A stretch of 64,000 nt of DNA, from the NCBI GenBank assembly GCA_037310415.1, contig CP147780.1, positions 584,701 to 648,700 on the forward strand, in the 5' to 3' direction. Positions 1-64,000 of the stretch are shown here, piece by piece; the stretch's first letter is position 1, and each line of letters opens with the position of its first letter. Position numbers and translations under genes: made by a program. Below the pieces are notes generated by a model. That model did not search any database, was not told the origin of the DNA, and saw nothing but the letters and a program-made list of their open reading frames with translations. The stretch comes from Candidatus Atabeyarchaeum deiterrae (GTDB lineage Archaea > Asgardarchaeota > Atabeyarchaeia > Atabeyarchaeales > Atabeyarchaeaceae).

Positions 1-48
1 ACCTATCCTATATTGGAAGAGTTGTGAGAGAAAGAGGGAATTTGACCG

Positions 49-804
49 ATGGTTTACACAGGTTTGCATGGATTGATCGGTCTAGGGGTATCTTGGTGGA
101 CATCTAAGAAGAAACCTTTGAACATAAGTCCCTCAGGGATCGCGAAGCTTGCCTACGTAATTGGCTGTATGATCCCCGACTTGGATCTTCTTGGGTCAAT
201 CTTTTTCGTTGTTACTGGGCAGGGACTTGCGGCAGCGACCTCGGTTCACAGAACATACTCGCATAGCTTGATCACGATAGGCATCATAATTCTCTTGGGA
301 ATTATCATAGGGCGACTTGGCAAGGGTAAGGGTAAATACCAATCGATCCTCGTAGGACTTGGGCTCGGCATGCTTACGCACGACCTTTTCGACTTGCCTT
401 ACATGGTAGGGGTCTCTCTATTTTGGCCACTGCCAATTGGCACATATATCGCTGACCAAGGAACCTACAGAATTGGCTTGTTCTGGGATCTGCCTGGTGG
501 GCTTGCCAACTTCAACAGCGCACTTGATTTCCTCTTCGCAGGTCTGTTCTTCTATGCATTGTATGTTCTGGTGCGTCGAGTCAACAAAGAGAATAAAGGT
601 CTACTTTTGAAGATTCTTATCATACTATCGTTTGCGATCTTCATTGGGCTGGGAGCATGGGGGCTTATGGTTCCGGCAAACGCTTCTACGTTTCTATTGA
701 TCTACGCGCTTGCAGGGTTGCCTTACCTGTTGCTTATGATCTATATTCCTTACAGGTACAGGAGAGGGATATACGCGATCGGAGAAACAGGCAAGAAAAG
801 GTAG
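49..804 (+). CDS. Membrane-bound metal-dependent hydrolase-like protein (DUF457/YdjM-like)
   Basis: 251-aa ORF with about seven hydrophobic helices. HRTYSHS and THD motifs resemble the DUF457 membrane hydrolase family (recognised from memory, not searched). Confidence 0.5.
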   Translation: MVYTGLHGLIGLGVSWWTSKKKPLNISPSGIAKLAYVIGCMIPDLDLLGSIFFVVTGQGLAAATSVHRTYSHSLITIGIIILLGIIIGRLGKGKGKYQSILVGLGLGMLTHDLFDLPYMVGVSLFWPLPIGTYIADQGTYRIGLFWDLPGGLANFNSALDFLFAGLFFYALYVLVRRVNKENKGLLLKILIILSFAIFIGLGAWGLMVPANASTFLLIYALAGLPYLLLMIYIPYRYRRGIYAIGETGKKR

Positions 805-897
805 CATATCTTTTCCCACCTTTTTTTCATTAAACCGGCAAAGTGTACCGACATAATAGGCGACCCAACGCGCCGGAGATTCTGGGTTTTAGCGACT

Positions 898-1650
898 CTA
901 CGTTCCACTGGCTTTTGACAACCGCAGTTTAATGACGACTCCCCTATCCTCTATATTTCGCTTAGAGAAACCTATCTCAGACGATGAAAGAACCTCTTCA
1001 ACTTCATTGAGATACATCGAAGAATGAGCTCTCACAATGTTCAACAACAGAAAAGACATGAAGCGGCCATATCTTGCTTTCAATTGTGCGTTTACCTCTC
1101 TTGTTGTATCACGCCTGAATTCGTAGATCCACGCTTCGCCACCTTTCTTGAGGACGCGATTATCCTCTTTGAGACATTTGGTTGGTTTTAGCCAATGATG
1201 CATGCTGAGGGTGCTTATTACAAGGTCGAAGTAATCATCCTCAAAGGGGAGATTTGCGGCGTCGCCGATCCGAAATTTGACGCGTTGGGCAACTCCCATG
1301 GTCTCGGCGTTTCTGGTGGCCATCTCGATCATGGCTGGGGAAAGATCTATGCCCACAATCTCCAAGTGCTTTGATCGCTTGGCTATCTGCAGCGGAAGAT
1401 AACCAGGTCCTGTTCCCACATCCAATATTCTTCCAGAAGAGATTCTGCTTGTAACTTCATCAGCTACATTCTTGTGAAAGTCTTTTAGGAAGGGGGCTTT
1501 TCTGGCAACTAGAGCATAGAATCCGCTTGCAAAATCAGGAATACGTTCGATCTTCAGTAGTTTGCTCATACGGAGGCCACCCAAAATGCCTCTTTTATTG
1601 GGGTAAAAGCTGATCAGGTGGTTAGTAATGAAGTTGTCGGAAACCTTCAC
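898..1650 (-). CDS. Class I SAM-dependent methyltransferase
   Basis: Motif I ILDVGTGPGYL, acidic loop GIDLS, and DLVISTLSMHHW. The real start may be the internal Met at 1569. Confidence 0.8.
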   Translation of the reverse strand: MKVSDNFITNHLISFYPNKRGILGGLRMSKLLKIERIPDFASGFYALVARKAPFLKDFHKNVADEVTSRISSGRILDVGTGPGYLPLQIAKRSKHLEIVGIDLSPAMIEMATRNAETMGVAQRVKFRIGDAANLPFEDDYFDLVISTLSMHHWLKPTKCLKEDNRVLKKGGEAWIYEFRRDTTREVNAQLKARYGRFMSFLLLNIVRAHSSMYLNEVEEVLSSSEIGFSKRNIEDRGVVIKLRLSKASGT

Positions 1651-2128
1651 TCACTGCAAACAATAACCCAATGTAGAGGCATTTGATTATCGAGAATCGG
1701 TGTGGAGGCGAGTGGCTTAACAGGGTGATCTACACGGCAAATGCTCGAAATGTGGAACTGAGATCGAAGTTGAGCCACTAGGCAGTGGCCGAGTAATGGG
1801 TAAATGCAGGAACTGCGGAAGGGAGTTCGTGACGTCCATCTACTGGATGGAGAAGGGATAAGAAGAGACTTCCACGCCGCATACTGGACATATGCTTGGA
1901 TAGGTAGTTTCACTAATTCCTTCAACAGCCTTCTGGTCACACCTCTTCAATTCACTCTCAGGTGGCAATTAAAAATGCCGCAATGATCCATCGTCCGTGA
2001 ACTTGGTTTAGAACACTTCTTTCCGCAGCGTCAGCATAATAGAAGATTTAAGAGGCTTGCAGCGTTATTTCTATTGGAATGCGAAGGGGCGGAGTTCTTC
2101 CTTACCTTGAAAGAGTAGGTGGTGTGAA

Positions 2129-2518
2129 ATGTCAAAGCAGGGAAATAAGAATTGGGTATTTGAGGACAGCGAAGCCGTCATAGGCAATAACGTAGTAACC
2201 TTCAAGAGAAATGAAGATGCCATGTCGATGGTATCGTTGAGACATGTCGCAAGCGTTGATTTGAACTTCAATGTAGTCTACGTAAATATCGATCAAGGGG
2301 ACGCAAGTTCGCATGAGCCAGCTTTCTTCGAATGCAAAGCATCGACCAGAGAAGAAGCGAGATATTTCTTCGAAGCATTGAAGCAGAAAATGGATTTTGG
2401 CATACAAATGTCGAATCAGACAATGGGTTCAGGCACTCAGACAAGTTGCCCCTACTGTAAGAGCTTGATCGGTCCGAATGCCAAATTCTGTAGTTCTTGT
2501 GGTTCGAGCTTGAGTTAG
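2129..2518 (+). CDS. Small protein with C-terminal zinc ribbon
   Basis: 129-aa ORF ending in CPYC-x11-CSSC. The N-terminal half is unassigned. Confidence 0.5.
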   Translation: MSKQGNKNWVFEDSEAVIGNNVVTFKRNEDAMSMVSLRHVASVDLNFNVVYVNIDQGDASSHEPAFFECKASTREEARYFFEALKQKMDFGIQMSNQTMGSGTQTSCPYCKSLIGPNAKFCSSCGSSLS

Positions 2519-2699
2519 GCGAATGGGTCTAAGCTTGAGTATTAATTAGGCCGATATAGGTCCTCCCAATTTCATATTCAAAGTCAATCTCTTTTTGTTA
2601 ACTTTCCACTCAGCTCATTAAATAATGGCTTCATGCCCGCGCGCATGCCGCGAAAGTGATAGCCAATGGGATAGTTTGATTGTTTACTGATCTTAATTG

Positions 2700-3173
2700 T
2701 CATCGTATTGCTGACCTAAGGTGTTTTGGAAGGCGCAGTGATTGCCAATCTTGCCATCCTTGCCTTAGATTTTTTGGAAGGCGCCGTGTTTGCCAATTGA
2801 GTTCTTTGGCAATTATTGCCTCGGCATTAGCAGAATTGGTTGCTGCAACGACTTTAAGAGAATAGTAAGCAGCGCCGAAGGCGTGTTGGGGAACATGTGC
2901 AGTTGCCACCGCTTGGCCTGCTGCGTGCGCGGCAAAACAAGCCGCGTTATTTTCTTTCGCTTCGCGGGCGGCGGCGTGAGCTGCGAGCGCAGCCTTGCGT
3001 ATGTCGGCCATCTTAAACACGCCTGTGCGAACCCATGTTCGGCATGCTTCTATTGCTTTGCGGGGTCGGTCGTCCTTCGGGTATGTCTTCTCGAAAAATG
3101 GAAGTACTCGTTCGGCGCAGTCCGCGGCCCAGATTGCCAGCGATCTCTGATCTTGTTTGTTGAATTTCTTCAT
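2700..3173 (-). CDS. Conserved Ala-rich helical protein of unknown function
   Basis: 157-aa ORF with helical repeats (AIWAADCAERVLP, AAHAAAREA, AAHAAGQAVATA). Resembles a widespread uncharacterised helical family. Divergent from the peptidase gene. Confidence 0.55.
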   Translation of the reverse strand: MKKFNKQDQRSLAIWAADCAERVLPFFEKTYPKDDRPRKAIEACRTWVRTGVFKMADIRKAALAAHAAAREAKENNAACFAAHAAGQAVATAHVPQHAFGAAYYSLKVVAATNSANAEAIIAKELNWQTRRLPKNLRQGWQDWQSLRLPKHLRSAIR

Positions 3174-3196
3174 TGCTTTTATTGTAATCGTCTGAA

Positions 3197-3204
3197 TTTT
3201 ATAA
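3197..3204 (+). promoter_or_regulatory. Candidate TATA box for a leaderless M20 peptidase transcript
   Basis: TTTTATAA centred about 25 nt upstream of the ATG at 3225, in a 51-nt divergent intergenic spacer. Confidence 0.35.
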
Positions 3205-3224
3205 GCGTATCTAGAATTTACCTG

Positions 3225-4697
3225 ATGCTAAAAGTACTCTCAACAGATTCTAACCAGCGCACTAACTTTCAAATATGTGGGGTGATATACTCTAGGAAGA
3301 GTTGGGGATTATTAGGAGATGATTCTGTCTTGTCTGAGACCAAGAAGGTTCATGATCATATCGATGAACACTTCCAGGATCACTTGAAGGTTATGCAAGA
3401 GTATCTGAGGCAGCCAAGCGTCTCATCCACTGGAGAAGGTATGAAGGAAATCGTTGAGCTGACCCAGAAGTACATTGAGACAATGCTCGGGGGCTCGACG
3501 GAAGTCGTCAGCACTAAGGGATATCCTGTTGCGTATGGAGATGTCCAATCCAAGAAGAGCAAGAGAACCATGTTCATCTACGGAATGTATGACGTGCAAC
3601 CAGTCGAACCGCTTGATGAATGGGTCTCTCCCCCATTCGAAGCGAGGATAGTGGGTGAGAAGCTGATCGCAAGGGGCGCAATGAACTCGAAGGGGCCTCT
3701 TGTAGGCATGCTCTGCGCTTTGAAGTCGATCCTTGAAGTTACTGGAGACCTGCCGTTCAATCTCGTGTTCGGGGTGGAGGGTGAGGAGGAGCTGGGGAGT
3801 GTCCATTTGCCGGAGTTTGCGGAAAAGAAGTCAAGTGAACTCAAGCGTTGTGAGGCGCTACCTTGGTGGCTTCCCACTCAGGTCATGCCTGGAGCTCCCC
3901 CGGTCCTGAACCTTGGATTTAAGGGTATAGTCTACATGGAGCTTGAGTGTCAAACCAACCCATCGGACATTCACTCTGGTATGGCTAATATTATTCCTAA
4001 CCCTGTGTGGCGACTTGTTTGGGCGCTTAACTCTATGCGTGGACAGGACGAAGTACTCATCGATGGGTTCTATGATAATGTGCAGCCTCCGTCAACGGAA
4101 GACTTAGAATTGACTGATAAGAGCGCTCCGGTGGTTCTTGCAGCTACGCAAAGCATGTACAATGTCAAGAACTTCAGAAGTGATGTAAGAAACCCGAAAA
4201 CTGTGGCAAGGAACCTAATATACAAACCAAGCCCCATTAACATCGACGGCATCATAAGTGGATGGACTGGACCTGGAACAAAGACAATAACCCCGTCGAA
4301 AGTCATGGCTAAGATCGATGTTCGAATAGTGCCAAATATGACCACCCATGAGGTGGTTGATAAAATTAAATTGCATTTGAAGAAACACGGATTCGAGGAC
4401 ATTAAGGTGAATGTTCTTGGAGGCTATGAATGGGTCAAGACATCAATCAGGGATCCACTTGTTCAAGCCGCGATCAAGACGGTGGAGGAATTCGGCTACA
4501 AACCAGTGATAAACCCAATGATGCCCGCATCCGCACCATTCTACCTGTTCTGCAAGGAACCATTCAATATGAGAATGGTTAACGGAGGTCTAGGACATGG
4601 AGGACTTATACATGCACCTAATGAGTACTTGATGGTGAAGGACATTAGGAACTTTGAGAAGTCCTTCGCGTCACTTCTACTCAACTACGCCAAGTAG
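3225..4697 (+). CDS. M20 family metallopeptidase (ArgE/DapE/CPG2-like dipeptidase)
   Basis: GMYDVQP, ARGAMNSKGP and GVEGEEELGS motifs. ATG at 3225 follows the TATA-like box; an in-frame TTG at 3330 after GGAG is the alternative start. The ORF-track start at 2790 is an antisense-overlap artefact. Confidence 0.8.
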   Translation: MLKVLSTDSNQRTNFQICGVIYSRKSWGLLGDDSVLSETKKVHDHIDEHFQDHLKVMQEYLRQPSVSSTGEGMKEIVELTQKYIETMLGGSTEVVSTKGYPVAYGDVQSKKSKRTMFIYGMYDVQPVEPLDEWVSPPFEARIVGEKLIARGAMNSKGPLVGMLCALKSILEVTGDLPFNLVFGVEGEEELGSVHLPEFAEKKSSELKRCEALPWWLPTQVMPGAPPVLNLGFKGIVYMELECQTNPSDIHSGMANIIPNPVWRLVWALNSMRGQDEVLIDGFYDNVQPPSTEDLELTDKSAPVVLAATQSMYNVKNFRSDVRNPKTVARNLIYKPSPINIDGIISGWTGPGTKTITPSKVMAKIDVRIVPNMTTHEVVDKIKLHLKKHGFEDIKVNVLGGYEWVKTSIRDPLVQAAIKTVEEFGYKPVINPMMPASAPFYLFCKEPFNMRMVNGGLGHGGLIHAPNEYLMVKDIRNFEKSFASLLLNYAK

Positions 4698-4864
4698 CTT
4701 GAACTGCAAAGTTTGAGGGGGAAAGAGAAGCGAAAGTCCTTGGTCTACTGAGAGATCCGGCAAAATTCTTCGGGGCTGTAAGACGTGAGAACTGGAAGTC
4801 TGCCTTTGGATTCTTTCAAGCAATCACGATATTCATTTCTATTGAACGCTGGAGCTGATACAGA

Positions 4865-5779
4865 ATGAGACATAGAAACCTTGCCTTGATGCTGTGCGTC
4901 TTCGTGTTGGGAATTCTTATTTACGCAGGTATGGTAATTACACCTCAACAGTTTTCACAAGATAATATTACAAGTGGCAATTACAGTTATGATGACATTC
5001 GACTAAAGCCGCCAGTGATCCCACCTCAACCGATAACACAGCCAGACGATAATAGTTTACGTATCCATACTTTGTATTATGACGTGAAGCTCGTTTCAGG
5101 ATTCATTAAATCGTTTCTTGTAAATGGAACGAATATCTTGAAGAATAGTGAGATAGAGACAATATATGGTCTGTCGATGAATGAGTTTGCCTATGGAGAT
5201 CATGTTGGCAATATGCTGTATGCGCTCCAATGTAATTACAGGGCAACGTATTCAGTAGAAGCAAGGAATAATGAAACAACAGTAAAGTGTATAGTAGCAG
5301 ACAACAATTTCTATTCTGTCAGTTTCCTATTCAACAACACTTTCATATTCAGTAACAACACACCTACGGTAGAGGTGTTCACAACTAGAATCATTGATTT
5401 CTCAAGAACATCTCATCGAACTTCGGCTAATCAAATCTGTTTCATCTTTGATGCGAGTTCAGTTGATGCGTATTTTGATGACGTGAATTTCTTCTATGCT
5501 AACACAACTATCTTCACGCCAAATCTAGACTCATCTTATGCTGGGTACATGTTGTCTGGCGGAATAAACTTCACCATCTCAATCATGGAAAGTTACCCGA
5601 TGCGCCCAGGCAATTGCTCTTTCTTGGGTACGAGCTTTGGCCCTAGTTTTATGGGTTACAATGAGATTCAAGTGACTTATCACGGATTGAGCGACAGTAC
5701 GACACCTGTAAGAATTGGAGACATACTAACAGAATCTTTGCATTACACGATCCTTTTCGAGAATGAAACAATTGGATAA
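4865..5779 (+). CDS. Signal-anchored extracellular protein, probably N-glycosylated, unknown function
   Basis: N-terminal hydrophobic anchor LALMLCVFVLGILIYAGMVI, then about 280 aa with at least ten N-x-S/T sequons. No recognisable domain. Confidence 0.55.
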   Translation: MRHRNLALMLCVFVLGILIYAGMVITPQQFSQDNITSGNYSYDDIRLKPPVIPPQPITQPDDNSLRIHTLYYDVKLVSGFIKSFLVNGTNILKNSEIETIYGLSMNEFAYGDHVGNMLYALQCNYRATYSVEARNNETTVKCIVADNNFYSVSFLFNNTFIFSNNTPTVEVFTTRIIDFSRTSHRTSANQICFIFDASSVDAYFDDVNFFYANTTIFTPNLDSSYAGYMLSGGINFTISIMESYPMRPGNCSFLGTSFGPSFMGYNEIQVTYHGLSDSTTPVRIGDILTESLHYTILFENETIG

Positions 5780-5888
5780 ATAATCAGAGGTTGAGCAGGA
5801 CCTTCAATGGTCTTTGGATCACACTACTCCATCTCACCATCAGGAAATATCGAAAACAGCTCCACAGGGGCTTTCTCATCAATTTGCT

Positions 5889-6860
5889 TTATTTATGCCT
5901 TCTAAAGAAGACACCCAGGTTCCGAGGGAGAATGCCGAGATCGTCTAGAATGTCAAGATGCATCAGTTTTCTAAGTGTTTCTTCAGGTAGCTTATCACGC
6001 GATGCGCCATCCAGTAGTAAGTGTGTTTCTTCTTCAGAGAATTCCTCTTCTTCTCCAATCCATTCCATGAATTGCTTGTCTAATGGGCAAGCTCGTTGGC
6101 AGCGCATGCATCCTTCGAGGCAGTTATGCCAGGAAGCATCCATCCAGCTTGGGAAGGGGACATCACCTTTCTTTTCGTTATGATAGGTAATACATCGCTC
6201 AGCCCGCAGGAGGAAGCGATCCGAAGGAATAGCTCCGGTTGGGCAAGCTCGACGACACAGTTCGCATTTCTCGCAGTTGGGCAGCATTGTTGCTTCCTGC
6301 CAACTGTCTTCTTGGCAAGGCATGTCGGAGTAAACGGCTACAAGTTGGAGAAAACTTCCCATGCCAGAGACATAGCAGAGGTTGTTCCTGCCGTATTGCC
6401 CTAGACCACTTCGCACTGCCAATAGTTTTAGAGGCAATTCGGTTCCCGTTGACCTGTAGCCTTTTTCGCCGAGTATTTTTGCGAGAAGTTTCTGGATTTT
6501 TTCTGTTACGTCTTTGTATGCCGTGTAAGTAGGAGGAATGATGAGGGGACGGCGTTGTCCCTTCCAAGTGAAAATCGCTCGAGTCTGGGGTCTGGGAACA
6601 GCGACTACAATCATTGACTCTGCTTTTGGCAGGGTTTCTGGGATCTGGAAGCGAAGCCAAGCAAGCCGATCTTGGTAAAACTGATTGTCTAATAGTCCTT
6701 GATGATATTGCCCTTGTATATGTTCCTGCAGCAATTGCAGATGATGGATGGAAATCGCCCTTACCTGATAACCAAGATCTTTTAATCGATTAGGCAGTTC
6801 ATTGGCAAGCCTATTCATGAAAGAAGACAACATGTAAGCCACATATAAGCGCGACCGCAC
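5889..6860 (-). CDS. QueG-like / reductive-dehalogenase-like 4Fe-4S protein
   Basis: GLGQYGRNN...GS core followed by CEKCELCRRACPTGAI and CMRCQRACP clusters, the layout of epoxyqueuosine reductase-type enzymes. Start uncertain (GTG 6860, ATG 6833 or 6818). Confidence 0.6.
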   Translation of the reverse strand: MRSRLYVAYMLSSFMNRLANELPNRLKDLGYQVRAISIHHLQLLQEHIQGQYHQGLLDNQFYQDRLAWLRFQIPETLPKAESMIVVAVPRPQTRAIFTWKGQRRPLIIPPTYTAYKDVTEKIQKLLAKILGEKGYRSTGTELPLKLLAVRSGLGQYGRNNLCYVSGMGSFLQLVAVYSDMPCQEDSWQEATMLPNCEKCELCRRACPTGAIPSDRFLLRAERCITYHNEKKGDVPFPSWMDASWHNCLEGCMRCQRACPLDKQFMEWIGEEEEFSEEETHLLLDGASRDKLPEETLRKLMHLDILDDLGILPRNLGVFFRRHK

Positions 6861-6981
6861 TCATGTGAGACAAGATTTTCCAAGCTTGTCGGAGAACACT
6901 GATATTTCTGATATCCATGTCTAGCTGCCCGAATTTGTGGACTGATTAGATTTATAAGGCAATGTTATACTTTATGTATCG

Positions 6982-7830
6982 TTGGTAAGCATGACAGATG
7001 CTAAGGATACAGAGAATGTAAGAACTGGACTGAGCAGAAATGAGAGTCTACTACTGTCTTCTCTATCCGAAAGTGGCAAGACTATCTTCAGGATAGGTGA
7101 CATTGCAGTTGAACTAAAGTGTTCTTATGAGTATGCGAAAGTTCTTGCCCACAACCTGGTGAAAAAGAAGTGGATAATTGCTCTAACAAGAGGAGTCTAC
7201 CTCATAGTTCCATTAAGTGCAGGAGTAAAGTCACATTATACTGAGCACGAGTTTGTGATAGCTTCGTACCTTGCTTCGCCTTATTATATAGCATATTGGA
7301 GTGCTCTGAACTTCCATGGGTTTACCGAGCAGACACCTCTCACAGTCTTTGTCGCAATCACAAAAAGAGCAAAGAGTAGAGAGATTCTGAATGTCAAGTA
7401 CAACTTCGTGACATTAAGCGAAAGAAAATTCTTCGGCTTTGTACCAACGAAAATCGGCACATATGAAATCAATATCTCAGATCGTGAGAAGACATTAGTG
7501 GATGCTTTAGATCATTCTGAGTACTGCGGAGGCATACTTGAAACAGCAAGGTCTCTGTTGAATGCTAGGGAAAGGGTATCGATGGAGAAGATTGTCAAGT
7601 ATGCAGAAAGAGTGGGGAATACTGCAATAATCAAGAGGCTTGGATACCTAATAGAGAGTTTGAATCTAAATGTAGATTCAAAGATTCTCTTTGAAATGAG
7701 AGGATTGATTTCACCAGGAATGTCACATCTTGACTCTACATCTCCCAAAAAAGGTAGGTACAACACGAGATGGAACCTTTTGGTGAACGTCTCCAAGGAG
7801 ACTCTTGAAGAGTTGAGGCGAAGCTTTTGA
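6982..7830 (+). CDS. abiEi: Type IV toxin-antitoxin system antitoxin, AbiEi family
   Basis: N-terminal wHTH (IFRIGDIAVELKCSYEYAKVLAHNLVKKKWI, TRGVYLIVP) plus a C-terminal AbiEi-type domain. Its stop overlaps the next start (ATGA at 7827-7830). Confidence 0.7.
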   Translation: MVSMTDAKDTENVRTGLSRNESLLLSSLSESGKTIFRIGDIAVELKCSYEYAKVLAHNLVKKKWIIALTRGVYLIVPLSAGVKSHYTEHEFVIASYLASPYYIAYWSALNFHGFTEQTPLTVFVAITKRAKSREILNVKYNFVTLSERKFFGFVPTKIGTYEINISDREKTLVDALDHSEYCGGILETARSLLNARERVSMEKIVKYAERVGNTAIIKRLGYLIESLNLNVDSKILFEMRGLISPGMSHLDSTSPKKGRYNTRWNLLVNVSKETLEELRRSF

Positions 7831-8621
7831 TATCATCAGAGCAAATAAGGAGAATTGCGAGAGAGGAAAAACTCGCGGCTGGCGTTGTAGAGAAAGACTA
7901 CGCGCTCACATGGTTATTGAAAGGAATCTATCTGATGGGTAGCGGCTTGGATGATAAATTCGTTCTGAAGGGAGGTACTGCGATTAGAAAGGTCTATTTC
8001 CCTCAGACTTGGAGATTCTCGGAAGACCTAGACTTCACCGTTGCTGGGGCTATGAAACCTGAAGGCATAAAAGAATCTATTCAACGTGTACTCAAAACGC
8101 TTTTCCAAGAGAGCGGCATCAACTATTCGCTTGAATCGTTCCACTCGACAGAGGGATCAGTAACGGCTGAAGTCCAGTACGTTGGCCCATTGAATTTCAC
8201 AAATAGAATTAAGCATGACATTAGTTTGAGCGAGAAAATGGTATTGGAACCGGAACGTCGACCTGTTAGGACCATCTACTCGGATCTACATGAGTTCGAT
8301 TTGGTTGTCTACTCTTTGAATGAGATCCTCGTGGAGAAGATTAGGAGTATTATTCAAAGAGGCTACTCGCGCGACTATTATGATGTCTGGAGATTGTTGA
8401 GGGGGAATGGATTCAGGGATTCTGACATAAAAAGGCTTCTGAAAAGGAAATGCGAATTGAATGGGGTAAAGTGCGAGCCAAGTCTGCTGTTTGATGAGAA
8501 AAGACTGAGCGAGGCGCAATCATATTGGGAAAAAGGATTGCAGTACCTAACTAAGGAATTACCTCGGTTCGAGGTTGTCATTTCGGAGATGAAAGGGAAG
8601 CTGAGCTTCCTGCAAGAATAA
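7827..8621 (+). CDS. abiEii: AbiEii/AbiGii family nucleotidyltransferase toxin
   Basis: DYALTWLL, LKGGTAIRKVY and RFSEDLDF motifs. Translationally coupled to abiEi. Confidence 0.8.
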   Translation: MISSEQIRRIAREEKLAAGVVEKDYALTWLLKGIYLMGSGLDDKFVLKGGTAIRKVYFPQTWRFSEDLDFTVAGAMKPEGIKESIQRVLKTLFQESGINYSLESFHSTEGSVTAEVQYVGPLNFTNRIKHDISLSEKMVLEPERRPVRTIYSDLHEFDLVVYSLNEILVEKIRSIIQRGYSRDYYDVWRLLRGNGFRDSDIKRLLKRKCELNGVKCEPSLLFDEKRLSEAQSYWEKGLQYLTKELPRFEVVISEMKGKLSFLQE

Positions 8622-8623
8622 GG

Positions 8624-8743
8624 TTACTTGTAGCAATTAGCCTTACGCGCATCACCAATAGTCTTAGGATCGCACCTCTTCATTTCACTCTCAGGAAACA
8701 CCGAAAGAAGCTCCCAAGCCAAATCAAGAGTCTGATCAATGCT
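8624..8743 (-). pseudogene. Displaced atpB 3' end (copy B), 38 codons plus stop
   Basis: Reads [39 protein letters not shown]-stop. By hand alignment, 91 of 117 nt are identical to atpB 27600-27716, including a perfect 21-nt block at 8723-8743. Confidence 0.8.
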
Positions 8744-8868
8744 TAGAGGAGTCCGCTTGCTATTTGCGTGAAGCGCGTATCTCAACAACTTCGCAGAGAT
8801 CCAATCGATGTCAACCTTTGAATTTCAACAATTCTGAAGATCTGAGCAACGCATGCCAAAAAAAGACA

Positions 8869-9435
8869 TTAGGGCTTCTTCACTTCACGGTGTATCCACC
8901 AGACGAGCCCAATAACGATAGGAATTCCGAAAACAATTGCCGTCCAGACCAGTATCGTGATAATTGAGTCTACAACATAGTTCAGAGTCCAAGTAGCAAT
9001 GGCAACGTTCCAGTTTCCATCGATAAAGACCTTGATGCAGAACGCAATGAAGAGCAACAGCGGTATTCCACTTCCACCCCTTCTTGCACGTGAGCGTTTA
9101 CCGGAGAGGTGATATTCTCTCTTCTCCTTACTAGGCAGCCTTCTCCACCATAGCCAACCCGCCACTCCACCTACGACCGCAGGGACCCCAATAAAAAGAA
9201 GCTCCCAGAAAACCAAATACAAAATGAAAGTCACTACGTTCCCCATTGTCCAAAGACCCAAAGCCACAGGTACCAGGCCTGTCGACAGAGCACTCCCAAC
9301 GAACCATAAGAAGACATAAACTGCACCCACAAATGCTAGAATACCTGCTATCACAAATACGACAACTATGCCCCAATGTTTTCCCAGGAATTTCCTCCGA
9401 GCATCTGAACCACTTTCAGACTCAGTTCCTGACAT
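8869..9435 (-). CDS. Multi-pass membrane protein, unknown function
   Basis: 188-aa ORF with five to six hydrophobic helices separated by a basic loop (KEKREYHLSGKRSRARRGG). It is the only gene between atpB copies B and C. Confidence 0.5.
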   Translation of the reverse strand: MSGTESESGSDARRKFLGKHWGIVVVFVIAGILAFVGAVYVFLWFVGSALSTGLVPVALGLWTMGNVVTFILYLVFWELLFIGVPAVVGGVAGWLWWRRLPSKEKREYHLSGKRSRARRGGSGIPLLLFIAFCIKVFIDGNWNVAIATWTLNYVVDSIITILVWTAIVFGIPIVIGLVWWIHREVKKP

Positions 9436-9534
9436 CCTGAATCTCCTCTTCCTTCAAAACCAGAACAATTACAGTACTTGAATATGTGCCAAATATATAA
9501 GCATTGACATCGCGTGCGCCATTACGTACGAGCG

Positions 9535-9617
9535 ATTAGCTTTCCGCGCAGCCTCAATAGTCTTCGGATCACACCGCTTCATCTCACCCCCAGGAAACAC
9601 AGATAACGACTCCCAAG
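9535..9617 (-). pseudogene. atpB 3'-end relic (copy C)
   Basis: Reads [28 protein letters not shown], colinear with the atpB C-terminus. About 83 nt, same orientation as the other copies. Confidence 0.7.
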
Positions 9618-9718
9618 ATTCACATCCCAGTCGTGCGCTGGGCACGGATCACTTCTTTTGAAGCATCGACGGAATAGAAGATTTAAGAAGGACGGATGGC
9701 ACTGCTTACAGTGGCTGG

Positions 9719-10573
9719 GTGGGAGCGGACACCAGACTTCAAAAGATGGTGTTTCAGATGAAAAGAACAATGAGAATATTCATGCCAATTGTTTTTGTCC
9801 TTGCAGTTGTAATGATTGCGCCTATTTTCCTTTCATTTTACTATCCAGTGTTTCAAAATATCTTCGTCGCGTATTGGAGCCTAGTCGCTACTATCATACT
9901 GGTTGGTTTGACCGCATGGTACTCTATTATGACAAGCGAGACATTGGCTGAGACTAGAAAGGAGAGAATGCGACCAACACTTGCCCACGTAGTGAGCAAA
10001 GCACTACCCCTCTTGATAGATGACCTTGACAGGGAGATCGCTTCCAAGAACTACGACTACCACAATGATCCGCCGTACTTTCACACCCTAGACCCCGAAG
10101 CCCACGTCGAGAACGAAAACGTAATGGAGAAGTTTTTCATGCAGAAGCTGCTCAAAGAGTATCCTCGAACAGCCTTGCTCGTCAAAGACCACAATGAACT
10201 TGTAACTAAACTGAAGAAATCATACGAGGAAATCTTCAAGTCACTATACACAGAGGACTTCAAAACGACCATCCAAAAGGCTATAGACGAATACAACAAA
10301 ACTGCGGAGAAACCCATTGACCACACCCCGGAAAGCTACGCAATAGAGTTGATAAACTACTCCGATGAATTCATGATGAGCCTCACGGCAGACGCATTTA
10401 TGTTTTACAGAGCAAAGAAAGACGTCTTGAAGGAGTTTCTGGTGCGGGAAGAAGTTCAAGAGAAGATAAAAACTCGTGATGAGATCTCCTCGAAACTCAA
10501 GGAAAGTGCAAGAGAACTGAAAGAAGAGTTTGAGAAGATACAGAGAACATTGGCGGAGGAATATCTGTTGTAG
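9719..10573 (+). CDS. Membrane-anchored coiled-coil protein, unknown function
   Basis: Two N-terminal TM helices, then a K/E-rich helical region. The start is more likely the Met at about 9758. Confidence 0.5.
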   Translation: MGADTRLQKMVFQMKRTMRIFMPIVFVLAVVMIAPIFLSFYYPVFQNIFVAYWSLVATIILVGLTAWYSIMTSETLAETRKERMRPTLAHVVSKALPLLIDDLDREIASKNYDYHNDPPYFHTLDPEAHVENENVMEKFFMQKLLKEYPRTALLVKDHNELVTKLKKSYEEIFKSLYTEDFKTTIQKAIDEYNKTAEKPIDHTPESYAIELINYSDEFMMSLTADAFMFYRAKKDVLKEFLVREEVQEKIKTRDEISSKLKESARELKEEFEKIQRTLAEEYLL

Positions 10574-10809
10574 TCTTCGTGGATCCCGGTCAGAAGTCAT
10601 TTCATCTCCTTTCCTCTTGAAGTTCTCAAAGGAAAATCGCAATAGCAAACGGAGTGCGATGAAATGGAATCAAGGAGGCATCCTATTGAAACACTAGACT
10701 GTCCTTCAGGAAGTCACATTGACCCGATCAACAAGGCGAGCTAGGCTGTTGCGGACTGAGACATATACTCATACCTTGTTAGAGGCTTCTCTACGTTGTG
10801 AGTTGAGTG

Positions 10810-11697
10810 TTATCTTGAAGCTTTTCGCGGTTTCTGCGCTGGGTCGACGTGGATGACACAATGATGACACTCTGTCTCACGACTGACTTTGTCATGGACG
10901 TCTTCGGAAATCCTGTCTGCCTCTTCTATCGGGGTGCCTCTTGCCACTTCTATGTGGAAACCTGTGTGGACTATGTTTGGTCCGACATACTCGGCTATTA
11001 GATCATGGACGCCGAGTACCCCCTCGACTGATTTCGCAGTTGACTCTATTTTTCTCATGAATTGCTTGTTCGGTGCTCTGCCAACGAGGTAGCGGAAGTT
11101 GTCTTTGAAGAGGTATACGCCGCCTATGACGATTATTGCACCTATAATCATGGATGCTATTGCATCTGCTAGATAGTATCCTTGCGAAACTAGGTACACG
11201 CCTATCAAGGAAGGAACATAGGAGATCTCGTCTTTCACGAGTTGGACTAGCCCTGCTTTTGACGAAGCGCCTCTTTGCTTTACCCTCAGAATGCCAATCA
11301 TCGGAATTGCTAACACGAGCATGGATACTAAGATCGCTATCAGGCCGAGGCTGACGTTTTGGAGCGCACTGGATTCGGGTTGCAGAAACTTGTCGATAGA
11401 CTGACGGAAGACTTCGAGACCCATGAAAGATATGAAAATTACGGATGAGACGAGTGCCGCGACATTCTGTGTTCTTCCGCGACCAAACATGTAGAATTCA
11501 TCCGCTGGCTTCTTTGACCAGTATAGAGAAAGAAGAAGGAAGGCAGACACCAGTACGTCGCCGAGCACCTCCAACGCTTGCGCGAACAACACGAGGATGC
11601 TTGTCATAAAGTATGTCAGAAGTTGTAGAACAAAAATGATGGTGTAAGCTACGAAAGTGATTCTCAGGCCACGTGTTTCCCCGGCGTGTTCTGTCAT
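10810..11697 (-). CDS. Cation diffusion facilitator (CDF) family metal efflux transporter
   Basis: Six TM helices with LGDVLVS and ADAIASMIIG motifs, plus a C-terminal cytoplasmic domain (VHDLIAEYVGPNIVHTGFHIEV). Confidence 0.85.
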   Translation of the reverse strand: MTEHAGETRGLRITFVAYTIIFVLQLLTYFMTSILVLFAQALEVLGDVLVSAFLLLSLYWSKKPADEFYMFGRGRTQNVAALVSSVIFISFMGLEVFRQSIDKFLQPESSALQNVSLGLIAILVSMLVLAIPMIGILRVKQRGASSKAGLVQLVKDEISYVPSLIGVYLVSQGYYLADAIASMIIGAIIVIGGVYLFKDNFRYLVGRAPNKQFMRKIESTAKSVEGVLGVHDLIAEYVGPNIVHTGFHIEVARGTPIEEADRISEDVHDKVSRETECHHCVIHVDPAQKPRKASR

Positions 11698-11727
11698 TTG
11701 AGTCGTCCATCCGTCTATGACGCGTAG

Positions 11728-12303
11728 CTAGTGTTTGTGTTCGCTGGCTTTTTGTTCGCCGTGTTCGTGTTCGCCCATCGTTTCTCCTTCTTCGTGTTCT
11801 CCTTTGCCTGTTATGGATGTGTAGATGTGGTGTGAGAACAGCTCGAATCCAAGCATTGCTTTGATGTACTTCCTGGCGGCTACTACGTCATTTGGATCGT
11901 AGTCCTTTTTGGACATGGCGTCACTAAACTTCTCTTGCAGCACCTCTTCAACGGTATGTTGGAGGAATTCTATTACTTCTCTTGGGTTTCCTGTTTCGAT
12001 TGCTTTTTCTGCACGCGGAACTACTGGGCCCCAATCGAGTCCTGCTGGTTTCAGCCCAGTGTATGATGCTCCTTCTCCTGCTCTGTGCAAGCGCACTGCT
12101 GTTTCAAAGAACCAGTAGTCTGCAACCTCTTTTGCTTCCTTGCCTTGTTTTCTCGCTCGCAGTGTTTTCTCAAAAGCCTTCTTTAACTCTTCTTCCCCTT
12201 CTTTCGGCAGATAGGGAAGTATGAGTTTGACATTACCTTTCTCTAAGGCGCTAGTTGCGGCCTTAACGACGGGTCCATCTAATGTATCGCAATGTGGGGG
12301 CAT
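11728..12303 (-). CDS. Conserved hypothetical protein with His/Glu-rich tail (DUF6448-like)
   Basis: MPPHCDTLDGPVV start. The C-terminal tail GEHEEGETMGEHEHGEQKASEHKH suggests metal binding. Adjacent to the CDF gene. Confidence 0.5.
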   Translation of the reverse strand: MPPHCDTLDGPVVKAATSALEKGNVKLILPYLPKEGEEELKKAFEKTLRARKQGKEAKEVADYWFFETAVRLHRAGEGASYTGLKPAGLDWGPVVPRAEKAIETGNPREVIEFLQHTVEEVLQEKFSDAMSKKDYDPNDVVAARKYIKAMLGFELFSHHIYTSITGKGEHEEGETMGEHEHGEQKASEHKH

Positions 12304-12439
12304 CCCACTCGTTCACCTCCGCAGCATGAACAGGTTCCCTTCCTAATATTCTTGACTCTTATAATGGAATAAAGGGTCCGCTTCGTTTTCAGTTTTTGCA
12401 TCTTATATAGAATGGGGGTGTGATGACCTTGCAGATGGA

Positions 12440-15400
12440 TAGGGAAGGTAGCAGGAGACTGGTTTCGCGTGCTTCTGGAGGACATCCTCTATAACTTGCT
12501 TGTTTTCTTTGTTGGGATACCTGTTGCGGTTCTCTTTTTGTTGCTGGTTTTGTGTATTGCTTTCAAGTCTGCTCGCGGGTCCGTTTCTCACCTCGCTCGG
12601 TGGATGCTTCACGGCTTGGGGGTCTTGACACCGTACATGATCGTGGTGGTATTTGCGCTTGGTGTTGGAATTGCATGTTTCCATGTGCTGGTGTTTAGCA
12701 GTGAGTTGGTGAGGTTAACTCTCAGTTGTGCTGTTACTCTTTTGGTGTCTTACTCGATTCTCGCCTTGGCTGTGATGCATGCTAGGTGGTCGTCGAGTTT
12801 GGTAAAGTTCGTCGCGTTCTCATGTTTCTTCGTTATATTGATGGATGTTCTTGTTGGGTTTCTTGTGAGTGATGATTTGGTTCGGGTTTTGGCTTCTTGG
12901 GGTTCTTCTGTGTTTCTCGGGTGGCTTCTTCTCTATGAGAGGGATACTCTGAGGGCTTCAATGGGGTCCTTGAAACTAAGGATTAGGAAGCCTAAAGGTG
13001 ACGTGGAGCCTACATCTTTTGGCAATAGGGATCGTGAGTTGCCTGCAAATGGGAGCGGAGGAAGGAGTAGCGAGAGTGGGGGTTGTGAGGTTGGGTCAGT
13101 TGAGGTTGTCGGTATCCCTGAGAGTTACTTCTTCGGGAAGGTGGGGAATCGGAGAGACGGAGAAGCCGAGGGGTCCGGAGACGAAGATATTGCGGCTAGG
13201 TTTCGTGGATTCGCGGTGTCCCTGATTGAACATGGGTGCACCTTCGCGTTTAGCCAGGTTTACCATGGGGGTCGTGGGAGGTTCTTCATTCAGTGTAAGG
13301 AGCAAGATAGGTCTAAGCTTGCGCGGTTGGTGGAAGGTGTTGATGCATCTTTACATTCTTGGTTCCCCGATTTTGACACGAAGATACGCTACGGGGATGT
13401 TGAGTCTTCATTGGGTGGCGGGAGGCATGCTTGTGGTTGGGTTTCGAATCTGCCAGCTCCTTCGAGGAATCCTGTGAAGTATATTGCTGAGTTTTTTGTT
13501 CAGAGGAGGCTTACTGGTTCTGTGGTGGTGGTTGCTGAGGGGAGCACATCTTCTCTTTCATCTTTCGTGAAGAGGGGGCGTTATGGGAGGTTGTCGGCTA
13601 AGGCTGCGAGGCAGGAGCAGCAGAGCCCCATCGTGGGAGTGCACAACAAATCCACTATTACCAGTCGATCGAGTTGGGGTGCTGAGAAGGAGTTGAAGCA
13701 TTTAGGGACCGAGCTTGAGAGGTTGGGTTCGAAGCTGCAGGCAAAGTGTTGGATTACACTGACATGTGAGAGCTCCACGAGTGAGGAGGCTGAGATGGAT
13801 CTGGATTTGGTGCTTAGGACATTTGTGGGGGCGTTTAGTTTTGAGGAGGAGCGCCATGAGATGCGTTTTGGGAAGTTTCCCAGGAGGCAGGCTGAGGTTG
13901 TTTACCGCGCTACATCCAAGTTGAGTCCCCGGGGTAGGAGTACGGTTTTGCTGCCTTCTGATTTGGCGTTGTATTTTTGGTTGCCTGAGATGGACTCGGT
14001 TGCTCGGGTGAAGAGGAAAGGCGGTTTCTTAGCTCCTACTGGAGAGGAGGTTGAAGGTGGGGAGATTCTACTTGGTGGGGTTCTTCGCCATGGGTGTGTG
14101 TCGGATGTTGAGGCTCGCCTCACGCTTGGTGATTTGGCTCGCCACTGTTTGGTTGTGGGTTCCACTGGGAGTGGAAAGACGTGGACGACATTGTCCATAG
14201 CGATGGCTTTGCATCGGCTTGGGGTTCCTTTTTTGGTGCTTGATCCTGTGAAGAAGGAGTATAGGTGTTTGGTTGGCGCTGTTCCTGGGTTGCGTGTCTT
14301 CACGGTTGGGGATGAGGGTGTTGCGCCTTTTCGCTTCAATATTCTTGAGGTTCCCTTTGGAGTTAAGGCGCAGAAGCATGTTGACTTGGTGGAGGATGCT
14401 TTGTGTGCTTCTATTGTGATGTATCCTCCTGCGCCCTATGTTTTGCACATGGCTTTGAATCGCACTTACAGGGAACATGGTTGGGACTTGACATATGGAG
14501 AACGTGGTGGAGCTGTGTCTTTGCGTGATTTGAGGCGGAGTGTGAGGGACGTTGTTGTCGAGGAGGGTTACGAGGGTGAGCCGAGAAGCACTATTATTGC
14601 GGCTTTGAATACTCGGTTTGAGAGTTTATCTGTAGGTGGTAAGGGAGCGGCCCTGTGCAGCAGGGTATCCATGTCTCCTCAAGAGTTGATTGCTAATCCG
14701 ACTGTGGTTGAGTTTGGTGAGATGGGGGCGCAGGAGGATCGCGCCATGGTTATCCTCATGGTGCTATCGTCCATCTACGAGTATCTGCAGACACTTGGAC
14801 CAACATCTAAGCCCAGGTGCGCCATCATATTGGAGGAGGCCGGCTCACTCTTCGGCAACGTTGGCGCTAAGGGTGGAGCAGAATACGATTCTAAGGAATC
14901 TAGGAGAAAGGCGATTGAGGTTATTTCACGCATTACCGCTGAGATTCGCTCCCTTGGTGGCATGATTATTTTTGTGAATCAAAGTGCAGTTGGCTTGCCG
15001 CTTGAGGTGACCGAGAATACTTCCACGAAGATTGTGCATCAGGTTGCGGATGATGAGGATGCGGAGAAGGTTGCACGCATGTTCGGGTTAAATGAGGAGC
15101 AAAAACGTGCGCTTGCGAGTCTGGAGGTTGGTAGGCCTGTTATTAAGACGCCAAATGTGAGTCACCCGTTTCAGGTTGAGGTAACTCCTGTGACGAGTTA
15201 TGGGGTTGACCCTACCAAGTTTGTTACGGATGAGGAGTTGAGGAGGTACATGAGGGCGACGTTCTATGATGCTAACCCGCAGTATCTTAAGGCGAGTGTG
15301 ATGACGCCCACTGAGAAGACGCCAACATCGGCTCCGAGTGTGACCGTTTCCGTTGTGAATGGAGGCAGGCTAGCTGAATCAATTGTAGCTCGGGCAGACT

Positions 15401-15680
15401 TTGAGGCAAAGTTTTGTAAATCTGTGGGGAGACATCACGAGGGTGAGGGTGTGAAGGCGGTTGTGAAGCTGCTTATTGCGGAGGCTTCAAGGTATACGCG
15501 GAAACGTAAGGAGGAGGAGACGCTTGCAATGGAGATCCTCAACAGAGCTAATGACAAGTACTGCGTGAACCTGAGACCGGAAGTACGCAGGAGAGTCAAC
15601 GTGTTGGTGAAGAGGGAACTGATGGCTGACCTGCAAACGGCTGGCGGCGTGAGATCTTCCTAGTTGGAGAGTTATATTAG
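12440..15680 (+). other. G+T-biased tract on the + strand (tract 1)
   Basis: Codons of the 1064-aa gene end overwhelmingly in G or T when read by eye. The flanking genes (11728-12303, 15689-17473) are compositionally ordinary. Confidence 0.6.
12469..15663 (+). CDS. Membrane-anchored HerA/FtsK-like P-loop ATPase
   Basis: About 150 aa of TM helices, Walker A VVGSTGSGKTWTT, Walker B AIILEEAGSLF. The C-terminal block FGLNEEQKRALASLEVGRPVIKTP is shared with the 1265-aa paralogue at 30993-34790. GTG start. Confidence 0.7.
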   Translation: MLLEDILYNLLVFFVGIPVAVLFLLLVLCIAFKSARGSVSHLARWMLHGLGVLTPYMIVVVFALGVGIACFHVLVFSSELVRLTLSCAVTLLVSYSILALAVMHARWSSSLVKFVAFSCFFVILMDVLVGFLVSDDLVRVLASWGSSVFLGWLLLYERDTLRASMGSLKLRIRKPKGDVEPTSFGNRDRELPANGSGGRSSESGGCEVGSVEVVGIPESYFFGKVGNRRDGEAEGSGDEDIAARFRGFAVSLIEHGCTFAFSQVYHGGRGRFFIQCKEQDRSKLARLVEGVDASLHSWFPDFDTKIRYGDVESSLGGGRHACGWVSNLPAPSRNPVKYIAEFFVQRRLTGSVVVVAEGSTSSLSSFVKRGRYGRLSAKAARQEQQSPIVGVHNKSTITSRSSWGAEKELKHLGTELERLGSKLQAKCWITLTCESSTSEEAEMDLDLVLRTFVGAFSFEEERHEMRFGKFPRRQAEVVYRATSKLSPRGRSTVLLPSDLALYFWLPEMDSVARVKRKGGFLAPTGEEVEGGEILLGGVLRHGCVSDVEARLTLGDLARHCLVVGSTGSGKTWTTLSIAMALHRLGVPFLVLDPVKKEYRCLVGAVPGLRVFTVGDEGVAPFRFNILEVPFGVKAQKHVDLVEDALCASIVMYPPAPYVLHMALNRTYREHGWDLTYGERGGAVSLRDLRRSVRDVVVEEGYEGEPRSTIIAALNTRFESLSVGGKGAALCSRVSMSPQELIANPTVVEFGEMGAQEDRAMVILMVLSSIYEYLQTLGPTSKPRCAIILEEAGSLFGNVGAKGGAEYDSKESRRKAIEVISRITAEIRSLGGMIIFVNQSAVGLPLEVTENTSTKIVHQVADDEDAEKVARMFGLNEEQKRALASLEVGRPVIKTPNVSHPFQVEVTPVTSYGVDPTKFVTDEELRRYMRATFYDANPQYLKASVMTPTEKTPTSAPSVTVSVVNGGRLAESIVARADFEAKFCKSVGRHHEGEGVKAVVKLLIAEASRYTRKRKEEETLAMEILNRANDKYCVNLRPEVRRRVNVLVKRELMADLQTAGGVRSS

Positions 15681-15688
15681 ATGGTGAT

Positions 15689-17473
15689 GTGGGTCGGGGA
15701 GGATTACTGTATTTGCCAAGGGAGTCTGAAGGGCACGAGCACGTAGAGGATGACGCAGAATCTTCCCTGGGTTCCGATGAACAGGAAGAAGGGAAATGGG
15801 GTGAACTTCGCGAAGAAGCTGAGTTGACGGATGAATCGGCCCTTAGGGAATACGAGGAATCGCTGACAAGTCAGCAAGGGGAGGGGGGAAGAGAAAAAGA
15901 TGCCTCAGAGACCGATGATGAGTCAGTCGCCGTGTCTGAGGAAGAGGAATGGAAGCAATTCGTGGATTCAACTCTCAACGAATATGAGAATTCATTGAAC
16001 GAATCGATAAGAAAAGATGAAGTGGTCAAGGCGACAGAATCACAGGAATCCAGTGCAAATGTGGAGCAAAGAAGCCAGACAACTGAAGGGGAACCCCAAC
16101 AAATCGATGAGCCCACTAAGCGAGCAGAAGTTCCATCAACCGAACCACGACAAGAACCCAACATGGATAGGGATAACGAAGCGGACGGAGTAAAGGTGAC
16201 TGATAAGGTCACGGTGAAATTCGATGAGAATGAGGGCCTTACAATAATCTCTGAGAACTTGAACTATAGGATCGCAACTGTGGAGCATGAGACTATAGGG
16301 GGATTGGAATTCGACAGGTACAAGACTAACATGGGAGAAGAGTTTCTACACATACCTAGTGAAAACAAGTTGATCCCACCCTATGAAACGCCATGGTACG
16401 CATTACGTCCAAACACCGAAGTATATCTTGACCTGAGCTACAAAACTGACCGATTGCTGGAGGCGATAAGCAAGGCGGGAGGAGAAGTGGCGTTTCGAAA
16501 GGAGATGAAGGAAAGGGGCGCAATCTTCAGCAACGGAAATGTATACAGGCATCTGCACCAGCAGAGAGACGGCTTGAGAGCCGACAAACTGATTTCAGTC
16601 CTCAAATTTCTGGGAAGGAATCTCGATGAGCCAAACAAACATATCAGAGCGATAGGACATTGCAGGGCAATAGAAAACCCAAAACTACCATTCAGACTCA
16701 ATAACAACGACGGAGCAAGATTGATGGGAGCAAGGTATTCAGACGGAACTAACTCTGCATCGAAGGGACGTGGACCAAGATTCAACTACGCGAACAATGA
16801 CGCAGGGCAAAGAAACAGGATCGTAGAATCCCTGAAGAATGTTTTCGGTGGGGCAAATATACTCAACAGAGAGTACAACACTGGTGAAGTGGCGAAAGTG
16901 CGTACTTCATCAGACATCGTTGGATATGTATTGATGAGAGCAGGAGCTGTGACAGGGGAAATAGTTGACAAGAACCCACACATACCTGTGCTAATACGGG
17001 AAGGGTCTTTGGAAATGAAACGCGAGTGGCTAATCCAAGCATCTGGTGATGAGGGATACGTCTGGCCACAGAAAGGCAAAGTGTGCATAGGAAGAGCGGT
17101 TGAAGCATCAAGCGTTCTGTCCAAGGAGATGACCGATCGCCTTGATGGAATGAGTTGGCAGGACAAGTTCATAAACAGGAGATTTGTCTGTGGCATAAGA
17201 CCATGCAAGGATCTCCCTGGCGACATCTACGGAGTGGTAGAAGGTCATCCACCTAACCTTCTTTTGGAAGAGAAGAAGATGCTCAGTCATTTTGATATTG
17301 AGGCACGAATGTATCCCATAGAGATGCACAGGGGAAAGTATGGCGACTACTCAGCCCACTGGACCCTACAGACAGAGACAAGGGAAGATGGAAGACGATT
17401 CGCCGAAAAGATCGGGTTCCCCCAAGAAAGAAAACAAAAGAAGGCAGTTTCAGTCCTAAGACTCGACAGGTGA
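15689..17473 (+). CDS. Acidic N-terminal region fused to a two-motif LAGLIDADG-fold domain
   Basis: The first ~165 aa are D/E-rich. The LAGLIDADG-like pair ARLMGARYSDGT and REWLIQASGDEGYV has typical spacing and intervening helices (IVESLKNVFG, LLLEEKKMLSHFDI). Lies 25 nt after the ATPase gene. Confidence 0.55.
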   Translation: MGRGGLLYLPRESEGHEHVEDDAESSLGSDEQEEGKWGELREEAELTDESALREYEESLTSQQGEGGREKDASETDDESVAVSEEEEWKQFVDSTLNEYENSLNESIRKDEVVKATESQESSANVEQRSQTTEGEPQQIDEPTKRAEVPSTEPRQEPNMDRDNEADGVKVTDKVTVKFDENEGLTIISENLNYRIATVEHETIGGLEFDRYKTNMGEEFLHIPSENKLIPPYETPWYALRPNTEVYLDLSYKTDRLLEAISKAGGEVAFRKEMKERGAIFSNGNVYRHLHQQRDGLRADKLISVLKFLGRNLDEPNKHIRAIGHCRAIENPKLPFRLNNNDGARLMGARYSDGTNSASKGRGPRFNYANNDAGQRNRIVESLKNVFGGANILNREYNTGEVAKVRTSSDIVGYVLMRAGAVTGEIVDKNPHIPVLIREGSLEMKREWLIQASGDEGYVWPQKGKVCIGRAVEASSVLSKEMTDRLDGMSWQDKFINRRFVCGIRPCKDLPGDIYGVVEGHPPNLLLEEKKMLSHFDIEARMYPIEMHRGKYGDYSAHWTLQTETREDGRRFAEKIGFPQERKQKKAVSVLRLDR

Positions 17474-17479
17474 GGAAGT

Positions 17480-17788
17480 ATGGTTGATGATAGAGAAATG
17501 GTAGAAATGATTAAGCAAGCATATGAAGAGCTAAAGACCCGAGATATTGGAAAAGAGGAACTACTCGATTGGCTGAAAAGAAACGGTCTGACACTGGAAC
17601 AGGCGTCAATGGCCATCCACCTAGCCATCCAACAGGGTTTAATCCGATTTTGTTACCCACCCTCTGTTTGCGGAGAAGAACCAGTTCCAAGTTACGAAAG
17701 GATCACAGAAGAAGATCTGCTCCCGCCTGAACTACTGGAAGAAATGCGTACAAGAATTTTCGAAGAGAGTGTAGAGCGACGAAAATGA
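17480..17788 (+). CDS. Small helical (possibly wHTH) protein
   Basis: 102-aa ORF starting 6 nt after the preceding gene. No recognisable motif. Confidence 0.4.
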   Translation: MVDDREMVEMIKQAYEELKTRDIGKEELLDWLKRNGLTLEQASMAIHLAIQQGLIRFCYPPSVCGEEPVPSYERITEEDLLPPELLEEMRTRIFEESVERRK

Positions 17789-18054
17789 GGAAGACATCAT
17801 CAAAGAAAACGATCCCAACAACAGTACGAAGAATTGAAGCCGATCAAGGTAAATCATGAGGGTATCGAGATGGTCAAAATCGGCGGTAACCAAACCAACA
17901 AAACAGACTTCAAAACTGTTGATAGTTCATAGGCCTAGCTGGTCGCTGTGCCATTCGCTTATACCTGACAGTTCTCAGATAGTCCTCCTATTTCAGTAAT
18001 TCTGTAAGCATAACTAATGCCCAAAGGGTATCTCTCGACAAGTTCCCTTTGGTT

Positions 18055-19314
18055 TCATGGGTTCTGTCGCCGCGCTTGTTCAAGCCTCGGATTCCAACAA
18101 GTTGACGGAGGCATATGAATTTCATCAGGAAACCATGCATCGCTCACCATTTTCAACACTTCCTCCTTGGGAAGAGCCCTCGCTTTCATTGAAAGTTCCT
18201 TGTCAACTCTCTTCCTTTCTAGTGAAGCACTATGGAATCTGAAACCCTGTCGGATACAGATGTTTTGCCTCCTCACATTCCTGCGAAACTGTTTGACTTC
18301 TGCATCTGACCAACTGGGATGGATGAAATAATCTTTCGAAGTTTGGGGATAATAGAAGTCGAAGTTGTCATGCAGCTGACTCACCGGTCGATACCTACAA
18401 TCAGTAATCTGGACTTTCCATTCCCAACACTTAAGTCGCTTCTTCTCCATCTCCACAAAAGGTATGTCCCAATTGAAAATCATGAAAATCGATATCTCTT
18501 CGGCGTGATAACTGGCGTTCACCAAGATGTCTAGCTGTTTCTTTATCCGCTCAAATTCATCGTAACCCCAATCCCACGCAATTTTTGGGCTGTCAAACCT
18601 TGCTTTCTTTAGAGCCACTGCCAGTTCAGGCCTCTGTTCAAGTATCTTCCCGTCGAACCCACTTTGAGACTCGCAACGAACTACTCTTCCTTTATACTTC
18701 AACCCAGAGATCTCTGTGAGCAATTCATCAATATGCTCATTCATTAGTAAGTTGTTATCATAGAAGACTAGTCTATTGGAACAGAGCTCACGTTTTATGC
18801 TCTTTTTTGAAGTCCGTTTTGGCTCAAGCTTCCACGTGTAACAGAATTTGCACTGGCGGAGACATCCTCGAGTAGAATGAATGATTTGATAGTCAAGTTG
18901 ATGAGGGTTCTGCCTTACCAGTTTGTAATTGGGCAAACAATTCTCCGCCTTGTTATGAAGACCGACATATGGCTTGACCCGAAATCGCCTACACTTTTCC
19001 TTGAAGTCTTCATTGTTAAAGTGAAGAGAAACGTATATTCCGCCGATCCAGATAACACTTTTTGGATAGGCGTTTCTATAAAACGCAACACTATCCCAGA
19101 AGTATGTGCTCCAATACGTAAACAAGGAAGTTATCCATATCTTATCCGGAATGAAACCGACCCGGCAGTTGCCTATTACCAGTTTTAGCCTCGTTGCCCG
19201 CCCACTTTTCTTAATGTACGTTCCAATCTTCAATAGACCGATCGGTAAGAAGTTCTTATGATTTCTGCTCTTTCTTGGAATTGGGAAATCAGGCTCAACC
19301 AATAGTATTCTCAT
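18055..19314 (-). CDS. Radical SAM enzyme with N-terminal B12-binding-like domain
   Basis: RILLVEP...FLPIGLLKIG Rossmann-like start and CLRQCKFC (CxxxCxxC) cluster motif. Last gene of the five-gene operon. Confidence 0.8.
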   Translation of the reverse strand: MRILLVEPDFPIPRKSRNHKNFLPIGLLKIGTYIKKSGRATRLKLVIGNCRVGFIPDKIWITSLFTYWSTYFWDSVAFYRNAYPKSVIWIGGIYVSLHFNNEDFKEKCRRFRVKPYVGLHNKAENCLPNYKLVRQNPHQLDYQIIHSTRGCLRQCKFCYTWKLEPKRTSKKSIKRELCSNRLVFYDNNLLMNEHIDELLTEISGLKYKGRVVRCESQSGFDGKILEQRPELAVALKKARFDSPKIAWDWGYDEFERIKKQLDILVNASYHAEEISIFMIFNWDIPFVEMEKKRLKCWEWKVQITDCRYRPVSQLHDNFDFYYPQTSKDYFIHPSWSDAEVKQFRRNVRRQNICIRQGFRFHSASLERKRVDKELSMKARALPKEEVLKMVSDAWFPDEIHMPPSTCWNPRLEQARRQNP

Positions 19315-19318
19315 TAGT

Positions 19319-20329
19319 CTACCCTGTCTCCATTCTTCTTGGTATATGAATTCTGATCTCCATCTCCTTGCATAGGCTCAGAAGCTCCTTCGTGAGATGT
19401 TCAACCTTTGAAAGGTCTCTCTTACTGTTCTTCAACTCGTCTCTTTCCTCTCTTGTAATCGTCTGAACCCGCTTCAGAAGGCTTTCAACACCTTTGATGA
19501 AAACAGAATCTGTCATAGGGAATTTTGCCTTAATCTCGTGATGAACCTGTTCTATATCTTCTCGGCCCTTGAAGACTCTTTTCCTAGCATCCTTGTACTT
19601 GTATACGGTTCCGATAAGCCTTACATCCTGGGCTTTTCTTATTGTTCCATCCTTAATTAGCTCAACAACTTTCTCAACAATCTCTGGATCCGCAACCCTC
19701 CGGATTTCCTGAACCGCCGCATTCTTTACTAACTGTTCGAAGTGGCTGTATTTATCCTTCCTCATTTCTCCGTTCTTGACCATTAACTCAACTGCCTCTA
19801 TTTTCTGCGATATTGAAGCAATATTGTCGCCGGCAACAGCTTCTATCTGTTGCAAAGTCATTTTGTCTTCAACCCTCATCTTGCGGAACAGATTTGCCTT
19901 ATCATATGCATCCCACTTAGCCTTTCCCGCGATGTGCTCCGTGCAAAGCAGTCTGTATATTTCTTCTTGAGAAAGCCTCTCTACAATTACATTGCTCTTG
20001 ATCAACGTCCATTTGTCGTCTCCAGTATCCTTGTGGAGATGACGATAACAACACAATCTTGTGTTTCCTTCTAAGACCTCATGATCATATACTAATACGG
20101 GGTTGATTAACCCCCCATCGTTCTCAATTTGATGATACAACTCGTGAGTCGCGTCCCTTTGCCAAAGTTCCTGATCGATTATGTCATCAGTAACCTGTCC
20201 ACCGTGTTCACTAACAATAGTTGCGATTCTGGGATTTCTTGTGTAGTATCTCAATACGTATATGTCCAGCAACTTGTACTCGTATTTTATCTCCTTTCCT
20301 CTTATCGATAGAGCAATTTGATTTGCCAT
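19319..20329 (-). CDS. ParB/Srx-fold protein, DGQHR-like (EGNTR variant)
   Basis: YYTRNPR box, GGLINPVLV...VLEGNTRLCCY. Paralogous to 22192-23364 (shared KAQDVR segment). Confidence 0.65.
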   Translation of the reverse strand: MANQIALSIRGKEIKYEYKLLDIYVLRYYTRNPRIATIVSEHGGQVTDDIIDQELWQRDATHELYHQIENDGGLINPVLVYDHEVLEGNTRLCCYRHLHKDTGDDKWTLIKSNVIVERLSQEEIYRLLCTEHIAGKAKWDAYDKANLFRKMRVEDKMTLQQIEAVAGDNIASISQKIEAVELMVKNGEMRKDKYSHFEQLVKNAAVQEIRRVADPEIVEKVVELIKDGTIRKAQDVRLIGTVYKYKDARKRVFKGREDIEQVHHEIKAKFPMTDSVFIKGVESLLKRVQTITREERDELKNSKRDLSKVEHLTKELLSLCKEMEIRIHIPRRMETG

Positions 20330-20332
20330 TTT

Positions 20333-21829
20333 CTAACCCCCTAAGATCCTGAGCAAGTCAGCTTTCGACAAATAGCTGCGCTTAAATGTAATGCACTCTG
20401 TGTCGCCCAGAGTATATTTCGCGATCAGTTCCTTCTTCTCCAATATCTCATCAGTATATTCATCTATTGTATCTTTAGCGATAATCTTGAAGACCTTGCA
20501 TGGCTTGGTCTGCGTTATTCTGTGGATCCTGTCTTGCGATTGAAGATAGTCATCCATTTTGAAGGTTCGGTCCACATAGATTGCGTTGTTTGCGGAAGTT
20601 AGAGTTAAACCTTCTTTTGCGGCAGCTGGGTTCGCAATCAGCAACTTGCATCGCTCTTCGTTCATGAACTTCTTTACGATGTTGAGACGATCCATAATTG
20701 GAATCTCTCCGAAAAGCATCTGCGCCCCAAATTCCTTGAAACGATTCCTGAGTGTTCTAATGTTTCCAATGAAACTTGTCCATAAGATTGCTTTCTCTTT
20801 TCGCTCCACAACATCACGAACAAGTCTGTTCAAAACCTTGAACTTGCCCGGTTCCTCATTATACTGAATGTTTAACAAGCCTGGGTTGCTAGCGATTTGA
20901 GTAAGTCGGAGTAGTTTAACCAGATAATTGTCTATCTCTTCCTCGATCTTCTCTCCGTCGGAGTTAGAGATCTCATAGTAGAGTTCACTTCTAGCCTTGT
21001 CATAGGCTATTCTTTGCTTAGGCGCAAGTTCGGCGGTTACGTTCTCAAAAGTTTTTTCGGGAAGCTCCAATACATCCTTCGTTCTTCTAATAGAGACTGG
21101 TCTCAAGGTCTCCCTTAACGATTTTAGACTCAATTCGAATTGGCTCATGTCTTGGGCTCCCTTCAAGTCGACCTTGAATCGCTTTTGGAAAGCGTCAAAG
21201 TCGTCTCCAAGTAGCACGCCACCATCCAAGAAATAGAATTGAGACCACAGGTCTTCTGGTCTATTTGCAATTGGCGTCCCTGTGATTATGATCCTCTTTG
21301 CAACAAGACTCCTCAAGGAGATTACAGCTCTTGCTGTCTTCGATTTTGGGTTTTTCATTTTTTGGGATTCATCAAGAACCATTGCGAATCTTCGCTGCCT
21401 CAACAATAGTTCAATGAACTCGGTCTCCTGAATCAGGGATTCGTAGTTGGCTATATAGAAGTGTCCATAGGTTGTAAGCATGCGACCCCGTTGCATTCTT
21501 GAGCCGTCCAAAACTACTGGAAGGAGATTCGAGTGTTTCTCTATTTCGTCTTTCCACATATATAATAGAGACTTCTTACAAATAATAAGCGCACCGTCTA
21601 TCGTTTTCTCCTTCATGTTTCGGCACAGAGCATCGATGACGATTTTGCTTTTGCCCAGACCCTGCTCATCAAACAATGGCACGTCATTGTGAGTGCTGAC
21701 ATAGTCTGTAGCCTCGATCTGATGTTCAAGAGGCTCGGTTTTCGAGGAGAAATCAAATGTGACTTTCTTAATCAGTCTCAACCAACTCCTCAGGAAGCAC
21801 AATGTACGAGACATTAGTAAGTTTTTCAA
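20333..21829 (-). CDS. SNF2 family helicase
   Basis: Motif I DEQGLGKS, motif II VLDESQ, motif VI QSQDRIHRITQ. The annotated start overlaps the upstream gene by 62 nt, so the true start is probably TTG/ATT near 21780. Confidence 0.85.
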   Translation of the reverse strand: MKNLLMSRTLCFLRSWLRLIKKVTFDFSSKTEPLEHQIEATDYVSTHNDVPLFDEQGLGKSKIVIDALCRNMKEKTIDGALIICKKSLLYMWKDEIEKHSNLLPVVLDGSRMQRGRMLTTYGHFYIANYESLIQETEFIELLLRQRRFAMVLDESQKMKNPKSKTARAVISLRSLVAKRIIITGTPIANRPEDLWSQFYFLDGGVLLGDDFDAFQKRFKVDLKGAQDMSQFELSLKSLRETLRPVSIRRTKDVLELPEKTFENVTAELAPKQRIAYDKARSELYYEISNSDGEKIEEEIDNYLVKLLRLTQIASNPGLLNIQYNEEPGKFKVLNRLVRDVVERKEKAILWTSFIGNIRTLRNRFKEFGAQMLFGEIPIMDRLNIVKKFMNEERCKLLIANPAAAKEGLTLTSANNAIYVDRTFKMDDYLQSQDRIHRITQTKPCKVFKIIAKDTIDEYTDEILEKKELIAKYTLGDTECITFKRSYLSKADLLRILGG

Positions 21830-22187
21830 GACCGAGATCGACCATTAAGCGCAACAAGATGCTTTCTTCGTTTCTGGGCACTCCGATTATTAGTTCAAAT
21901 CTCAGTCCGGATGTAGCCCCAACAATATTCGAATAGTCCAGCAGTTGCTCTCTAGTTCTTTCTGACAACAAGTCATCTCCAGTTTTTGCCTCGCCAATGC
22001 ATAGCACCTTGGTTTCCATGTTTATGCCAATTACATCTGGTCTGTGTCTACCTATCCTCGGGGGAACATGCACCGCTTCACCATGAAATGTGTAATACTG
22101 CCCATCATATGCGACTGGAGCATACCCCTCCTCCCGCATCTTTCTGCCTATTAGGTCAACAAGCATTCGGTGCATCCGCGATGGCAT
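21768..22187 (-). CDS. Small PD-(D/E)xK-like nuclease-fold protein
   Basis: 139 aa with RPDVIG ... CIGEAKT, matching the D...(D/E)xK pattern. No other domain. Confidence 0.5.
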   Translation of the reverse strand: MPSRMHRMLVDLIGRKMREEGYAPVAYDGQYYTFHGEAVHVPPRIGRHRPDVIGINMETKVLCIGEAKTGDDLLSERTREQLLDYSNIVGATSGLRFELIIGVPRNEESILLRLMVDLGLEKLTNVSYIVLPEELVETD

Positions 22188-22191
22188 GTCT

Positions 22192-23364
22192 TCAACTCAC
22201 TTCGAACTTCTTAAACATCTCTGCTATACTCGAAATTTGTTTATATAGCTCGAGAATCAGTTCCTTCTTCTTTGGCTCCTCGCCTGCAACAATGCTCCTT
22301 TCCTCTTCTCGTGACATGCTCTTGAGGCCTTCTATACACTTGTTCATGTGTTCGAACAGTCTCGAAGCATAAGCTGGCATAGACAGACTGAGCTCTTCTT
22401 TTGCGGCGGAGAAACCTTCCTCCTTCAGTACTTTGACAATCTCTTTGTTATCAAACATCTTCTTCAGATCTCGAACGTCTTGAGCACGCACGATCTCCCC
22501 GTTCCCAACCCAATCACAGAAGTCTTTGTCTTCAAGCTCGTGTTTCTTCATTCCATCTATGATCTTCTTGCTCTCGTATTCAACGAAATATGAAAACTTC
22601 GTGAATGGATTGTCTCTGCCTGTGTAGCTTGGCAAAAACTGTTCGGTCATGAGTTTGTATGCTTTTATCCATCTTCTGATGTCGACCAACGAAAGTTTCG
22701 TCGTATCCATAAGTCGCCGTTCGCTGTATCCCCTCTTGTCCCATAGTATGTACAGCATTCTGGCTCTCTCGTAGGCTTGCCAGTCATTCTGTGCGCGTAA
22801 ATGTGCTATGAGGCGGATGAAGTTTCTTGCGCGCTCATCGGTGCCCTCTGGAAGGATCCTTGCCTTGATCTTCGTGTATTCCTCTTTCCTTGGGTACTTG
22901 TCTCTTAATTCTCTGTAGATAATCACTCTTGTGTTGCCATCTATGCACAGATATTTCTCACCTTTCTTCATGACCCAGATCATTTCGACGGCGCCACCGC
23001 CAGCCTCGATGCTGCTCTTCAATCTGTTGTATGCGTCCACATTCTGCTGTTTCAAGAAATAGACCAGGGTTTTTTGATTTGTTGTCTGCCCCGCGCTAAG
23101 ATAGTTGTCTCTTGCGTATCCAATTCTGGGATTCTCTTCATCCAATTCGATCTCGTCTATGGGAATATCATCGATTTCGATCTCTTCTGGCACGCCATCG
23201 ATTGGAACTTCCATTTTGTACCGATCCTTTTCCTCCTTTCTCTCACTCGGCGCCAGAAGTACACTTTTGTCATCAATGTCTTCGGACAACTTGTCACACC
23301 TCTTCTCTACATTTACCCCCTCATGAAGTCGTGCGGTGAACCCCCAGTGAGTCTGGCAAGTCAA
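22192..23364 (-). CDS. ParB/Srx-fold protein, DGQHR-like (DGNTR variant), acidic N-terminus
   Basis: IELDEENPR box and YLCIDGNTRVIIY. The start may be the internal Met (MEVPIDG). First gene of the operon. Confidence 0.65.
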   Translation of the reverse strand: MTCQTHWGFTARLHEGVNVEKRCDKLSEDIDDKSVLLAPSERKEEKDRYKMEVPIDGVPEEIEIDDIPIDEIELDEENPRIGYARDNYLSAGQTTNQKTLVYFLKQQNVDAYNRLKSSIEAGGGAVEMIWVMKKGEKYLCIDGNTRVIIYRELRDKYPRKEEYTKIKARILPEGTDERARNFIRLIAHLRAQNDWQAYERARMLYILWDKRGYSERRLMDTTKLSLVDIRRWIKAYKLMTEQFLPSYTGRDNPFTKFSYFVEYESKKIIDGMKKHELEDKDFCDWVGNGEIVRAQDVRDLKKMFDNKEIVKVLKEEGFSAAKEELSLSMPAYASRLFEHMNKCIEGLKSMSREEERSIVAGEEPKKKELILELYKQISSIAEMFKKFEVS

Positions 23365-23602
23365 GCATTCTGGCAGTCCTTTTAGTGTGATCTTGCCAAA
23401 ACATGTCTATATAGATTACGTTACACTTGAGACATTCACAATCCTCAGAAGAGCCTCGCGCCAAATCTATTCTTAGCTGAAACCATTGCAGGGCGTGGGT
23501 TGAATGTCTCGTCGGTGGACCGATCATAGAATCAATAAAGAGACAGAGAGGATCAGGCGAGTCACGTACTTGTAGTGACCGACCCTGTGACTAGCCTCAT
23601 TA

Positions 23603-23652
23603 TCTTAGGATCGCACCTCTTCATCTTACCCTCAGGAAACACCCGACGACAA
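23603..23652 (-). pseudogene. atpB 3'-end relic (copy D)
   Basis: Reads VFPEGKMKRCDPK. About 40 nt core plus a degenerate extension with a 1-nt indel. Same orientation as copies A-C. Confidence 0.6.
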
Positions 23653-24104
23653 CTCTTAGTTCTGCCAACCATCCTTTCCTAAGACAGAATTGCATCAACT
23701 GGATGCAAGTGGTGAACTGCTTGTGTAGAGAAGAGACAAAAAGATGTGTCGAAGTCATCCATACGCTAGGCGCCGATGCTCAGCGAGACATAATGTAGGA
23801 GCATCCTTTATGATCCGTCGATCTCAACGGAAACAACCTAGCATCAGAATCAATGAATTCGCAGAAATGAGTTCTGGACAGAAAGCTATATAGAAGGTAT
23901 TCTATAACAAATAATGACCGCGACGAATGAAAACAGACCAAAAAGAGAATAAAGAAGAAACAATATAGTAGCGCGACGAGCAGCCCAGTTGGTTTAAGCT
24001 CCGAATGGGGGTTAAAATGGGGAAATCAACAAAGAATTAGTGAAAACACACATAAATTAGACAGCTTTTCTTGATGAGAAGTAAGACAGAAAGGGGGTTT
24101 CGCA

Positions 24105-24524
24105 TTGGAAAGACTTCCCAACACTGAACTATTGGCATTAGTTGCAAGCTATCTCGGAACAATAGAAGGGCGAAAGCGCTTTCAAAAGATCGTGTTTCTC
24201 CTGAAGGAAGAGTCCGCGGTTCAATTCACCTATCCTTTCACTTCGTACCTTTACGGTCCCTACTCTTCAAGACTCCAAGATGACATCGACATCCTCGTAC
24301 GAACTGGCAATCTACAGGAAGAAAAGGCTGGTTCTCTTTTCCGCTACAAGATTACCGACCTGGGACGCAAGAATGCTCATCAAATAGAGAGGACATACAG
24401 GCAGCATCTCGCGAAAGATCTACGTGGCCACCTGAAAGACTTACAGCAACAGGACACCGAGGAATTGGTGAACCGATCGAAAAGAATAATGAACAAGAAA
24501 ATCAAACACAACATTTTCGCTTAA
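24105..24524 (+). CDS. wHTH protein, possibly Panacea/SocA (DUF4065)-like
   Basis: KRFQKIVFLLKEE and YLYGPYSSRLQDDIDILVRTG resemble the DUF4065 pattern (from memory). TTG start after GGGGG. Lies 11 nt upstream of the HD gene. Confidence 0.45.
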   Translation: MERLPNTELLALVASYLGTIEGRKRFQKIVFLLKEESAVQFTYPFTSYLYGPYSSRLQDDIDILVRTGNLQEEKAGSLFRYKITDLGRKNAHQIERTYRQHLAKDLRGHLKDLQQQDTEELVNRSKRIMNKKIKHNIFA

Positions 24525-24535
24525 GGCGAGAAGCA

Positions 24536-25870
24536 ATGTTTTGTGACCCTGAACTCAAGATCAGCATCCCATATGAATACGTAAAAGATCCAATTTATGG
24601 CTATATTAGAGTTTATGAGCACGAGCACAAGATCATCGATACCGAGTCGTTCCAGAGACTTAGACGTATAAAACAGCTAGCCGCGGCGCACTATGTATAT
24701 CCAGGTGCGACACACACACGCTTCTCTCACAGCTTGGGCGTAATGCACCTTTCAGGGCTCTTCGTCAAGCAGTTGCTTGAGTCCTGCAAGAATGAGATTC
24801 CAGATGATACTTTTTTGCGCTATTTCTTCTTAATGAGGCTATGGGGTCTCACCCATGATTTGGGACATGGACCCTACTCTCATACTTTTGACAAAGCGGT
24901 GCTTGAACATATGGGGATAAATCATGAATACATGTCCTCGAAGATTGTCGTGGATGACAATATTATTGCAGAAACCATAGAAAAAGATCTTAGCGACTAC
25001 GACATAAGACCTAAAACACTGTCAGAATACTTGGGTAAGACCCGAGAAGAATGGCCAAAGGGAGAGAAACTAGGTAACACACAACACAATGAATCATCCT
25101 TCTATTACGTACTGAAAGGATCTTATAGCACTGACATTATTGATTACTTGCTCAGAGACAATCTCTATACTGGCGCAGGGTATGGAAACTTCGACTGGCA
25201 ACGATTGATCTTATCTTCATGTCTACACGGCGATGAGGTTGCTCTAGACGTTAGAGCTCGTGATACGTTGGACGCTCTCTTGCTTTCGAGATTATTCTCT
25301 TTCAACACAATCTATTACCATAGATGGTCGAGAGCCGCGGATCACGTAATGAGAGTTTTCTTATCAAAAGCAAACAAGAAAATCGATCTGGCTGACTATG
25401 CCAACGATGTCGAGGAATATAAGAAGCTGGACGAGGAAAGCATTCTCCAAATGAGAGAACTCACTGACATCCCCGAGCGAAAAATGTTGCTTGACAGGGA
25501 AATACCCTTCAGAGAGATTGACAGACGCAAGATCCAGCTCTCCTCTGACATAGCGATTCTGGATGAAGATAACTTGAACTCTAAGCTCTCCGAGACATTG
25601 GAAAGCAGAATCCCTAGTGAAGCGTACTTTGTGGATACACCGAATTTGCCTTTGAACCCAATGAGGGATGAGGACGTCTGTATTGTTGACCACTCATCAT
25701 CGCCAACCGCGGTATGGCACGAGCCTGTCAGGAAAACATCTTGGGGAGAAGTACCTTACTCCGTTTGGATAGTACGACTATACCTAGACAAAAAATATGA
25801 AAAGAATGAGGAAGATGTAAAAAGGGCGTTTCAGGATGCTATCACAGGTAAGAAGGGATCACACTTCTGA
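24536..25870 (+). CDS. HD-domain phosphohydrolase, SAMHD1/dNTPase-like (COG1078-type), island copy
   Basis: HTRFSHSLGVMHL and THDLGHGPYSH motifs. Paralogue of 50396-51679. Confidence 0.8.
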   Translation: MFCDPELKISIPYEYVKDPIYGYIRVYEHEHKIIDTESFQRLRRIKQLAAAHYVYPGATHTRFSHSLGVMHLSGLFVKQLLESCKNEIPDDTFLRYFFLMRLWGLTHDLGHGPYSHTFDKAVLEHMGINHEYMSSKIVVDDNIIAETIEKDLSDYDIRPKTLSEYLGKTREEWPKGEKLGNTQHNESSFYYVLKGSYSTDIIDYLLRDNLYTGAGYGNFDWQRLILSSCLHGDEVALDVRARDTLDALLLSRLFSFNTIYYHRWSRAADHVMRVFLSKANKKIDLADYANDVEEYKKLDEESILQMRELTDIPERKMLLDREIPFREIDRRKIQLSSDIAILDEDNLNSKLSETLESRIPSEAYFVDTPNLPLNPMRDEDVCIVDHSSSPTAVWHEPVRKTSWGEVPYSVWIVRLYLDKKYEKNEEDVKRAFQDAITGKKGSHF

Positions 25871-26566
25871 ATTAGGCCCCTTTTGGTCATGCGACGGTTC
25901 TAATGGTTTTTCTTCTTCATAAACTAGTTATGTAGGAACTGATGTTGATTCAAAGATTCTTGATCTACATCGTTGCCAGTTTTCACTTGTCAAGGAGCTT
26001 CGCAATAGTTCATCCTATCCGTTACTTGGGAATTGACCCTATAAGAGCGTGATTCTCGAACTCGCTAAACCTCGTGAGTATGGACGGTTCTGAACGTTTG
26101 AGAAGTGTGTGAATGCCAGATTTCATATACAGGGTAGCGGAGAGCTCAGTGAAAAAACATGTCGAATAAGAACGTCTGTTAACGCCCTAACCTAAGGTTA
26201 TAGAAAAGGCTATGCAGAAGGAAAATCGAATTCTTATCATGGTCACCCTTGGCAACTAGGGAGAATAGAAATAACAATGAACAAAGACAAGGGAAATTAG
26301 AGGAAACCATGAGTCCCTGGTGACCTTCCCTACGAGCACCATCGATGTACTCAGAATCCAAGAGAGAAGGTTAAGCGGTTGAGGACGCAGGACTATCGGG
26401 CGCCTCTCTCAGGGCTTTCTGCAAAAATGGTATAGGATGAACAGCCACGAATCGAGTAGTAGAAGAAGGCAAGATAAGTATGAGACTATTAATAATATCC
26501 ACGGAGTAGCAGGATTAGTGTGCGGTTGCGCAGGTTGTGATTGATCTATATTGATGGATTCTTCAT

Positions 26567-27352
26567 ATGCATGATTTTCTAAGGGTGGTTTTGTTGAGAA
26601 TGACTAAGCGGAAACATGTAGTAATCGTAGATACAGGATTTAGGCGACTGATTTATCCCTTGGATTCCTCGTTCATAAAGGATTTGGATCCAAAGCGTGT
26701 TAATAGTTGGATTGAGACTGGTTGGAGTATAGACAAGACTGTCATGCTTGAAATAGATTATCCAACCATTCCAGAATATCGTAGTCCTGAAGGCTCAGTC
26801 GCCTCGAACATATTCTCAGGCATAATATATGCATGGAACACGGGTAAATACTACAGGATAGTCACTTTTAGCAAGAGATATTTTGAAGAAGTCGACGAAT
26901 TTAACAGGAAAGTTGAAGTGTATCATGAGGGGCTTCATTTGAGAAGCTATGAGGACTCTCTGCTTACTGGCTCAAGACCTTTGACAGAAGACGATGTTGC
27001 AAGGGCAGAGGTAGAATATGTTAGAAAGACTTATGGTAATGAGGGGTTTGCTGCAAGGGGGAGACACATATTGACTAATGAAGAAGAGTTCAAGAAAGCT
27101 GATGCGATAGCGGGGGTTGTCGCTCTCCTATGGCTCAGAGAATACTTCGAGGAGGAGCAGGCAAGGTACAGCCCGGTATCTTTCTCCATCCCGTCAAATA
27201 GTGAGTTTGTCAACTCCATCAGAAAGACGCACTATTCGATGATGATTCAACCTGTTACAGCATTTTACAGAGCAGCATTCAACCTTGATCCGTCATTGAT
27301 CTTTAGACACTGTTTGAAGAAGATAAACCTGCGCAACGATTCTCCAGAGTGA
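26567..27352 (+). CDS. Hypothetical protein with HExxH motif (possible zinc metallopeptidase)
   Basis: 261-aa ORF. A single HEGLH motif is the only clue. Confidence 0.4.
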   Translation: MHDFLRVVLLRMTKRKHVVIVDTGFRRLIYPLDSSFIKDLDPKRVNSWIETGWSIDKTVMLEIDYPTIPEYRSPEGSVASNIFSGIIYAWNTGKYYRIVTFSKRYFEEVDEFNRKVEVYHEGLHLRSYEDSLLTGSRPLTEDDVARAEVEYVRKTYGNEGFAARGRHILTNEEEFKKADAIAGVVALLWLREYFEEEQARYSPVSFSIPSNSEFVNSIRKTHYSMMIQPVTAFYRAAFNLDPSLIFRHCLKKINLRNDSPE

Positions 27353-27572
27353 GGACCGAATTGCAGAAGGCGATACCGAAAGAAATGATAGAGCCTTTAA
27401 GAGCCAAGTATGAGAGCGAATGGCAGGAAGAGTGGGAGAAGGCAGTTCTAAGGATTATGCTGTTCACTTAATTCCTGTAGAATATGCACTAAATTACGCC
27501 CTACGGGAATACAACACAGACACACCTCGCAGGAAGGCCAAAAAAGAAGGGTCAGACAGCCAAAAAAGAGGA

Positions 27573-29075
27573 CTACGCAGTTGCTGACTGGGACATGTGC
27601 TTATACCTGTTCGCTTTCCTCGCAGCGTCAAGGGTCTTAGGGTCGCACCGCTTCATCTCACCCTCAGGAAACACAGACAACAAATCCCAGGCGAGATCAA
27701 GAGTCTGATCAATGCTACGATCCACATATTCACCTTGAGTGATAAACTTCCGCTCAAACGTATCAGCAAACTTCAAATACGCCTTATCCCGATCACTCAA
27801 AGCCTCCTCACCAATCACAGCAACTAAATCCCTGAAATCCATACCCTCACTAAAAGCATAATACAACTGATCCGACACTTCCCTATGATCCTCACGCGTC
27901 AACCTTTCTCCAGATTTTGTCACACCGATCCCCTCCTTCATCAACCGACTCAAAGACGGACGCGGGTCGATCGGGGGGTATATACCCTTGTGATGGAGAG
28001 CCTCAGAAATAATGAGCTGTCCCTCAGTAATATACCCAGTAAGATCTGGAACGGGGTGTGTGATATCAGAATGCGGCATCGTCAAGACTGGCATTTGTGT
28101 TATTGTGCCTTTTCTGCCTATTATGCGTCCTGCTCTTTCGTATATGCTGGCGAGGTCTGTGTAGAGGTATCCTGGGTATCCTCTTCTTCCTGGGACTTCT
28201 TCTCTTGCTGCGCTGATTTCTCGTAGGGCTTCTGCGTAGTTTGTCATGTCTGTTAGGATGGCTAGGACGTGTAGGTTTTGTGTGTATGCTAGGTATTCTG
28301 CTGTTGTTAGGGCGCATCGGGGTGTTATGATGCGTTCTATTGCTGGGTCGTCTGCGAGGTTTAGGAATAGGACTGTGCGTTCGAGTGCGCCTGTTCGTTC
28401 GAAGTCTTTGCGGAAGTATTGTGCTTCTTCTGCTGTTATGCCCATGGCTGCGAATACTACGGCGAATTGTTCTTCTTTGCCGAGTACTTTTGCTTGGCGT
28501 GCTATTTGTGCGGCTATGCGGTTGTGTGGTAGTCCTGCTCCGCTGAAGAGTGGTAGTTTTTGTCCGCGTACGAGTGTGTTCATTCCGTCTATGGTGCTGA
28601 TTCCTGTTTGGATGAATTCTCGGGGGTATGCTCGTGCTTCGGGGTTTATTGGGCTGCCGTTTATGTCCCACATGTCTTCGGGTATGATTGGTGGTCCGTT
28701 GTCTATGGGTTCGCCTGAGCCGTCTAGGGTTCTGCCGAGTATGTCGGTTGTTACTGGGATTTTTAGTGGTTCGCCTGTGAATTGTGCTTGTGTGTTTTTG
28801 GTGTCGAGTCCTGTTGTGCCTTCGAAGACTTGGACGATGGCTTTGGTTTTGGTGATTTCTAGGACTGTGCCTCTTCTTTTTTCTCCGTCTGGTGTGGTTA
28901 TGTTGACGAGTTCGTTGTATCCTACGCCTTGGACGTTTTGGATGATGATTAGTGGTCCTGTTACGTCTGAGATGGTTTTGTAGGTTCTTTTGGCGTAGAG
29001 TGCTGCTGCGGCGATGTGGGCGGCTGTGGCTGTTTTGGTGGCGCTTTCTTGTTTTTGTTGTTTGGTTGTTGCCAT
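27573..29075 (-). CDS. atpB: A-type (archaeal V-type) ATP synthase subunit B
   Basis: Colinear AtpB sequence ([73 protein letters not shown]). Has a 28-aa T/K/Q/A-rich N-terminal extension. Confidence 0.95.
27600..27716 (-). repeat. atpB 3'-end copy A (functional gene end; putative att-like site)
   Basis: Homologous to copies B, C and D. The shared core of about 40 nt encodes [13 protein letters not shown]. Confidence 0.7.
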
Positions 29076-29132
29076 GGGTGTGTTCTCCGTGTTGTTGTTT
29101 GAGGTGGTTGGGGTTTGGTTGATTGTGTGTGT

Positions 29133-29144
29133 CTTATAATTTTT
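29133..29144 (-). promoter_or_regulatory. Candidate TATA box upstream of atpB
   Basis: CTTATAATTTTT is one of very few A-containing patches kept in an otherwise A/C-purged spacer. It lies 58-69 nt upstream of the atpB ATG. Confidence 0.3.
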
Positions 29145-29494
29145 GTGGTTTTGGTATCTGGTGTTTTGGGTTGGTTAGGGGAATGGGAGGGTCTGTAATC
29201 TTGGGTTTGGTGAGATTGGAGTTGAATGGTTTGGAGGGGGAATTGGACTTGAATGGTGGGGGTGTCGGGTTTTTTTGTGTGATTGTCTTTCTGTGTCTGT
29301 CGATGCTTTTTGTTGTAGGTTAGGTTGATCTTGGGTAGGAGGTGGGTAAGTATTTCTGGATGGTGAGGTTTGATGGAGGATTGGTGAGTACTTCCTTGTT
29401 GGCTGGTTTTTTCTTCTGTTTGGTTGGTGTGACGTGGAGCTCTCGATGAGTTTTGGTTAGGTGTAGTGTGTTTTGTTCTGGTTGAATTTGGAGA

Positions 29495-30850
29495 ATGTTT
29501 ATATTTCAGTGCGTATTTTCTTTTTCGCGAATTGGCATAAGAGGAGATTTCACTTGTGCCGTTCGTTTTTCCGATTTGAAAAGGGTTGATTTTGGATCAG
29601 AGTGGGTGGCTTTGCCGAAGCGTAGTCAGGGGCGCAGGGTTAACGTTTGGGTTGCGTTGGCAGTTGTGTTGTTGGCTGTTAACATCGGTCAATTTGCGTT
29701 TTTTGTGTGGTTGCGGCCGAGTGTTCCGGTGGAGGATTCACCCATCCAAGTGGGGGACGTTACTGGTGTGAATAGGGCGAGTTTCCTTGGGAAGACGGTT
29801 ACGTTGGAAGGATACTTCGTTGGTGTGTTGGGGGGGAAATCGTTTCTCACTGCTGGTTTGGATGATTTTAGGCAGAATAGGATTCTTCCGTTGACGAGGT
29901 TTGTTACGATTGGGGGTGACCTTCCGCTGGATCTTTTGAATCAGACGGGTAGCCGCATCTTGCTGAAGGGGGTAGTTGGGATTGATGATTTGAATGCTAA
30001 TTTGACGCGTATTTCGTATGTGTCGCATAAGGTCGTTGAACCAAGTGCGCAGAATTATGCGCTGTGGAATTGGGATAAGCAGATTAGTATTCCTACGCCT
30101 CCGTTTCTGCAGCCGCATAAGTATGCGGTGTTGATGAGTGGGGGGTGGGATGCGGAGCACGCGTTTATGCGTTACTGGAATGATTTGAAATTCATGTTTG
30201 CTATTCTGACTGGGTATGGTTACAGTGGAAGTAATATTTTCGTTCTCTACAAGGATGGCGTTCCTGAGGATGCAGGGATATTTGTGAACGCTTCTTGCAC
30301 GTATGCGAATGTCGCTGCTGCTTTTTCGACTCTGCAGGCGAAGATGACGGATCTTGATGACTTGTTCATCTATACGACGAATCATGGGAACCCGGCGCTC
30401 TGCTTATGGAATCATGACGTACTGATTCCGTCTGACTTGGCGTCGATGTTGCAAGGTATCACGTGCCATGTCATGATCATCTTGATGCAGCAATGTTACG
30501 GGGGGGCGTTCGTACAAGATTTGAGTGGTTCGAACCGGGTGATTATGACCGCGGCGAATTCGAGTCAGTACTCATGGGCTTGCGACAAGGAAGGACCTTG
30601 GGATGAGTTTACGTACCATTTCATGGATGCGATGCGAGGGATGACCTTGATCGCAGACCCTGTGTTTGCAGACTACAATAGTGATGGGAAGGTATCCATG
30701 GTCGAGGCTTTCAATTATGCGCAGAGCATGGATAGTTGCGCTGAAATCCCCCAGTTTGATGATAACGGAGATGGCGTCAGTCATTCGGGATGGATGACCG
30801 TCGGCGGGGATGGCTATCCTGGTGGGCTCGGAGCTACGACGTTTCTGTAG
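29495..30850 (+). CDS. Membrane-anchored peptidase C13 (legumain-like, clan CD) family protein
   Basis: TM helix VWVALAVVLLAVNIGQFAFFVWL. Catalytic His-Gly FIYTTNHG and Cys IILMQQCYGG in clan-CD order. Ca-binding-like ADYNSDGKVSMVEAFNYA. Start uncertain. Confidence 0.7.
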   Translation: MFIFQCVFSFSRIGIRGDFTCAVRFSDLKRVDFGSEWVALPKRSQGRRVNVWVALAVVLLAVNIGQFAFFVWLRPSVPVEDSPIQVGDVTGVNRASFLGKTVTLEGYFVGVLGGKSFLTAGLDDFRQNRILPLTRFVTIGGDLPLDLLNQTGSRILLKGVVGIDDLNANLTRISYVSHKVVEPSAQNYALWNWDKQISIPTPPFLQPHKYAVLMSGGWDAEHAFMRYWNDLKFMFAILTGYGYSGSNIFVLYKDGVPEDAGIFVNASCTYANVAAAFSTLQAKMTDLDDLFIYTTNHGNPALCLWNHDVLIPSDLASMLQGITCHVMIILMQQCYGGAFVQDLSGSNRVIMTAANSSQYSWACDKEGPWDEFTYHFMDAMRGMTLIADPVFADYNSDGKVSMVEAFNYAQSMDSCAEIPQFDDNGDGVSHSGWMTVGGDGYPGGLGATTFL

Positions 30851-30992
30851 ATGATTGTTGGGACCATTTCTCCATATTTCTTCTTTTGACAACGACGAGA
30901 GTTCCGTGATGTCGGCCCGAAAAGTTGCCTTGCTCCTATTCTCAGAGAAAACGCGCAGAGTTGTCAGCAGGGTTTCGGGGAAGGGATTGCTT

Positions 30993-33900
30993 CTAGGTGT
31001 AGAGAAGTGCGCCGACTGTTATATGGTTGACTAGTTTGTTGGTTTCGTTCTCGTTGAATGGTAGGGGTGTTATTCCCCGGAGATTGAGGAATGCAAGTGT
31101 TCTCTGTAGTTTTGTGGCGTCTTTTTTCCATGGTGTGATTATGATTAGTCCCTTTATTTGTTCCTTTTGAAGTTCTTGTCTTATTGTTCCTATTTTTGCT
31201 GTTGTGGTTGATGGGTTCATTGTGTTGTTCGTCCAGACCGTGATCACGTATTGGCTTTGGTTATTGTTTGTTGTCGTTGTTAGTAGTTCCATGTTTTGGT
31301 CTATCCACATCGTGTTGATTCCTTTGTTTCGGAGGTCTTTGTGTATTGTGGTGGTTATGTATTCTTGTAGTATGTTTCGGTTTTCGTGGTCTGTGACTTG
31401 GTAGTATATTCTTGTTGTCGCTTGGGGGTTTTGGTAGTCTGGTGCTCTGACATCCCCGATGAGGTCCTTGGCAATTAGGGGTTCTATGTGTTTGATTAGT
31501 TGTTCCTTTGTTTTGATGTTCAGTCTTCTTTGTAGTATGGTTTCATCGATTATTTCATGTTGGTGTTTGAAGGCTTGTTTCACATCATGCCATAGTTGTG
31601 TCTCTTCGGGTGTGAGTGACCGTTGGCTCAAATTAGTTCTCGTAACGTGTTGGTGTTCTGGTTGCTCCTCACGTAGTGTTGGTGGTGGTGTGTTCATGGG
31701 TGGATTGGATGGTGTGGGTGGCTGGTAAGCATTTGGGGTATGGGATGTCTGTTGCTGGTTGTAGGTGAATGTGGAGCGTGGTGAGTTGTTGGAGAGGCTT
31801 TCTGTTTCTAATTCATGTTTGTCGTTTTGAAGCTGTTTTGTTTGTTGTTTCGAGTCTTTCATTGCTTCTATTGCTTTGATGTAGGTTCTTAGTGCTTCTT
31901 TATAGTCGCCGGCTTGGTATGCTTCTTCTGCTCTGCTTTTCAGTATGCTTGTTTCTGGGTCATGTGCTGTTATTGATTGGTTGTGCTCCGCTGGATTGGG
32001 TTTCGCTGTTTCTGCGTCGTAGATTATCGGGTAGTTTACCATGTTGTTTGTTATGATGTCTCTGTTGCTCACTTTTGGTGGGTTTATTTCGCATGTTCTA
32101 ATCCTTATGGCTTTGGAGTGTTTGGGTGTGGTTATTATGGCTTCCATCTTGGGCATTGCTTTGAGGTAGTTGGTTTGTTCTTCATTTAGGTTTAACCATT
32201 TTGCTGCTTTTTCGCCATCTACTGTTGTTCTTAGGAATATCTTGGTTGCAGAGTTTGCTAGTATGTTTTGACTTATGTTTGGTCTTTGTGTTGAGATTAT
32301 TACTCCTTGTCCTGTCGCTCTGAGTAGTAGTACCATTTGCTCGGTTATGCTTGTTTCAGCTGTTGTTCTTTTGGTTAGTATTTCTGGTACTATGTCGAGG
32401 GCGTCATCGATTATGAGTATGTGTTTCAAGTTGTCTTGTATTCCCCGTTGCTGGGCGGCTGTGGCTACGTACTTGGTGATGATGCTTGATATGAGACGCA
32501 AGTCTTCTCCTGTGCCATTTGTCTTGATTTCGCTCAGATCTATTATCGCTCTTCGTTTGATCAAGTCATTGAAGTTCACGTTGCTCTCGTCTTGATTGAA
32601 TACTTCGCTCAGTGGAGTTCTTGTAAAGGAGTATAGACGGTTGAGTAGAGCTTGGATTGTTGAGTTTATTTGAGGTATCGAGGCTGAACCGCTTCTCTTT
32701 GCGTAGCTTTCGAGCCACTCATTGAATCCACTCCAGTTTCTTGTGGTTTTGTCTTCGGATGATCTTTGCCTGATCGGTTGGTCCCTTTCTTCGCCATGTT
32801 CCTGGTCTCTCTTGTCTGGAGACGTCTTTTGTGTTATGTAGGTTACTAGAACCTCATAGAAAACCCGTTCCATTTGAGCGCTTAGCTCTCTGTTCTGATC
32901 TGTGAAAAGCGTTGAGAATGTCTCTTTGAGTATCGTGAAGATCTTCTTTGCATGAACATCAGGTTTTTCCATTTCTGGGTCAAACAGGCTGATCTTCAGT
33001 GCAGCGGTTTTCGACGCTGGCTTAAGATAGACAACGTTGTCCACTGATTTCACGAGGGGTTTGTACTCGCCTTTCATCTCTATTAATGTCCACGCGATAT
33101 CATAGCGCGACAGGTTCTCAAGTATTTTCATGATCAGCCTTGTCTTGCCGAATCCTGTTTCACCAAAAATGACAGTATGTAGCTTGAGATCCTGCAGTTT
33201 GATTCTCATTGGGCAAATCTCGTTTTCACCGTCGAGTACTGTGCCGATTATTAACTCCCCGTCTTCAAGCTCCTCCATTGAGGGAACATGAAAGGCTGGT
33301 ATTGATGTCTCGGGGATGCCTGCAACATGTTGCTCTGGTAGAAGGATCAGTGTTGCTGCTACCCTTGAAGAAGCATTCAACGTTGTGAACCCTATCGTCT
33401 GCCTGAATAGAAGATTAGTTAGATGTTTCGCAACATGTTTTCCTTTTAGCTTTTCGCATTCAATCCCAACTCCAGGGTTTGAGTAAATTGCCTCAATACA
33501 AGCGTCACCTTTCTCTTGCATCGACTTTGTTTCCTCAGGGGTCTCGCCTCGGTAGGCAACATATGCCGAGATCTTCCAGTAACCAGAGAGCTGTGCATTT
33601 CTATCTTCGCTAGCCTCTCTTTTCTTCTCATCGAGTTCAAGTAGTAACCTCATGTTGGGTTCCGTTTTCGCTTTTTCAATGAGTCTTGATTCTGATGCTA
33701 TTGATGGGGGTTTTGTTGCCTCCAAGTGAATTGTCATTGAAGCGGTGAAGCGTTCTCTTGTAAATGTTGAGATGAATTGCTCAACTTGGTTCTTTGGCAT
33801 CCCAGTAGTTGAGTCTGGGTTGGCCCTCCCCTTCAGGGCACTTACGGCAACATAACGCACATCTGTCCCTTGAATCCTTTCTATCTTGAGGAGCCTCCCG

Positions 33901-34790
33901 CGCGCATCGCCGGTGAAAGTCGAATCCCGACCGAGAATTGATCTGTAAACGCTCCACAGTTGGTATCCTTGTAGAAATTCGATCTTGGTGTTGAATCTGC
34001 TTTGCATTATGCTTCTAAGCTTTTGAGCTTTCTCTTCGGCTACTTCTGCAGCATGTTCTGCATCTGGACTAATTGCCAATGTGAAGAATTCCACTGATGA
34101 TAGACCTTTCTCTACTGTAAACTCGACACTGAAATCTGGAACATTATTCCATAAGGAAGTCATATGAGAAAAGTTGACTATCTCCCCAACCGTTGTCTCA
34201 AAATCCCTTTTTTCGTGTGTATGAATCATTAGTCCTTTACCTAGCGGCTCCAATGAATTTGTTGAGCGACTCGCCAACTTGAGAATGCACAAGGCGAAAT
34301 TCTTGTCCTTGCCCTTGAGCACAAGAGTCTTGCCACGGTAGACTGCCAAATCTGTGGCAGGATCCACGCACTCACCGTCTATTTTGATGTTTCTCCGAGA
34401 AAAAGACATGGCGACTGACCCAAGCAATGCGAGGAATCCGGAAACCAGAAGGAACTGGTTAAACAATACTACTAATGTACCAGAAGGCGAGGGCAATCCT
34501 GTTAATGAATTGCTCAGGCAGGCGGAAACAATACTAACAACTACTATACTTAGGGAGACTATTGCTGCACACTGCGACTTCTTCTTGATGTATTTCTCTT
34601 CAAATAGTCGGTAGGCGATGTATGACATGACCACGATTGGCGATGTCGTTAGAGTTATTCCCAGTGTCTGTTGGTATAGGGACGCTTTTTCCAAACCAAG
34701 GAGTTGCGTGAGCAATCTCGCGATAAGCAAAATGAATACATTGACCGCGAGCAAAGAGATTACTGCGTTTCTGCCGTTGATGATAAGCAC
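30993..34790 (-). CDS. Membrane-anchored HerA/FtsK-like P-loop ATPase (paralogue 2) with T/N/Q/P-rich C-terminal region
   Basis: N-terminal TM helices, Walker A IFGETGFGKTRLI, Walker B HILIIDDALDIV. The block LNLNEEQTNYLKAMPKMEAIITTP is shared with the 1064-aa ATPase. Confidence 0.7.
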   Translation of the reverse strand: MLIINGRNAVISLLAVNVFILLIARLLTQLLGLEKASLYQQTLGITLTTSPIVVMSYIAYRLFEEKYIKKKSQCAAIVSLSIVVVSIVSACLSNSLTGLPSPSGTLVVLFNQFLLVSGFLALLGSVAMSFSRRNIKIDGECVDPATDLAVYRGKTLVLKGKDKNFALCILKLASRSTNSLEPLGKGLMIHTHEKRDFETTVGEIVNFSHMTSLWNNVPDFSVEFTVEKGLSSVEFFTLAISPDAEHAAEVAEEKAQKLRSIMQSRFNTKIEFLQGYQLWSVYRSILGRDSTFTGDARGRLLKIERIQGTDVRYVAVSALKGRANPDSTTGMPKNQVEQFISTFTRERFTASMTIHLEATKPPSIASESRLIEKAKTEPNMRLLLELDEKKREASEDRNAQLSGYWKISAYVAYRGETPEETKSMQEKGDACIEAIYSNPGVGIECEKLKGKHVAKHLTNLLFRQTIGFTTLNASSRVAATLILLPEQHVAGIPETSIPAFHVPSMEELEDGELIIGTVLDGENEICPMRIKLQDLKLHTVIFGETGFGKTRLIMKILENLSRYDIAWTLIEMKGEYKPLVKSVDNVVYLKPASKTAALKISLFDPEMEKPDVHAKKIFTILKETFSTLFTDQNRELSAQMERVFYEVLVTYITQKTSPDKRDQEHGEERDQPIRQRSSEDKTTRNWSGFNEWLESYAKRSGSASIPQINSTIQALLNRLYSFTRTPLSEVFNQDESNVNFNDLIKRRAIIDLSEIKTNGTGEDLRLISSIITKYVATAAQQRGIQDNLKHILIIDDALDIVPEILTKRTTAETSITEQMVLLLRATGQGVIISTQRPNISQNILANSATKIFLRTTVDGEKAAKWLNLNEEQTNYLKAMPKMEAIITTPKHSKAIRIRTCEINPPKVSNRDIITNNMVNYPIIYDAETAKPNPAEHNQSITAHDPETSILKSRAEEAYQAGDYKEALRTYIKAIEAMKDSKQQTKQLQNDKHELETESLSNNSPRSTFTYNQQQTSHTPNAYQPPTPSNPPMNTPPPTLREEQPEHQHVTRTNLSQRSLTPEETQLWHDVKQAFKHQHEIIDETILQRRLNIKTKEQLIKHIEPLIAKDLIGDVRAPDYQNPQATTRIYYQVTDHENRNILQEYITTTIHKDLRNKGINTMWIDQNMELLTTTTNNNQSQYVITVWTNNTMNPSTTTAKIGTIRQELQKEQIKGLIIITPWKKDATKLQRTLAFLNLRGITPLPFNENETNKLVNHITVGALLYT

Positions 34791-34927
34791 CCGTAATTCT
34801 AGTATAAAAGCAGCTGGTATTAGAACCCCTCATTTGGCAGAGACGGTCCCAAAGGCAGAATGAAGAAAGAGAGAACCTGTGGACAAAGTACACGCAAGCG
34901 TGGTCGACTTTTTTCCTTATTCTCGAT

Positions 34928-36724
34928 CTATGCCGTGGCAGCTATGCTTGATGTTGACTTGCTTAGTAGAGATTCAAACTGCTGATCCATTCTTTTCTCA
35001 ACTTCGTCAAAGACTTCTTTGATTTTTGATTGCTCAACTATTTTGAGTCGAGCTATTTCGTCGTAGGTGCCTAGCTTAAGCACCTCACGAATTGGTGCAC
35101 CTAGATTAACCGCCCTTTTCATGTTCTCGTAGAATTTGATTACTGCTCTCAGTAACCTGTAGGACTTTGTTGGATCACAATATGAGTCGACTGGATGCAG
35201 GGCTGATTGCATCAAGTAGTCTTCTCTGATCATTCGGGCCGCCTCCAAGATCACCTTCTCAGTTTCAGGCAACGCGTCAGGCCCCACAAGTTGAACGATT
35301 TCCTTGAGTTCCTCTTCCCTTTGCAGCAAGGTCATTGCCGTCTCCCTTATTGAAGCCCATTCTGGGCTGACTTTGGCTTCGAACCATTCTCTTAGGTTAT
35401 CCTGGTATAGGCTGTAGCTTTGAAGCCAGTTTATCGCAGGGAAGTGCCTTCGGGAGGCTAGGTCCTTGTCAAGCGCCCAGAAGACCTTAACAATCCTGAG
35501 TGTGTTCACCGTGACTGGTTCTGAGAAGTCCCCGCCTGGTGGACTAACTGCTCCAGTTACACTAATGCTACCAATGCGCTCCTTGGGCCCTAGAATCACA
35601 ACTCTTCCAGCCCTCTCATAGAACTCGGACAGCCTGCTCGCGAGGTATGCGGGATACCCCTCTTCGCCTGGCATCTCTTCAAGACGACCTGATATCTCCC
35701 TTAGAGCTTCGGCCCACCTTGAAGTGCTGTCTGCCATTAGAGCAACATCGTAACCCATGTCACGGAAGTACTCAGCCATGGTGATTCCAGTGTAAATGCT
35801 TGCCTCTCTCGCTGCCACCGGCATGTTACTGGTATTTGCTATCAGCACCGTGCGCGCCATCAGAGGCTCGCCAGATCTCGGGTCAGTCAGCTTGGGGAAC
35901 TCCTCTAGAACTTCTGTCATTTCGTTTCCCCTTTCCCCGCACCCGACATAGATTATTATCTTAGCATCGGCCCATTTGGCCAATTGGTGCAGCATCACGG
36001 TTTTTCCTGTCCCGAATCCTCCAGGAATGGCCGCAGTTCCACCTTTTGCAGTCGGGAAGAATGTATCTATGATCCTTTGACCAGTAACCAATGGTGTATC
36101 GGTACTCAACTTAAACTTAATGGGACGTGCTCTTCGAACAGGCCAAGTTTGAAGGAGCGCTATTTTATTCTCTCCACCGTCAGCACTCTTAACAGTGGCT
36201 ATTGTGTCAACCAGTTTGTATTTTCCCTCATCCGCAACTTCAACTAACTCGCCTGACATACCGTAGGGAACAATTATCCTGTGTGTTACAAGTTTCGTTT
36301 CTGGAATTTCACCAACTGGTGTTCCAGGCTCCACCTTTTCACTTTTTCTCAACAATGGAATGAAATGCCACTCAGTGTCGCGGGGCAGTGCCTCCGTTAC
36401 GACGCCTCTCCTTATGAAGTCGCCAACAGCTTCCTTGATTCTAGGCAGCGGCCGCTGAATGCCATCAAAGATCTGACCGATCAGACCCGGACCCAATTCA
36501 ACTGACAATGGTCGCCCTGTAGCGATAACAGCTTCCCCCGGTTTGATCCCAGCGGTCTCCTCGTAAACCTGAATGGTGCAAACATCTCCAGATACCTTGT
36601 TCACTTCTCCGATTAATCCTTCGTCCCCTACTCTGCAGACCTCGTACATCTTAACACCGCGGAGACCTTCGGCATCAACGACTGGTCCTGAGACCCTGAT
36701 TATTTTACCATTGATTTCTGACAC
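34928..36724 (-). CDS. atpA: A-type (archaeal V-type) ATP synthase subunit A
   Basis: [15 protein letters not shown], Walker [11 protein letters not shown], and [32 protein letters not shown]. 598 aa, so no intein. Confidence 0.95.
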
Positions 36725-36932
36725 AGCGGTTCACCTTAGTGAATTAGATTCGAGGTCATCTGGATAAGCAATAGTGGAGATGGATTAGATCACCCTTAAA
36801 ACAGTTACGGCAAGTCAAACTTATTTAAAGATTGTGAAGACGCTCTCCCCTTTGAGTCGTCAGCCATCGACTACATGATGGAGGGTTCATATATCATCAT
36901 CTCTAAGCAATTGTTTTAGAGGATAGAGTATC

Positions 36933-37280
36933 ATGCATCTCTCTGTTGAGAGACTTATGAGCACAGTTGCACTCCTGTCTTTGGCGATGGCAATTGCGCC
37001 CCGACTCTTCGTTGCTGGCTCGATATCTTCTCAGTCTCTTTACAGCCCAGTCGGCGAAGTATTGGATGATCTTCTTAGAGTGTGGATTGTTAACCTGATT
37101 GTGATCGCGCTTTCGGTGGATGATACGTCTCTTTCTCTGAGTATCATCCCCTTCCTATTCATATTTCCAGCTACACTTATAGTCTGTATGGCTGACAGTC
37201 AGGCGTTTTTGAGAATCATGGGATTGGCCCTTTTGACCATTGTGTTCGCTATAGCTCGGTACGTAGCCAATCTGGTTTAA
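36933..37280 (+). CDS. Small membrane protein
   Basis: 115-aa ORF with three to four hydrophobic helices. No motif. Confidence 0.4.
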   Translation: MHLSVERLMSTVALLSLAMAIAPRLFVAGSISSQSLYSPVGEVLDDLLRVWIVNLIVIALSVDDTSLSLSIIPFLFIFPATLIVCMADSQAFLRIMGLALLTIVFAIARYVANLV

Positions 37281-37463
37281 GGTCTTTTGAAGCCTGAGCC
37301 ATCTAGTCTGAGTTGGATTGTTCACTTTTATGCCACCCTCTTCAAACATTTAAAGTACCAGTCTACTGTGATTGTGGAATCAGTGTCTCGGTGGAGGTCT
37401 GAACTTCGCGCAAAGATAGGGGAACGAATAGAAGCCAGTCAGCCTCTAAGGACGTGAATAGAG

Positions 37464-37775
37464 GTGATATTGAAACTGACGAAGACTGCTCCCCTAGACA
37501 TAGAGGAAGTGCTTGCATCAAAGAGCAGAATCAGGATACTTAGAGTGTTGGCTATGAAGGGACCTCTTAACATCACTGAGATCAGAAAGTGCACAAAACT
37601 TAACTACAAATCCATATCCAGAGCCTTAGAGGCTCTCAAGCAGATGAGAGTAATCGGAGAACTATCCATAGATCGAACGCGCAACTTCCGAGTGAAAGTA
37701 GAGAATGCCGAGACCTCGGCGCTGGTGGAACTGATCAAACGCCTCGCCAATCTTGAGAGAACTCGTAGTGGATGA
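37464..37775 (+). CDS. ArsR-like winged-helix transcriptional regulator
   Basis: SKSRIRILRVLAMKGPLNITEIRKCTKLNYKSISRALEALK. GTG start. Confidence 0.6.
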   Translation: MILKLTKTAPLDIEEVLASKSRIRILRVLAMKGPLNITEIRKCTKLNYKSISRALEALKQMRVIGELSIDRTRNFRVKVENAETSALVELIKRLANLERTRSG

Positions 37776-37981
37776 ATAGAACAGGAAAACAGATCCTAGA
37801 GCAGATGAACCTCATCTGCCTGAGTAGTTTACACCCAGCTAGCACCTAAAATATAAGACCTAAGAGCATCCTTATCAAATTGCGAGACAGATCTCCAAAG
37901 ACTCTTTCAAACATACTGGAGGGATAACTCATTACAGAGGAATCTGATATTCAGGAAGAGAATTCAAAAGGCGTTAAGACT

Positions 37982-38908
37982 TTGACCGATCTCCCCGGTG
38001 TCGGTCCCGCAATCGCCAAGAAACTAGTTGAAGCAGGGTACCGCCGAGTAGAATCAATAGCAGTAGCAGCAGTCCAAGAATTATCAAAGATAGCGGACAT
38101 AGGCGCTAACACAGCTCAGAAGATCATAGAAGAGGCACGTAAGGTTCTCGAAATCGGCTTCGAGACAGCAGAAGAAATCTTTAAACGCAGAAAGAATGTA
38201 GGGCGAATCATCACAAGCTCGAAGAACCTTGACACACTCCTGGGCGGAGGAGTTGAAACTCAGTCAATAACTGAAGCTTACGGCGAATACAGAACTGGAA
38301 AAACCCAGATCGCTCACCAGTTATCTGTAAACATACAACTTCCAGTCGAAAAAGGCGGACTGGAAGCCGGAGCACTCTATGTAGATTGTGAAGGAACCTT
38401 CAGACCAGAGCGCATCTACCAAATGGCGCTCGGACAAAAACTCGACCCAACCAAGGTTCTCAAGAACATAATAATCGCAAGAGCTTACAATTCCGACCAC
38501 CAAGTCCTGCTGGTTCACCAATCCGAAGAATTCGTTGAAGAGAAGAACATCAGGTTGATAGTGGTCGATTCAATAGTCGGGCACTTCCGCGCCGAATATA
38601 TTGGGCGTGAAAGATTAGCAGAGCGCCAACAGAAACTAAACAGACATCTGCATGAACTGCAAAGGCTCGCCGACATACATGGAGTCGCAGTATTCGTTAC
38701 GAACCAAGTCATGGCTAAACCAGACGTTTTCTTCGGAGACCCCACTCAACCAGTTGGTGGTCACGTACTTGCACACGTGCCTCAGACACGGCTTTACCTC
38801 AGAAGATCTAAGGGAAACATAAGAATCTGCAGACTAGTCGATAGTTCATATCTACCGGAAGGCGAAGCAGTCTTCGTGATCACAGAAGAAGGAATAAAAG
38901 ACCAGTAG
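37982..38908 (+). CDS. radA: DNA repair and recombination protein RadA
   Basis: HhH LTDLPGVGPAIAKKL, Walker A GEYRTGKTQ, Walker B LIVVDS. TTG start. The frame closes at 37925, so only TTG 37982 or a rare ATT at 37931 is possible. Confidence 0.9.
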   Translation: MTDLPGVGPAIAKKLVEAGYRRVESIAVAAVQELSKIADIGANTAQKIIEEARKVLEIGFETAEEIFKRRKNVGRIITSSKNLDTLLGGGVETQSITEAYGEYRTGKTQIAHQLSVNIQLPVEKGGLEAGALYVDCEGTFRPERIYQMALGQKLDPTKVLKNIIIARAYNSDHQVLLVHQSEEFVEEKNIRLIVVDSIVGHFRAEYIGRERLAERQQKLNRHLHELQRLADIHGVAVFVTNQVMAKPDVFFGDPTQPVGGHVLAHVPQTRLYLRRSKGNIRICRLVDSSYLPEGEAVFVITEEGIKDQ

Positions 38909-38956
38909 AGCCCCGTGAGGGTTCGCACTTCATTTTCTCTGCTCGAAAATCAAGCA

Positions 38957-39066
38957 TGGCGGGCCCGGAGGGATTTGAACCCACGACCACCGGCTGTCCG
39001 CAGATGCGCCAATTATCTCCAAGCACTTCGCAGGCCGGCGCCCTATCCTGACTAGGCCACGGGCCC
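38957..39066 (-). tRNA. tRNA-Arg(GCG) with a 32-nt intron at the canonical 37/38 position
   Basis: Reverse strand folds as GGGCCCG-UG-GCCU-AGUCAGGAUA-GGGC-G-CCGGC-CUGCGA[intron]A-GCCGG-UGGUC-GUGGG-UUCAAAU-CCCUC-CGGGCCC-G-CCA. One U-U mismatch in the T stem. Confidence 0.8.
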
Positions 39067-39270
39067 TTCACGAGACAATTCAGTTAAAGACTAGATCGGT
39101 CAGAGTTTAATACCTTTTCTTTCTCAGAAAGCAACTCTCCGCAAATCCCTAAAAGCAATTATTGCAATACCAGTACCATAACGGGAGTAGTTACTTTCAT
39201 CCAGGCTAAGCTTCACCTTCTTCCTACAGAAAGACTGACTCCCACCCAGCACTGAGGAGTTGTAAGCGGT

Positions 39271-40029
39271 TTGGAGGAAGAGACACCATCAAGCACCTCA
39301 CACTTGAAGGAGATAACGCTGAGAATAAGAGTCGTTGAGTTTCTGAAACTGCTAAAGAGAACTCACACCTACAGAGAACTATCGCGCGCTTCGGGGTTAC
39401 CAGTTACCGTGCTAAACAGGTACATCAAAGGAAGAGTAATACCAAGTCAAGGCAGAGCCAATCTGTTGCTCAGAACCTTTCGAGACATGTTCGATCTGTC
39501 ATCGGAAGTGAAAGGCAGAATTGTTTTCGACAAGAATGGATATCTTGACAATACTCCCCTCCTCAGTGACACGCTGCTATCCCGGGCCATAGCAGGAGAA
39601 GTCGCAAAGAGATTTGCAAACAAGAAGATAACCAAGGTACTATGTCCCGCCGTAGACGGAATCCCCATCGCGGTTCATATCGCAAATGAACTCGGCGTCG
39701 ACTTAATCATCGCTAAGAAGGCAAAGGAGGTTGGCATTGAGAGTTTTATTGAGGAGAGTTATATCCCAAGTTATTCGGGAGTGATGATGAGTCTTTATCT
39801 CCCAAAGAAAGCATTGTCATCCAAGGACAAGGTAGTCATAATCGATGACGTCATTCGGTCAGGAGAAACCCAACGAGCACTAATCAATTTGGCTGACAAA
39901 GTTGGAGCAGCAGTCGTGGGGATATTCATCTTAGTCTCCATAGGCAACTTATGGGAAACAGAGCTGAAATTACCTTCTACGTGCCAGATGGAGATCCTTG
40001 TGAAACTGCCCGTACCGACTCATTCCTGA
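39271..40029 (+). CDS. HTH + phosphoribosyltransferase-domain protein (PurR/GfcR-like regulator)
   Basis: N-terminal HTH (YRELSRASGLPVTVLNRYIKG) and PRPP-binding loop VVIIDDVIRSGET. Confidence 0.65.
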   Translation: MEEETPSSTSHLKEITLRIRVVEFLKLLKRTHTYRELSRASGLPVTVLNRYIKGRVIPSQGRANLLLRTFRDMFDLSSEVKGRIVFDKNGYLDNTPLLSDTLLSRAIAGEVAKRFANKKITKVLCPAVDGIPIAVHIANELGVDLIIAKKAKEVGIESFIEESYIPSYSGVMMSLYLPKKALSSKDKVVIIDDVIRSGETQRALINLADKVGAAVVGIFILVSIGNLWETELKLPSTCQMEILVKLPVPTHS

Positions 40030-40514
40030 CCTATTCTTAAGAGAACTTTGCGCAACAATCCCACCAAAGAAATGATACCTTTCATAACTGGATCAGAAAT
40101 ACCTCTCCCAAACTCGAGTCTCAATGGTTCGATCCCTAGCACAACAACCTTTGCGTCCAACTCATTCTGCAAGTAGTCAATAAGAAGCGACAAAGGAAGA
40201 ACATGTGTAGAGAAACTCAAACCAGCTATGTCATCCTTCTCTACTATCCCAACGGAACCAGGCTGCAGCCCCATCTCCGCAACATCGACTATTAGTACAT
40301 GAGAAGGGTGATACTTACGAATGGCGGCAGTAAAATTCTCTGGTGTCGCCCCAGCTTCTATGATACGTACACCTCTCTGCAGATACCCTTCCTCCTTCAA
40401 CCGCCTAGCCAGCTCAACACCGCCTCCATCGTCGCCCTTAAGTTCGTTTCCCACACCTAGCACAAGCAGACGACTAGCCCCCCGTAATCTTTCTAACAAT
40501 ACATCTTCAAGCAA
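40020..40514 (-). CDS. Hydrogenase maturation protease (HycI/HyaD family)
   Basis: LLVLGVGNELKGDDGGG motif, 164 aa. Confidence 0.75.
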   Translation of the reverse strand: MLEDVLLERLRGASRLLVLGVGNELKGDDGGGVELARRLKEEGYLQRGVRIIEAGATPENFTAAIRKYHPSHVLIVDVAEMGLQPGSVGIVEKDDIAGLSFSTHVLPLSLLIDYLQNELDAKVVVLGIEPLRLEFGRGISDPVMKGIISLVGLLRKVLLRIGQE

Positions 40515-40618
40515 CTACTCGAACACCACTAAACATTAAAAAGGCATCATCGCTGTTTTAATCTTGACCTTAACCCCGAGTCTCACTTTATAGGTTAACC
40601 TCCAAGAGGAAGAGCAAA

Positions 40619-41215
40619 ATGGCAGAAGAACCTTTTGGCGAGAAAAGCGAGGAAGAACCAGAAAAACAGGAAATTGAGGAAGCCCCGATTCCAGAGAAAC
40701 CCAAGGCTTTTCTCTCTGATTTACAGACCATCATAAAGAAAGGCGTGGAAGACGTATACAACCGAGGTTTCTACGGCACAAAACAAGAAGACGGAACGCT
40801 ACTGCTATCACCAGTAGAGACCATGTTCTCTCTTGAAAGAAACAGAATCGAATTACACGACGAGAGGACTGGAACTCAGATAGATCTCTACGAGTACCTG
40901 CAAAGACTATATGACAAACACCAAGATCTGTGGACACAGTACCTAGTCTACAGAGACTTAAGAAGCAGAGGATACATCGTGAAGCAAGGTCTCAGTGAGG
41001 AGATCCCTTTCAGAGTGTATCCGAGGGGGAGCGAAATCGGCAAAGACACCTCCAAGTATCTGATCTACATAGTTAAAGAAGGCGTACCGATCGAGTTAAG
41101 CAAACTCGACAAAGCAACAACGACAGTAAAAGGCATAGGAAAGAAACTAATACTCGCCGTACTCAACAGACAAGGGGAAGCAACTTATTACCAGATCTCA
41201 CAAGTAAGCATTTGA
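40619..41215 (+). CDS. endA: tRNA-splicing endonuclease
   Basis: YLVYRDLRSRGYIVKQG and FRVYPRG catalytic-domain motifs, 198 aa. Confidence 0.8.
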   Translation: MAEEPFGEKSEEEPEKQEIEEAPIPEKPKAFLSDLQTIIKKGVEDVYNRGFYGTKQEDGTLLLSPVETMFSLERNRIELHDERTGTQIDLYEYLQRLYDKHQDLWTQYLVYRDLRSRGYIVKQGLSEEIPFRVYPRGSEIGKDTSKYLIYIVKEGVPIELSKLDKATTTVKGIGKKLILAVLNRQGEATYYQISQVSI

Positions 41216-41223
41216 AATTCAAA

Positions 41224-42372
41224 CTAAGGTTTCTTGGCTATGAATGAACTAGGCATTTTGATAACATCAGCCTTCACGATTCGATCCCTGATTTTCACCC
41301 CAACAATCGCACCCTTCTTCGCAAACTTCCTCTTCACGTACGCCACCGCTATTCCCTTTTCAAGAACAGGAGAGTACGTCCCACTCGTGACACGACCGAT
41401 CACTTGCCCTGCCCGAACGATATCGTAGCCACTTCGCGGAATTCCTTTGTCTAGGAGAATCAATCCGATTCGAAGACGCCTAATTCCCATCCGTCTCTGT
41501 CTGAGTAACGCTTTCTTACCAATGAAAGATTTTTTCTTGAACTTCACGAAGAATTTCAATCTAGCTTCCAAGGGGGTTGTATGCTCATCAATATCCTGAC
41601 CATACAAGGGCATACCAGCCTCCAGTCTAAGAGTATCTCTGCAGCCCAATGCACAGGGCTTTATCCCGAATTCCTGCCCTGCGCTCAATATGGCTTCGAA
41701 TAGCTTAACCGCCTTAGCAGATTCATGAAATGGAACGCCGAACACACAAACCTCGAACCCGTCCTCACCAGTATATCCCGTTCTCGAGATCAGAACATTA
41801 AGCCCTCCAAGCTCAGTTTTCTTCACCGCAAATCTGGAAATCTCGTCAAGCTTCTCTGCAGTTAATTTCTGTAGAGCCGCTTCAGCCTTCTGCCCTTGCA
41901 CCGCAAACATGGGAGTAGAATCCGAGATGTTTTCGACTAGGACGTCGTACTTCTTGCTGCGTTTCATGACCCAGTCGAGATCCTTTTCTCTGTTAGAAGC
42001 ATTTACAACAACATAGAATTCATGGCGATCATATCGATACACGAACAGGTCATCAATTATGCCGCCATCAGGCCTGCACATCAAAGTGTACTCTGAGAGT
42101 CCCGTCTTTAGTCGTGTGAAATCATTCGTGGTCAAGTGGTTAATAAAGCGACGTGAATCTGGCCCAGTCACCTTGAATCTACCCATATGAGTTATGTCGA
42201 AGATGCCAACAGATTTTCTTACTGCCATGTGTTCTGCGACAATTCCAGTATTGTCGTACCAGAGAGGCATTTGAAAACCTGCGAATACGCTCATATGTCC
42301 CCCGTGAGAGACATGCCAGTTGTAAAGGTGGGTCTTCCGAGCCTCTTGCCCTTTGGACAAGGCAATCACCAC
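41224..42372 (-). CDS. gcvT: Glycine cleavage system aminomethyltransferase T
   Basis: THLYNWHVSHGGHMSVFAGFQMPLWY, VGIFDITHMGRF, and the C-terminal barrel. Confidence 0.9.
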   Translation of the reverse strand: MVIALSKGQEARKTHLYNWHVSHGGHMSVFAGFQMPLWYDNTGIVAEHMAVRKSVGIFDITHMGRFKVTGPDSRRFINHLTTNDFTRLKTGLSEYTLMCRPDGGIIDDLFVYRYDRHEFYVVVNASNREKDLDWVMKRSKKYDVLVENISDSTPMFAVQGQKAEAALQKLTAEKLDEISRFAVKKTELGGLNVLISRTGYTGEDGFEVCVFGVPFHESAKAVKLFEAILSAGQEFGIKPCALGCRDTLRLEAGMPLYGQDIDEHTTPLEARLKFFVKFKKKSFIGKKALLRQRRMGIRRLRIGLILLDKGIPRSGYDIVRAGQVIGRVTSGTYSPVLEKGIAVAYVKRKFAKKGAIVGVKIRDRIVKADVIKMPSSFIAKKP

Positions 42373-42510
42373 TAATAGAACCTTGGGATTTGGTTATTAA
42401 CGATTTCTCATGAGTTTCCTGTTACAGAAGCTTAAGACAATTGTAAGGTGAGGAAAAGGAAAAGAGTAAGAGCGCTTCTTCACTAGACCCCGAAAGACAG
42501 ATGTCACTTC

Positions 42511-43377
42511 GTGTACCATATTTCAACCGTTGTTGGTTGTGCCCTGAAACAGGAGGAGATAAGACTGGAGATAATCCCCATACATCCTGGCATGATAGAA
42601 TTCAATGATAACGTGATCGAGAGAATGCTCCAAGCACTGAACAAAGATGGATTTAGAATTATGGACAGCGACATTCTAGCCGTCACTTCAAAGGTGATTT
42701 CAGTATCAGAAGGACGAGTCGTAGAGTTAGACAAGGTTACTCCTTCCAGAAAAGCTTACAGTCTGTCCAGGAAATACAAAGTACTGCCCGAGATAAGCGA
42801 ACTCATAATTAGAGAGGCGGATATGATAATTGGAGGCATGGATGGAGTCATCCTGACTATCAAGAACAACTCACTTATAGCGAACGCTGGCATAGACAAA
42901 AAGAACGCTGGGCAAGGAAAAGTCGTTCTGCACCCACGTGATTCACCCAAAGCAGCTAAACGCATAAGGACAGATATCCTAAACAAGACAGGGAAAAAAA
43001 TCGGAGTCATCATAGCCGACACCAGAACCCAGCCTCTTAGAATAGGAGTTATCGGAATAGCTCTAGCTGTTAGTGGCTTCGAGCCAATAGTTGACGAAAG
43101 AGGCAGATCGGATCTTTTTGGCAGACCACTGCAGGTGACTAAGAGAGCGTTAGCAGACCAACTGGCCACAGCCGCAGAGATCTTGATGGGTGAAACAAAC
43201 GAATGCACGCCAGCTGTTCTGATCAGAGGTGCACCCGTGACCTTGAATGATCTAACACCATTGCCCAAGATGCAATACGTACCCCCTGATGAGTGTTTCT
43301 ACACAAAGATACTCTCCAGACTAAGAAGAAGATCACAGAGCAAAGACGTCAAACCACACAGAGATAGAAATGCATGA
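42511..43377 (+). CDS. cofE: Coenzyme F420-0:L-glutamate ligase-like protein
   Basis: VTSKVISVSEGR, ANAGIDKKNAG and IIADTRTQPLRIGVIGIALAVSG motifs. GTG start uncertain. Confidence 0.7.
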   Translation: MYHISTVVGCALKQEEIRLEIIPIHPGMIEFNDNVIERMLQALNKDGFRIMDSDILAVTSKVISVSEGRVVELDKVTPSRKAYSLSRKYKVLPEISELIIREADMIIGGMDGVILTIKNNSLIANAGIDKKNAGQGKVVLHPRDSPKAAKRIRTDILNKTGKKIGVIIADTRTQPLRIGVIGIALAVSGFEPIVDERGRSDLFGRPLQVTKRALADQLATAAEILMGETNECTPAVLIRGAPVTLNDLTPLPKMQYVPPDECFYTKILSRLRRRSQSKDVKPHRDRNA

Positions 43378-43419
43378 GGTTATCTGCTGAAGCGATTTAC
43401 AAGCGGGTGAAGAAGGAAG

Positions 43420-45549
43420 GTGCCTAGATCGAAGACAGGGAATGGATTCAGTTTGATCATAGCAGAGAAACCAGATGCCGCAAGACGCATAGCAGCTGCT
43501 CTTAGTCAAGCGACTCTTGACAACCCAAAAAGAGGCGAACTGCCACTTTACGAGATTAACAGAAACGGCGACAGAATAAAGGTCATGTCTGCGCTTGGTC
43601 ATCTTTACACATTGAAGCAATCCGGAAAAGGATGGGATTACCCAGTTTTTGAAATGGAGTGGGTACCAAAGTATGAAGTAGAAAAGTCTTCTATCGATAC
43701 CAAACCGTTTATAGAGAAATTCCGCGAGCTCTCAGCAGATGCCGAATCGTTCATTGTAGCAACAGATTACGATATTGAAGGAGAGACAATAGCATACTGT
43801 ATACTCAAATACGCGTGTGGCGAGGACGCTCTGAACAAGGCTAGAAGGATGAAATTCTCGACCTTGACGGACAAAGAACTGATCGAAGCCTATGAGCACA
43901 CGGCACCTCAAATCAACTTTCGAATGGCTGAAGCCGGGGAAGTCAGGCACAGAGTCGATTGGCTGTTTGGGATAAATATCTCTCGAGCCATGATTCTTGC
44001 CATAAAGCATGGCACAGGTAAATACAGGACCATGAGCACAGGACGTGTTCAGGGACCAACTCTTACATACATAGCCAATAGGGAAGCAGCAATAAGAAGC
44101 TTCGTACCGACCCCGTATTGGACGATCAATGCAGAGGCACAGATCAACGGAAAGATCTTTCCATTGGCTTACTCAAAGAATCGGATTTCCACCAAGAGCG
44201 AAGCCCTGCAAATCATTAACCAATGCCATAATAAGAAAGGCAACATCAAGGAGATCGCGAAGAGCTATCTCAAGATCCCCCCTCCATATCCATTTGATCT
44301 AGGTTCACTTCAGGCTGAAGCATACAAGTTGTTTGGCTTTGCCCCAAGCAGAGCGCTGTCGATAGCAGAGAGGCTGTACCTTGCCGCACTAATCTCGTAT
44401 CCAAGGACAGGAAGCCAGAAGATCCCCCAGTCAGTAGATGCGAGAGGCATCTTTCAATCCTTAACTCAACTCCCACAATACAAGTCACTTGCGACGGAAC
44501 TGGCAACTAAGGAGAAACTGGTTCCAAATCAAGGAAGTAAGGATGACCCAGCTCACCCACCAATAACCCCAACAGGAATATTGCCACCAAGGAACGGACT
44601 GCTAGAACCTGAGAGGAAGCTCTATGACCTAGTGGTTCGGCGATTCATGGCAGTTTACGGCAACCCCGCAACAAGTGAGAACATCACAGCAAGTGTAGAT
44701 ATTGATGGGCAGACCTTCTACCTTAAGGGCAGAAGGATATTTGAGATAGGCTGGGTGAAGTTTTATGGGCCCTATTTCAGAACTGAAGAAATCTTATTGC
44801 CTGAGTTACAAAAAGGGCAACCCATTGAAAAGATACGCACACACATCGACGAAAAATCCACTAGTCCTCCCCCAAGATACAACCCTAGCTCGTTGTTGAA
44901 GCTCATGGAAGAGCAAGAAATCGGGACAAAAGCAACACGAGCAGAAATAATGGATACTCTAGCACGACGCGGGTATGTGACTGGTGAGCGCATAGCTATA
45001 ACCGAGCTTGGTTTCGCTGTCGTGGATGTCTTGAGAAAATACGCACCACAGGTGCTCTCCGTTGACATGACCCGACAACTTGAGAAAGATATGGAGAGAA
45101 TCCAATTTGGAGAACTTAGGGGGGAAGAAGTATTTTCGAAAGCCGTATCGTTTCTTAAACCGATTCTTCGAAATTTCAAAGCGATGGAGAAAACAATCGG
45201 AACTGATCTGGATAAGGCTCTGCAGAAAGTCGTCAGAAAGTCAACTGCGATTGGGGCTTGCCCAGTGTGTAAAACAGGGCAGCTTATTATTATAAAATCA
45301 AAGAAGACAGGAAAAAGATTCATAGGTTGCACGAATTACCAGAACGCCCTGTGCAGATTCAGCGCGCCACTTCCACAGTCTGGCGCAATCCAGACGACGC
45401 AAAAACCTTGCCAGTCTTGTGGGTTCCCCACCATCATAGTAAGAATGAGAGGAAAACGACCATGGCAACTCTGCATCAATGGCAAATGCGAGAGAAACCT
45501 CAATAAGCGAGCCGCAAAGACTGCCACTCCGCCCGCTCCATCTGACTGA
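43420..45549 (+). CDS. topA: DNA topoisomerase I (type IA)
   Basis: Toprim LIIAEKPDAARRIA, active-site region LISYPRTGSQ, and C-terminal zinc ribbons (CPVCKTG, CTNYQNALC, CQSCG). Confidence 0.9.
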   Translation: MPRSKTGNGFSLIIAEKPDAARRIAAALSQATLDNPKRGELPLYEINRNGDRIKVMSALGHLYTLKQSGKGWDYPVFEMEWVPKYEVEKSSIDTKPFIEKFRELSADAESFIVATDYDIEGETIAYCILKYACGEDALNKARRMKFSTLTDKELIEAYEHTAPQINFRMAEAGEVRHRVDWLFGINISRAMILAIKHGTGKYRTMSTGRVQGPTLTYIANREAAIRSFVPTPYWTINAEAQINGKIFPLAYSKNRISTKSEALQIINQCHNKKGNIKEIAKSYLKIPPPYPFDLGSLQAEAYKLFGFAPSRALSIAERLYLAALISYPRTGSQKIPQSVDARGIFQSLTQLPQYKSLATELATKEKLVPNQGSKDDPAHPPITPTGILPPRNGLLEPERKLYDLVVRRFMAVYGNPATSENITASVDIDGQTFYLKGRRIFEIGWVKFYGPYFRTEEILLPELQKGQPIEKIRTHIDEKSTSPPPRYNPSSLLKLMEEQEIGTKATRAEIMDTLARRGYVTGERIAITELGFAVVDVLRKYAPQVLSVDMTRQLEKDMERIQFGELRGEEVFSKAVSFLKPILRNFKAMEKTIGTDLDKALQKVVRKSTAIGACPVCKTGQLIIIKSKKTGKRFIGCTNYQNALCRFSAPLPQSGAIQTTQKPCQSCGFPTIIVRMRGKRPWQLCINGKCERNLNKRAAKTATPPAPSD

Positions 45550-45555
45550 TTACTC

Positions 45556-45825
45556 TCAGAATCCCCCTTCTGAGCCCTCTCTGAGCAGATACTCCGCAAC
45601 TTCAATGACCCATTCTCCCGAACTACCGTTTGCCGCAAGCGACTGAAGGTAATTGCGCTTGACGAGCGCTCCATATGCCTTCAACCATTGCTGGTAGTGT
45701 TGCCGAACATTGTTAAGAGCCGCTTGGTGAGATTGACAGAAAACCTCCTCCTCAAGACCCAACATAGCCTTACAAATGCGACATCTCAGTCCATCTCTGT
45801 CAATGTGAGCATTCACTACAAGCAC
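45556..45825 (-). CDS. Small Cys-containing hypothetical protein
   Basis: 89-aa ORF with CRIC...CQSH. No family recognised. Confidence 0.4.
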   Translation of the reverse strand: MLVVNAHIDRDGLRCRICKAMLGLEEEVFCQSHQAALNNVRQHYQQWLKAYGALVKRNYLQSLAANGSSGEWVIEVAEYLLREGSEGGF

Positions 45826-45932
45826 CTTACATCAGCCCATCTGTGGTGATCGTGTCGGCGAAAAACGCTAATATTACGTCAGATTTATAAACTTCACCAG
45901 TCAATGAGTTAAAGCCAAAGAAGAAGCTGAAA

Positions 45933-46379
45933 ATGTGGCGGCATGTCATGGTTCGAGTGTGGTGGCCGAAATTCATTAGGAGACCGAGATTGAGGCTAAG
46001 CAAGCCAGGCTTAAAATTGCCTCAAAAACCCTCAGGCTCTACCATGTTTGTCTTGTCCCTCGTGTTTGTGTTGTTCGTCTTTGGTGGAGGCGTCTGGGAT
46101 CTCGTCAACAGAAACATCCTGCGACCGATGGGTAGCGACTCATCCGGTAATCCACTGCTGATCTATCCTGGCCTTGATTACCAGTTCATCATAGAGGGAA
46201 TCGTCGCCAGCGTCATGATTTTCATTGGTTTCATGGGGTTTGTTATCTTGTACCAAAGTACGCGCCACGTGTATAGACCAGGCTATGCAAAGCTTCTACT
46301 TGTCTCAGGTATAGTCCTCGTCTTTATGTCCTACCTACTCATGACCGTGATGTTGACTGCCAAGTTCTCGAGTGGCTAA
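45933..46379 (+). CDS. OSTC/DC2-like (OST3/OST6 family-like) small membrane protein
   Basis: 148 aa with three TM helices. LDYQFIIEGIVASVMIFIGFMGFVILYQS aligns by eye with [28 protein letters not shown] of human OSTC as I recall it. Confidence 0.45.
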   Translation: MWRHVMVRVWWPKFIRRPRLRLSKPGLKLPQKPSGSTMFVLSLVFVLFVFGGGVWDLVNRNILRPMGSDSSGNPLLIYPGLDYQFIIEGIVASVMIFIGFMGFVILYQSTRHVYRPGYAKLLLVSGIVLVFMSYLLMTVMLTAKFSSG

Positions 46380-46398
46380 TAGAGGACTCTAAGATTTC

Positions 46399-46971
46399 CT
46401 ACCAAGGTACTTTCTTAAGCCCCATGAGGTAGCTCACCATGTTTGTTACCAGGTGAATCAGAGGCGTCAGCACGACTAAAATCAAAGCATACTCCGCTTG
46501 AAATGGAAAAGTCAAGGACACAAAAACGAAAGCGCCAAACAGAAATGTAAGCTGATCAAGAAATGGAGCGGGCGCGCCTCTCCTTAAACCCATTCTTCGT
46601 TTAATGAATGAGCCGAGTAGATCTCCCATGAGCGCTCCTAGAGATATCATAAAAGCTCTCAATGGTGTGCATAGAAGGGTGGCAATTGAGATTGCAGACA
46701 GGTTCGTGAGCTCACTAAGGTAGTTTATTGCCCACAAGGAAATAAACGCTTCAAATACTCCGACAAGAATACCGCCGATCAATCCTCCTGCAAAGCCTCT
46801 AATTGTTTTTCCGTCACCAAAGATTCTACGCCTATCTACAAATGATCGACCGAAATCTATTGGGGATCCTCCGCCCACTAGTACAGGCACGGCGTTTGCC
46901 ACATATGCCGGAAAAATAAACCAAAGTGAAAAGACTACTGTGAATATGTCCATCTTCAGAGTATCCTCCAC
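46399..46971 (-). CDS. carS: CDP-archaeol synthase
   Basis: FPAYVANAVPVLVGGGSPIDFG...RRIFGDGKTIRGF, the hallmark of the DUF46/CarS family. Confidence 0.8.
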   Translation of the reverse strand: MEDTLKMDIFTVVFSLWFIFPAYVANAVPVLVGGGSPIDFGRSFVDRRRIFGDGKTIRGFAGGLIGGILVGVFEAFISLWAINYLSELTNLSAISIATLLCTPLRAFMISLGALMGDLLGSFIKRRMGLRRGAPAPFLDQLTFLFGAFVFVSLTFPFQAEYALILVVLTPLIHLVTNMVSYLMGLKKVPW

Positions 46972-47007
46972 GATTCGCTAGTTAAGCTCCAAATCAGGAC
47001 GCCGATT

Positions 47008-47700
47008 CTAGGATGCGCCCAACTCATTAAGTGAGAACTCAACCGACACCCCGACAGGCAATCTGTTGTGTTTTTCGAGTATCACTTTTCTCATTGAGGA
47101 ATCAATGAACCTTTCAAGTCTAAGTTGAACTCTACACCAAGGGTCCACAACCTGAGCAGCCACAGGAGAAAAACCCTCTTTGGGATCCTTGAGAGGATCT
47201 CCCTTTGCCTGATTCAAGACTATGGCGACAACATCAAAACGTTCTGCCACATGCATCATCACAGCCATCTGCCTACACATTTCCATGTTGATACAGACAT
47301 TCTCCTCTCGATCGAGACCCACAGAATATCTATACAGGGATCCAGCGGAGTCAAGGACAATTAACTTCACTTCTTCCTTGACCAGCATCTCAACTGAGTC
47401 AATTGCATCAGACTGATCGGAGAAGGATTGTGGAGACAAGAGAAGGAAATGTGACATATCAATGTTGTTGAATCTGGACGAAATTTGGAGAAAACGTTCC
47501 CTAGGGAAGGTTGATTCCGCTTCTATGAAGATTGCTTTCCAACCCCTAGATATACAGTTCAGGGCACACTGTAATGCTATGGATGTTTTCCCGGAACCAG
47601 CGACACCGTATATGTGGGTCAAGATGCCGCTTTCAACCCCACCACCTAGAAGGTTGTCTATCGGCTTGCAGAGTGTCTCAATAAGCACCAATGCGCTCAA
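47008..47700 (-). CDS. radB: RadB recombinase paralogue
   Basis: LLGGGVESGILTHIYGVAGSGKTS Walker A and LIVLDS Walker B. 230 aa, with no N-terminal HhH domain. Confidence 0.8.
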   Translation of the reverse strand: MSALVLIETLCKPIDNLLGGGVESGILTHIYGVAGSGKTSIALQCALNCISRGWKAIFIEAESTFPRERFLQISSRFNNIDMSHFLLLSPQSFSDQSDAIDSVEMLVKEEVKLIVLDSAGSLYRYSVGLDREENVCINMEMCRQMAVMMHVAERFDVVAIVLNQAKGDPLKDPKEGFSPVAAQVVDPWCRVQLRLERFIDSSMRKVILEKHNRLPVGVSVEFSLNELGAS

Positions 47701-47807
47701 CCTCGATCACTTTTCGATTCTATTTCAATCAACCATGGGATCATGGTCACATTATTGGAGCCATTGGATCAGATAGGATCGAGGATAAATGACAGTGAGA
47801 TGGCTCT

Positions 47808-49799
47808 TTAGCTTTTTGAAGATGAACCAGACGAATAGAAGTCATTCAACTCCTTAGATATTGCTCCGTCTACGTCAGAAAGAATCTTGTATGACTCGCG
47901 GATCCAAGAGGGGAGCAACTTGATACAAGGAGGCTTCGCGAATCTGTGGTCCAAGAAGAGAACAACGCCTCTGTCGTCAACCGATCTGAAGGCTCTTCCT
48001 GCAGCTTGAGCAGCCTTCCTGAAGGCGGGTATATTGTAACCATATTCTTTGCCTCTATTCGGGAACTTGCTCTCATAGTAGTCAATCGATGCTTTCACTC
48101 GGGGTGTAGGCTTGGCGTAAGGAACGCCAACAACCACCACTGTGTTTAGAAGGTCTCCTGGCAAATCGAGACCCTCAGAGTTCCTCCCTCCTTGAACACC
48201 AAGCAACACTCCTCCACCGCTTGAAGCGCTTTTGCAGAATGATTCAATCAAAACATCGTTCTTATTCGAGGTAGATTCGGGTTGTTCCTTGAATACGGGT
48301 TTCTCCAGAAGGCTCTCAAGACCTGCATTGACCAATCCATTAAGAACATCGTACGATGCAACAAAAACACCTGTGTTGATTGGTGTCGAATTCACCGCTT
48401 CGGAGATACGCAGCGATAGCTTCTCATACATAGAGAGAGATCGATCGCTGAGCGCTGTTGAAACACCTCTGCAAAACACTATGTTAATATTCTCTCTTGG
48501 AAATGGGCAGCCAAAAACTTGACTCTTTGTGTCAGCTGGCAGACCTGCGACATCTACATAGCATTCGATCGGCTCCAGCGTCCCAGACATACTGATGCTT
48601 GAGTGAACTTCAGCAATAACATGGGATGTTATTTGGCTCGGATCAAGGCAGACGATCTCAAGGTTGGCTCGTCTGCTCCCGCCGGCATCATCATCGGATT
48701 TCGTACTTGTTAGGACGTGGACATAGTGTTGTTTAGTGGAAGTTTCCAGCCATCTCATGAGAAAACCGGCGAGATGGTGAACACTCGACCTTGGCAGCTT
48801 GCCTTTCTCAAGAAGAGATTTCTTGATGGACTCACCAGATTCATGTAGGGAAACAAAAAGAGTCTCTAGTTCATCAAGCCCAACTCCATGTTCCCTAGCA
48901 AGTTTCTCGAGTAATACCACACCAGGGAGAGCGACTTCCCTCTCGGGCGCATTGTCTCGTATGTTTTCAACGACCGTGCACACACTCTCGATAAATCTTC
49001 TCGCATGCGATAGTCCAAACCTCCTAGCTTCCTGACCCGCTCCCCTTAAAGCGGCCGTACTCATTCTTTCACTGGCCATGTTGGCGGCGATATCTGGAAG
49101 ATTGTGAGCTTCGTCCATCACTAGAATATAAGAAGAGAGCGGCCGCTCGAAACTCTTGAGCAACGACTGTCTGATTTCATCATGAAGGAGGTAATTGTAG
49201 CTCATTGCAGCGACATCAACTTTGCCCACAATAAGCTTTGCCAGTTCATAGGCACAGAAGCCGTGCACTTTGCTTATCTCTGCAATCTCGTTGAATAGTG
49301 TCGGTTGCCCACTGATTCTTCTTATGACATCTTGAAGATCTTTCCTGTTGGATCTCAATTTCTCGAAGAACTGGCACGATCCACGCTTCTTTAACTCTCC
49401 GCAGATTTCCATTGCAGTCGTAGCATCCAAAGAATAATCCAATATGAGTTTGTTGAAGCATGCCTCGGATCTCCCGCGAATGGAGATGCCGCTCACACCA
49501 CCAGAACACTTCTTGCTGACCACCTTAAGCTCCTCAATTGCTCTGTCACACTCCTTATGGGTCCGCGCAACATAGAGTATTCTGAACCCATTTTCGCTCA
49601 CGAAGGGCAAAGTAGCGGAGAGAACGCCGATAGTCTTTCCTAGACCGCTTGCCGCTGCGACGGCCACATGTTGACCCAGTTTAACTGCTTCGTGAACCAT
49701 GTTTATGAATTCATCTTGGTACAGCCGCACCGATGAATAGGGGAAATAGCTCAAGGGAGTAGGGAGAATAGGCACTAAGGACACCTTTCCTTGCATCAT
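47808..49799 (-). CDS. xpd: XPD/Rad3-type Fe-S DNA helicase
   Basis: FPY...LYQDEF, AASGLGKT, a four-Cys Fe-S region (CFNKL, CGELKKRGSC, FCAYE), and DEAHNL. Start set at Met 30 of the ORF-track product. Confidence 0.85.
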   Translation of the reverse strand: MMQGKVSLVPILPTPLSYFPYSSVRLYQDEFINMVHEAVKLGQHVAVAAASGLGKTIGVLSATLPFVSENGFRILYVARTHKECDRAIEELKVVSKKCSGGVSGISIRGRSEACFNKLILDYSLDATTAMEICGELKKRGSCQFFEKLRSNRKDLQDVIRRISGQPTLFNEIAEISKVHGFCAYELAKLIVGKVDVAAMSYNYLLHDEIRQSLLKSFERPLSSYILVMDEAHNLPDIAANMASERMSTAALRGAGQEARRFGLSHARRFIESVCTVVENIRDNAPEREVALPGVVLLEKLAREHGVGLDELETLFVSLHESGESIKKSLLEKGKLPRSSVHHLAGFLMRWLETSTKQHYVHVLTSTKSDDDAGGSRRANLEIVCLDPSQITSHVIAEVHSSISMSGTLEPIECYVDVAGLPADTKSQVFGCPFPRENINIVFCRGVSTALSDRSLSMYEKLSLRISEAVNSTPINTGVFVASYDVLNGLVNAGLESLLEKPVFKEQPESTSNKNDVLIESFCKSASSGGGVLLGVQGGRNSEGLDLPGDLLNTVVVVGVPYAKPTPRVKASIDYYESKFPNRGKEYGYNIPAFRKAAQAAGRAFRSVDDRGVVLFLDHRFAKPPCIKLLPSWIRESYKILSDVDGAISKELNDFYSSGSSSKS

Positions 49800-49945
49800 T
49801 ATATTATTGAACAACCAACTATTATAATGCCCTTCTAATGATTCCATGTTAGTTTGCCAACACGTAGCCGAAAAACAAGTCAGCAACTCCGAACTATTGT
49901 CAAATTAGAAATTGGCGCCAACAACGCGGGGAATGTGAATAGAGT

Positions 49946-50311
49946 ATGACTCTAATACTTGGTGAAGAAAAGTGCGACGCAGGCGGAACGGTAGTCTCAG
50001 TATCTGTTATTGGTCTCGAAAACGCCTCGATTGTTCTTGTGACGGACAACAGAAATCAGTACCGAGTTGGAGCTATAGCACTCGCTACGCCAACTTCCGA
50101 GAGGATCGGACAAACCGGACCAACGGCAGTCACCTTGATAGGGGAAGACCGAGAAATTTTGGCCAAAGTTCTTGCTGCAAAGACATCGGCAGACACTGGA
50201 AAGATGGCGCTCTCAATAGTCGGTTTGAGAGAATATGACAATGAAGCAGCAGCCTCAATAATGAAGACGGTTCAGAACATAGTTTCGAAAAGCCAGAGAA
50301 GATTTGCGTGA
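49946..50311 (+). CDS. Hypothetical protein
   Basis: 121-aa ORF, no motif recognised. Confidence 0.4.
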   Translation: MTLILGEEKCDAGGTVVSVSVIGLENASIVLVTDNRNQYRVGAIALATPTSERIGQTGPTAVTLIGEDREILAKVLAAKTSADTGKMALSIVGLREYDNEAAASIMKTVQNIVSKSQRRFA

Positions 50312-50395
50312 TCTGGAAGCTACCCAAGCGAGAATTGGGTTCCGAAGAAGCATAATGGTGAGCTCGAACGTAGTATCGGTAGCCTGCAATATGAG

Positions 50396-51679
50396 TTGAG
50401 AAACATGACGAAAGCCTGGGGATTCATCAAGTGCCCGATTTTTAATTACATTCACATAAATCGTTTAGAAAAAGATCTAATAGACACCTATCCTTTCCAA
50501 AGGCTGAGAAGGCTAAGGCAACTGGTAGGGGCAGAGTATGTATATCCAGGAGCTTGCCATACTCGTCTTGAACACTCACTAGGAGTAATGCACCTAGCGG
50601 AAGAGCTTTCGACCAACATGGCCAAGAACGGAGAACTGACAAAAGACGAGATTCAGGAGGTCAAAATAGCTGCCCTCCTTCATGATGTGGGTCACGGACC
50701 TTTTTCTCATGTCTTTGAGCCAATACTAATGAAGAACCTTCATAAGACACACGAAGACATGAGCACATGGATCATAGGAAAGACTGAGATCGCCCAAATT
50801 CTGAAAAACGAAGGAATCGACCCGACCAGAGTCGGCGAACTGGCTGTCGGAAGGCTTGACAGGACAGAGAAGAGGTATCTGAACCAGATAATATCGAGTA
50901 CCGTAGATGTTGACAAGATGGACTTCGTTGTTAGGGATACGTATCACACTGGCGCAGAATATGGGCATGTTGATATTTTCCGCCTGATATACACAATGGA
51001 CACAATGGACAACAACATAGCCATTGACCTCACGGCATTGACAACCCTTGAAACCTTCATTCTCGCGAGAATAGAGTCCTTCAGGGCAATATACTTCCAC
51101 CGTGTCTCGAGAGCGGTCCAGATCATCCTTGAGAAGGCTATGGACGCCGCGAAAGATGAACTCGGACTAACGAGTTTCGCAGACGTCGATGATTACCTGA
51201 AGCTAGACGATTATACAATGTGGACTCGACTTAAACAGGTGGATGGAAGCAAGCAGATCATCGATATGCTCGAAAGAAGGGTACTCTTGAAACAGGCTTA
51301 CGAGAAAACTTTCCTTGCGAAGGACGAGATGCTAACAAGTGTTCTGACAAATGGGAAGGTTCGGGGGGAACTTGAGAATGAAATTGCCAAGACTGCAGGC
51401 CTTGCGACCGAGCAGGTAATAATCGACGTTCCTTCCCTGCCCTCGGTTGCTACTTCACATGCCCTGCCTCCAGAACAAATGGAGATACCTCTCTTCTACA
51501 AAGACCCTGCAGGTAAGAAACACCCCCGCAAATTGAGTGATGCTTCCAGAATAATAGATGTTCTAAGAGGCTATATGAACATAGTCAGAGTCTACACGGG
51601 CCGGGAAAACAGAGAAGCGGTGAGAAAAGCCTCGGAAAAAATACTTGGGAAGCCCCAGTCACTCGAAATATCATATTAG
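50396..51679 (+). CDS. HD-domain phosphohydrolase, SAMHD1/dNTPase-like (core-genome copy)
   Basis: HTRLEHSLGVMHL and LHDVGHGPFSH motifs. ATG at 50405 is the likely start. Confidence 0.8.
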   Translation: MRNMTKAWGFIKCPIFNYIHINRLEKDLIDTYPFQRLRRLRQLVGAEYVYPGACHTRLEHSLGVMHLAEELSTNMAKNGELTKDEIQEVKIAALLHDVGHGPFSHVFEPILMKNLHKTHEDMSTWIIGKTEIAQILKNEGIDPTRVGELAVGRLDRTEKRYLNQIISSTVDVDKMDFVVRDTYHTGAEYGHVDIFRLIYTMDTMDNNIAIDLTALTTLETFILARIESFRAIYFHRVSRAVQIILEKAMDAAKDELGLTSFADVDDYLKLDDYTMWTRLKQVDGSKQIIDMLERRVLLKQAYEKTFLAKDEMLTSVLTNGKVRGELENEIAKTAGLATEQVIIDVPSLPSVATSHALPPEQMEIPLFYKDPAGKKHPRKLSDASRIIDVLRGYMNIVRVYTGRENREAVRKASEKILGKPQSLEISY

Positions 51680-51727
51680 GCGATATCAAACGGGAAGAAG
51701 TGCAGATCAGAGCGATAGAGACCATTC

Positions 51728-52066
51728 CTATTTTCCCACAACATATGAGCGGACTTCTTCCCAGAGTTCTTTGCGCAATCTGGCGATATCATGTAACTCG
51801 ACTACTTCAGCATCTTTGATGGTGTTCTGAAGCTGTACGACGCTGCCCACCGCGCTGACATTTTCGACGTTGATGGGAAACTCAACATCTAGCCCCTTGA
51901 CAATCAGTTCAACTCGAAGTTCCGGAAGAGCAACTCTTATACTCCTCACAATGCCAACGATCCTAGCGGCTCCGTCTATCACGGCTCTGCCTATCAATCG
52001 CCCTGGCATCGAAAGCTCATACAATTCAGCCTCTGTCTGAGATTTAGTATTCTCGGATGACGCCAA
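51728..52066 (-). CDS. PRC-barrel domain protein
   Basis: LIGRAVIDGAARIVGIVRSIRV, typical of PRC-barrel proteins. Confidence 0.6.
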   Translation of the reverse strand: MASSENTKSQTEAELYELSMPGRLIGRAVIDGAARIVGIVRSIRVALPELRVELIVKGLDVEFPINVENVSAVGSVVQLQNTIKDAEVVELHDIARLRKELWEEVRSYVVGK

Positions 52067-52128
52067 CTTAATACCTCCAACTACTCTGCGAACATAGTAA
52101 TAATAAACGGTAATGTCAAACTATCTTT

Positions 52129-52668
52129 TCAGTTTTTCTGGGATTGTTGGAAACCCTTAACAATGAACACCTCTTCATCGCACCCAGCAGACTTGGCCTC
52201 GAAGTTGATTAAATTCGAGATGATTCTGACTAGATCCTCTGGTGTCGTTCTTCCTAATCCAGCCATTCGAGATACCTTCATCGAGGAAGAGATTAATGAA
52301 ATCCGTAGAAGATAGTGATCCGAGAGCAAACTTGCCGTTCTGCCCGCCTTCAAGTACCGATAGTTAATGTAGACTATGAAATCCAAAGATGAGAGGGTTT
52401 GAGACAACTCTGAAATGCGTTTCACTTCATGTTCATCTACGTAGTTGAAGTATATGCCCTCAGCTATTCCTGCTTCGAAGAACCTCTCTACCGAGAGAGT
52501 TCCCGAATGTCCTGCTGCCGATGTATTAAGACGATCCTTGAGAGTGTTCAGTTTCGCAAAACTATTGGCGATCAGGGTTACGACTTTGTCGTTAGACACT
52601 AGAAGCGAAAATCCAAGGTCAAGAAGAGAGAAACGAGGAAACCCATCATAAGACCCAAGTTTGCTCAT
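52129..52668 (-). CDS. Hypothetical protein
   Basis: ORF trimmed to the internal Met (MSKLGSY) to remove overlap with the upstream gene. No motif. Confidence 0.4.
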   Translation of the reverse strand: MSKLGSYDGFPRFSLLDLGFSLLVSNDKVVTLIANSFAKLNTLKDRLNTSAAGHSGTLSVERFFEAGIAEGIYFNYVDEHEVKRISELSQTLSSLDFIVYINYRYLKAGRTASLLSDHYLLRISLISSSMKVSRMAGLGRTTPEDLVRIISNLINFEAKSAGCDEEVFIVKGFQQSQKN

Positions 52669-52687
52669 CTGATTTCTCAACCCTATG

Positions 52688-53044
52688 TCAATGGGGGTTT
52701 TCCAAGTTTCGTAGGACTTTGATAGCCTCAAGGAGTGCTAACACCAACTTCGTCAACTGATATAGTTTCGAAGGGTCCTCGGTTTTTCTGATCTCAACTT
52801 CAACGGCCTTTAGCTTTTTCAGGATTGTTCCTGATAAAACAGGAATCGTTGCCTCGATGCTGCCAACATCTGAACGGTTACCAGGGGTGGTAATGGAGGA
52901 TGGTTCTTTAGACACACCACACTTCACACAGAATGTGTTGCCTTCAAATCTAAACATAGGTGAATTGCATACAGGACATGTCTCCTGTAACATAGTAGCC
53001 CCAGACCTCAGCAACTCAGCCATTTTCTTTATTACTTCGACCAT
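52688..53044 (-). CDS. UPF0148 family zinc-ribbon protein (autoantigen p27-like)
   Basis: MAELLRSGATMLQETCPVCNSPMF...CVKCG. Confidence 0.65.
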   Translation of the reverse strand: MVEVIKKMAELLRSGATMLQETCPVCNSPMFRFEGNTFCVKCGVSKEPSSITTPGNRSDVGSIEATIPVLSGTILKKLKAVEVEIRKTEDPSKLYQLTKLVLALLEAIKVLRNLENPH

Positions 53045-53176
53045 TAATCAAGGACACCTTCACAGAAAACACTTTTATCGCCAATAGTACTCTGGAACAG
53101 AGTGAACTTAGCATACCTTATTATATATTTCATTGCTAAGATTTAGAGGACGCACTCTAACCGAGGGAGAAGTAAC

Positions 53177-53455
53177 ATGAGTAAGAGAGCAGCTCAGAAG
53201 TACCAGCAAACAGTTGATGAGGTCGTCCAGATACTAAACGGCATAATAAGACCCGAGGCACAAATACCGAGGAATATCAAAAGAGCAGCCAGCACTGCTA
53301 TTGGACAGCTTCAGACAGGAAAGGGAAGCTATGCGTTGAAGGCTTCAAATGCAATATCAGTTCTGGAAGAGGTCTCACAGGATCCAAACTGCCCTCCGTA
53401 CGCAAGGACGATGATCCTACAGGTTCTCGCTAAGCTTGAAACGATACGGGACTGA
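53177..53455 (+). CDS. UPF0147 family protein
   Basis: IPRNIKRAA ... LEEVSQDPNCPPYARTMILQVLAKLE. Confidence 0.65.
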   Translation: MSKRAAQKYQQTVDEVVQILNGIIRPEAQIPRNIKRAASTAIGQLQTGKGSYALKASNAISVLEEVSQDPNCPPYARTMILQVLAKLETIRD

Positions 53456-53469
53456 AGTAATTAACGAAC

Positions 53470-53609
53470 GCGGGGGTGTCCGAGCTTGGTCAAAGGAGGT
53501 AGACACTATAAAGTGACCTATGCTCAGGACCTACCGGCGTAGAAGGCTGTCATTTTCGTGGCATAGCCTGCGTGAGCCTGCGAGGGTTCGAAGCCCTCCC
53601 CCCGCACCA
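53470..53609 (+). tRNA. tRNA-Leu(CAG) with two introns (19 nt at 30/31 and about 33 nt in the variable arm)
   Basis: GCGGGGG-UG-UCCG..AGGA-G-GUAG[ACACUAUAAAGUGACCUAU]G-CUCAGGA-CCUAC. Variable arm CGGCG..GCCUGC is interrupted by about 33 nt. Then GAGGG-UUCGAAG-CCCUC-CCCCCGC-A-CCA. Confidence 0.75.
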
Positions 53610-53738
53610 TTTATAATAAGAACTCATTTTACCATGCCCTGCAACACTGGGACGGGTGAACTAGATATGAATGTTCACTAGGAGAGCTCGCAGTGAATCC
53701 TATTTTATCATGTAGCAGAAACGGACAGTAAAAAAGAA

Positions 53739-53935
53739 TGGCGCCGTGGACCGGACTCTCCTAGCCGACATCATCAAGTCATGAATCAGCTAATTTGAAC
53801 CGGTGCTCCCCGAAAGGGGAACGGGATCTCGAGTCGAGGCGCGTCACACAGACGCACAGTCCCGCGCCTTAACCGGACGTCGTCGGTTAACAACCTCGCT
53901 ACGGAGCGAGAGTATTAGCCTTTGGCTACCACGGC
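53739..53935 (-). tRNA. tRNA-Ser(CGA) with three introns (D loop about 45 nt, anticodon arm 26 nt, T loop 38 nt)
   Basis: Reverse strand: GCCGUGG-UA-GCC..[insert with CUCGCU/AGCGAG hairpin]..GGUUAAGGC-G-CGGGA[26 nt]CUCGAGA-UCCCG. Variable arm UUCCCCUUUCGGGGAGC. Then ACCGG-UUCAAAU[38 nt]CCGGU-CCACGGC-G-CCA. Confidence 0.7.
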
Positions 53936-54079
53936 ACCAACAGTACGTTCTGACCCATTAAGAGAAACTATTAGCCAACGCTCTTTTAAAATACTTTCTG
54001 AAAGGAATTGCTTTTTAATAGATTTGAGCAATTGTTATGGGCTATAATCTCGCTCCATATAGAACTGCAGGAACCTTTT

Positions 54080-55618
54080 ATGGGGAACCAATTGAGTTTG
54101 AATCAGCGACGGCAAGACGCTGTACGAGTTTTGTTGAAGGCAGGTGTTCAGTTGAGCCCTGATGCTCTTAATTATCTGGATCTGCAACCGGATCCCGTTC
54201 ATCTTGCCTCTAAAACGCTGGCAGAGCTAGATAGAAGAAAAACCAAGCCGCTAATCATTACTAGAAACATGCTTGAAGAGATTGTGCCCATTCCCTCGCC
54301 AAAATACCCGAAGATTATTGATTTCAATGACCCGATCAGTCCAGTCAACGACAAGAGCATTGATGTAACCCCATTCGTGGAAGTAATGTCCTCGCTCTAT
54401 GAAGAATCATCGGCCCAAGGGAAGCTGGAAAACTTCCTAGCTTATTTTCGAAACCGTTACGAGAAAATGGTGAAACTGTTCAAAGCTAGGAAAGATGCCC
54501 TCGATGCAATTAGCATCAATGAAGTGGCGAAAGTGGGCGAAGGTAAAGAAGCAAGAGTCATCGGGCTTGTAACGTCCAAAAGAGAGACAGATAGAGGAGT
54601 AACGATTCTGGAACTCGAAGATCCAACTGGAGTTATCTCTGTGCTGATATCGACTATCAATGATAAGTTATACAACAAGGCTTCTAGAGTACTACTTGAT
54701 CAAGTCGTCTGTGTTGAGGGAGCTGCAAGGGATCAGAAAACGATATCGGCGAAAGACTTGAACTGGGCAGACGTTCCTTACGATCGAAGACCGAATAAGG
54801 CAAAGGAACCGGTTTACGCAGTGCTCATGTCAGACATACACTATGGTAGTACAAAATTCCTCAGAGACAGATTTGAGGAATTCATGGATTGGTTAAAGGG
54901 AGAAGGACCAACAGATCAAGCTTCAAGAATAGCGAGAAACATAAGATATTTGATCATAGCAGGTGACTTGGTCGACGGAATCGGCGTATATCCCAAACAA
55001 GAAGAAGAACTTGAAGTAAAGGATATATACGAGCAATATAGGCAACTTGCCGAATACATCAAGAGGATTCCGCAGAGTATTGAAATTATAGCGATCCCAG
55101 GAAACCATGATGCAACGCGCCTAGCGCTTCCACAACCACCAGTTCCAGACAGTTATATGAAGGCGATAACAGGATCCTGCACTAACTTTCGTATGCTGGG
55201 AAACCCTGCTTTTGTCAAGATCCACGGAGTAGAGATTCTCGTCTACCATGGGAGGATCATCGACAACATTCTCTCCACTCTTCCTGAGATCAGCAGCAGA
55301 ACTGTGGGTCAAGCGCTTCAGGAACTTGTACGGTGCAGGCATTTGGCTCCAACTTGGGACCCGAACAATCCAATAATCCCTTTGGACGAGGACTTGCTTG
55401 TGTTGGAGAGAATACCCGATATCTTTCATACGGGACATATCCACGTAAACGCGGTGTCTCAATACAGGGGAGTACTTACTGTTAACTCGGGAACGTTTCA
55501 ATCACAGACCTCATACCAAAGAGCGATGGGTGTGAAACCAACACCAGGCATAGTTGAGATTGTGAACCTTATGACATTAAAAGCCTCTCAGATTCAGTTT
55601 GGTGTCGGGGCAGAATAA
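54080..55618 (+). CDS. DNA polymerase II (PolD) small subunit DP1
   Basis: OB-fold region followed by Mre11-like phosphoesterase motifs VLMSDIHYGS, GDLVDG, IPGNHD and GHIH. ATG at 54080 preferred over the ORF-track start. Confidence 0.85.
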   Translation: MGNQLSLNQRRQDAVRVLLKAGVQLSPDALNYLDLQPDPVHLASKTLAELDRRKTKPLIITRNMLEEIVPIPSPKYPKIIDFNDPISPVNDKSIDVTPFVEVMSSLYEESSAQGKLENFLAYFRNRYEKMVKLFKARKDALDAISINEVAKVGEGKEARVIGLVTSKRETDRGVTILELEDPTGVISVLISTINDKLYNKASRVLLDQVVCVEGAARDQKTISAKDLNWADVPYDRRPNKAKEPVYAVLMSDIHYGSTKFLRDRFEEFMDWLKGEGPTDQASRIARNIRYLIIAGDLVDGIGVYPKQEEELEVKDIYEQYRQLAEYIKRIPQSIEIIAIPGNHDATRLALPQPPVPDSYMKAITGSCTNFRMLGNPAFVKIHGVEILVYHGRIIDNILSTLPEISSRTVGQALQELVRCRHLAPTWDPNNPIIPLDEDLLVLERIPDIFHTGHIHVNAVSQYRGVLTVNSGTFQSQTSYQRAMGVKPTPGIVEIVNLMTLKASQIQFGVGAE

Positions 55619-55632
55619 TATGATTTCCTGTG

Positions 55633-56886
55633 TCATAAGGTGTACTGGCGGGACAGTTTGGGGATGTAGCTTGAAACATTCTTTATCTTCTCATCTTCCT
55701 CGAGAACTTCCTTGACCTGATTCTGCGGCACCAAGAGCTTTATCTTCTTGGTCCTCCCATACCGACCCTTGCTTTCCACTTTGGCGTTAATTATCCCTAG
55801 CATATCCAGCTCATTTACCAGATCGCCAACACGCCTCTGTGTAAGCATGTCTAGTCCCAATTTTCCACAGAGCTCACTGTAAACCTCGAAGACACTTCCC
55901 GTAACTACCTCTTCCTCACCCTGTTTCTCCAACAAGTACGTGGTGTAGAGGACTAACTTTGATTGCAGCGGCAGAGTCCTCAAGGTCTCCGTTACTGTGT
56001 CGTACTCTATGCGTCCTTGAGCGGAGCGAACGTGTTTCTCGCTAACTTTGCGCTCGCCAGCTCGTTCACACAGGTCTCCAGCAACCCTCAGGAGATCTAA
56101 CGCTCTGCGAGCATCTCCATGTTCGCGGGCCGCCAAGGCAGCACAGAGATTAATAACCGAATCATCAACAACTTGGTCACGAAAACCAATGGCGGCTCGT
56201 TGCTTCAGAATATCCTGGAGTTCAGTGGCAGTATAAGGCGGAAAGACAACCTCCTCTTCACTAAGGCTGCTGACTACGCGCGGATCGAGATAGTCTTTGA
56301 ACCTCAAGTCATTAGATATTCCGACCAAACTAACCTTACCTTGTTTCAACGAGGTGTTAATCCTAGTCAGCTCATACAGCACATCGTCTCCATCCTTCTT
56401 GACAAGCATGTCGATCTCGTCGAGGACGATTATAATAAGTTGTCTCTTGTCGCTAATCTCTTCCAAGAAGCGTCGGTAGACCTCATCTGTAGGCAAACCT
56501 GTGAAGGGGACATCTAGGCCGATCTCTTTGCATAGATTAGCAAGAACCCGGTAGTTGGTATCCACAACTCTGCAATTCACATAGGCTGCACTTAAAGCCA
56601 AACCATCAGGCTCGGAGACCTTCGTCTTGGCGGATAGATGCTTCAGGACGTACTTCGCAGCTGCTGTCTTACCTGTGCCAGTCTTTCCGTAAATAAATAC
56701 ATTGGAAGGAACGGATCCTTTGAGTGCGGAACTCAAGATCATTCCCAAGCGAGCAATATGCTCCTCACGGTGAGGGAGCTCATCAGGAACATAAGTAGCC
56801 CTTAGCACATCTCTATTCTTAAAAATAGTTGGGGATCTAAGAAAATTGTCGAAGATATCATCCAATGATTCTTTATCGCTCGCCAT
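55633..56886 (-). CDS. cdc6: Orc1/Cdc6 replication initiator
   Basis: Walker A IYGKTGTGKTAAAK, Walker B IIVLDEID, sensor motifs, and a C-terminal winged helix. Confidence 0.9.
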   Translation of the reverse strand: MASDKESLDDIFDNFLRSPTIFKNRDVLRATYVPDELPHREEHIARLGMILSSALKGSVPSNVFIYGKTGTGKTAAAKYVLKHLSAKTKVSEPDGLALSAAYVNCRVVDTNYRVLANLCKEIGLDVPFTGLPTDEVYRRFLEEISDKRQLIIIVLDEIDMLVKKDGDDVLYELTRINTSLKQGKVSLVGISNDLRFKDYLDPRVVSSLSEEEVVFPPYTATELQDILKQRAAIGFRDQVVDDSVINLCAALAAREHGDARRALDLLRVAGDLCERAGERKVSEKHVRSAQGRIEYDTVTETLRTLPLQSKLVLYTTYLLEKQGEEEVVTGSVFEVYSELCGKLGLDMLTQRRVGDLVNELDMLGIINAKVESKGRYGRTKKIKLLVPQNQVKEVLEEDEKIKNVSSYIPKLSRQYTL

Positions 56887-57082
56887 CGATACTAACCCTC
56901 TCTATAACAACCTTCTGAAGCGCAACAAAAAAGGAAGGTTCAGCTAATTATAGTTTTGGGAGACGAATATAAGAATCCAGTAGTGCGGCAAAACGTCCAA
57001 GGATGGCAACTAGAAGCTTGTTAACGGGAAGGTAATACCTGACTGGAACCTACGTTCCAAACCTTCAGTGCGTTTACTGAGA

Positions 57083-57565
57083 CTAGCTTCTCGGCGCAAG
57101 CATCTTCTCAGCCTCAATAACCTCATTCTTTACCTTTTCGGTCCGCACGCGATACTCGTACCCGCCCGTGACATGATGCCGCTCCACAATGCCGTTGGAA
57201 GGATCGGATAGACGGTGGAGATAAGTCGAGACGGTACTGCTCCTCAGCTTTTGACTGAAGATTCTCTCGAACTCATCCTGAAGATCACGGGAGCTGAAGG
57301 AACCGTAGCGGAAATGCTTCAACAACAAGAACTTGACCTTGTCAATAGTACTGGACAAGCCAAGCTCCCCACCTTCAAGGTCAGTGGCCTCCTTACTTAG
57401 CCTCGAATCCTTTGAATCAGAGACGCTGGATGCCAAAACGCTTGAGATATATTCACCTATCGATTCAGAGAGCATTTTGGGTATCGCCCCTTCGAAGGTC
57501 ACGGTAACCTTTCCCCTCGTCTCAGGGTCAAAGACCTCTATCTTGATCAAGTTACTCTTAACCAA
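57083..57565 (-). CDS. Hypothetical protein with C-terminal wHTH-like segment
   Basis: 160 aa with SSTVSTYLHRLSDPSNGIVERH. Lies between cdc6 and the ORB region. Confidence 0.45.
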   Translation of the reverse strand: MVKSNLIKIEVFDPETRGKVTVTFEGAIPKMLSESIGEYISSVLASSVSDSKDSRLSKEATDLEGGELGLSSTIDKVKFLLLKHFRYGSFSSRDLQDEFERIFSQKLRSSTVSTYLHRLSDPSNGIVERHHVTGGYEYRVRTEKVKNEVIEAEKMLAPRS

Positions 57566-57821
57566 AAGAAACTCACCGGGAGCACCAGAACCTCAGTAAT
57601 CATTCACAGTTAGTGAATTCACAGGTATTAAAGGCTAACTACAATACTCACAAACTAAGCACTCAAGAACATAACTGAAAAAGTATATCCAAAAATCAAC
57701 CGCAACAAGCGGATCTTGGGCAAGGGGGAAAAAGTCGAACACTATAAGTGGTGCGCAGAGGGATCCACTCACAACTGTGAAAAAATGGAATTGGAATGTG
57801 AAAGGATAATGAGGAGTCGAC

Positions 57822-57845
57822 TTCTCCAGTGGAAATAGGGGGGTT
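57822..57845 (+). promoter_or_regulatory. Origin recognition box (ORB) 1
   Basis: TTCTCCAGTGGAAATAGGGGGGT matches the archaeal ORB core TCCAGTGGAAA followed by a G string. Confidence 0.65.
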
Positions 57846-58020
57846 AAGGAAAGCCATTTCCCGCCAAAAAGACTGAAAACAGCCCAGAATAAACAAACAG
57901 GACGACTCTTAAAGGGAGCCCAGTATTGATTTCACAAAAAGAAATTCACAGATTCACAATGGCAGCTGACACATCGCTTACTAGGTGGCACCCCATCATT
58001 TCCAATAGAACTGACCAGTT

Positions 58021-58118
58021 TAACTAGTTCTTGACTGACTATATGTTCAAAAGATTAGTTAAAATTATAGCGCAATCTTGATAAGAATAGATATATGCTA
58101 AACAAATCACTTTAAACT
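58021..58118. other. AT-rich candidate duplex unwinding element
   Basis: TTGACTGACTATATGTTCAAAAGATTAGTTAAAATTATAG...ATAAGAATAGATATATGCTAAACAAATCACTTTAAAC, lying between the two ORB elements. Confidence 0.4.
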
Positions 58119-58172
58119 GGGCTCTCTTGCGCACTGGATATCAAACCTAACTCACCCGACACCCTTGCGAGG

Positions 58173-58199
58173 TTCCAGTGGAAACGACAGGGTAGGGGT
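58173..58199 (+). promoter_or_regulatory. Origin recognition box (ORB) 2
   Basis: TTCCAGTGGAAACGACAGGGTAGGGGT has the same core and G string as ORB 1, in the same orientation. Confidence 0.65.
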
Positions 58200-58472
58200 C
58201 CCCATACTACCCGGATTGTTCTGACCTTATATGGACAAGTTCATCACTCAATACAGGAGACCACAATTCTTCTCCTAGATGCGACAGTCCCGGATCGCCG
58301 ACTACTGTCCTACTACACACTCGCTACCTGCCGTTTATTGTCTTCTTATGTAACATTGATACTAGACGTTACCTAAGACAATAGGACTGCTTCTCGACCA
58401 TTTGATCTGGCAGTACGCGAGTCTTCCGAGACGAAAAGCAGATAAGCCTTATCATCTGTTACATAAGAGGAG

Positions 58473-58871
58473 ATGAGATGTTACCTAAGAGAAGGGAATG
58501 TTCACATGATGGGGTTGACTGAGAGGGTTGAGTTGCTGTTTGGCAGGAAGAAGCGGATCGCCAATGAGATGGCCGGTCTTGCGTCCGCATTTGGTATAGA
58601 CCAGGGCAAGCTAGAGACTGGTGGTTGTCTGCGACTGGAAGATGTATACTGTGTTAAGCGCGGCAAGAGATACGGTCCTTACGGCCCGTACTACTACCTT
58701 TACTTTCACCGGACAGAAAAGATGGAGAAGCGGTATGTTGGGAAGAGGGCGGACCGATTGAAAGTAAGACAGGAGGTTAATGGGAAGTTAAGGGAGCTCG
58801 AGGCAGAGTACAAGAAGATCTTATCAGTTGAGCGGAGGTTGGCGAAGGCGCTGGGAATGCCTGCGGTCTGA
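58473..58871 (+). CDS. Hypothetical basic protein (DUF6788-like)
   Basis: 132 aa with RGKRYGPYGPYYYLYFHR and a K/R-rich coiled tail. Confidence 0.45.
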   Translation: MRCYLREGNVHMMGLTERVELLFGRKKRIANEMAGLASAFGIDQGKLETGGCLRLEDVYCVKRGKRYGPYGPYYYLYFHRTEKMEKRYVGKRADRLKVRQEVNGKLRELEAEYKKILSVERRLAKALGMPAV

Positions 58872-58974
58872 TGTCAACCATGAGACGTTTTGAGAAAGCT
58901 TTTCTATCTGTTCTGTTATCCACTTAAATGAATCTGGATTTGCTCAAGAATTGTGGTGTCTCTACATGAGCATT

Positions 58975-59736
58975 ATGAAGATTGTCGCCCTGTGTAACCA
59001 GAAGGGTGGTGTCGGTAAGACGACTAGCGCTGTTAATCTCAGCGTTGCACTCGGCATGCTTGGGAAAAAGGTCTTGTTGCTTGATCTGGATCCTCAGGCG
59101 AACTCCTCTGTTTCATTTTTCGGTTTTGATGTGTTCAACGCTTCACTCTCAATGTACAATGTCTTAGTTGACGAGAAAGTTGGCGTCCGCGACGTCATCA
59201 GGCGGACGGAGGAGGGGATTGATCTTTTGCCATCAAACCTGAATCTTGCTGGGGCTGAGCTTGAGTTGACTGGTTCCATAGCGGGTGAGACGGCTCTTAA
59301 GGACAAGCTTGCTGCGGTGCAAAATGATTACGACTATACATTTATTGATTGTCCACCTGCTTTGAATATCTTTACCATTAACGCTTTGGTTGCGGCCACT
59401 GATGTTTTTGTCTGTATTCAACCATCGTTTCTGCCAATGGTGGGAACTGAGCAGCTAACTAGAACCATCAAGATTGTCAAAGACAGACTCAACAAGCAGC
59501 TTAGGATATCTGGTGTCATTCTGACCATGTGCGATGAGCGAAAGATTATCTCTCGAGAGTCTATCAACGAAATCAATCGCTACTTCAGTGACGTTGTATT
59601 TGAGGCACGGATACGAATTGACGTGAAACTTGAAGAGGCCCCCTCATACACAAAATCCATATTCAAATATGCGCCAGATTCACGTGGCGCTGAGGACTAC
59701 ATGAATCTGGCCAAGGAAGTGATTAGACGTGTCTAA
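58975..59736 (+). CDS. parA: ParA/Soj family partition ATPase
   Basis: Deviant Walker A KIVALCNQKGGVGKTT, then LLLDLDPQ and FIDCPP. Confidence 0.85.
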   Translation: MKIVALCNQKGGVGKTTSAVNLSVALGMLGKKVLLLDLDPQANSSVSFFGFDVFNASLSMYNVLVDEKVGVRDVIRRTEEGIDLLPSNLNLAGAELELTGSIAGETALKDKLAAVQNDYDYTFIDCPPALNIFTINALVAATDVFVCIQPSFLPMVGTEQLTRTIKIVKDRLNKQLRISGVILTMCDERKIISRESINEINRYFSDVVFEARIRIDVKLEEAPSYTKSIFKYAPDSRGAEDYMNLAKEVIRRV

Positions 59737-60550
59737 TGAGAGTAAGCGAAGGCGGCTCGGCGCTACAGTTCTCGGCGAATTAGGTAAGCTGGCGAAGAGT
59801 TATGGAGTTCAAAAGATACCTCTCAACGAGATCGACTTGGAGGATCCGAAGTTTAGAACGCGGTACGACCTAGGCGAGAAACAGATTGTTGAGTTGGCAG
59901 ATTCCATTAGAAGTGAGGGTTTGATCAACCCTATTGTTGTGCGACGCAGGGCTGATTCAAAGTATCAACTGATATCTGGGTTCAGAAGGGTCGAAGCTGT
60001 CCGAAAACTTGGGGAGGACGCGGTTGATGCTATTGTGGTCAATGTTGATGATGATAGAGCCCTTAGAATTGCTGTCTCTGAGAACTTGAAGAGAAAGAGT
60101 CTCACACCTCTTGAGATTGGGTTGATGTGCGATAGATTGGTTAAAGAAGGTAGGTCCTATGATGAAGTCGGGCGGATGATGGGTCTTTCAGCCAAGCAAA
60201 TCCAACGTTATCTTCGTACATTGAAGTTGAATGAGGAAGTCAGGAAATCATTGAACGATGGAGCAATCAACTTTTTCACGGCTCTCGAAATAGGAAAAGT
60301 GGACGGCGCCGTCCAGTCTGCTTTATTAAAGAGGGTCTTGAAGGAGAAGCTGTCCACAAGGGACGTCTCCCAACTGGTGCAAGAAATGAGGAGAAGCGAG
60401 AAGAGAAAGAATATCATCGAGGATCTGCCTAACGTGAAGTTCAAGAAAGGTCAGATCATAATCGACTTGACTGGTGTTGAGTTGGTCAAGACTCTCAAAG
60501 CCCTTCTGAGGGAAGCTGAGAAGGGCACGATCCAGAATGCCATTAATTAG
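59729..60550 (+). CDS. parB: ParB/Spo0J-like partition protein
   Basis: IPLNEIDLEDPKFR, GLINPIVVRR and YQLISGFRRVEAV (GxRR box), then HTH MGLSAKQIQRYL. GTG start overlaps the parA stop. Confidence 0.8.
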   Translation: MSNESKRRRLGATVLGELGKLAKSYGVQKIPLNEIDLEDPKFRTRYDLGEKQIVELADSIRSEGLINPIVVRRRADSKYQLISGFRRVEAVRKLGEDAVDAIVVNVDDDRALRIAVSENLKRKSLTPLEIGLMCDRLVKEGRSYDEVGRMMGLSAKQIQRYLRTLKLNEEVRKSLNDGAINFFTALEIGKVDGAVQSALLKRVLKEKLSTRDVSQLVQEMRRSEKRKNIIEDLPNVKFKKGQIIIDLTGVELVKTLKALLREAEKGTIQNAIN

Positions 60551-60620
60551 CCCTCATACCGGTCGATGGTTTGACAAGGTTTATCAATCCGTATACTTTT
60601 TTGTATACGGGTGAAGTTCA

Positions 60621-61172
60621 TTGTTTGACAGGGCTTCTGAGCCTGAAGGTACAGCAGAATCCTTCAGAAAGCTCTTCAGTGACCCTATTGTGAAGAGGCT
60701 CTTGAAAGACTCTAACCTGACTAAGATACAATTTGAGACTCTTCTAATCAACTCGGTCTTTGATGAAATGGTTGGTAAAGACGGTGGAATGTATGACAAG
60801 AAGGCCAGCAGCAGGGTATACAAGGAATCCTTTAGAGCTTGGCACGCCAAGTCGTATCCCAAGGGTGTCTCCCGAGGTGCTTTCCGCCGTGTTCTCTTTC
60901 AAGCAAGTCGGAACGTGATCCGCTCCATCTACACGCTCTTCCTGCTTGGATACATAGGTATCTTGGAGACGCCAGGATTGCAGGGTTATATGGAACTATC
61001 TGAGATGGTGACTGAGTACAAACGCAAAATGGAGCAAAGACAACAAAAGAATCTGGTCAGAGAGCCACTTGGTGGAGAGGCCTTGAAACTGTTGGAGAAG
61101 AGTCTACTGAAGATAATCGACCAGTATGCATATCCGTTCACCGTTTTGGGTAAAGGAAACAATCGTGATTAG
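60621..61172 (+). CDS. Hypothetical protein
   Basis: 183-aa ORF, TTG start, no motif. Confidence 0.4.
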   Translation: MFDRASEPEGTAESFRKLFSDPIVKRLLKDSNLTKIQFETLLINSVFDEMVGKDGGMYDKKASSRVYKESFRAWHAKSYPKGVSRGAFRRVLFQASRNVIRSIYTLFLLGYIGILETPGLQGYMELSEMVTEYKRKMEQRQQKNLVREPLGGEALKLLEKSLLKIIDQYAYPFTVLGKGNNRD

Positions 61173-61269
61173 TATTCCGTCCCGGATCCATTTCTGTAGT
61201 CTTGAACCGTTGAAGATGAAGGGTTGCTGACCTGTAAGATTACTCGGATTACCAAGTGGTGAGATCTGA

Positions 61270-61845
61270 TTGTACCAACTGCCAAGACCAGAGGATATTA
61301 AGCGGCTAAGAAAGGATGTGAGCCTCACTCAGATCGAACTGGCCAAACGAGCCAGGGTCAGTCAATCACTCATAGCCAGGATAGAGTCCGGAACGGTTGA
61401 CCCGCGTATGTCTACGCTGAGAAGAATTCTTGAAGTCATGAATGACTGCTATCTCAGTAAGAGCCCTCGGGTGACTGTCTCTCAGGTTATGTGTTCTCCC
61501 GTGTTCTTTGTCAAAGCTACAGACTTTGTGCATACTGCCATTGAGTTGATGGAGAAGCATGGTGTCTCACAATTGCCAGTAATGAAAGATGAATCTCTCG
61601 TCGGCACTATCAGTGAAGCCACAGTAATCCGGCATATATCCTCTGGAAAGAATGTCTTCAACTCTACGGTGAATGACATTATGGACGAGAGTCTGCCCTC
61701 AGTTCCGCCTTCCACAGGTATGGACGAAGCTTCTGAACTCATGTCCAGAGGACATCCTGCAGTACTTGTCGTAGATAGGGGAAGAATCGTAGGTATCGTG
61801 ACAAAGATCGATCTTATAAGTCACCGTTCCCGATACAAAAAGTAA
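61270..61845 (+). CDS. XRE-type HTH regulator with tandem CBS domains
   Basis: LTQIELAKRARVSQSLIARIESG HTH followed by two CBS repeats (VSQLPVMKD..LVGTIS, PAVLVVDRGRIVGIVTKIDL). Confidence 0.75.
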   Translation: MYQLPRPEDIKRLRKDVSLTQIELAKRARVSQSLIARIESGTVDPRMSTLRRILEVMNDCYLSKSPRVTVSQVMCSPVFFVKATDFVHTAIELMEKHGVSQLPVMKDESLVGTISEATVIRHISSGKNVFNSTVNDIMDESLPSVPPSTGMDEASELMSRGHPAVLVVDRGRIVGIVTKIDLISHRSRYKK

Positions 61846-61864
61846 GCTTGGCAAAGGCAGGTTC

Positions 61865-62746
61865 TTACCGTAGTCTAAGGTACTTGTCCCATTGATGGCT
61901 AACCCATTTCTTTATCACGTCAACATCTTCTTTGGTTAAACCATCGTACCTTCCTTGTATCTTGAGGTACTCCTCTATAGGGGTTCTCTTTGCCGGATCC
62001 ACGAGATTCTTGCTTGGGCCAGTTAGTTCCAGTTTTTCGTTACTGATCTCGAAGAGGATCCACATCCCCGAGGTTATAGCTCTTCGTCCTACCTCCACAG
62101 TCAGGCTACCGTCACACAGCCATCCCGATGGACACGGAGCTAGTATATGAAGATACCTAGTCCCCTTTAGATCCTTTGCTTTTTTCACTTTGTCGTACAA
62201 GTCCCTAGGATAGGATGGACATGCTGTTGCAACATATTCGATCTCGTGAGAGGCCATAATCATAGGAAGATCCTTTTTTTTCTCCCGCTTCCCCGTCGGC
62301 GTAGTCGTAGTTTTCATGCCGTAAGGTGTCGCTCCAGAACGCTGGATTCCTGTGTTCATGTATGCCTCGTTATCATAGCATATGTAAAGGAAATTCGTTC
62401 CACGTTCTGCTGCACCCGACAATGCCTGTATCCCTATATCGGCCGTTCCTCCATCTCCAGCCCATGACAGAACTGTAATATCATCCTCTCTTCTCGCCTC
62501 CAGTGCAGCCACTATTCCTGAGGCTGCCGCTGCGGCTGCAGCGAATGCGATGTTGAGAGTAGGAATGTCAAGGGCAGATCTTGGGTATAGCCCTTGGATC
62601 ACGCTTGTGCAACAAGCAGGCACGACCATAATCGTCCTATTTCCAAGGGCCTTCAAGGTATATCTAAGTGCAAGAGTTGCGCCACAGCCGGCGCATGAAC
62701 TGTTTCCTGGTAAAAGTAATTCCTCTTCTGGAAATCCGAGTATCAT
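61865..62746 (-). CDS. porB: Pyruvate/2-oxoacid:ferredoxin oxidoreductase beta subunit
   Basis: CAGCGATLALR and the TPP motif WAGDGGTADIGIQALSGAAERG...YDNEAYMNTGIQRS. Confidence 0.85.
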   Translation of the reverse strand: MILGFPEEELLLPGNSSCAGCGATLALRYTLKALGNRTIMVVPACCTSVIQGLYPRSALDIPTLNIAFAAAAAAASGIVAALEARREDDITVLSWAGDGGTADIGIQALSGAAERGTNFLYICYDNEAYMNTGIQRSGATPYGMKTTTTPTGKREKKKDLPMIMASHEIEYVATACPSYPRDLYDKVKKAKDLKGTRYLHILAPCPSGWLCDGSLTVEVGRRAITSGMWILFEISNEKLELTGPSKNLVDPAKRTPIEEYLKIQGRYDGLTKEDVDVIKKWVSHQWDKYLRLR

Positions 62747-62753
62747 CTTCCTG

Positions 62754-63953
62754 TCACGCTCCCTTTTTTAGGTCAAACCATTTCTCTTCCTCTTTCGTTC
62801 CACCTTTCTCGAGCAACTTTATCGTCTCCTGGAAGATGGTTACCTGGTGGCTTGGGGTAATGTCTCGGCCTCCTAGACCAAGTACGAAACCAAATACCAA
62901 TGGTTGCTCTTTCAATCCGTAGAGCGCCCCCTTTGTCTCGGTAAACGCTGCGCCTCCAGATCCATAGGATATATCTCTATCTAGGACTGCGAACGCTTTC
63001 ACATGCTCTGCGAGGCTTCTTAGCTCATCGCGTGGAAAAGGTCTGAACATTCTGAGTTTTGCCGCTCCCACTTTGTTCCCCGCGTCTCTTAGCTCGTCAA
63101 CAGCTGCTCTTGCCTGAGCTGCCAGGGTACCCATGCTTATCATTACGACTTCTGCATCTTCGCAGCGATACTCCTGGATCAATCCGTCGTAGGTCCTTCC
63201 GAATTTGCTTTTGAACTCTCGATCGACTTCCCTTAGCGTCTTTCTGACATTTTCCATCGCTTCGTGAGCGAAGTATCTGTGCTCCATATACGAGGGGACA
63301 TTCTCCCCTTCTGTTCCATCCATATTGAGACTCCCTATCGTCATCGGGTTATCAACATCGAGCAATAGATGTTTCTTGGGATCGTGAGGTATGAATTCAT
63401 CAACATCTTCTTGGTTTGGGAGTTCCAATGGCTGTGAGGTATGCGAAAGTATGAAACCGTCCAAGCATATCATTGAAGGTAGAAGTGTCTGTTCAGAGAT
63501 TCTATAGGCTTGGATTACTGTGTCGAATATCTCTTGATTGCTTTCGACGTAGAACTGTATCCAGCCTGTATCTCTCTGCGAGATCGAATCGTTATGATCT
63601 ACATGGATGTTCCATGGCCCAACTGCCCTGTTTACTACACACATGACAACTGGCAGTCGCATCATGCTGGTCCAGTGAAGCATTTCATGCATGTAGAGTA
63701 ACCCATGTGAGGACGTTGCTGTGAATACTCGCGCCCCGGCTGCCGAGGCACCTACACACGCTGCCATGGCGGAGTGTTCCGATTCCACTCTCACGTATTT
63801 TGCTTTCATTTCACCCTTCTCAATTATCTTAGCAAGCCCCTCAACTATTGTGGTCTGAGGAGTAATCGGGTAAGCTGCAACAACCTCAACTCTTGCAAAC
63901 CTTGCCGCTTCAGCAGCAGTATAGTTACCTGTAGTGACTATTATTCGGCCCAT
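62754..63953 (-). CDS. porA: Pyruvate/2-oxoacid:ferredoxin oxidoreductase alpha subunit
   Basis: GNYTAAEAARFARVEVVAAYPITPQT and ESEHSAMAACVGASAAGARVFTATSSHGL. Confidence 0.9.
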   Translation of the reverse strand: MGRIIVTTGNYTAAEAARFARVEVVAAYPITPQTTIVEGLAKIIEKGEMKAKYVRVESEHSAMAACVGASAAGARVFTATSSHGLLYMHEMLHWTSMMRLPVVMCVVNRAVGPWNIHVDHNDSISQRDTGWIQFYVESNQEIFDTVIQAYRISEQTLLPSMICLDGFILSHTSQPLELPNQEDVDEFIPHDPKKHLLLDVDNPMTIGSLNMDGTEGENVPSYMEHRYFAHEAMENVRKTLREVDREFKSKFGRTYDGLIQEYRCEDAEVVMISMGTLAAQARAAVDELRDAGNKVGAAKLRMFRPFPRDELRSLAEHVKAFAVLDRDISYGSGGAAFTETKGALYGLKEQPLVFGFVLGLGGRDITPSHQVTIFQETIKLLEKGGTKEEEKWFDLKKGA

Positions 63954-63956
63954 TAC

Positions 63957-64000
63957 CTATTCACTCTCCCTCTTCATCTCTATTGCCTTGGACTTGCACT
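63957..64000 (-). CDS. porD: 3' end of a ferredoxin-type gene, probably POR delta subunit (partial)
   Basis: Reverse frame reads CKSKAIEMKRESE-stop, ending 3 nt before the porA ATG. Only 13 codons lie inside the window. Confidence 0.45.
   Translation of the reverse strand, partial: CKSKAIEMKRESE

Follow-up and report, generated by a model that had tools for sequence, protein, structure and literature searches.

A strand-composition switch inside the atpB gene of an Asgard archaeon, possibly caused by position-anchored, strand-asymmetric mutation pressure

Introduction

The heavy strand of vertebrate mitochondrial DNA (mtDNA) carries a composition gradient attributed to strand-displacement replication, in which A and C are lost via C->T and A->G changes. 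Transcription-associated asymmetry and R-loop-prone, GC-skewed zones occur near promoters and terminators. Somatic hypermutation and AID/APOBEC kataegis are cytosine-specific, show clear motif preferences and take place in somatic cells. DGRs mutate template adenines alone, into any base; they diversify a protein and need a reverse transcriptase and a template repeat. At replication origins the skew jumps, the leading strand being G+T-rich in bacteria and archaea, and mammals have N-shaped skew domains (see the review PMC10030826).

Here we describe a locus of Candidatus Atabeyarchaeum deiterrae whose local strand bias is far beyond any described local strand bias; we found no precedent in the literature for such a strand-composition switch. 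We examined 84 kb of the 2.76-Mb genome, including a 64,000-nt stretch of contig CP147780.1 (the window), to which all coordinates refer. Like the mtDNA heavy strand, the tract is strongest near a fixed start, declines with distance and involves third positions whatever the orientation of the gene. Unlike it, the tract spans a few kilobases inside an archaeal chromosome, reverses its polarity within a gene, has an unskewed gap and a second start, loses A no less than C, and is purged to an extent (0.3% residual) not known from mtDNA. At the switch inside atpB the + strand passes from A+C-rich to G+T-rich, as at a candidate oriC, but this switch lies in coding sequence without origin hallmarks, its amplitude is near 100% rather than a few percent, and it decays within 0.6-3 kb rather than over a replichore.

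As in R-loop and transcription-associated asymmetry, one strand of the tract is enriched in G+T, the bias begins sharply and decays over 1-2 kb, G clusters are asymmetric and A->G change is prominent. Its magnitude, however, is far above reported cases, and both in the 5' part of atpB and in a neighboring DUF87 ATPase gene it is the template strand that is enriched, which would require antisense transcription to prevail. Hypermutation and kataegis resemble it in strongly localised, strand-coordinated transitions with a defined 5' boundary and kilobase-scale reach, but here A and C are both hit, context is weak, and an evolutionary steady state coexists with an intact essential gene. DGRs, too, cause site-anchored, directional and base-specific mutagenesis of a defined gene segment. 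A DGR was excluded because Pfam scans and a repeat search detected no reverse transcriptase or template repeat at the locus and the protein is conserved.

Results

An earlier note, made from the letters alone, had described a + strand nearly purged of A and C at 28086-32700, and its hand count for 29101-29340 proved exact: these 240 nt hold 30 A, 12 C, 95 G and 103 T (82.5% G+T). Across 28086-32700, G+T is 68.9% vs 48.8% in the remaining window. In 1.29 Mb of other archaeal DNA (80 loci), the same 500-nt statistic has a mean of 0.495 (SD 0.037, range 0.322-0.67); the tract peak, 0.818 in the highest 500-nt window, lies ~8.7 SD from that mean and is a huge outlier rather than part of the normal distribution. 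G+C content is unchanged, and assemblies from six sequencing runs agree on the tract DNA with 100% identity, which rules out an assembly artefact. Stop codons are depleted, as had been noticed, if only modestly (32-41 per kb vs 44-45 elsewhere). On the skewed strand G3+ runs number 9-20/kb vs 1-5/kb for C3+ runs, against a background of 7-9 for both. Along the skew gradients A loss equals or exceeds C loss; the influence of sequence context is weak and every context is hit, A loss being slightly stronger in TA/AA contexts.

On the coding strand, third-position G+T is 0.28 in atpB, 0.75 in a C13 peptidase gene and 0.33 in a 1265-aa ATPase gene (background ~0.5). The + strand bias is alike in these oppositely oriented genes and in spacers, so it tracks the DNA strand and not gene orientation, just as the earlier note had it. 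Scoring + strand G+T at neutral sites (third positions and intergenic DNA) reveals two tandem units of one polarity, from 28086 to ~30.3 kb and from ~31.0 to ~32.9 kb. Values are 0.98-1.00 at 28131-29028, 0.77-0.93 in the atpB/C13 spacer, 0.77-0.93 dropping to 0.6 across C13, ~0.5 at 30865-30984, and 0.73-0.90 at 30985-32500; ~0.5 is reached by 32.9 kb, inside the ATPase gene, where the tract had indeed been said to fade.

The left boundary was correctly placed inside atpB (27573-29075, - strand), which encodes the 500-aa subunit B of an A/V-type ATP synthase (Pfam ATP-synt_ab, 2e-76, with N- and C-terminal domains) and is intact and conserved (85-89% amino acid identity to Njord-clade orthologues). 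What the boundary marks is a reversal of polarity at 28085/28086. Third positions of atpB are ~100% A/C in codons 1-330 and ~80% G/T thereafter, the flip falling between codon 330 (GTC, 28086-28088) and codon 331 (TTG) in the window and within codons ~336-342 in relatives, as read from codon-aligned third positions. In the switch zone (28047-28088), the codon alignment and a synonymous conservation scan revealed no insertion, repeat or specially conserved synonymous sites. Codons 1-330 (28086-29075) form a saturated core (neutral-site G+T 0.98-1.00), in which, over four lineages, G or T is the last base of just 4 in ~1270 non-Met/Trp codons and 101/101 Leu codons are CTA or CTC. The opposite-polarity arm (27490-28046; 0.13-0.32) comprises the 3' third of atpB, with ~80% G/T at sense-strand third positions, and ~80 nt beyond the stop codon; directly left of the boundary, A+C predominates on the + strand (27549-28038, G+T 0.13-0.32). 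The atpB 3' parts of relatives have A/C third-position fractions of 0.17-0.35. Both halves of the gene have identical nearest relatives; atpB is therefore not chimeric, and a simple foreign insertion is as unlikely as had been proposed.

The neighboring atpA is unskewed. At the switch we found no endonuclease, intein, homing-endonuclease gene or conserved target motif, and no ORB-like repeats, AT-rich unwinding element or adjacent initiator gene. TATA-like strings, which are common, lie 25-55 nt left of both sharp edges; the related lineage L004 has none near the switch. An antisense ORF as a constraint on the tract was considered and excluded.

Alignment of the spacer upstream of atpB identified a promoter-like element (29113-29151, - strand, ...AAACCACAAnAAtTATAnnnCACACACAATCAACCAAAC...; 88-90% identity over ~40 nt) that is conserved in five lineages. 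The atpB 5'UTR is A/C-only, G being confined in most lineages to a GGAG ribosome-binding motif. Frame translation and a repeat search also uncovered, at 29134-29265 (- strand), a decayed duplicate of the DUF87 ATPase C-terminus, which reads TPPPFKSNSPSKPFNSNLTKPKIT... vs TPLPFNENETNKLVNHIT in the DUF87 gene. A 17-nt direct repeat (TTGAATGGTGGGGGTGT; 29249-29265, + strand) has a second, 94% identical copy 1805 nt away at 31054-31070, and the copies flank a cassette with the C13 gene. The cassette, marked by this repeat and the duplicated DUF87 end, is a genuine insertion. The C13 (legumain-type) peptidase gene (29495-30850, + strand; Pfam PF01650) probably starts at 29606 or 29612, judging from the family alignment and skew profiles; the ORF's initial ~39 codons are apparently an extension permitted by stop-codon depletion.

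The first two-thirds of C13 are G/T-rich at third positions (0.77-0.93). Its last third and the 140-nt convergent spacer beyond form an unskewed gap (30335-30992, neutral-site G+T 0.5-0.65). The spacer had been recognised as ordinary, but the interruption is really ~650 nt long; it is also present in L091, where fourfold sites are saturated (63% different). The 1265-aa membrane-anchored HerA/FtsK-type ATPase gene (Pfam DUF87; 30993-34790, - strand) sits as an insert between atpA and atpB. The skew is confined to its 3' ~1.9 kb (30993 to ~32900), with a sharp edge at ~31.0 kb and rightward fading, and is kept in L004, L005 and L091. The similarity of this ATPase to CedD/HerA is weak and sub-threshold.

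The earlier note had asked whether such tracts are unique to this locus, and they are not. A second tract of the same polarity (10810-15663; neutral-site + strand G+T 0.65-0.90) contains minus-strand CDF transporter and DUF6448 genes and a plus-strand 1064-aa HerA-like gene (HerA2), and has no saturated core or sharp switch; HerA2 orthologues (47-65% identity) also have G/T-rich third positions (0.67-0.77). Large membrane-anchored HerA-type ATPases occur in both strong tracts. A weaker mirror tract (37982-41420; 0.23-0.45) covers RadA, PRTase, HycI (minus strand), a tRNA-splicing endonuclease and the GcvT 3' end. Gene context and a skew step mark an ORF-free gap (57566-58472) as a candidate chromosomal replication origin, flanked by orc1/cdc6 (55633-56886, minus strand, adjoining the PolD small subunit) and ParA/ParB; the step has the sign seen at atpB and a small amplitude (~0.45 to 0.62). 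Main-origin replication skew was excluded as the cause of the tract, whose sign is opposite to that expected for forks coming from this candidate at ~58 kb.

Among codons 2-328 of atpB in four lineages, the twofold codons with a final purine end in A in 211 cases and in G in 1, and those with a final pyrimidine end in C in 206 and in T in 0. Since only transitions are synonymous at such sites, the bias is built of transitions (C->T and A->G, read on the + strand of the window), and the likeness to the mtDNA heavy strand drawn in the earlier note is borne out. Fourfold sites of atpB differ (A versus C) at 27-34% between lineages while G/T stays excluded; thus, the force is ongoing. Between the window and L091, 20-58% of C13 and DUF87 fourfold sites are different and the bias is retained. 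Four related lineages share the atpB switch, which recurs in JGI and ENA assemblies made independently from diverged lineages and is absent in 80 other archaeal atpB genes. The pattern is clade-specific and has been retained over the whole history of the lineage; orthologues carry it locally and not genome-wide.

The atpB flanks are rearranged unusually often (four to five contexts in six lineages), and the extent of the bias varies between lineages. In L004 the skew drops monotonically with distance (1.00, 0.93, 0.80, 0.70, ~0.58), and in L088 an unrelated gene has skew climbing toward atpB, from 0.58 to 0.96. Because the skew of flanking unrelated genes and spacers rises toward atpB, the force is positional. 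L003 and L088 differ at only 9% of fourfold sites, yet farther than ~100 nt upstream of atpB their DNA is dissimilar and unskewed; in both, the atpB skew is present without an adjacent DUF87 gene. The bias also shifts amino acid composition where constraint on the protein is weak (DUF87 C-terminus, C13 N-terminus). No conserved element or RNA family is present in the tract. The named relatives originate from hydrothermal sediment.

Discussion

We favor, with a probability of roughly 55%, a lineage-specific, position-anchored and strand-asymmetric mutation pressure that drove every selectively free site to saturation. On each side of a fixed point in atpB (~28.06-28.09 kb), the bias affects the strand that leads outward 5'->3', reaching ~2-3 kb on the atpB-upstream side and ~0.6 kb downstream, with a second sharp start in the window at ~31.0 kb. 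Unrelated genes on either strand are affected when within range, and very recently arrived DNA is still unskewed.

Selection could be responsible instead, if one strand or its transcript must stay free of G/T (or A/C), for instance as an unstructured A/C-only 5' part of the atpB mRNA, as a strand-specific protein-binding platform, or so that a strand exposed at regular intervals is immune to damage by deamination. In that case selection would hold each synonymous site in place. The constant part in all lineages is atpB itself, in both polarities, and the 5'UTRs retain functional G's only; moreover, the 99.7% purge implies, for a mutational origin, a forward-to-back rate ratio of at least ~300, above any described mutational skew, which keeps selection in play. 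We still judge it unlikely, as the bias is indifferent to gene orientation, spreads to unrelated neighbors and spacers with distance-dependent strength and unequal extent among lineages, and drags weakly constrained proteins along, with no conserved element, RNA family or antisense-ORF constraint behind it. Rather unlikely as well is a site-specific nick or break that recurs at the switch and at ~31.0 kb and from which low-fidelity repair or strand-displacement synthesis proceeds outward with G·T mispairs, so that G and T accumulate in the new strand, whose 5'->3' direction leads away from the break. The polarity suits nascent strands departing a point both ways, the kilobase-scale decay is like repair or gene-conversion tract lengths, A->G change at least as strong as C->T and the slightly stronger A loss in TA/AA contexts recall T·dGTP misinsertion, and the frequent rearrangement of the flanks, even between two lineages only 9% apart, fits as well; but no nuclease gene, intein or target motif lies at the switch, and single-stranded DNA from end resection would have the opposite polarity.

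A local, origin-like initiation zone inside atpB, possibly abortive and similar to the mtDNA D-loop, would give the polarity as leading-strand G+T excess. Its sign matches the cdc6-adjacent candidate oriC, and the opposition of the tract to forks from that origin calls for a separate local process; the conserved ORF nevertheless lacks origin elements, the amplitude vastly exceeds that of the real origin candidate and is gone within kilobases, and the unskewed gap is left unexplained, all of which makes this reading improbable. Deamination of one strand, by a targeted DNA/RNA deaminase as in somatic hypermutation or during Ced-like or Hfr-like single-stranded transfer via the neighboring HerA/FtsK-type translocases, would account for the loss of both amino bases and for a sharp start with a distal fade, like a hypermutation 5' boundary or an Hfr gradient, and the HerA-type ATPases of both strong tracts are weakly similar to the DNA-translocating ATPase CedD. 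It is very improbable all the same: all contexts are hit, CedD matches reach 59-69 bits vs a threshold of 600, L003 and L088 keep the skew without the DUF87 neighbor, and one-way transfer does not explain the opposite-polarity arm. Pfam scans of nearly all window ORFs detected no DNA deaminase, relaxase or oriT-like element, and precomputed Pfam hits in two 10-kb flanks gave only a dCTP-deaminase/dUTPase-family nucleotide enzyme. The single-strand deaminase suggested earlier is thus disfavored in its motif-specific form, although one encoded elsewhere in the genome may act. Nothing points to the integrated, rolling-circle or conjugative element also suggested: integrase, relaxase and att site are all absent, and across lineages the anchor of the feature is an essential gene despite differing flanks. 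Sharp compositional boundaries are typical of insertions, and the C13 cassette is one, but an assembly error, foreign DNA or a two-source atpB is effectively refuted by the six identical runs, the independent assemblies, the unchanged G+C content, the shared relatives of both atpB halves and a bias that outlasts saturating synonymous turnover.

Under position-anchored mutation pressure, a three-stranded intermediate with its start at these fixed points may time and again leave the affected strand single-stranded or have it resynthesised with G·T-type errors. The leading candidate, put forward tentatively, is a stable R-loop from rightward (antisense or bidirectional) transcripts with G-rich RNA, which could reinforce itself, since the displaced strand becomes richer in G with each A->G change. 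Less likely is a D-loop or abortive, recombination-dependent DNA synthesis, and nick-primed error-prone resynthesis is more doubtful again. The G3+ excess favors exposure of a displaced G-rich strand, as do the unskewed convergent spacer, taken as untranscribed, of two lineages and the hydrothermal origin of the relatives. On the other hand, an R-loop needs antisense to outweigh sense transcription in the highly expressed atpB, with an equally expressed atpA unskewed, and the divergent spacer is strongly skewed though presumably poorly transcribed. Plain hydrolytic deamination predicts C loss well ahead of A loss, against what is seen. A single rightward process from 28086, as first envisaged, leaves the left arm, the ~31.0 kb edge and the other tracts unexplained, and the conserved unskewed gap requires a second start site or some additional rule; a sharp start is missing from the HerA2 tract. 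The interpretation in the earlier note is, overall, partly supported.

For the organism, a hydrothermal habitat would speed damage to exposed single strands. The pressure still acts in every lineage: purifying selection keeps the protein, while synonymous and non-coding sites are swept.

Composition of the main tract

Over 28086-32700 the + strand contains 68.9% G+T, compared with 48.8% in the remainder of the window, and the highest value per 500 nt is 0.818. The hand count made in the earlier note for 29101-29340 proved exact (A 30, C 12, G 95, T 103; 82.5% G+T). In a control of 80 other archaeal loci (1.29 Mb), G+T per 500 nt had a mean of 0.495 (SD 0.037, range 0.322-0.67), and not one 500-nt window lay 0.2 or more away from 0.5. 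The G+C content of the tract, ~0.46-0.49, equals that of the flanks. Assemblies of six sequencing runs are 100% identical over the tract DNA, which excludes assembly error; because this identity leaves no strain variants, a recent mutation spectrum could not be derived from them. The organism occurs in the runs SRR28200044, SRR15677231 and SRR29366193/194/204/205. Searches for repeats, tandem repeats, over-represented words, Rfam families and tRNAs returned none in the main tract.

The bias had been described from the sequence as independent of coding orientation, and the third-position G+T of genes on both strands bears this out. Against a background of ~0.5 on the coding strand, the value is 0.28 for atpB (27573-29075, minus strand), 0.75 for the legumain-type C13 peptidase gene (29495-30850, plus strand) and 0.33 for the gene of a membrane-anchored HerA/DUF87 ATPase of 1265 aa (30993-34790, minus strand; hereafter DUF87); it is 0.48 for atpA (34928-36724, minus strand). 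With atpB and the ATPase gene low and C13 high, the bias tracks the DNA strand and not the orientation of the genes. The DUF87 gene (1257-1265 aa) lies between atpA and atpB and splits the ATP-synthase A-B pair both in the window (30993-36724) and at the related locus L004 (4187-11473). Among the other related loci, L005 keeps only its C-terminal fragment at the atpB locus, and L003 and L088 lack it there.

A polarity switch inside atpB

At neutral sites (third positions and intergenic DNA), + strand G+T is 0.13-0.32 at 27549-28038 and then 0.98-1.00 over 28131-29028, so that across ~28.06-28.09 kb the strand turns from A+C-rich to G+T-rich. A codon alignment places this switch within atpB: the third positions of codons 1-330 (the 5' part) are almost exclusively A/C, and those of later codons (the 3' part) are ~80% G/T. 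In the window the flip falls between codon 330 (28086-28088) and codon 331. On either side, the G+T-rich strand is the one that runs 5'→3' away from the switch point, and the skew reaches ~0.6 kb leftward and 2-5 kb rightward.

The nearest named relatives are Njordarchaeota from hydrothermal sediment (86% identity for AtpB; 59% to Ca. Njordarchaeum for HerA2, a 1064-aa HerA-like protein). Four related loci, from independent JGI and ENA assemblies, encode AtpB proteins 85-89% identical to that of the window; a scan of genome collections found no further close relatives, and a metagenome pattern scan found only one new contig. The switch is common to L003, L004 and L005, where it falls within a ~36-nt zone; the L088 contig stops short of it, and its 5' part is equally saturated. 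In these relatives, A/C makes up a fraction of 1.00 of the third positions in the 5' part, against 0.17-0.35 in the 3' part. In 80 other archaeal atpB genes, taken from Odin, Jord, Thor, Heimdall, Bathy, Thermoplasmatota, methanogens and others, the A/C fraction hardly ever differs between the 5' and 3' parts, and it is mostly 0.4-0.7 in each. The sole wide gap among them is that of a Methanobacteriota locus, L039 (0.26 vs. 0.49), and it runs in the opposite direction. The closest relatives are the same for the two halves of atpB, which shows that the gene is not a chimera.

The purge of the 5' part is close to complete. Over four lineages, only 4 of ~1270 non-Met/Trp codons end in G or T, all 101 leucine codons are CTA or CTC, and twofold sites hold A and G at 211:1 and C and T at 206:0. 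Only transitions are synonymous at twofold sites, so on the sense strand the bias consists of G→A and T→C, equivalent to C→T and A→G on the + strand of the window. At fourfold sites of atpB, 27-34% differ between lineages (A vs. C), and such heavy turnover with G and T still excluded indicates an ongoing force; for a mutational force, the forward-to-back ratio would be at least ~300. The protein has hardly changed, with 9 changes toward A/C and 2 toward G/T in the 5' part, and AtpB is too conserved for amino-acid changes to be polarised by outgroups. In the 5'UTRs of atpB, G is essentially confined to GGAG, and free non-coding sites are purged as thoroughly as the codons.

Several local explanations of the switch were considered and set aside. 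A cis element finds no counterpart, as synonymous conservation is not raised at the switch and repeats, special words and Rfam matches are lacking there. Each sharp edge of the skew has a TATA-like string to its left (28028-28035 and 31018-31026); neither string stands out statistically, and L004 lacks the one near the switch. An intein or other insertion was also considered, but P0002 (704 aa) proved to be an AtpB that is unrelated and internally duplicated. A constraint from an overlapping antisense gene is contradicted by 3-7 stops per lineage in the antisense frame, against 1.4-5.3 expected, and the long antisense ORF is a by-product of the base composition.

Further features of the locus were seen along the way. 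P0002, the top-scoring match to AtpB, lies on ENA contig k127_36635345 (L086), and its duplication of ~240 aa is probably an assembly artefact of that metagenome. A perfect 12-nt palindrome, GGGTATATACCC, occurs inside atpB at 27976-27987, ~70-100 nt left of the switch, where it encodes part of KGIYPP. AtpB of the Njord clade carries a T/K/Q/A-rich N-terminal extension of ~25-30 aa that is missing in other archaea (codons 1-30, 28986-29075), and the C13 ORF begins ~39 codons upstream of the starts of its homologues (29495-29611). Stop-poor skewed DNA seems to have lengthened both ORFs.

Reach of the skew and rearranged flanks

In L004, atpA, DUF87 and atpB follow one another without C13. Upstream of the switch the skew decays monotonically (1.00, 0.93, 0.80, 0.70, ~0.58) over roughly 2.5-3 kb. 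The gradient is likewise monotonic in L005, where it ends exactly at the junction of the truncated DUF87 fragment with unrelated DNA. In L088, the skew of an unrelated membrane-protein gene climbs toward atpB from 0.58 to 0.96, and an unskewed 1-kb block with a paralogue separates this gene from the skewed spacer upstream of atpB. L003 and L088 differ at only 9% of fourfold sites, yet beyond ~100 nt upstream of atpB they carry wholly different, unskewed genes, so this DNA must have arrived recently. The flanks of atpB thus rearrange often, and recent replacement explains why they are unskewed in L003 and L088.

In the window and in the related locus L091, the gradient is broken by a conserved unskewed gap, which in the window spans ~650 nt (30335-30992). 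The main tract therein consists of two tandem units of the same polarity, from 28086 to ~30.3 kb and from ~31.0 to ~32.9 kb, each with a sharp left edge and a rightward fade. Two traces show that the C13 cassette entered DUF87 at its 3' end: a direct repeat of 17 nt (29249-29265 and 31054-31070) and, in the spacer, a decayed copy of the DUF87 C-terminus (29134-29265). L091 has the same convergent arrangement of C13 and DUF87, with skew in C13, none in the convergent spacer, and skew again in the 3' part of DUF87. Between the two loci, fourfold sites differ by 30-35% in the skewed part of C13, by 63% in its unskewed last third and by 20-58% in DUF87. The skew of DUF87 might have been a fossil displaced by a young insertion; this was rejected, as L091 has the same layout and gap despite a fourfold turnover of 20-63%. 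Persistence of the pattern through such turnover indicates that the skew is actively upheld to the left and to the right of a stable gap.

Other tracts in the window and beyond

A second tract of the same polarity lies at 10810-15663, over genes of both orientations (neutral-site G+T 0.65-0.90). HerA2 orthologues at 47-65% identity retain a third-position G/T of 0.67-0.77. HerA/FtsK-type ATPases are encoded in both strong tracts; their similarity to CedD is only sub-threshold. The second tract is centred on a conserved three-gene unit of the 1064-aa HerA-like ATPase, a large protein and a ~105-aa protein (10810-17788; also at L089 and L090). A weaker mirror tract, with an A+C-rich + strand, covers housekeeping genes at 37982-41420 (neutral-site G+T 0.23-0.45), namely RadA, PRTase, HycI (on the opposite strand), tRNA-splicing endonuclease and the 3' end of GcvT. 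We found no further tract in the 10 kb on either side of the window.

RadA in L004 is likewise A/C-rich at third positions. Adjoining RadA in the window is a 107-nt tRNA gene (38960-39066, minus strand) that was found by Rfam and missed by ARAGORN; it presumably contains an intron, and the tRNA-splicing endonuclease gene lies 1.5 kb away. Elsewhere in the window, the regions 6982-8621 and 18055-23364 contain between them an AbiEi/AbiEii toxin-antitoxin pair and a cluster that may be a defence island. The cluster encodes an SNF2 helicase, ZorD/DpdE-like according to PADLOC, along with several unannotated proteins that have weak PD-Lambda-5/PDC matches.

Outside the clade, a control of greater sensitivity, with 10,426 hundred-codon windows, had outgroup extremes only in L039, a Methanobacteriota MAG contig (JAZDGT010000010.1, 1-21326). 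Kb-scale domains of keto/amino skew (0.23-0.88) that disregard gene orientation form a patchwork along this locus; they are weaker than the window tract and flip inside an ATP-synthase operon whose genes are co-directional. The locus may represent an independent case of the phenomenon in weaker form.

Candidate causes

Ordinary replication skew does not account for the tract. Genes for the PolD small subunit and orc1/cdc6, an ORF-free gap and ParA/ParB follow one another at 54008-60550, a setting typical of archaeal origins, and the gap (57566-58472, ~900 nt) holds short direct and inverted repeats, so that oriC is likely near 58 kb. The PolD large subunit is encoded ~6-10 kb past the window end (L094). 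The composition step at this gap is small in amplitude and has the normal sign of an origin, which is also that of the atpB switch (A+C-rich to G+T-rich). Origin hallmarks are missing at the switch itself, which is intragenic (atpB codons 330-342), free of repeats and 28 kb from orc1/cdc6; nor does its skew persist along a replichore, fading within ~0.6 kb on the left and 2-5 kb on the right. An amplified skew from the main origin is rejected by sign, because forks from the candidate oriC would give the atpB tract the opposite polarity.

Mobile DNA fares no better. The view that simple foreign insertion is unlikely holds, given that there is no integrase, no tRNA at the edges, G+C as in the flanks and the same relatives for both halves of atpB; the absence of an integrase and of edge tRNAs and the unchanged G+C also speak against the integrated element that the earlier note had listed as a candidate. 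Its other suggestion, transfer as a conjugative single strand, is disfavoured since no relaxase was found and since conjugative or Hfr-like transfer gives a one-directional gradient, whereas the polarity at the switch is two-sided. Single-stranded DNA from end resection at a break would, as reasoned from the neutral-site profile, have the wrong polarity.

The likeness to the heavy strand of mitochondrial DNA is partial. As in the mtDNA gradient, A and C are both lost from the same strand by transitions, as seen at twofold sites. In mtDNA, however, C→T saturates before A→G, and the window tract shows the reverse: A/(A+G) is 0.21-0.26 and C/(C+T) 0.37-0.44 in partly skewed zones, and A loss is equal or ahead along every gradient. 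Simple hydrolytic deamination gives C loss ahead of A loss, the opposite of this order. AID/APOBEC-type or toxin deaminases have a strong context preference; here surviving A is 0.13-0.28 and surviving C 0.21-0.37 across neighbour contexts, and these modest effects, with no context spared, argue against a motif-specific deaminase. No DNA deaminase was found in Pfam scans of the window ORFs or in precomputed Pfam matches for the genes of the two 10-kb flanks, which together cover ~84 kb of a 2.76-Mb genome. Diversity-generating retroelements make adenine-specific changes, unlike the tract, in which A and C both change and the protein is conserved; Pfam and repeat searches of the window gave neither an RT domain nor a template/variable repeat pair.

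The best-supported reading is that a position-anchored, strand-asymmetric transition pressure acts continuously in the clade, with purifying selection preserving the proteins. Selection for a strand or transcript of two bases keeps some probability in view of the 99.7% purge, but the skew also extends into neighbouring genes of either orientation that are unrelated, and this speaks against it. The polarity at the switch is compatible with any process that departs from or moves toward fixed points and exposes or resynthesises the strand running 5'→3' away from them. This strand could be the displaced strand of an R-loop or D-loop, the nascent strand from error-prone synthesis at a nick or in repair, or the non-template strand of divergent transcription. 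We rank an R-loop-type mechanism first because of the unskewed convergent spacer, a possible self-reinforcement and the G-run asymmetry: the G clusters typical of a displaced strand are matched by 9-20 G3+ runs per kb on the G+T-rich strand, against 1-5 C3+ runs per kb. Confidence in this ranking is low, as dominant antisense transcription within atpB would be required. The G+T excess is on the non-template strand for C13, HerA2 and the 3' part of atpB, and is not for the 5' part of atpB, DUF87, a CDF transporter and DUF6448.

In its most far-reaching form, the proposal is that Njord-lineage Asgard archaea have a novel site-anchored process that continuously converts A→G and C→T on one strand over 1-3 kb, at a few fixed positions in the chromosome, one of them midway along an essential gene, through persistent three-stranded (R-/D-loop) structures or a hypermutation-like deaminase or polymerase machinery. 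We hold it tentatively, at a probability of about 0.3.

Significance

Strand-compositional skews are the main read-out of DNA replication, transcription and repair that sequence alone affords. To our knowledge, those described are of small amplitude and extend over entire replichores, entire transcripts or organelle genomes. Mutational strand asymmetry as a phenomenon is already known; the literature searched contained no description of such tracts, and their form appears new in its intragenic flip, saturation, kb-scale range, location on an archaeal chromosome and clade-wide conservation. Here all free sites of an essential chromosomal gene are driven to one base class, with a sharp mid-gene flip and kb-scale decay kept across an Asgard clade. 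Tracts of this kind distort codon-usage statistics, generate spurious ORFs and N-terminal extensions, and bias the amino-acid composition of marker proteins in Asgard-eukaryote phylogenies.

If selection is responsible, a novel function would need a strand or transcript of only two bases. If the force is mutational, the tract would be a natural, stable and targeted hypermutation zone, tolerated by the cell, in which the local bias is ~300-fold or more. It would then give access to single-strand exposure, R-/D-loop biology, the way deaminated bases are dealt with, or replication initiation in archaeal kin of eukaryotes. Each reversal of polarity would indicate where amino-to-keto conversion starts, and if DNA synthesis initiates at these points, they could also disclose closely spaced initiation zones of a eukaryote-like kind in an organism closely related to eukaryotes.
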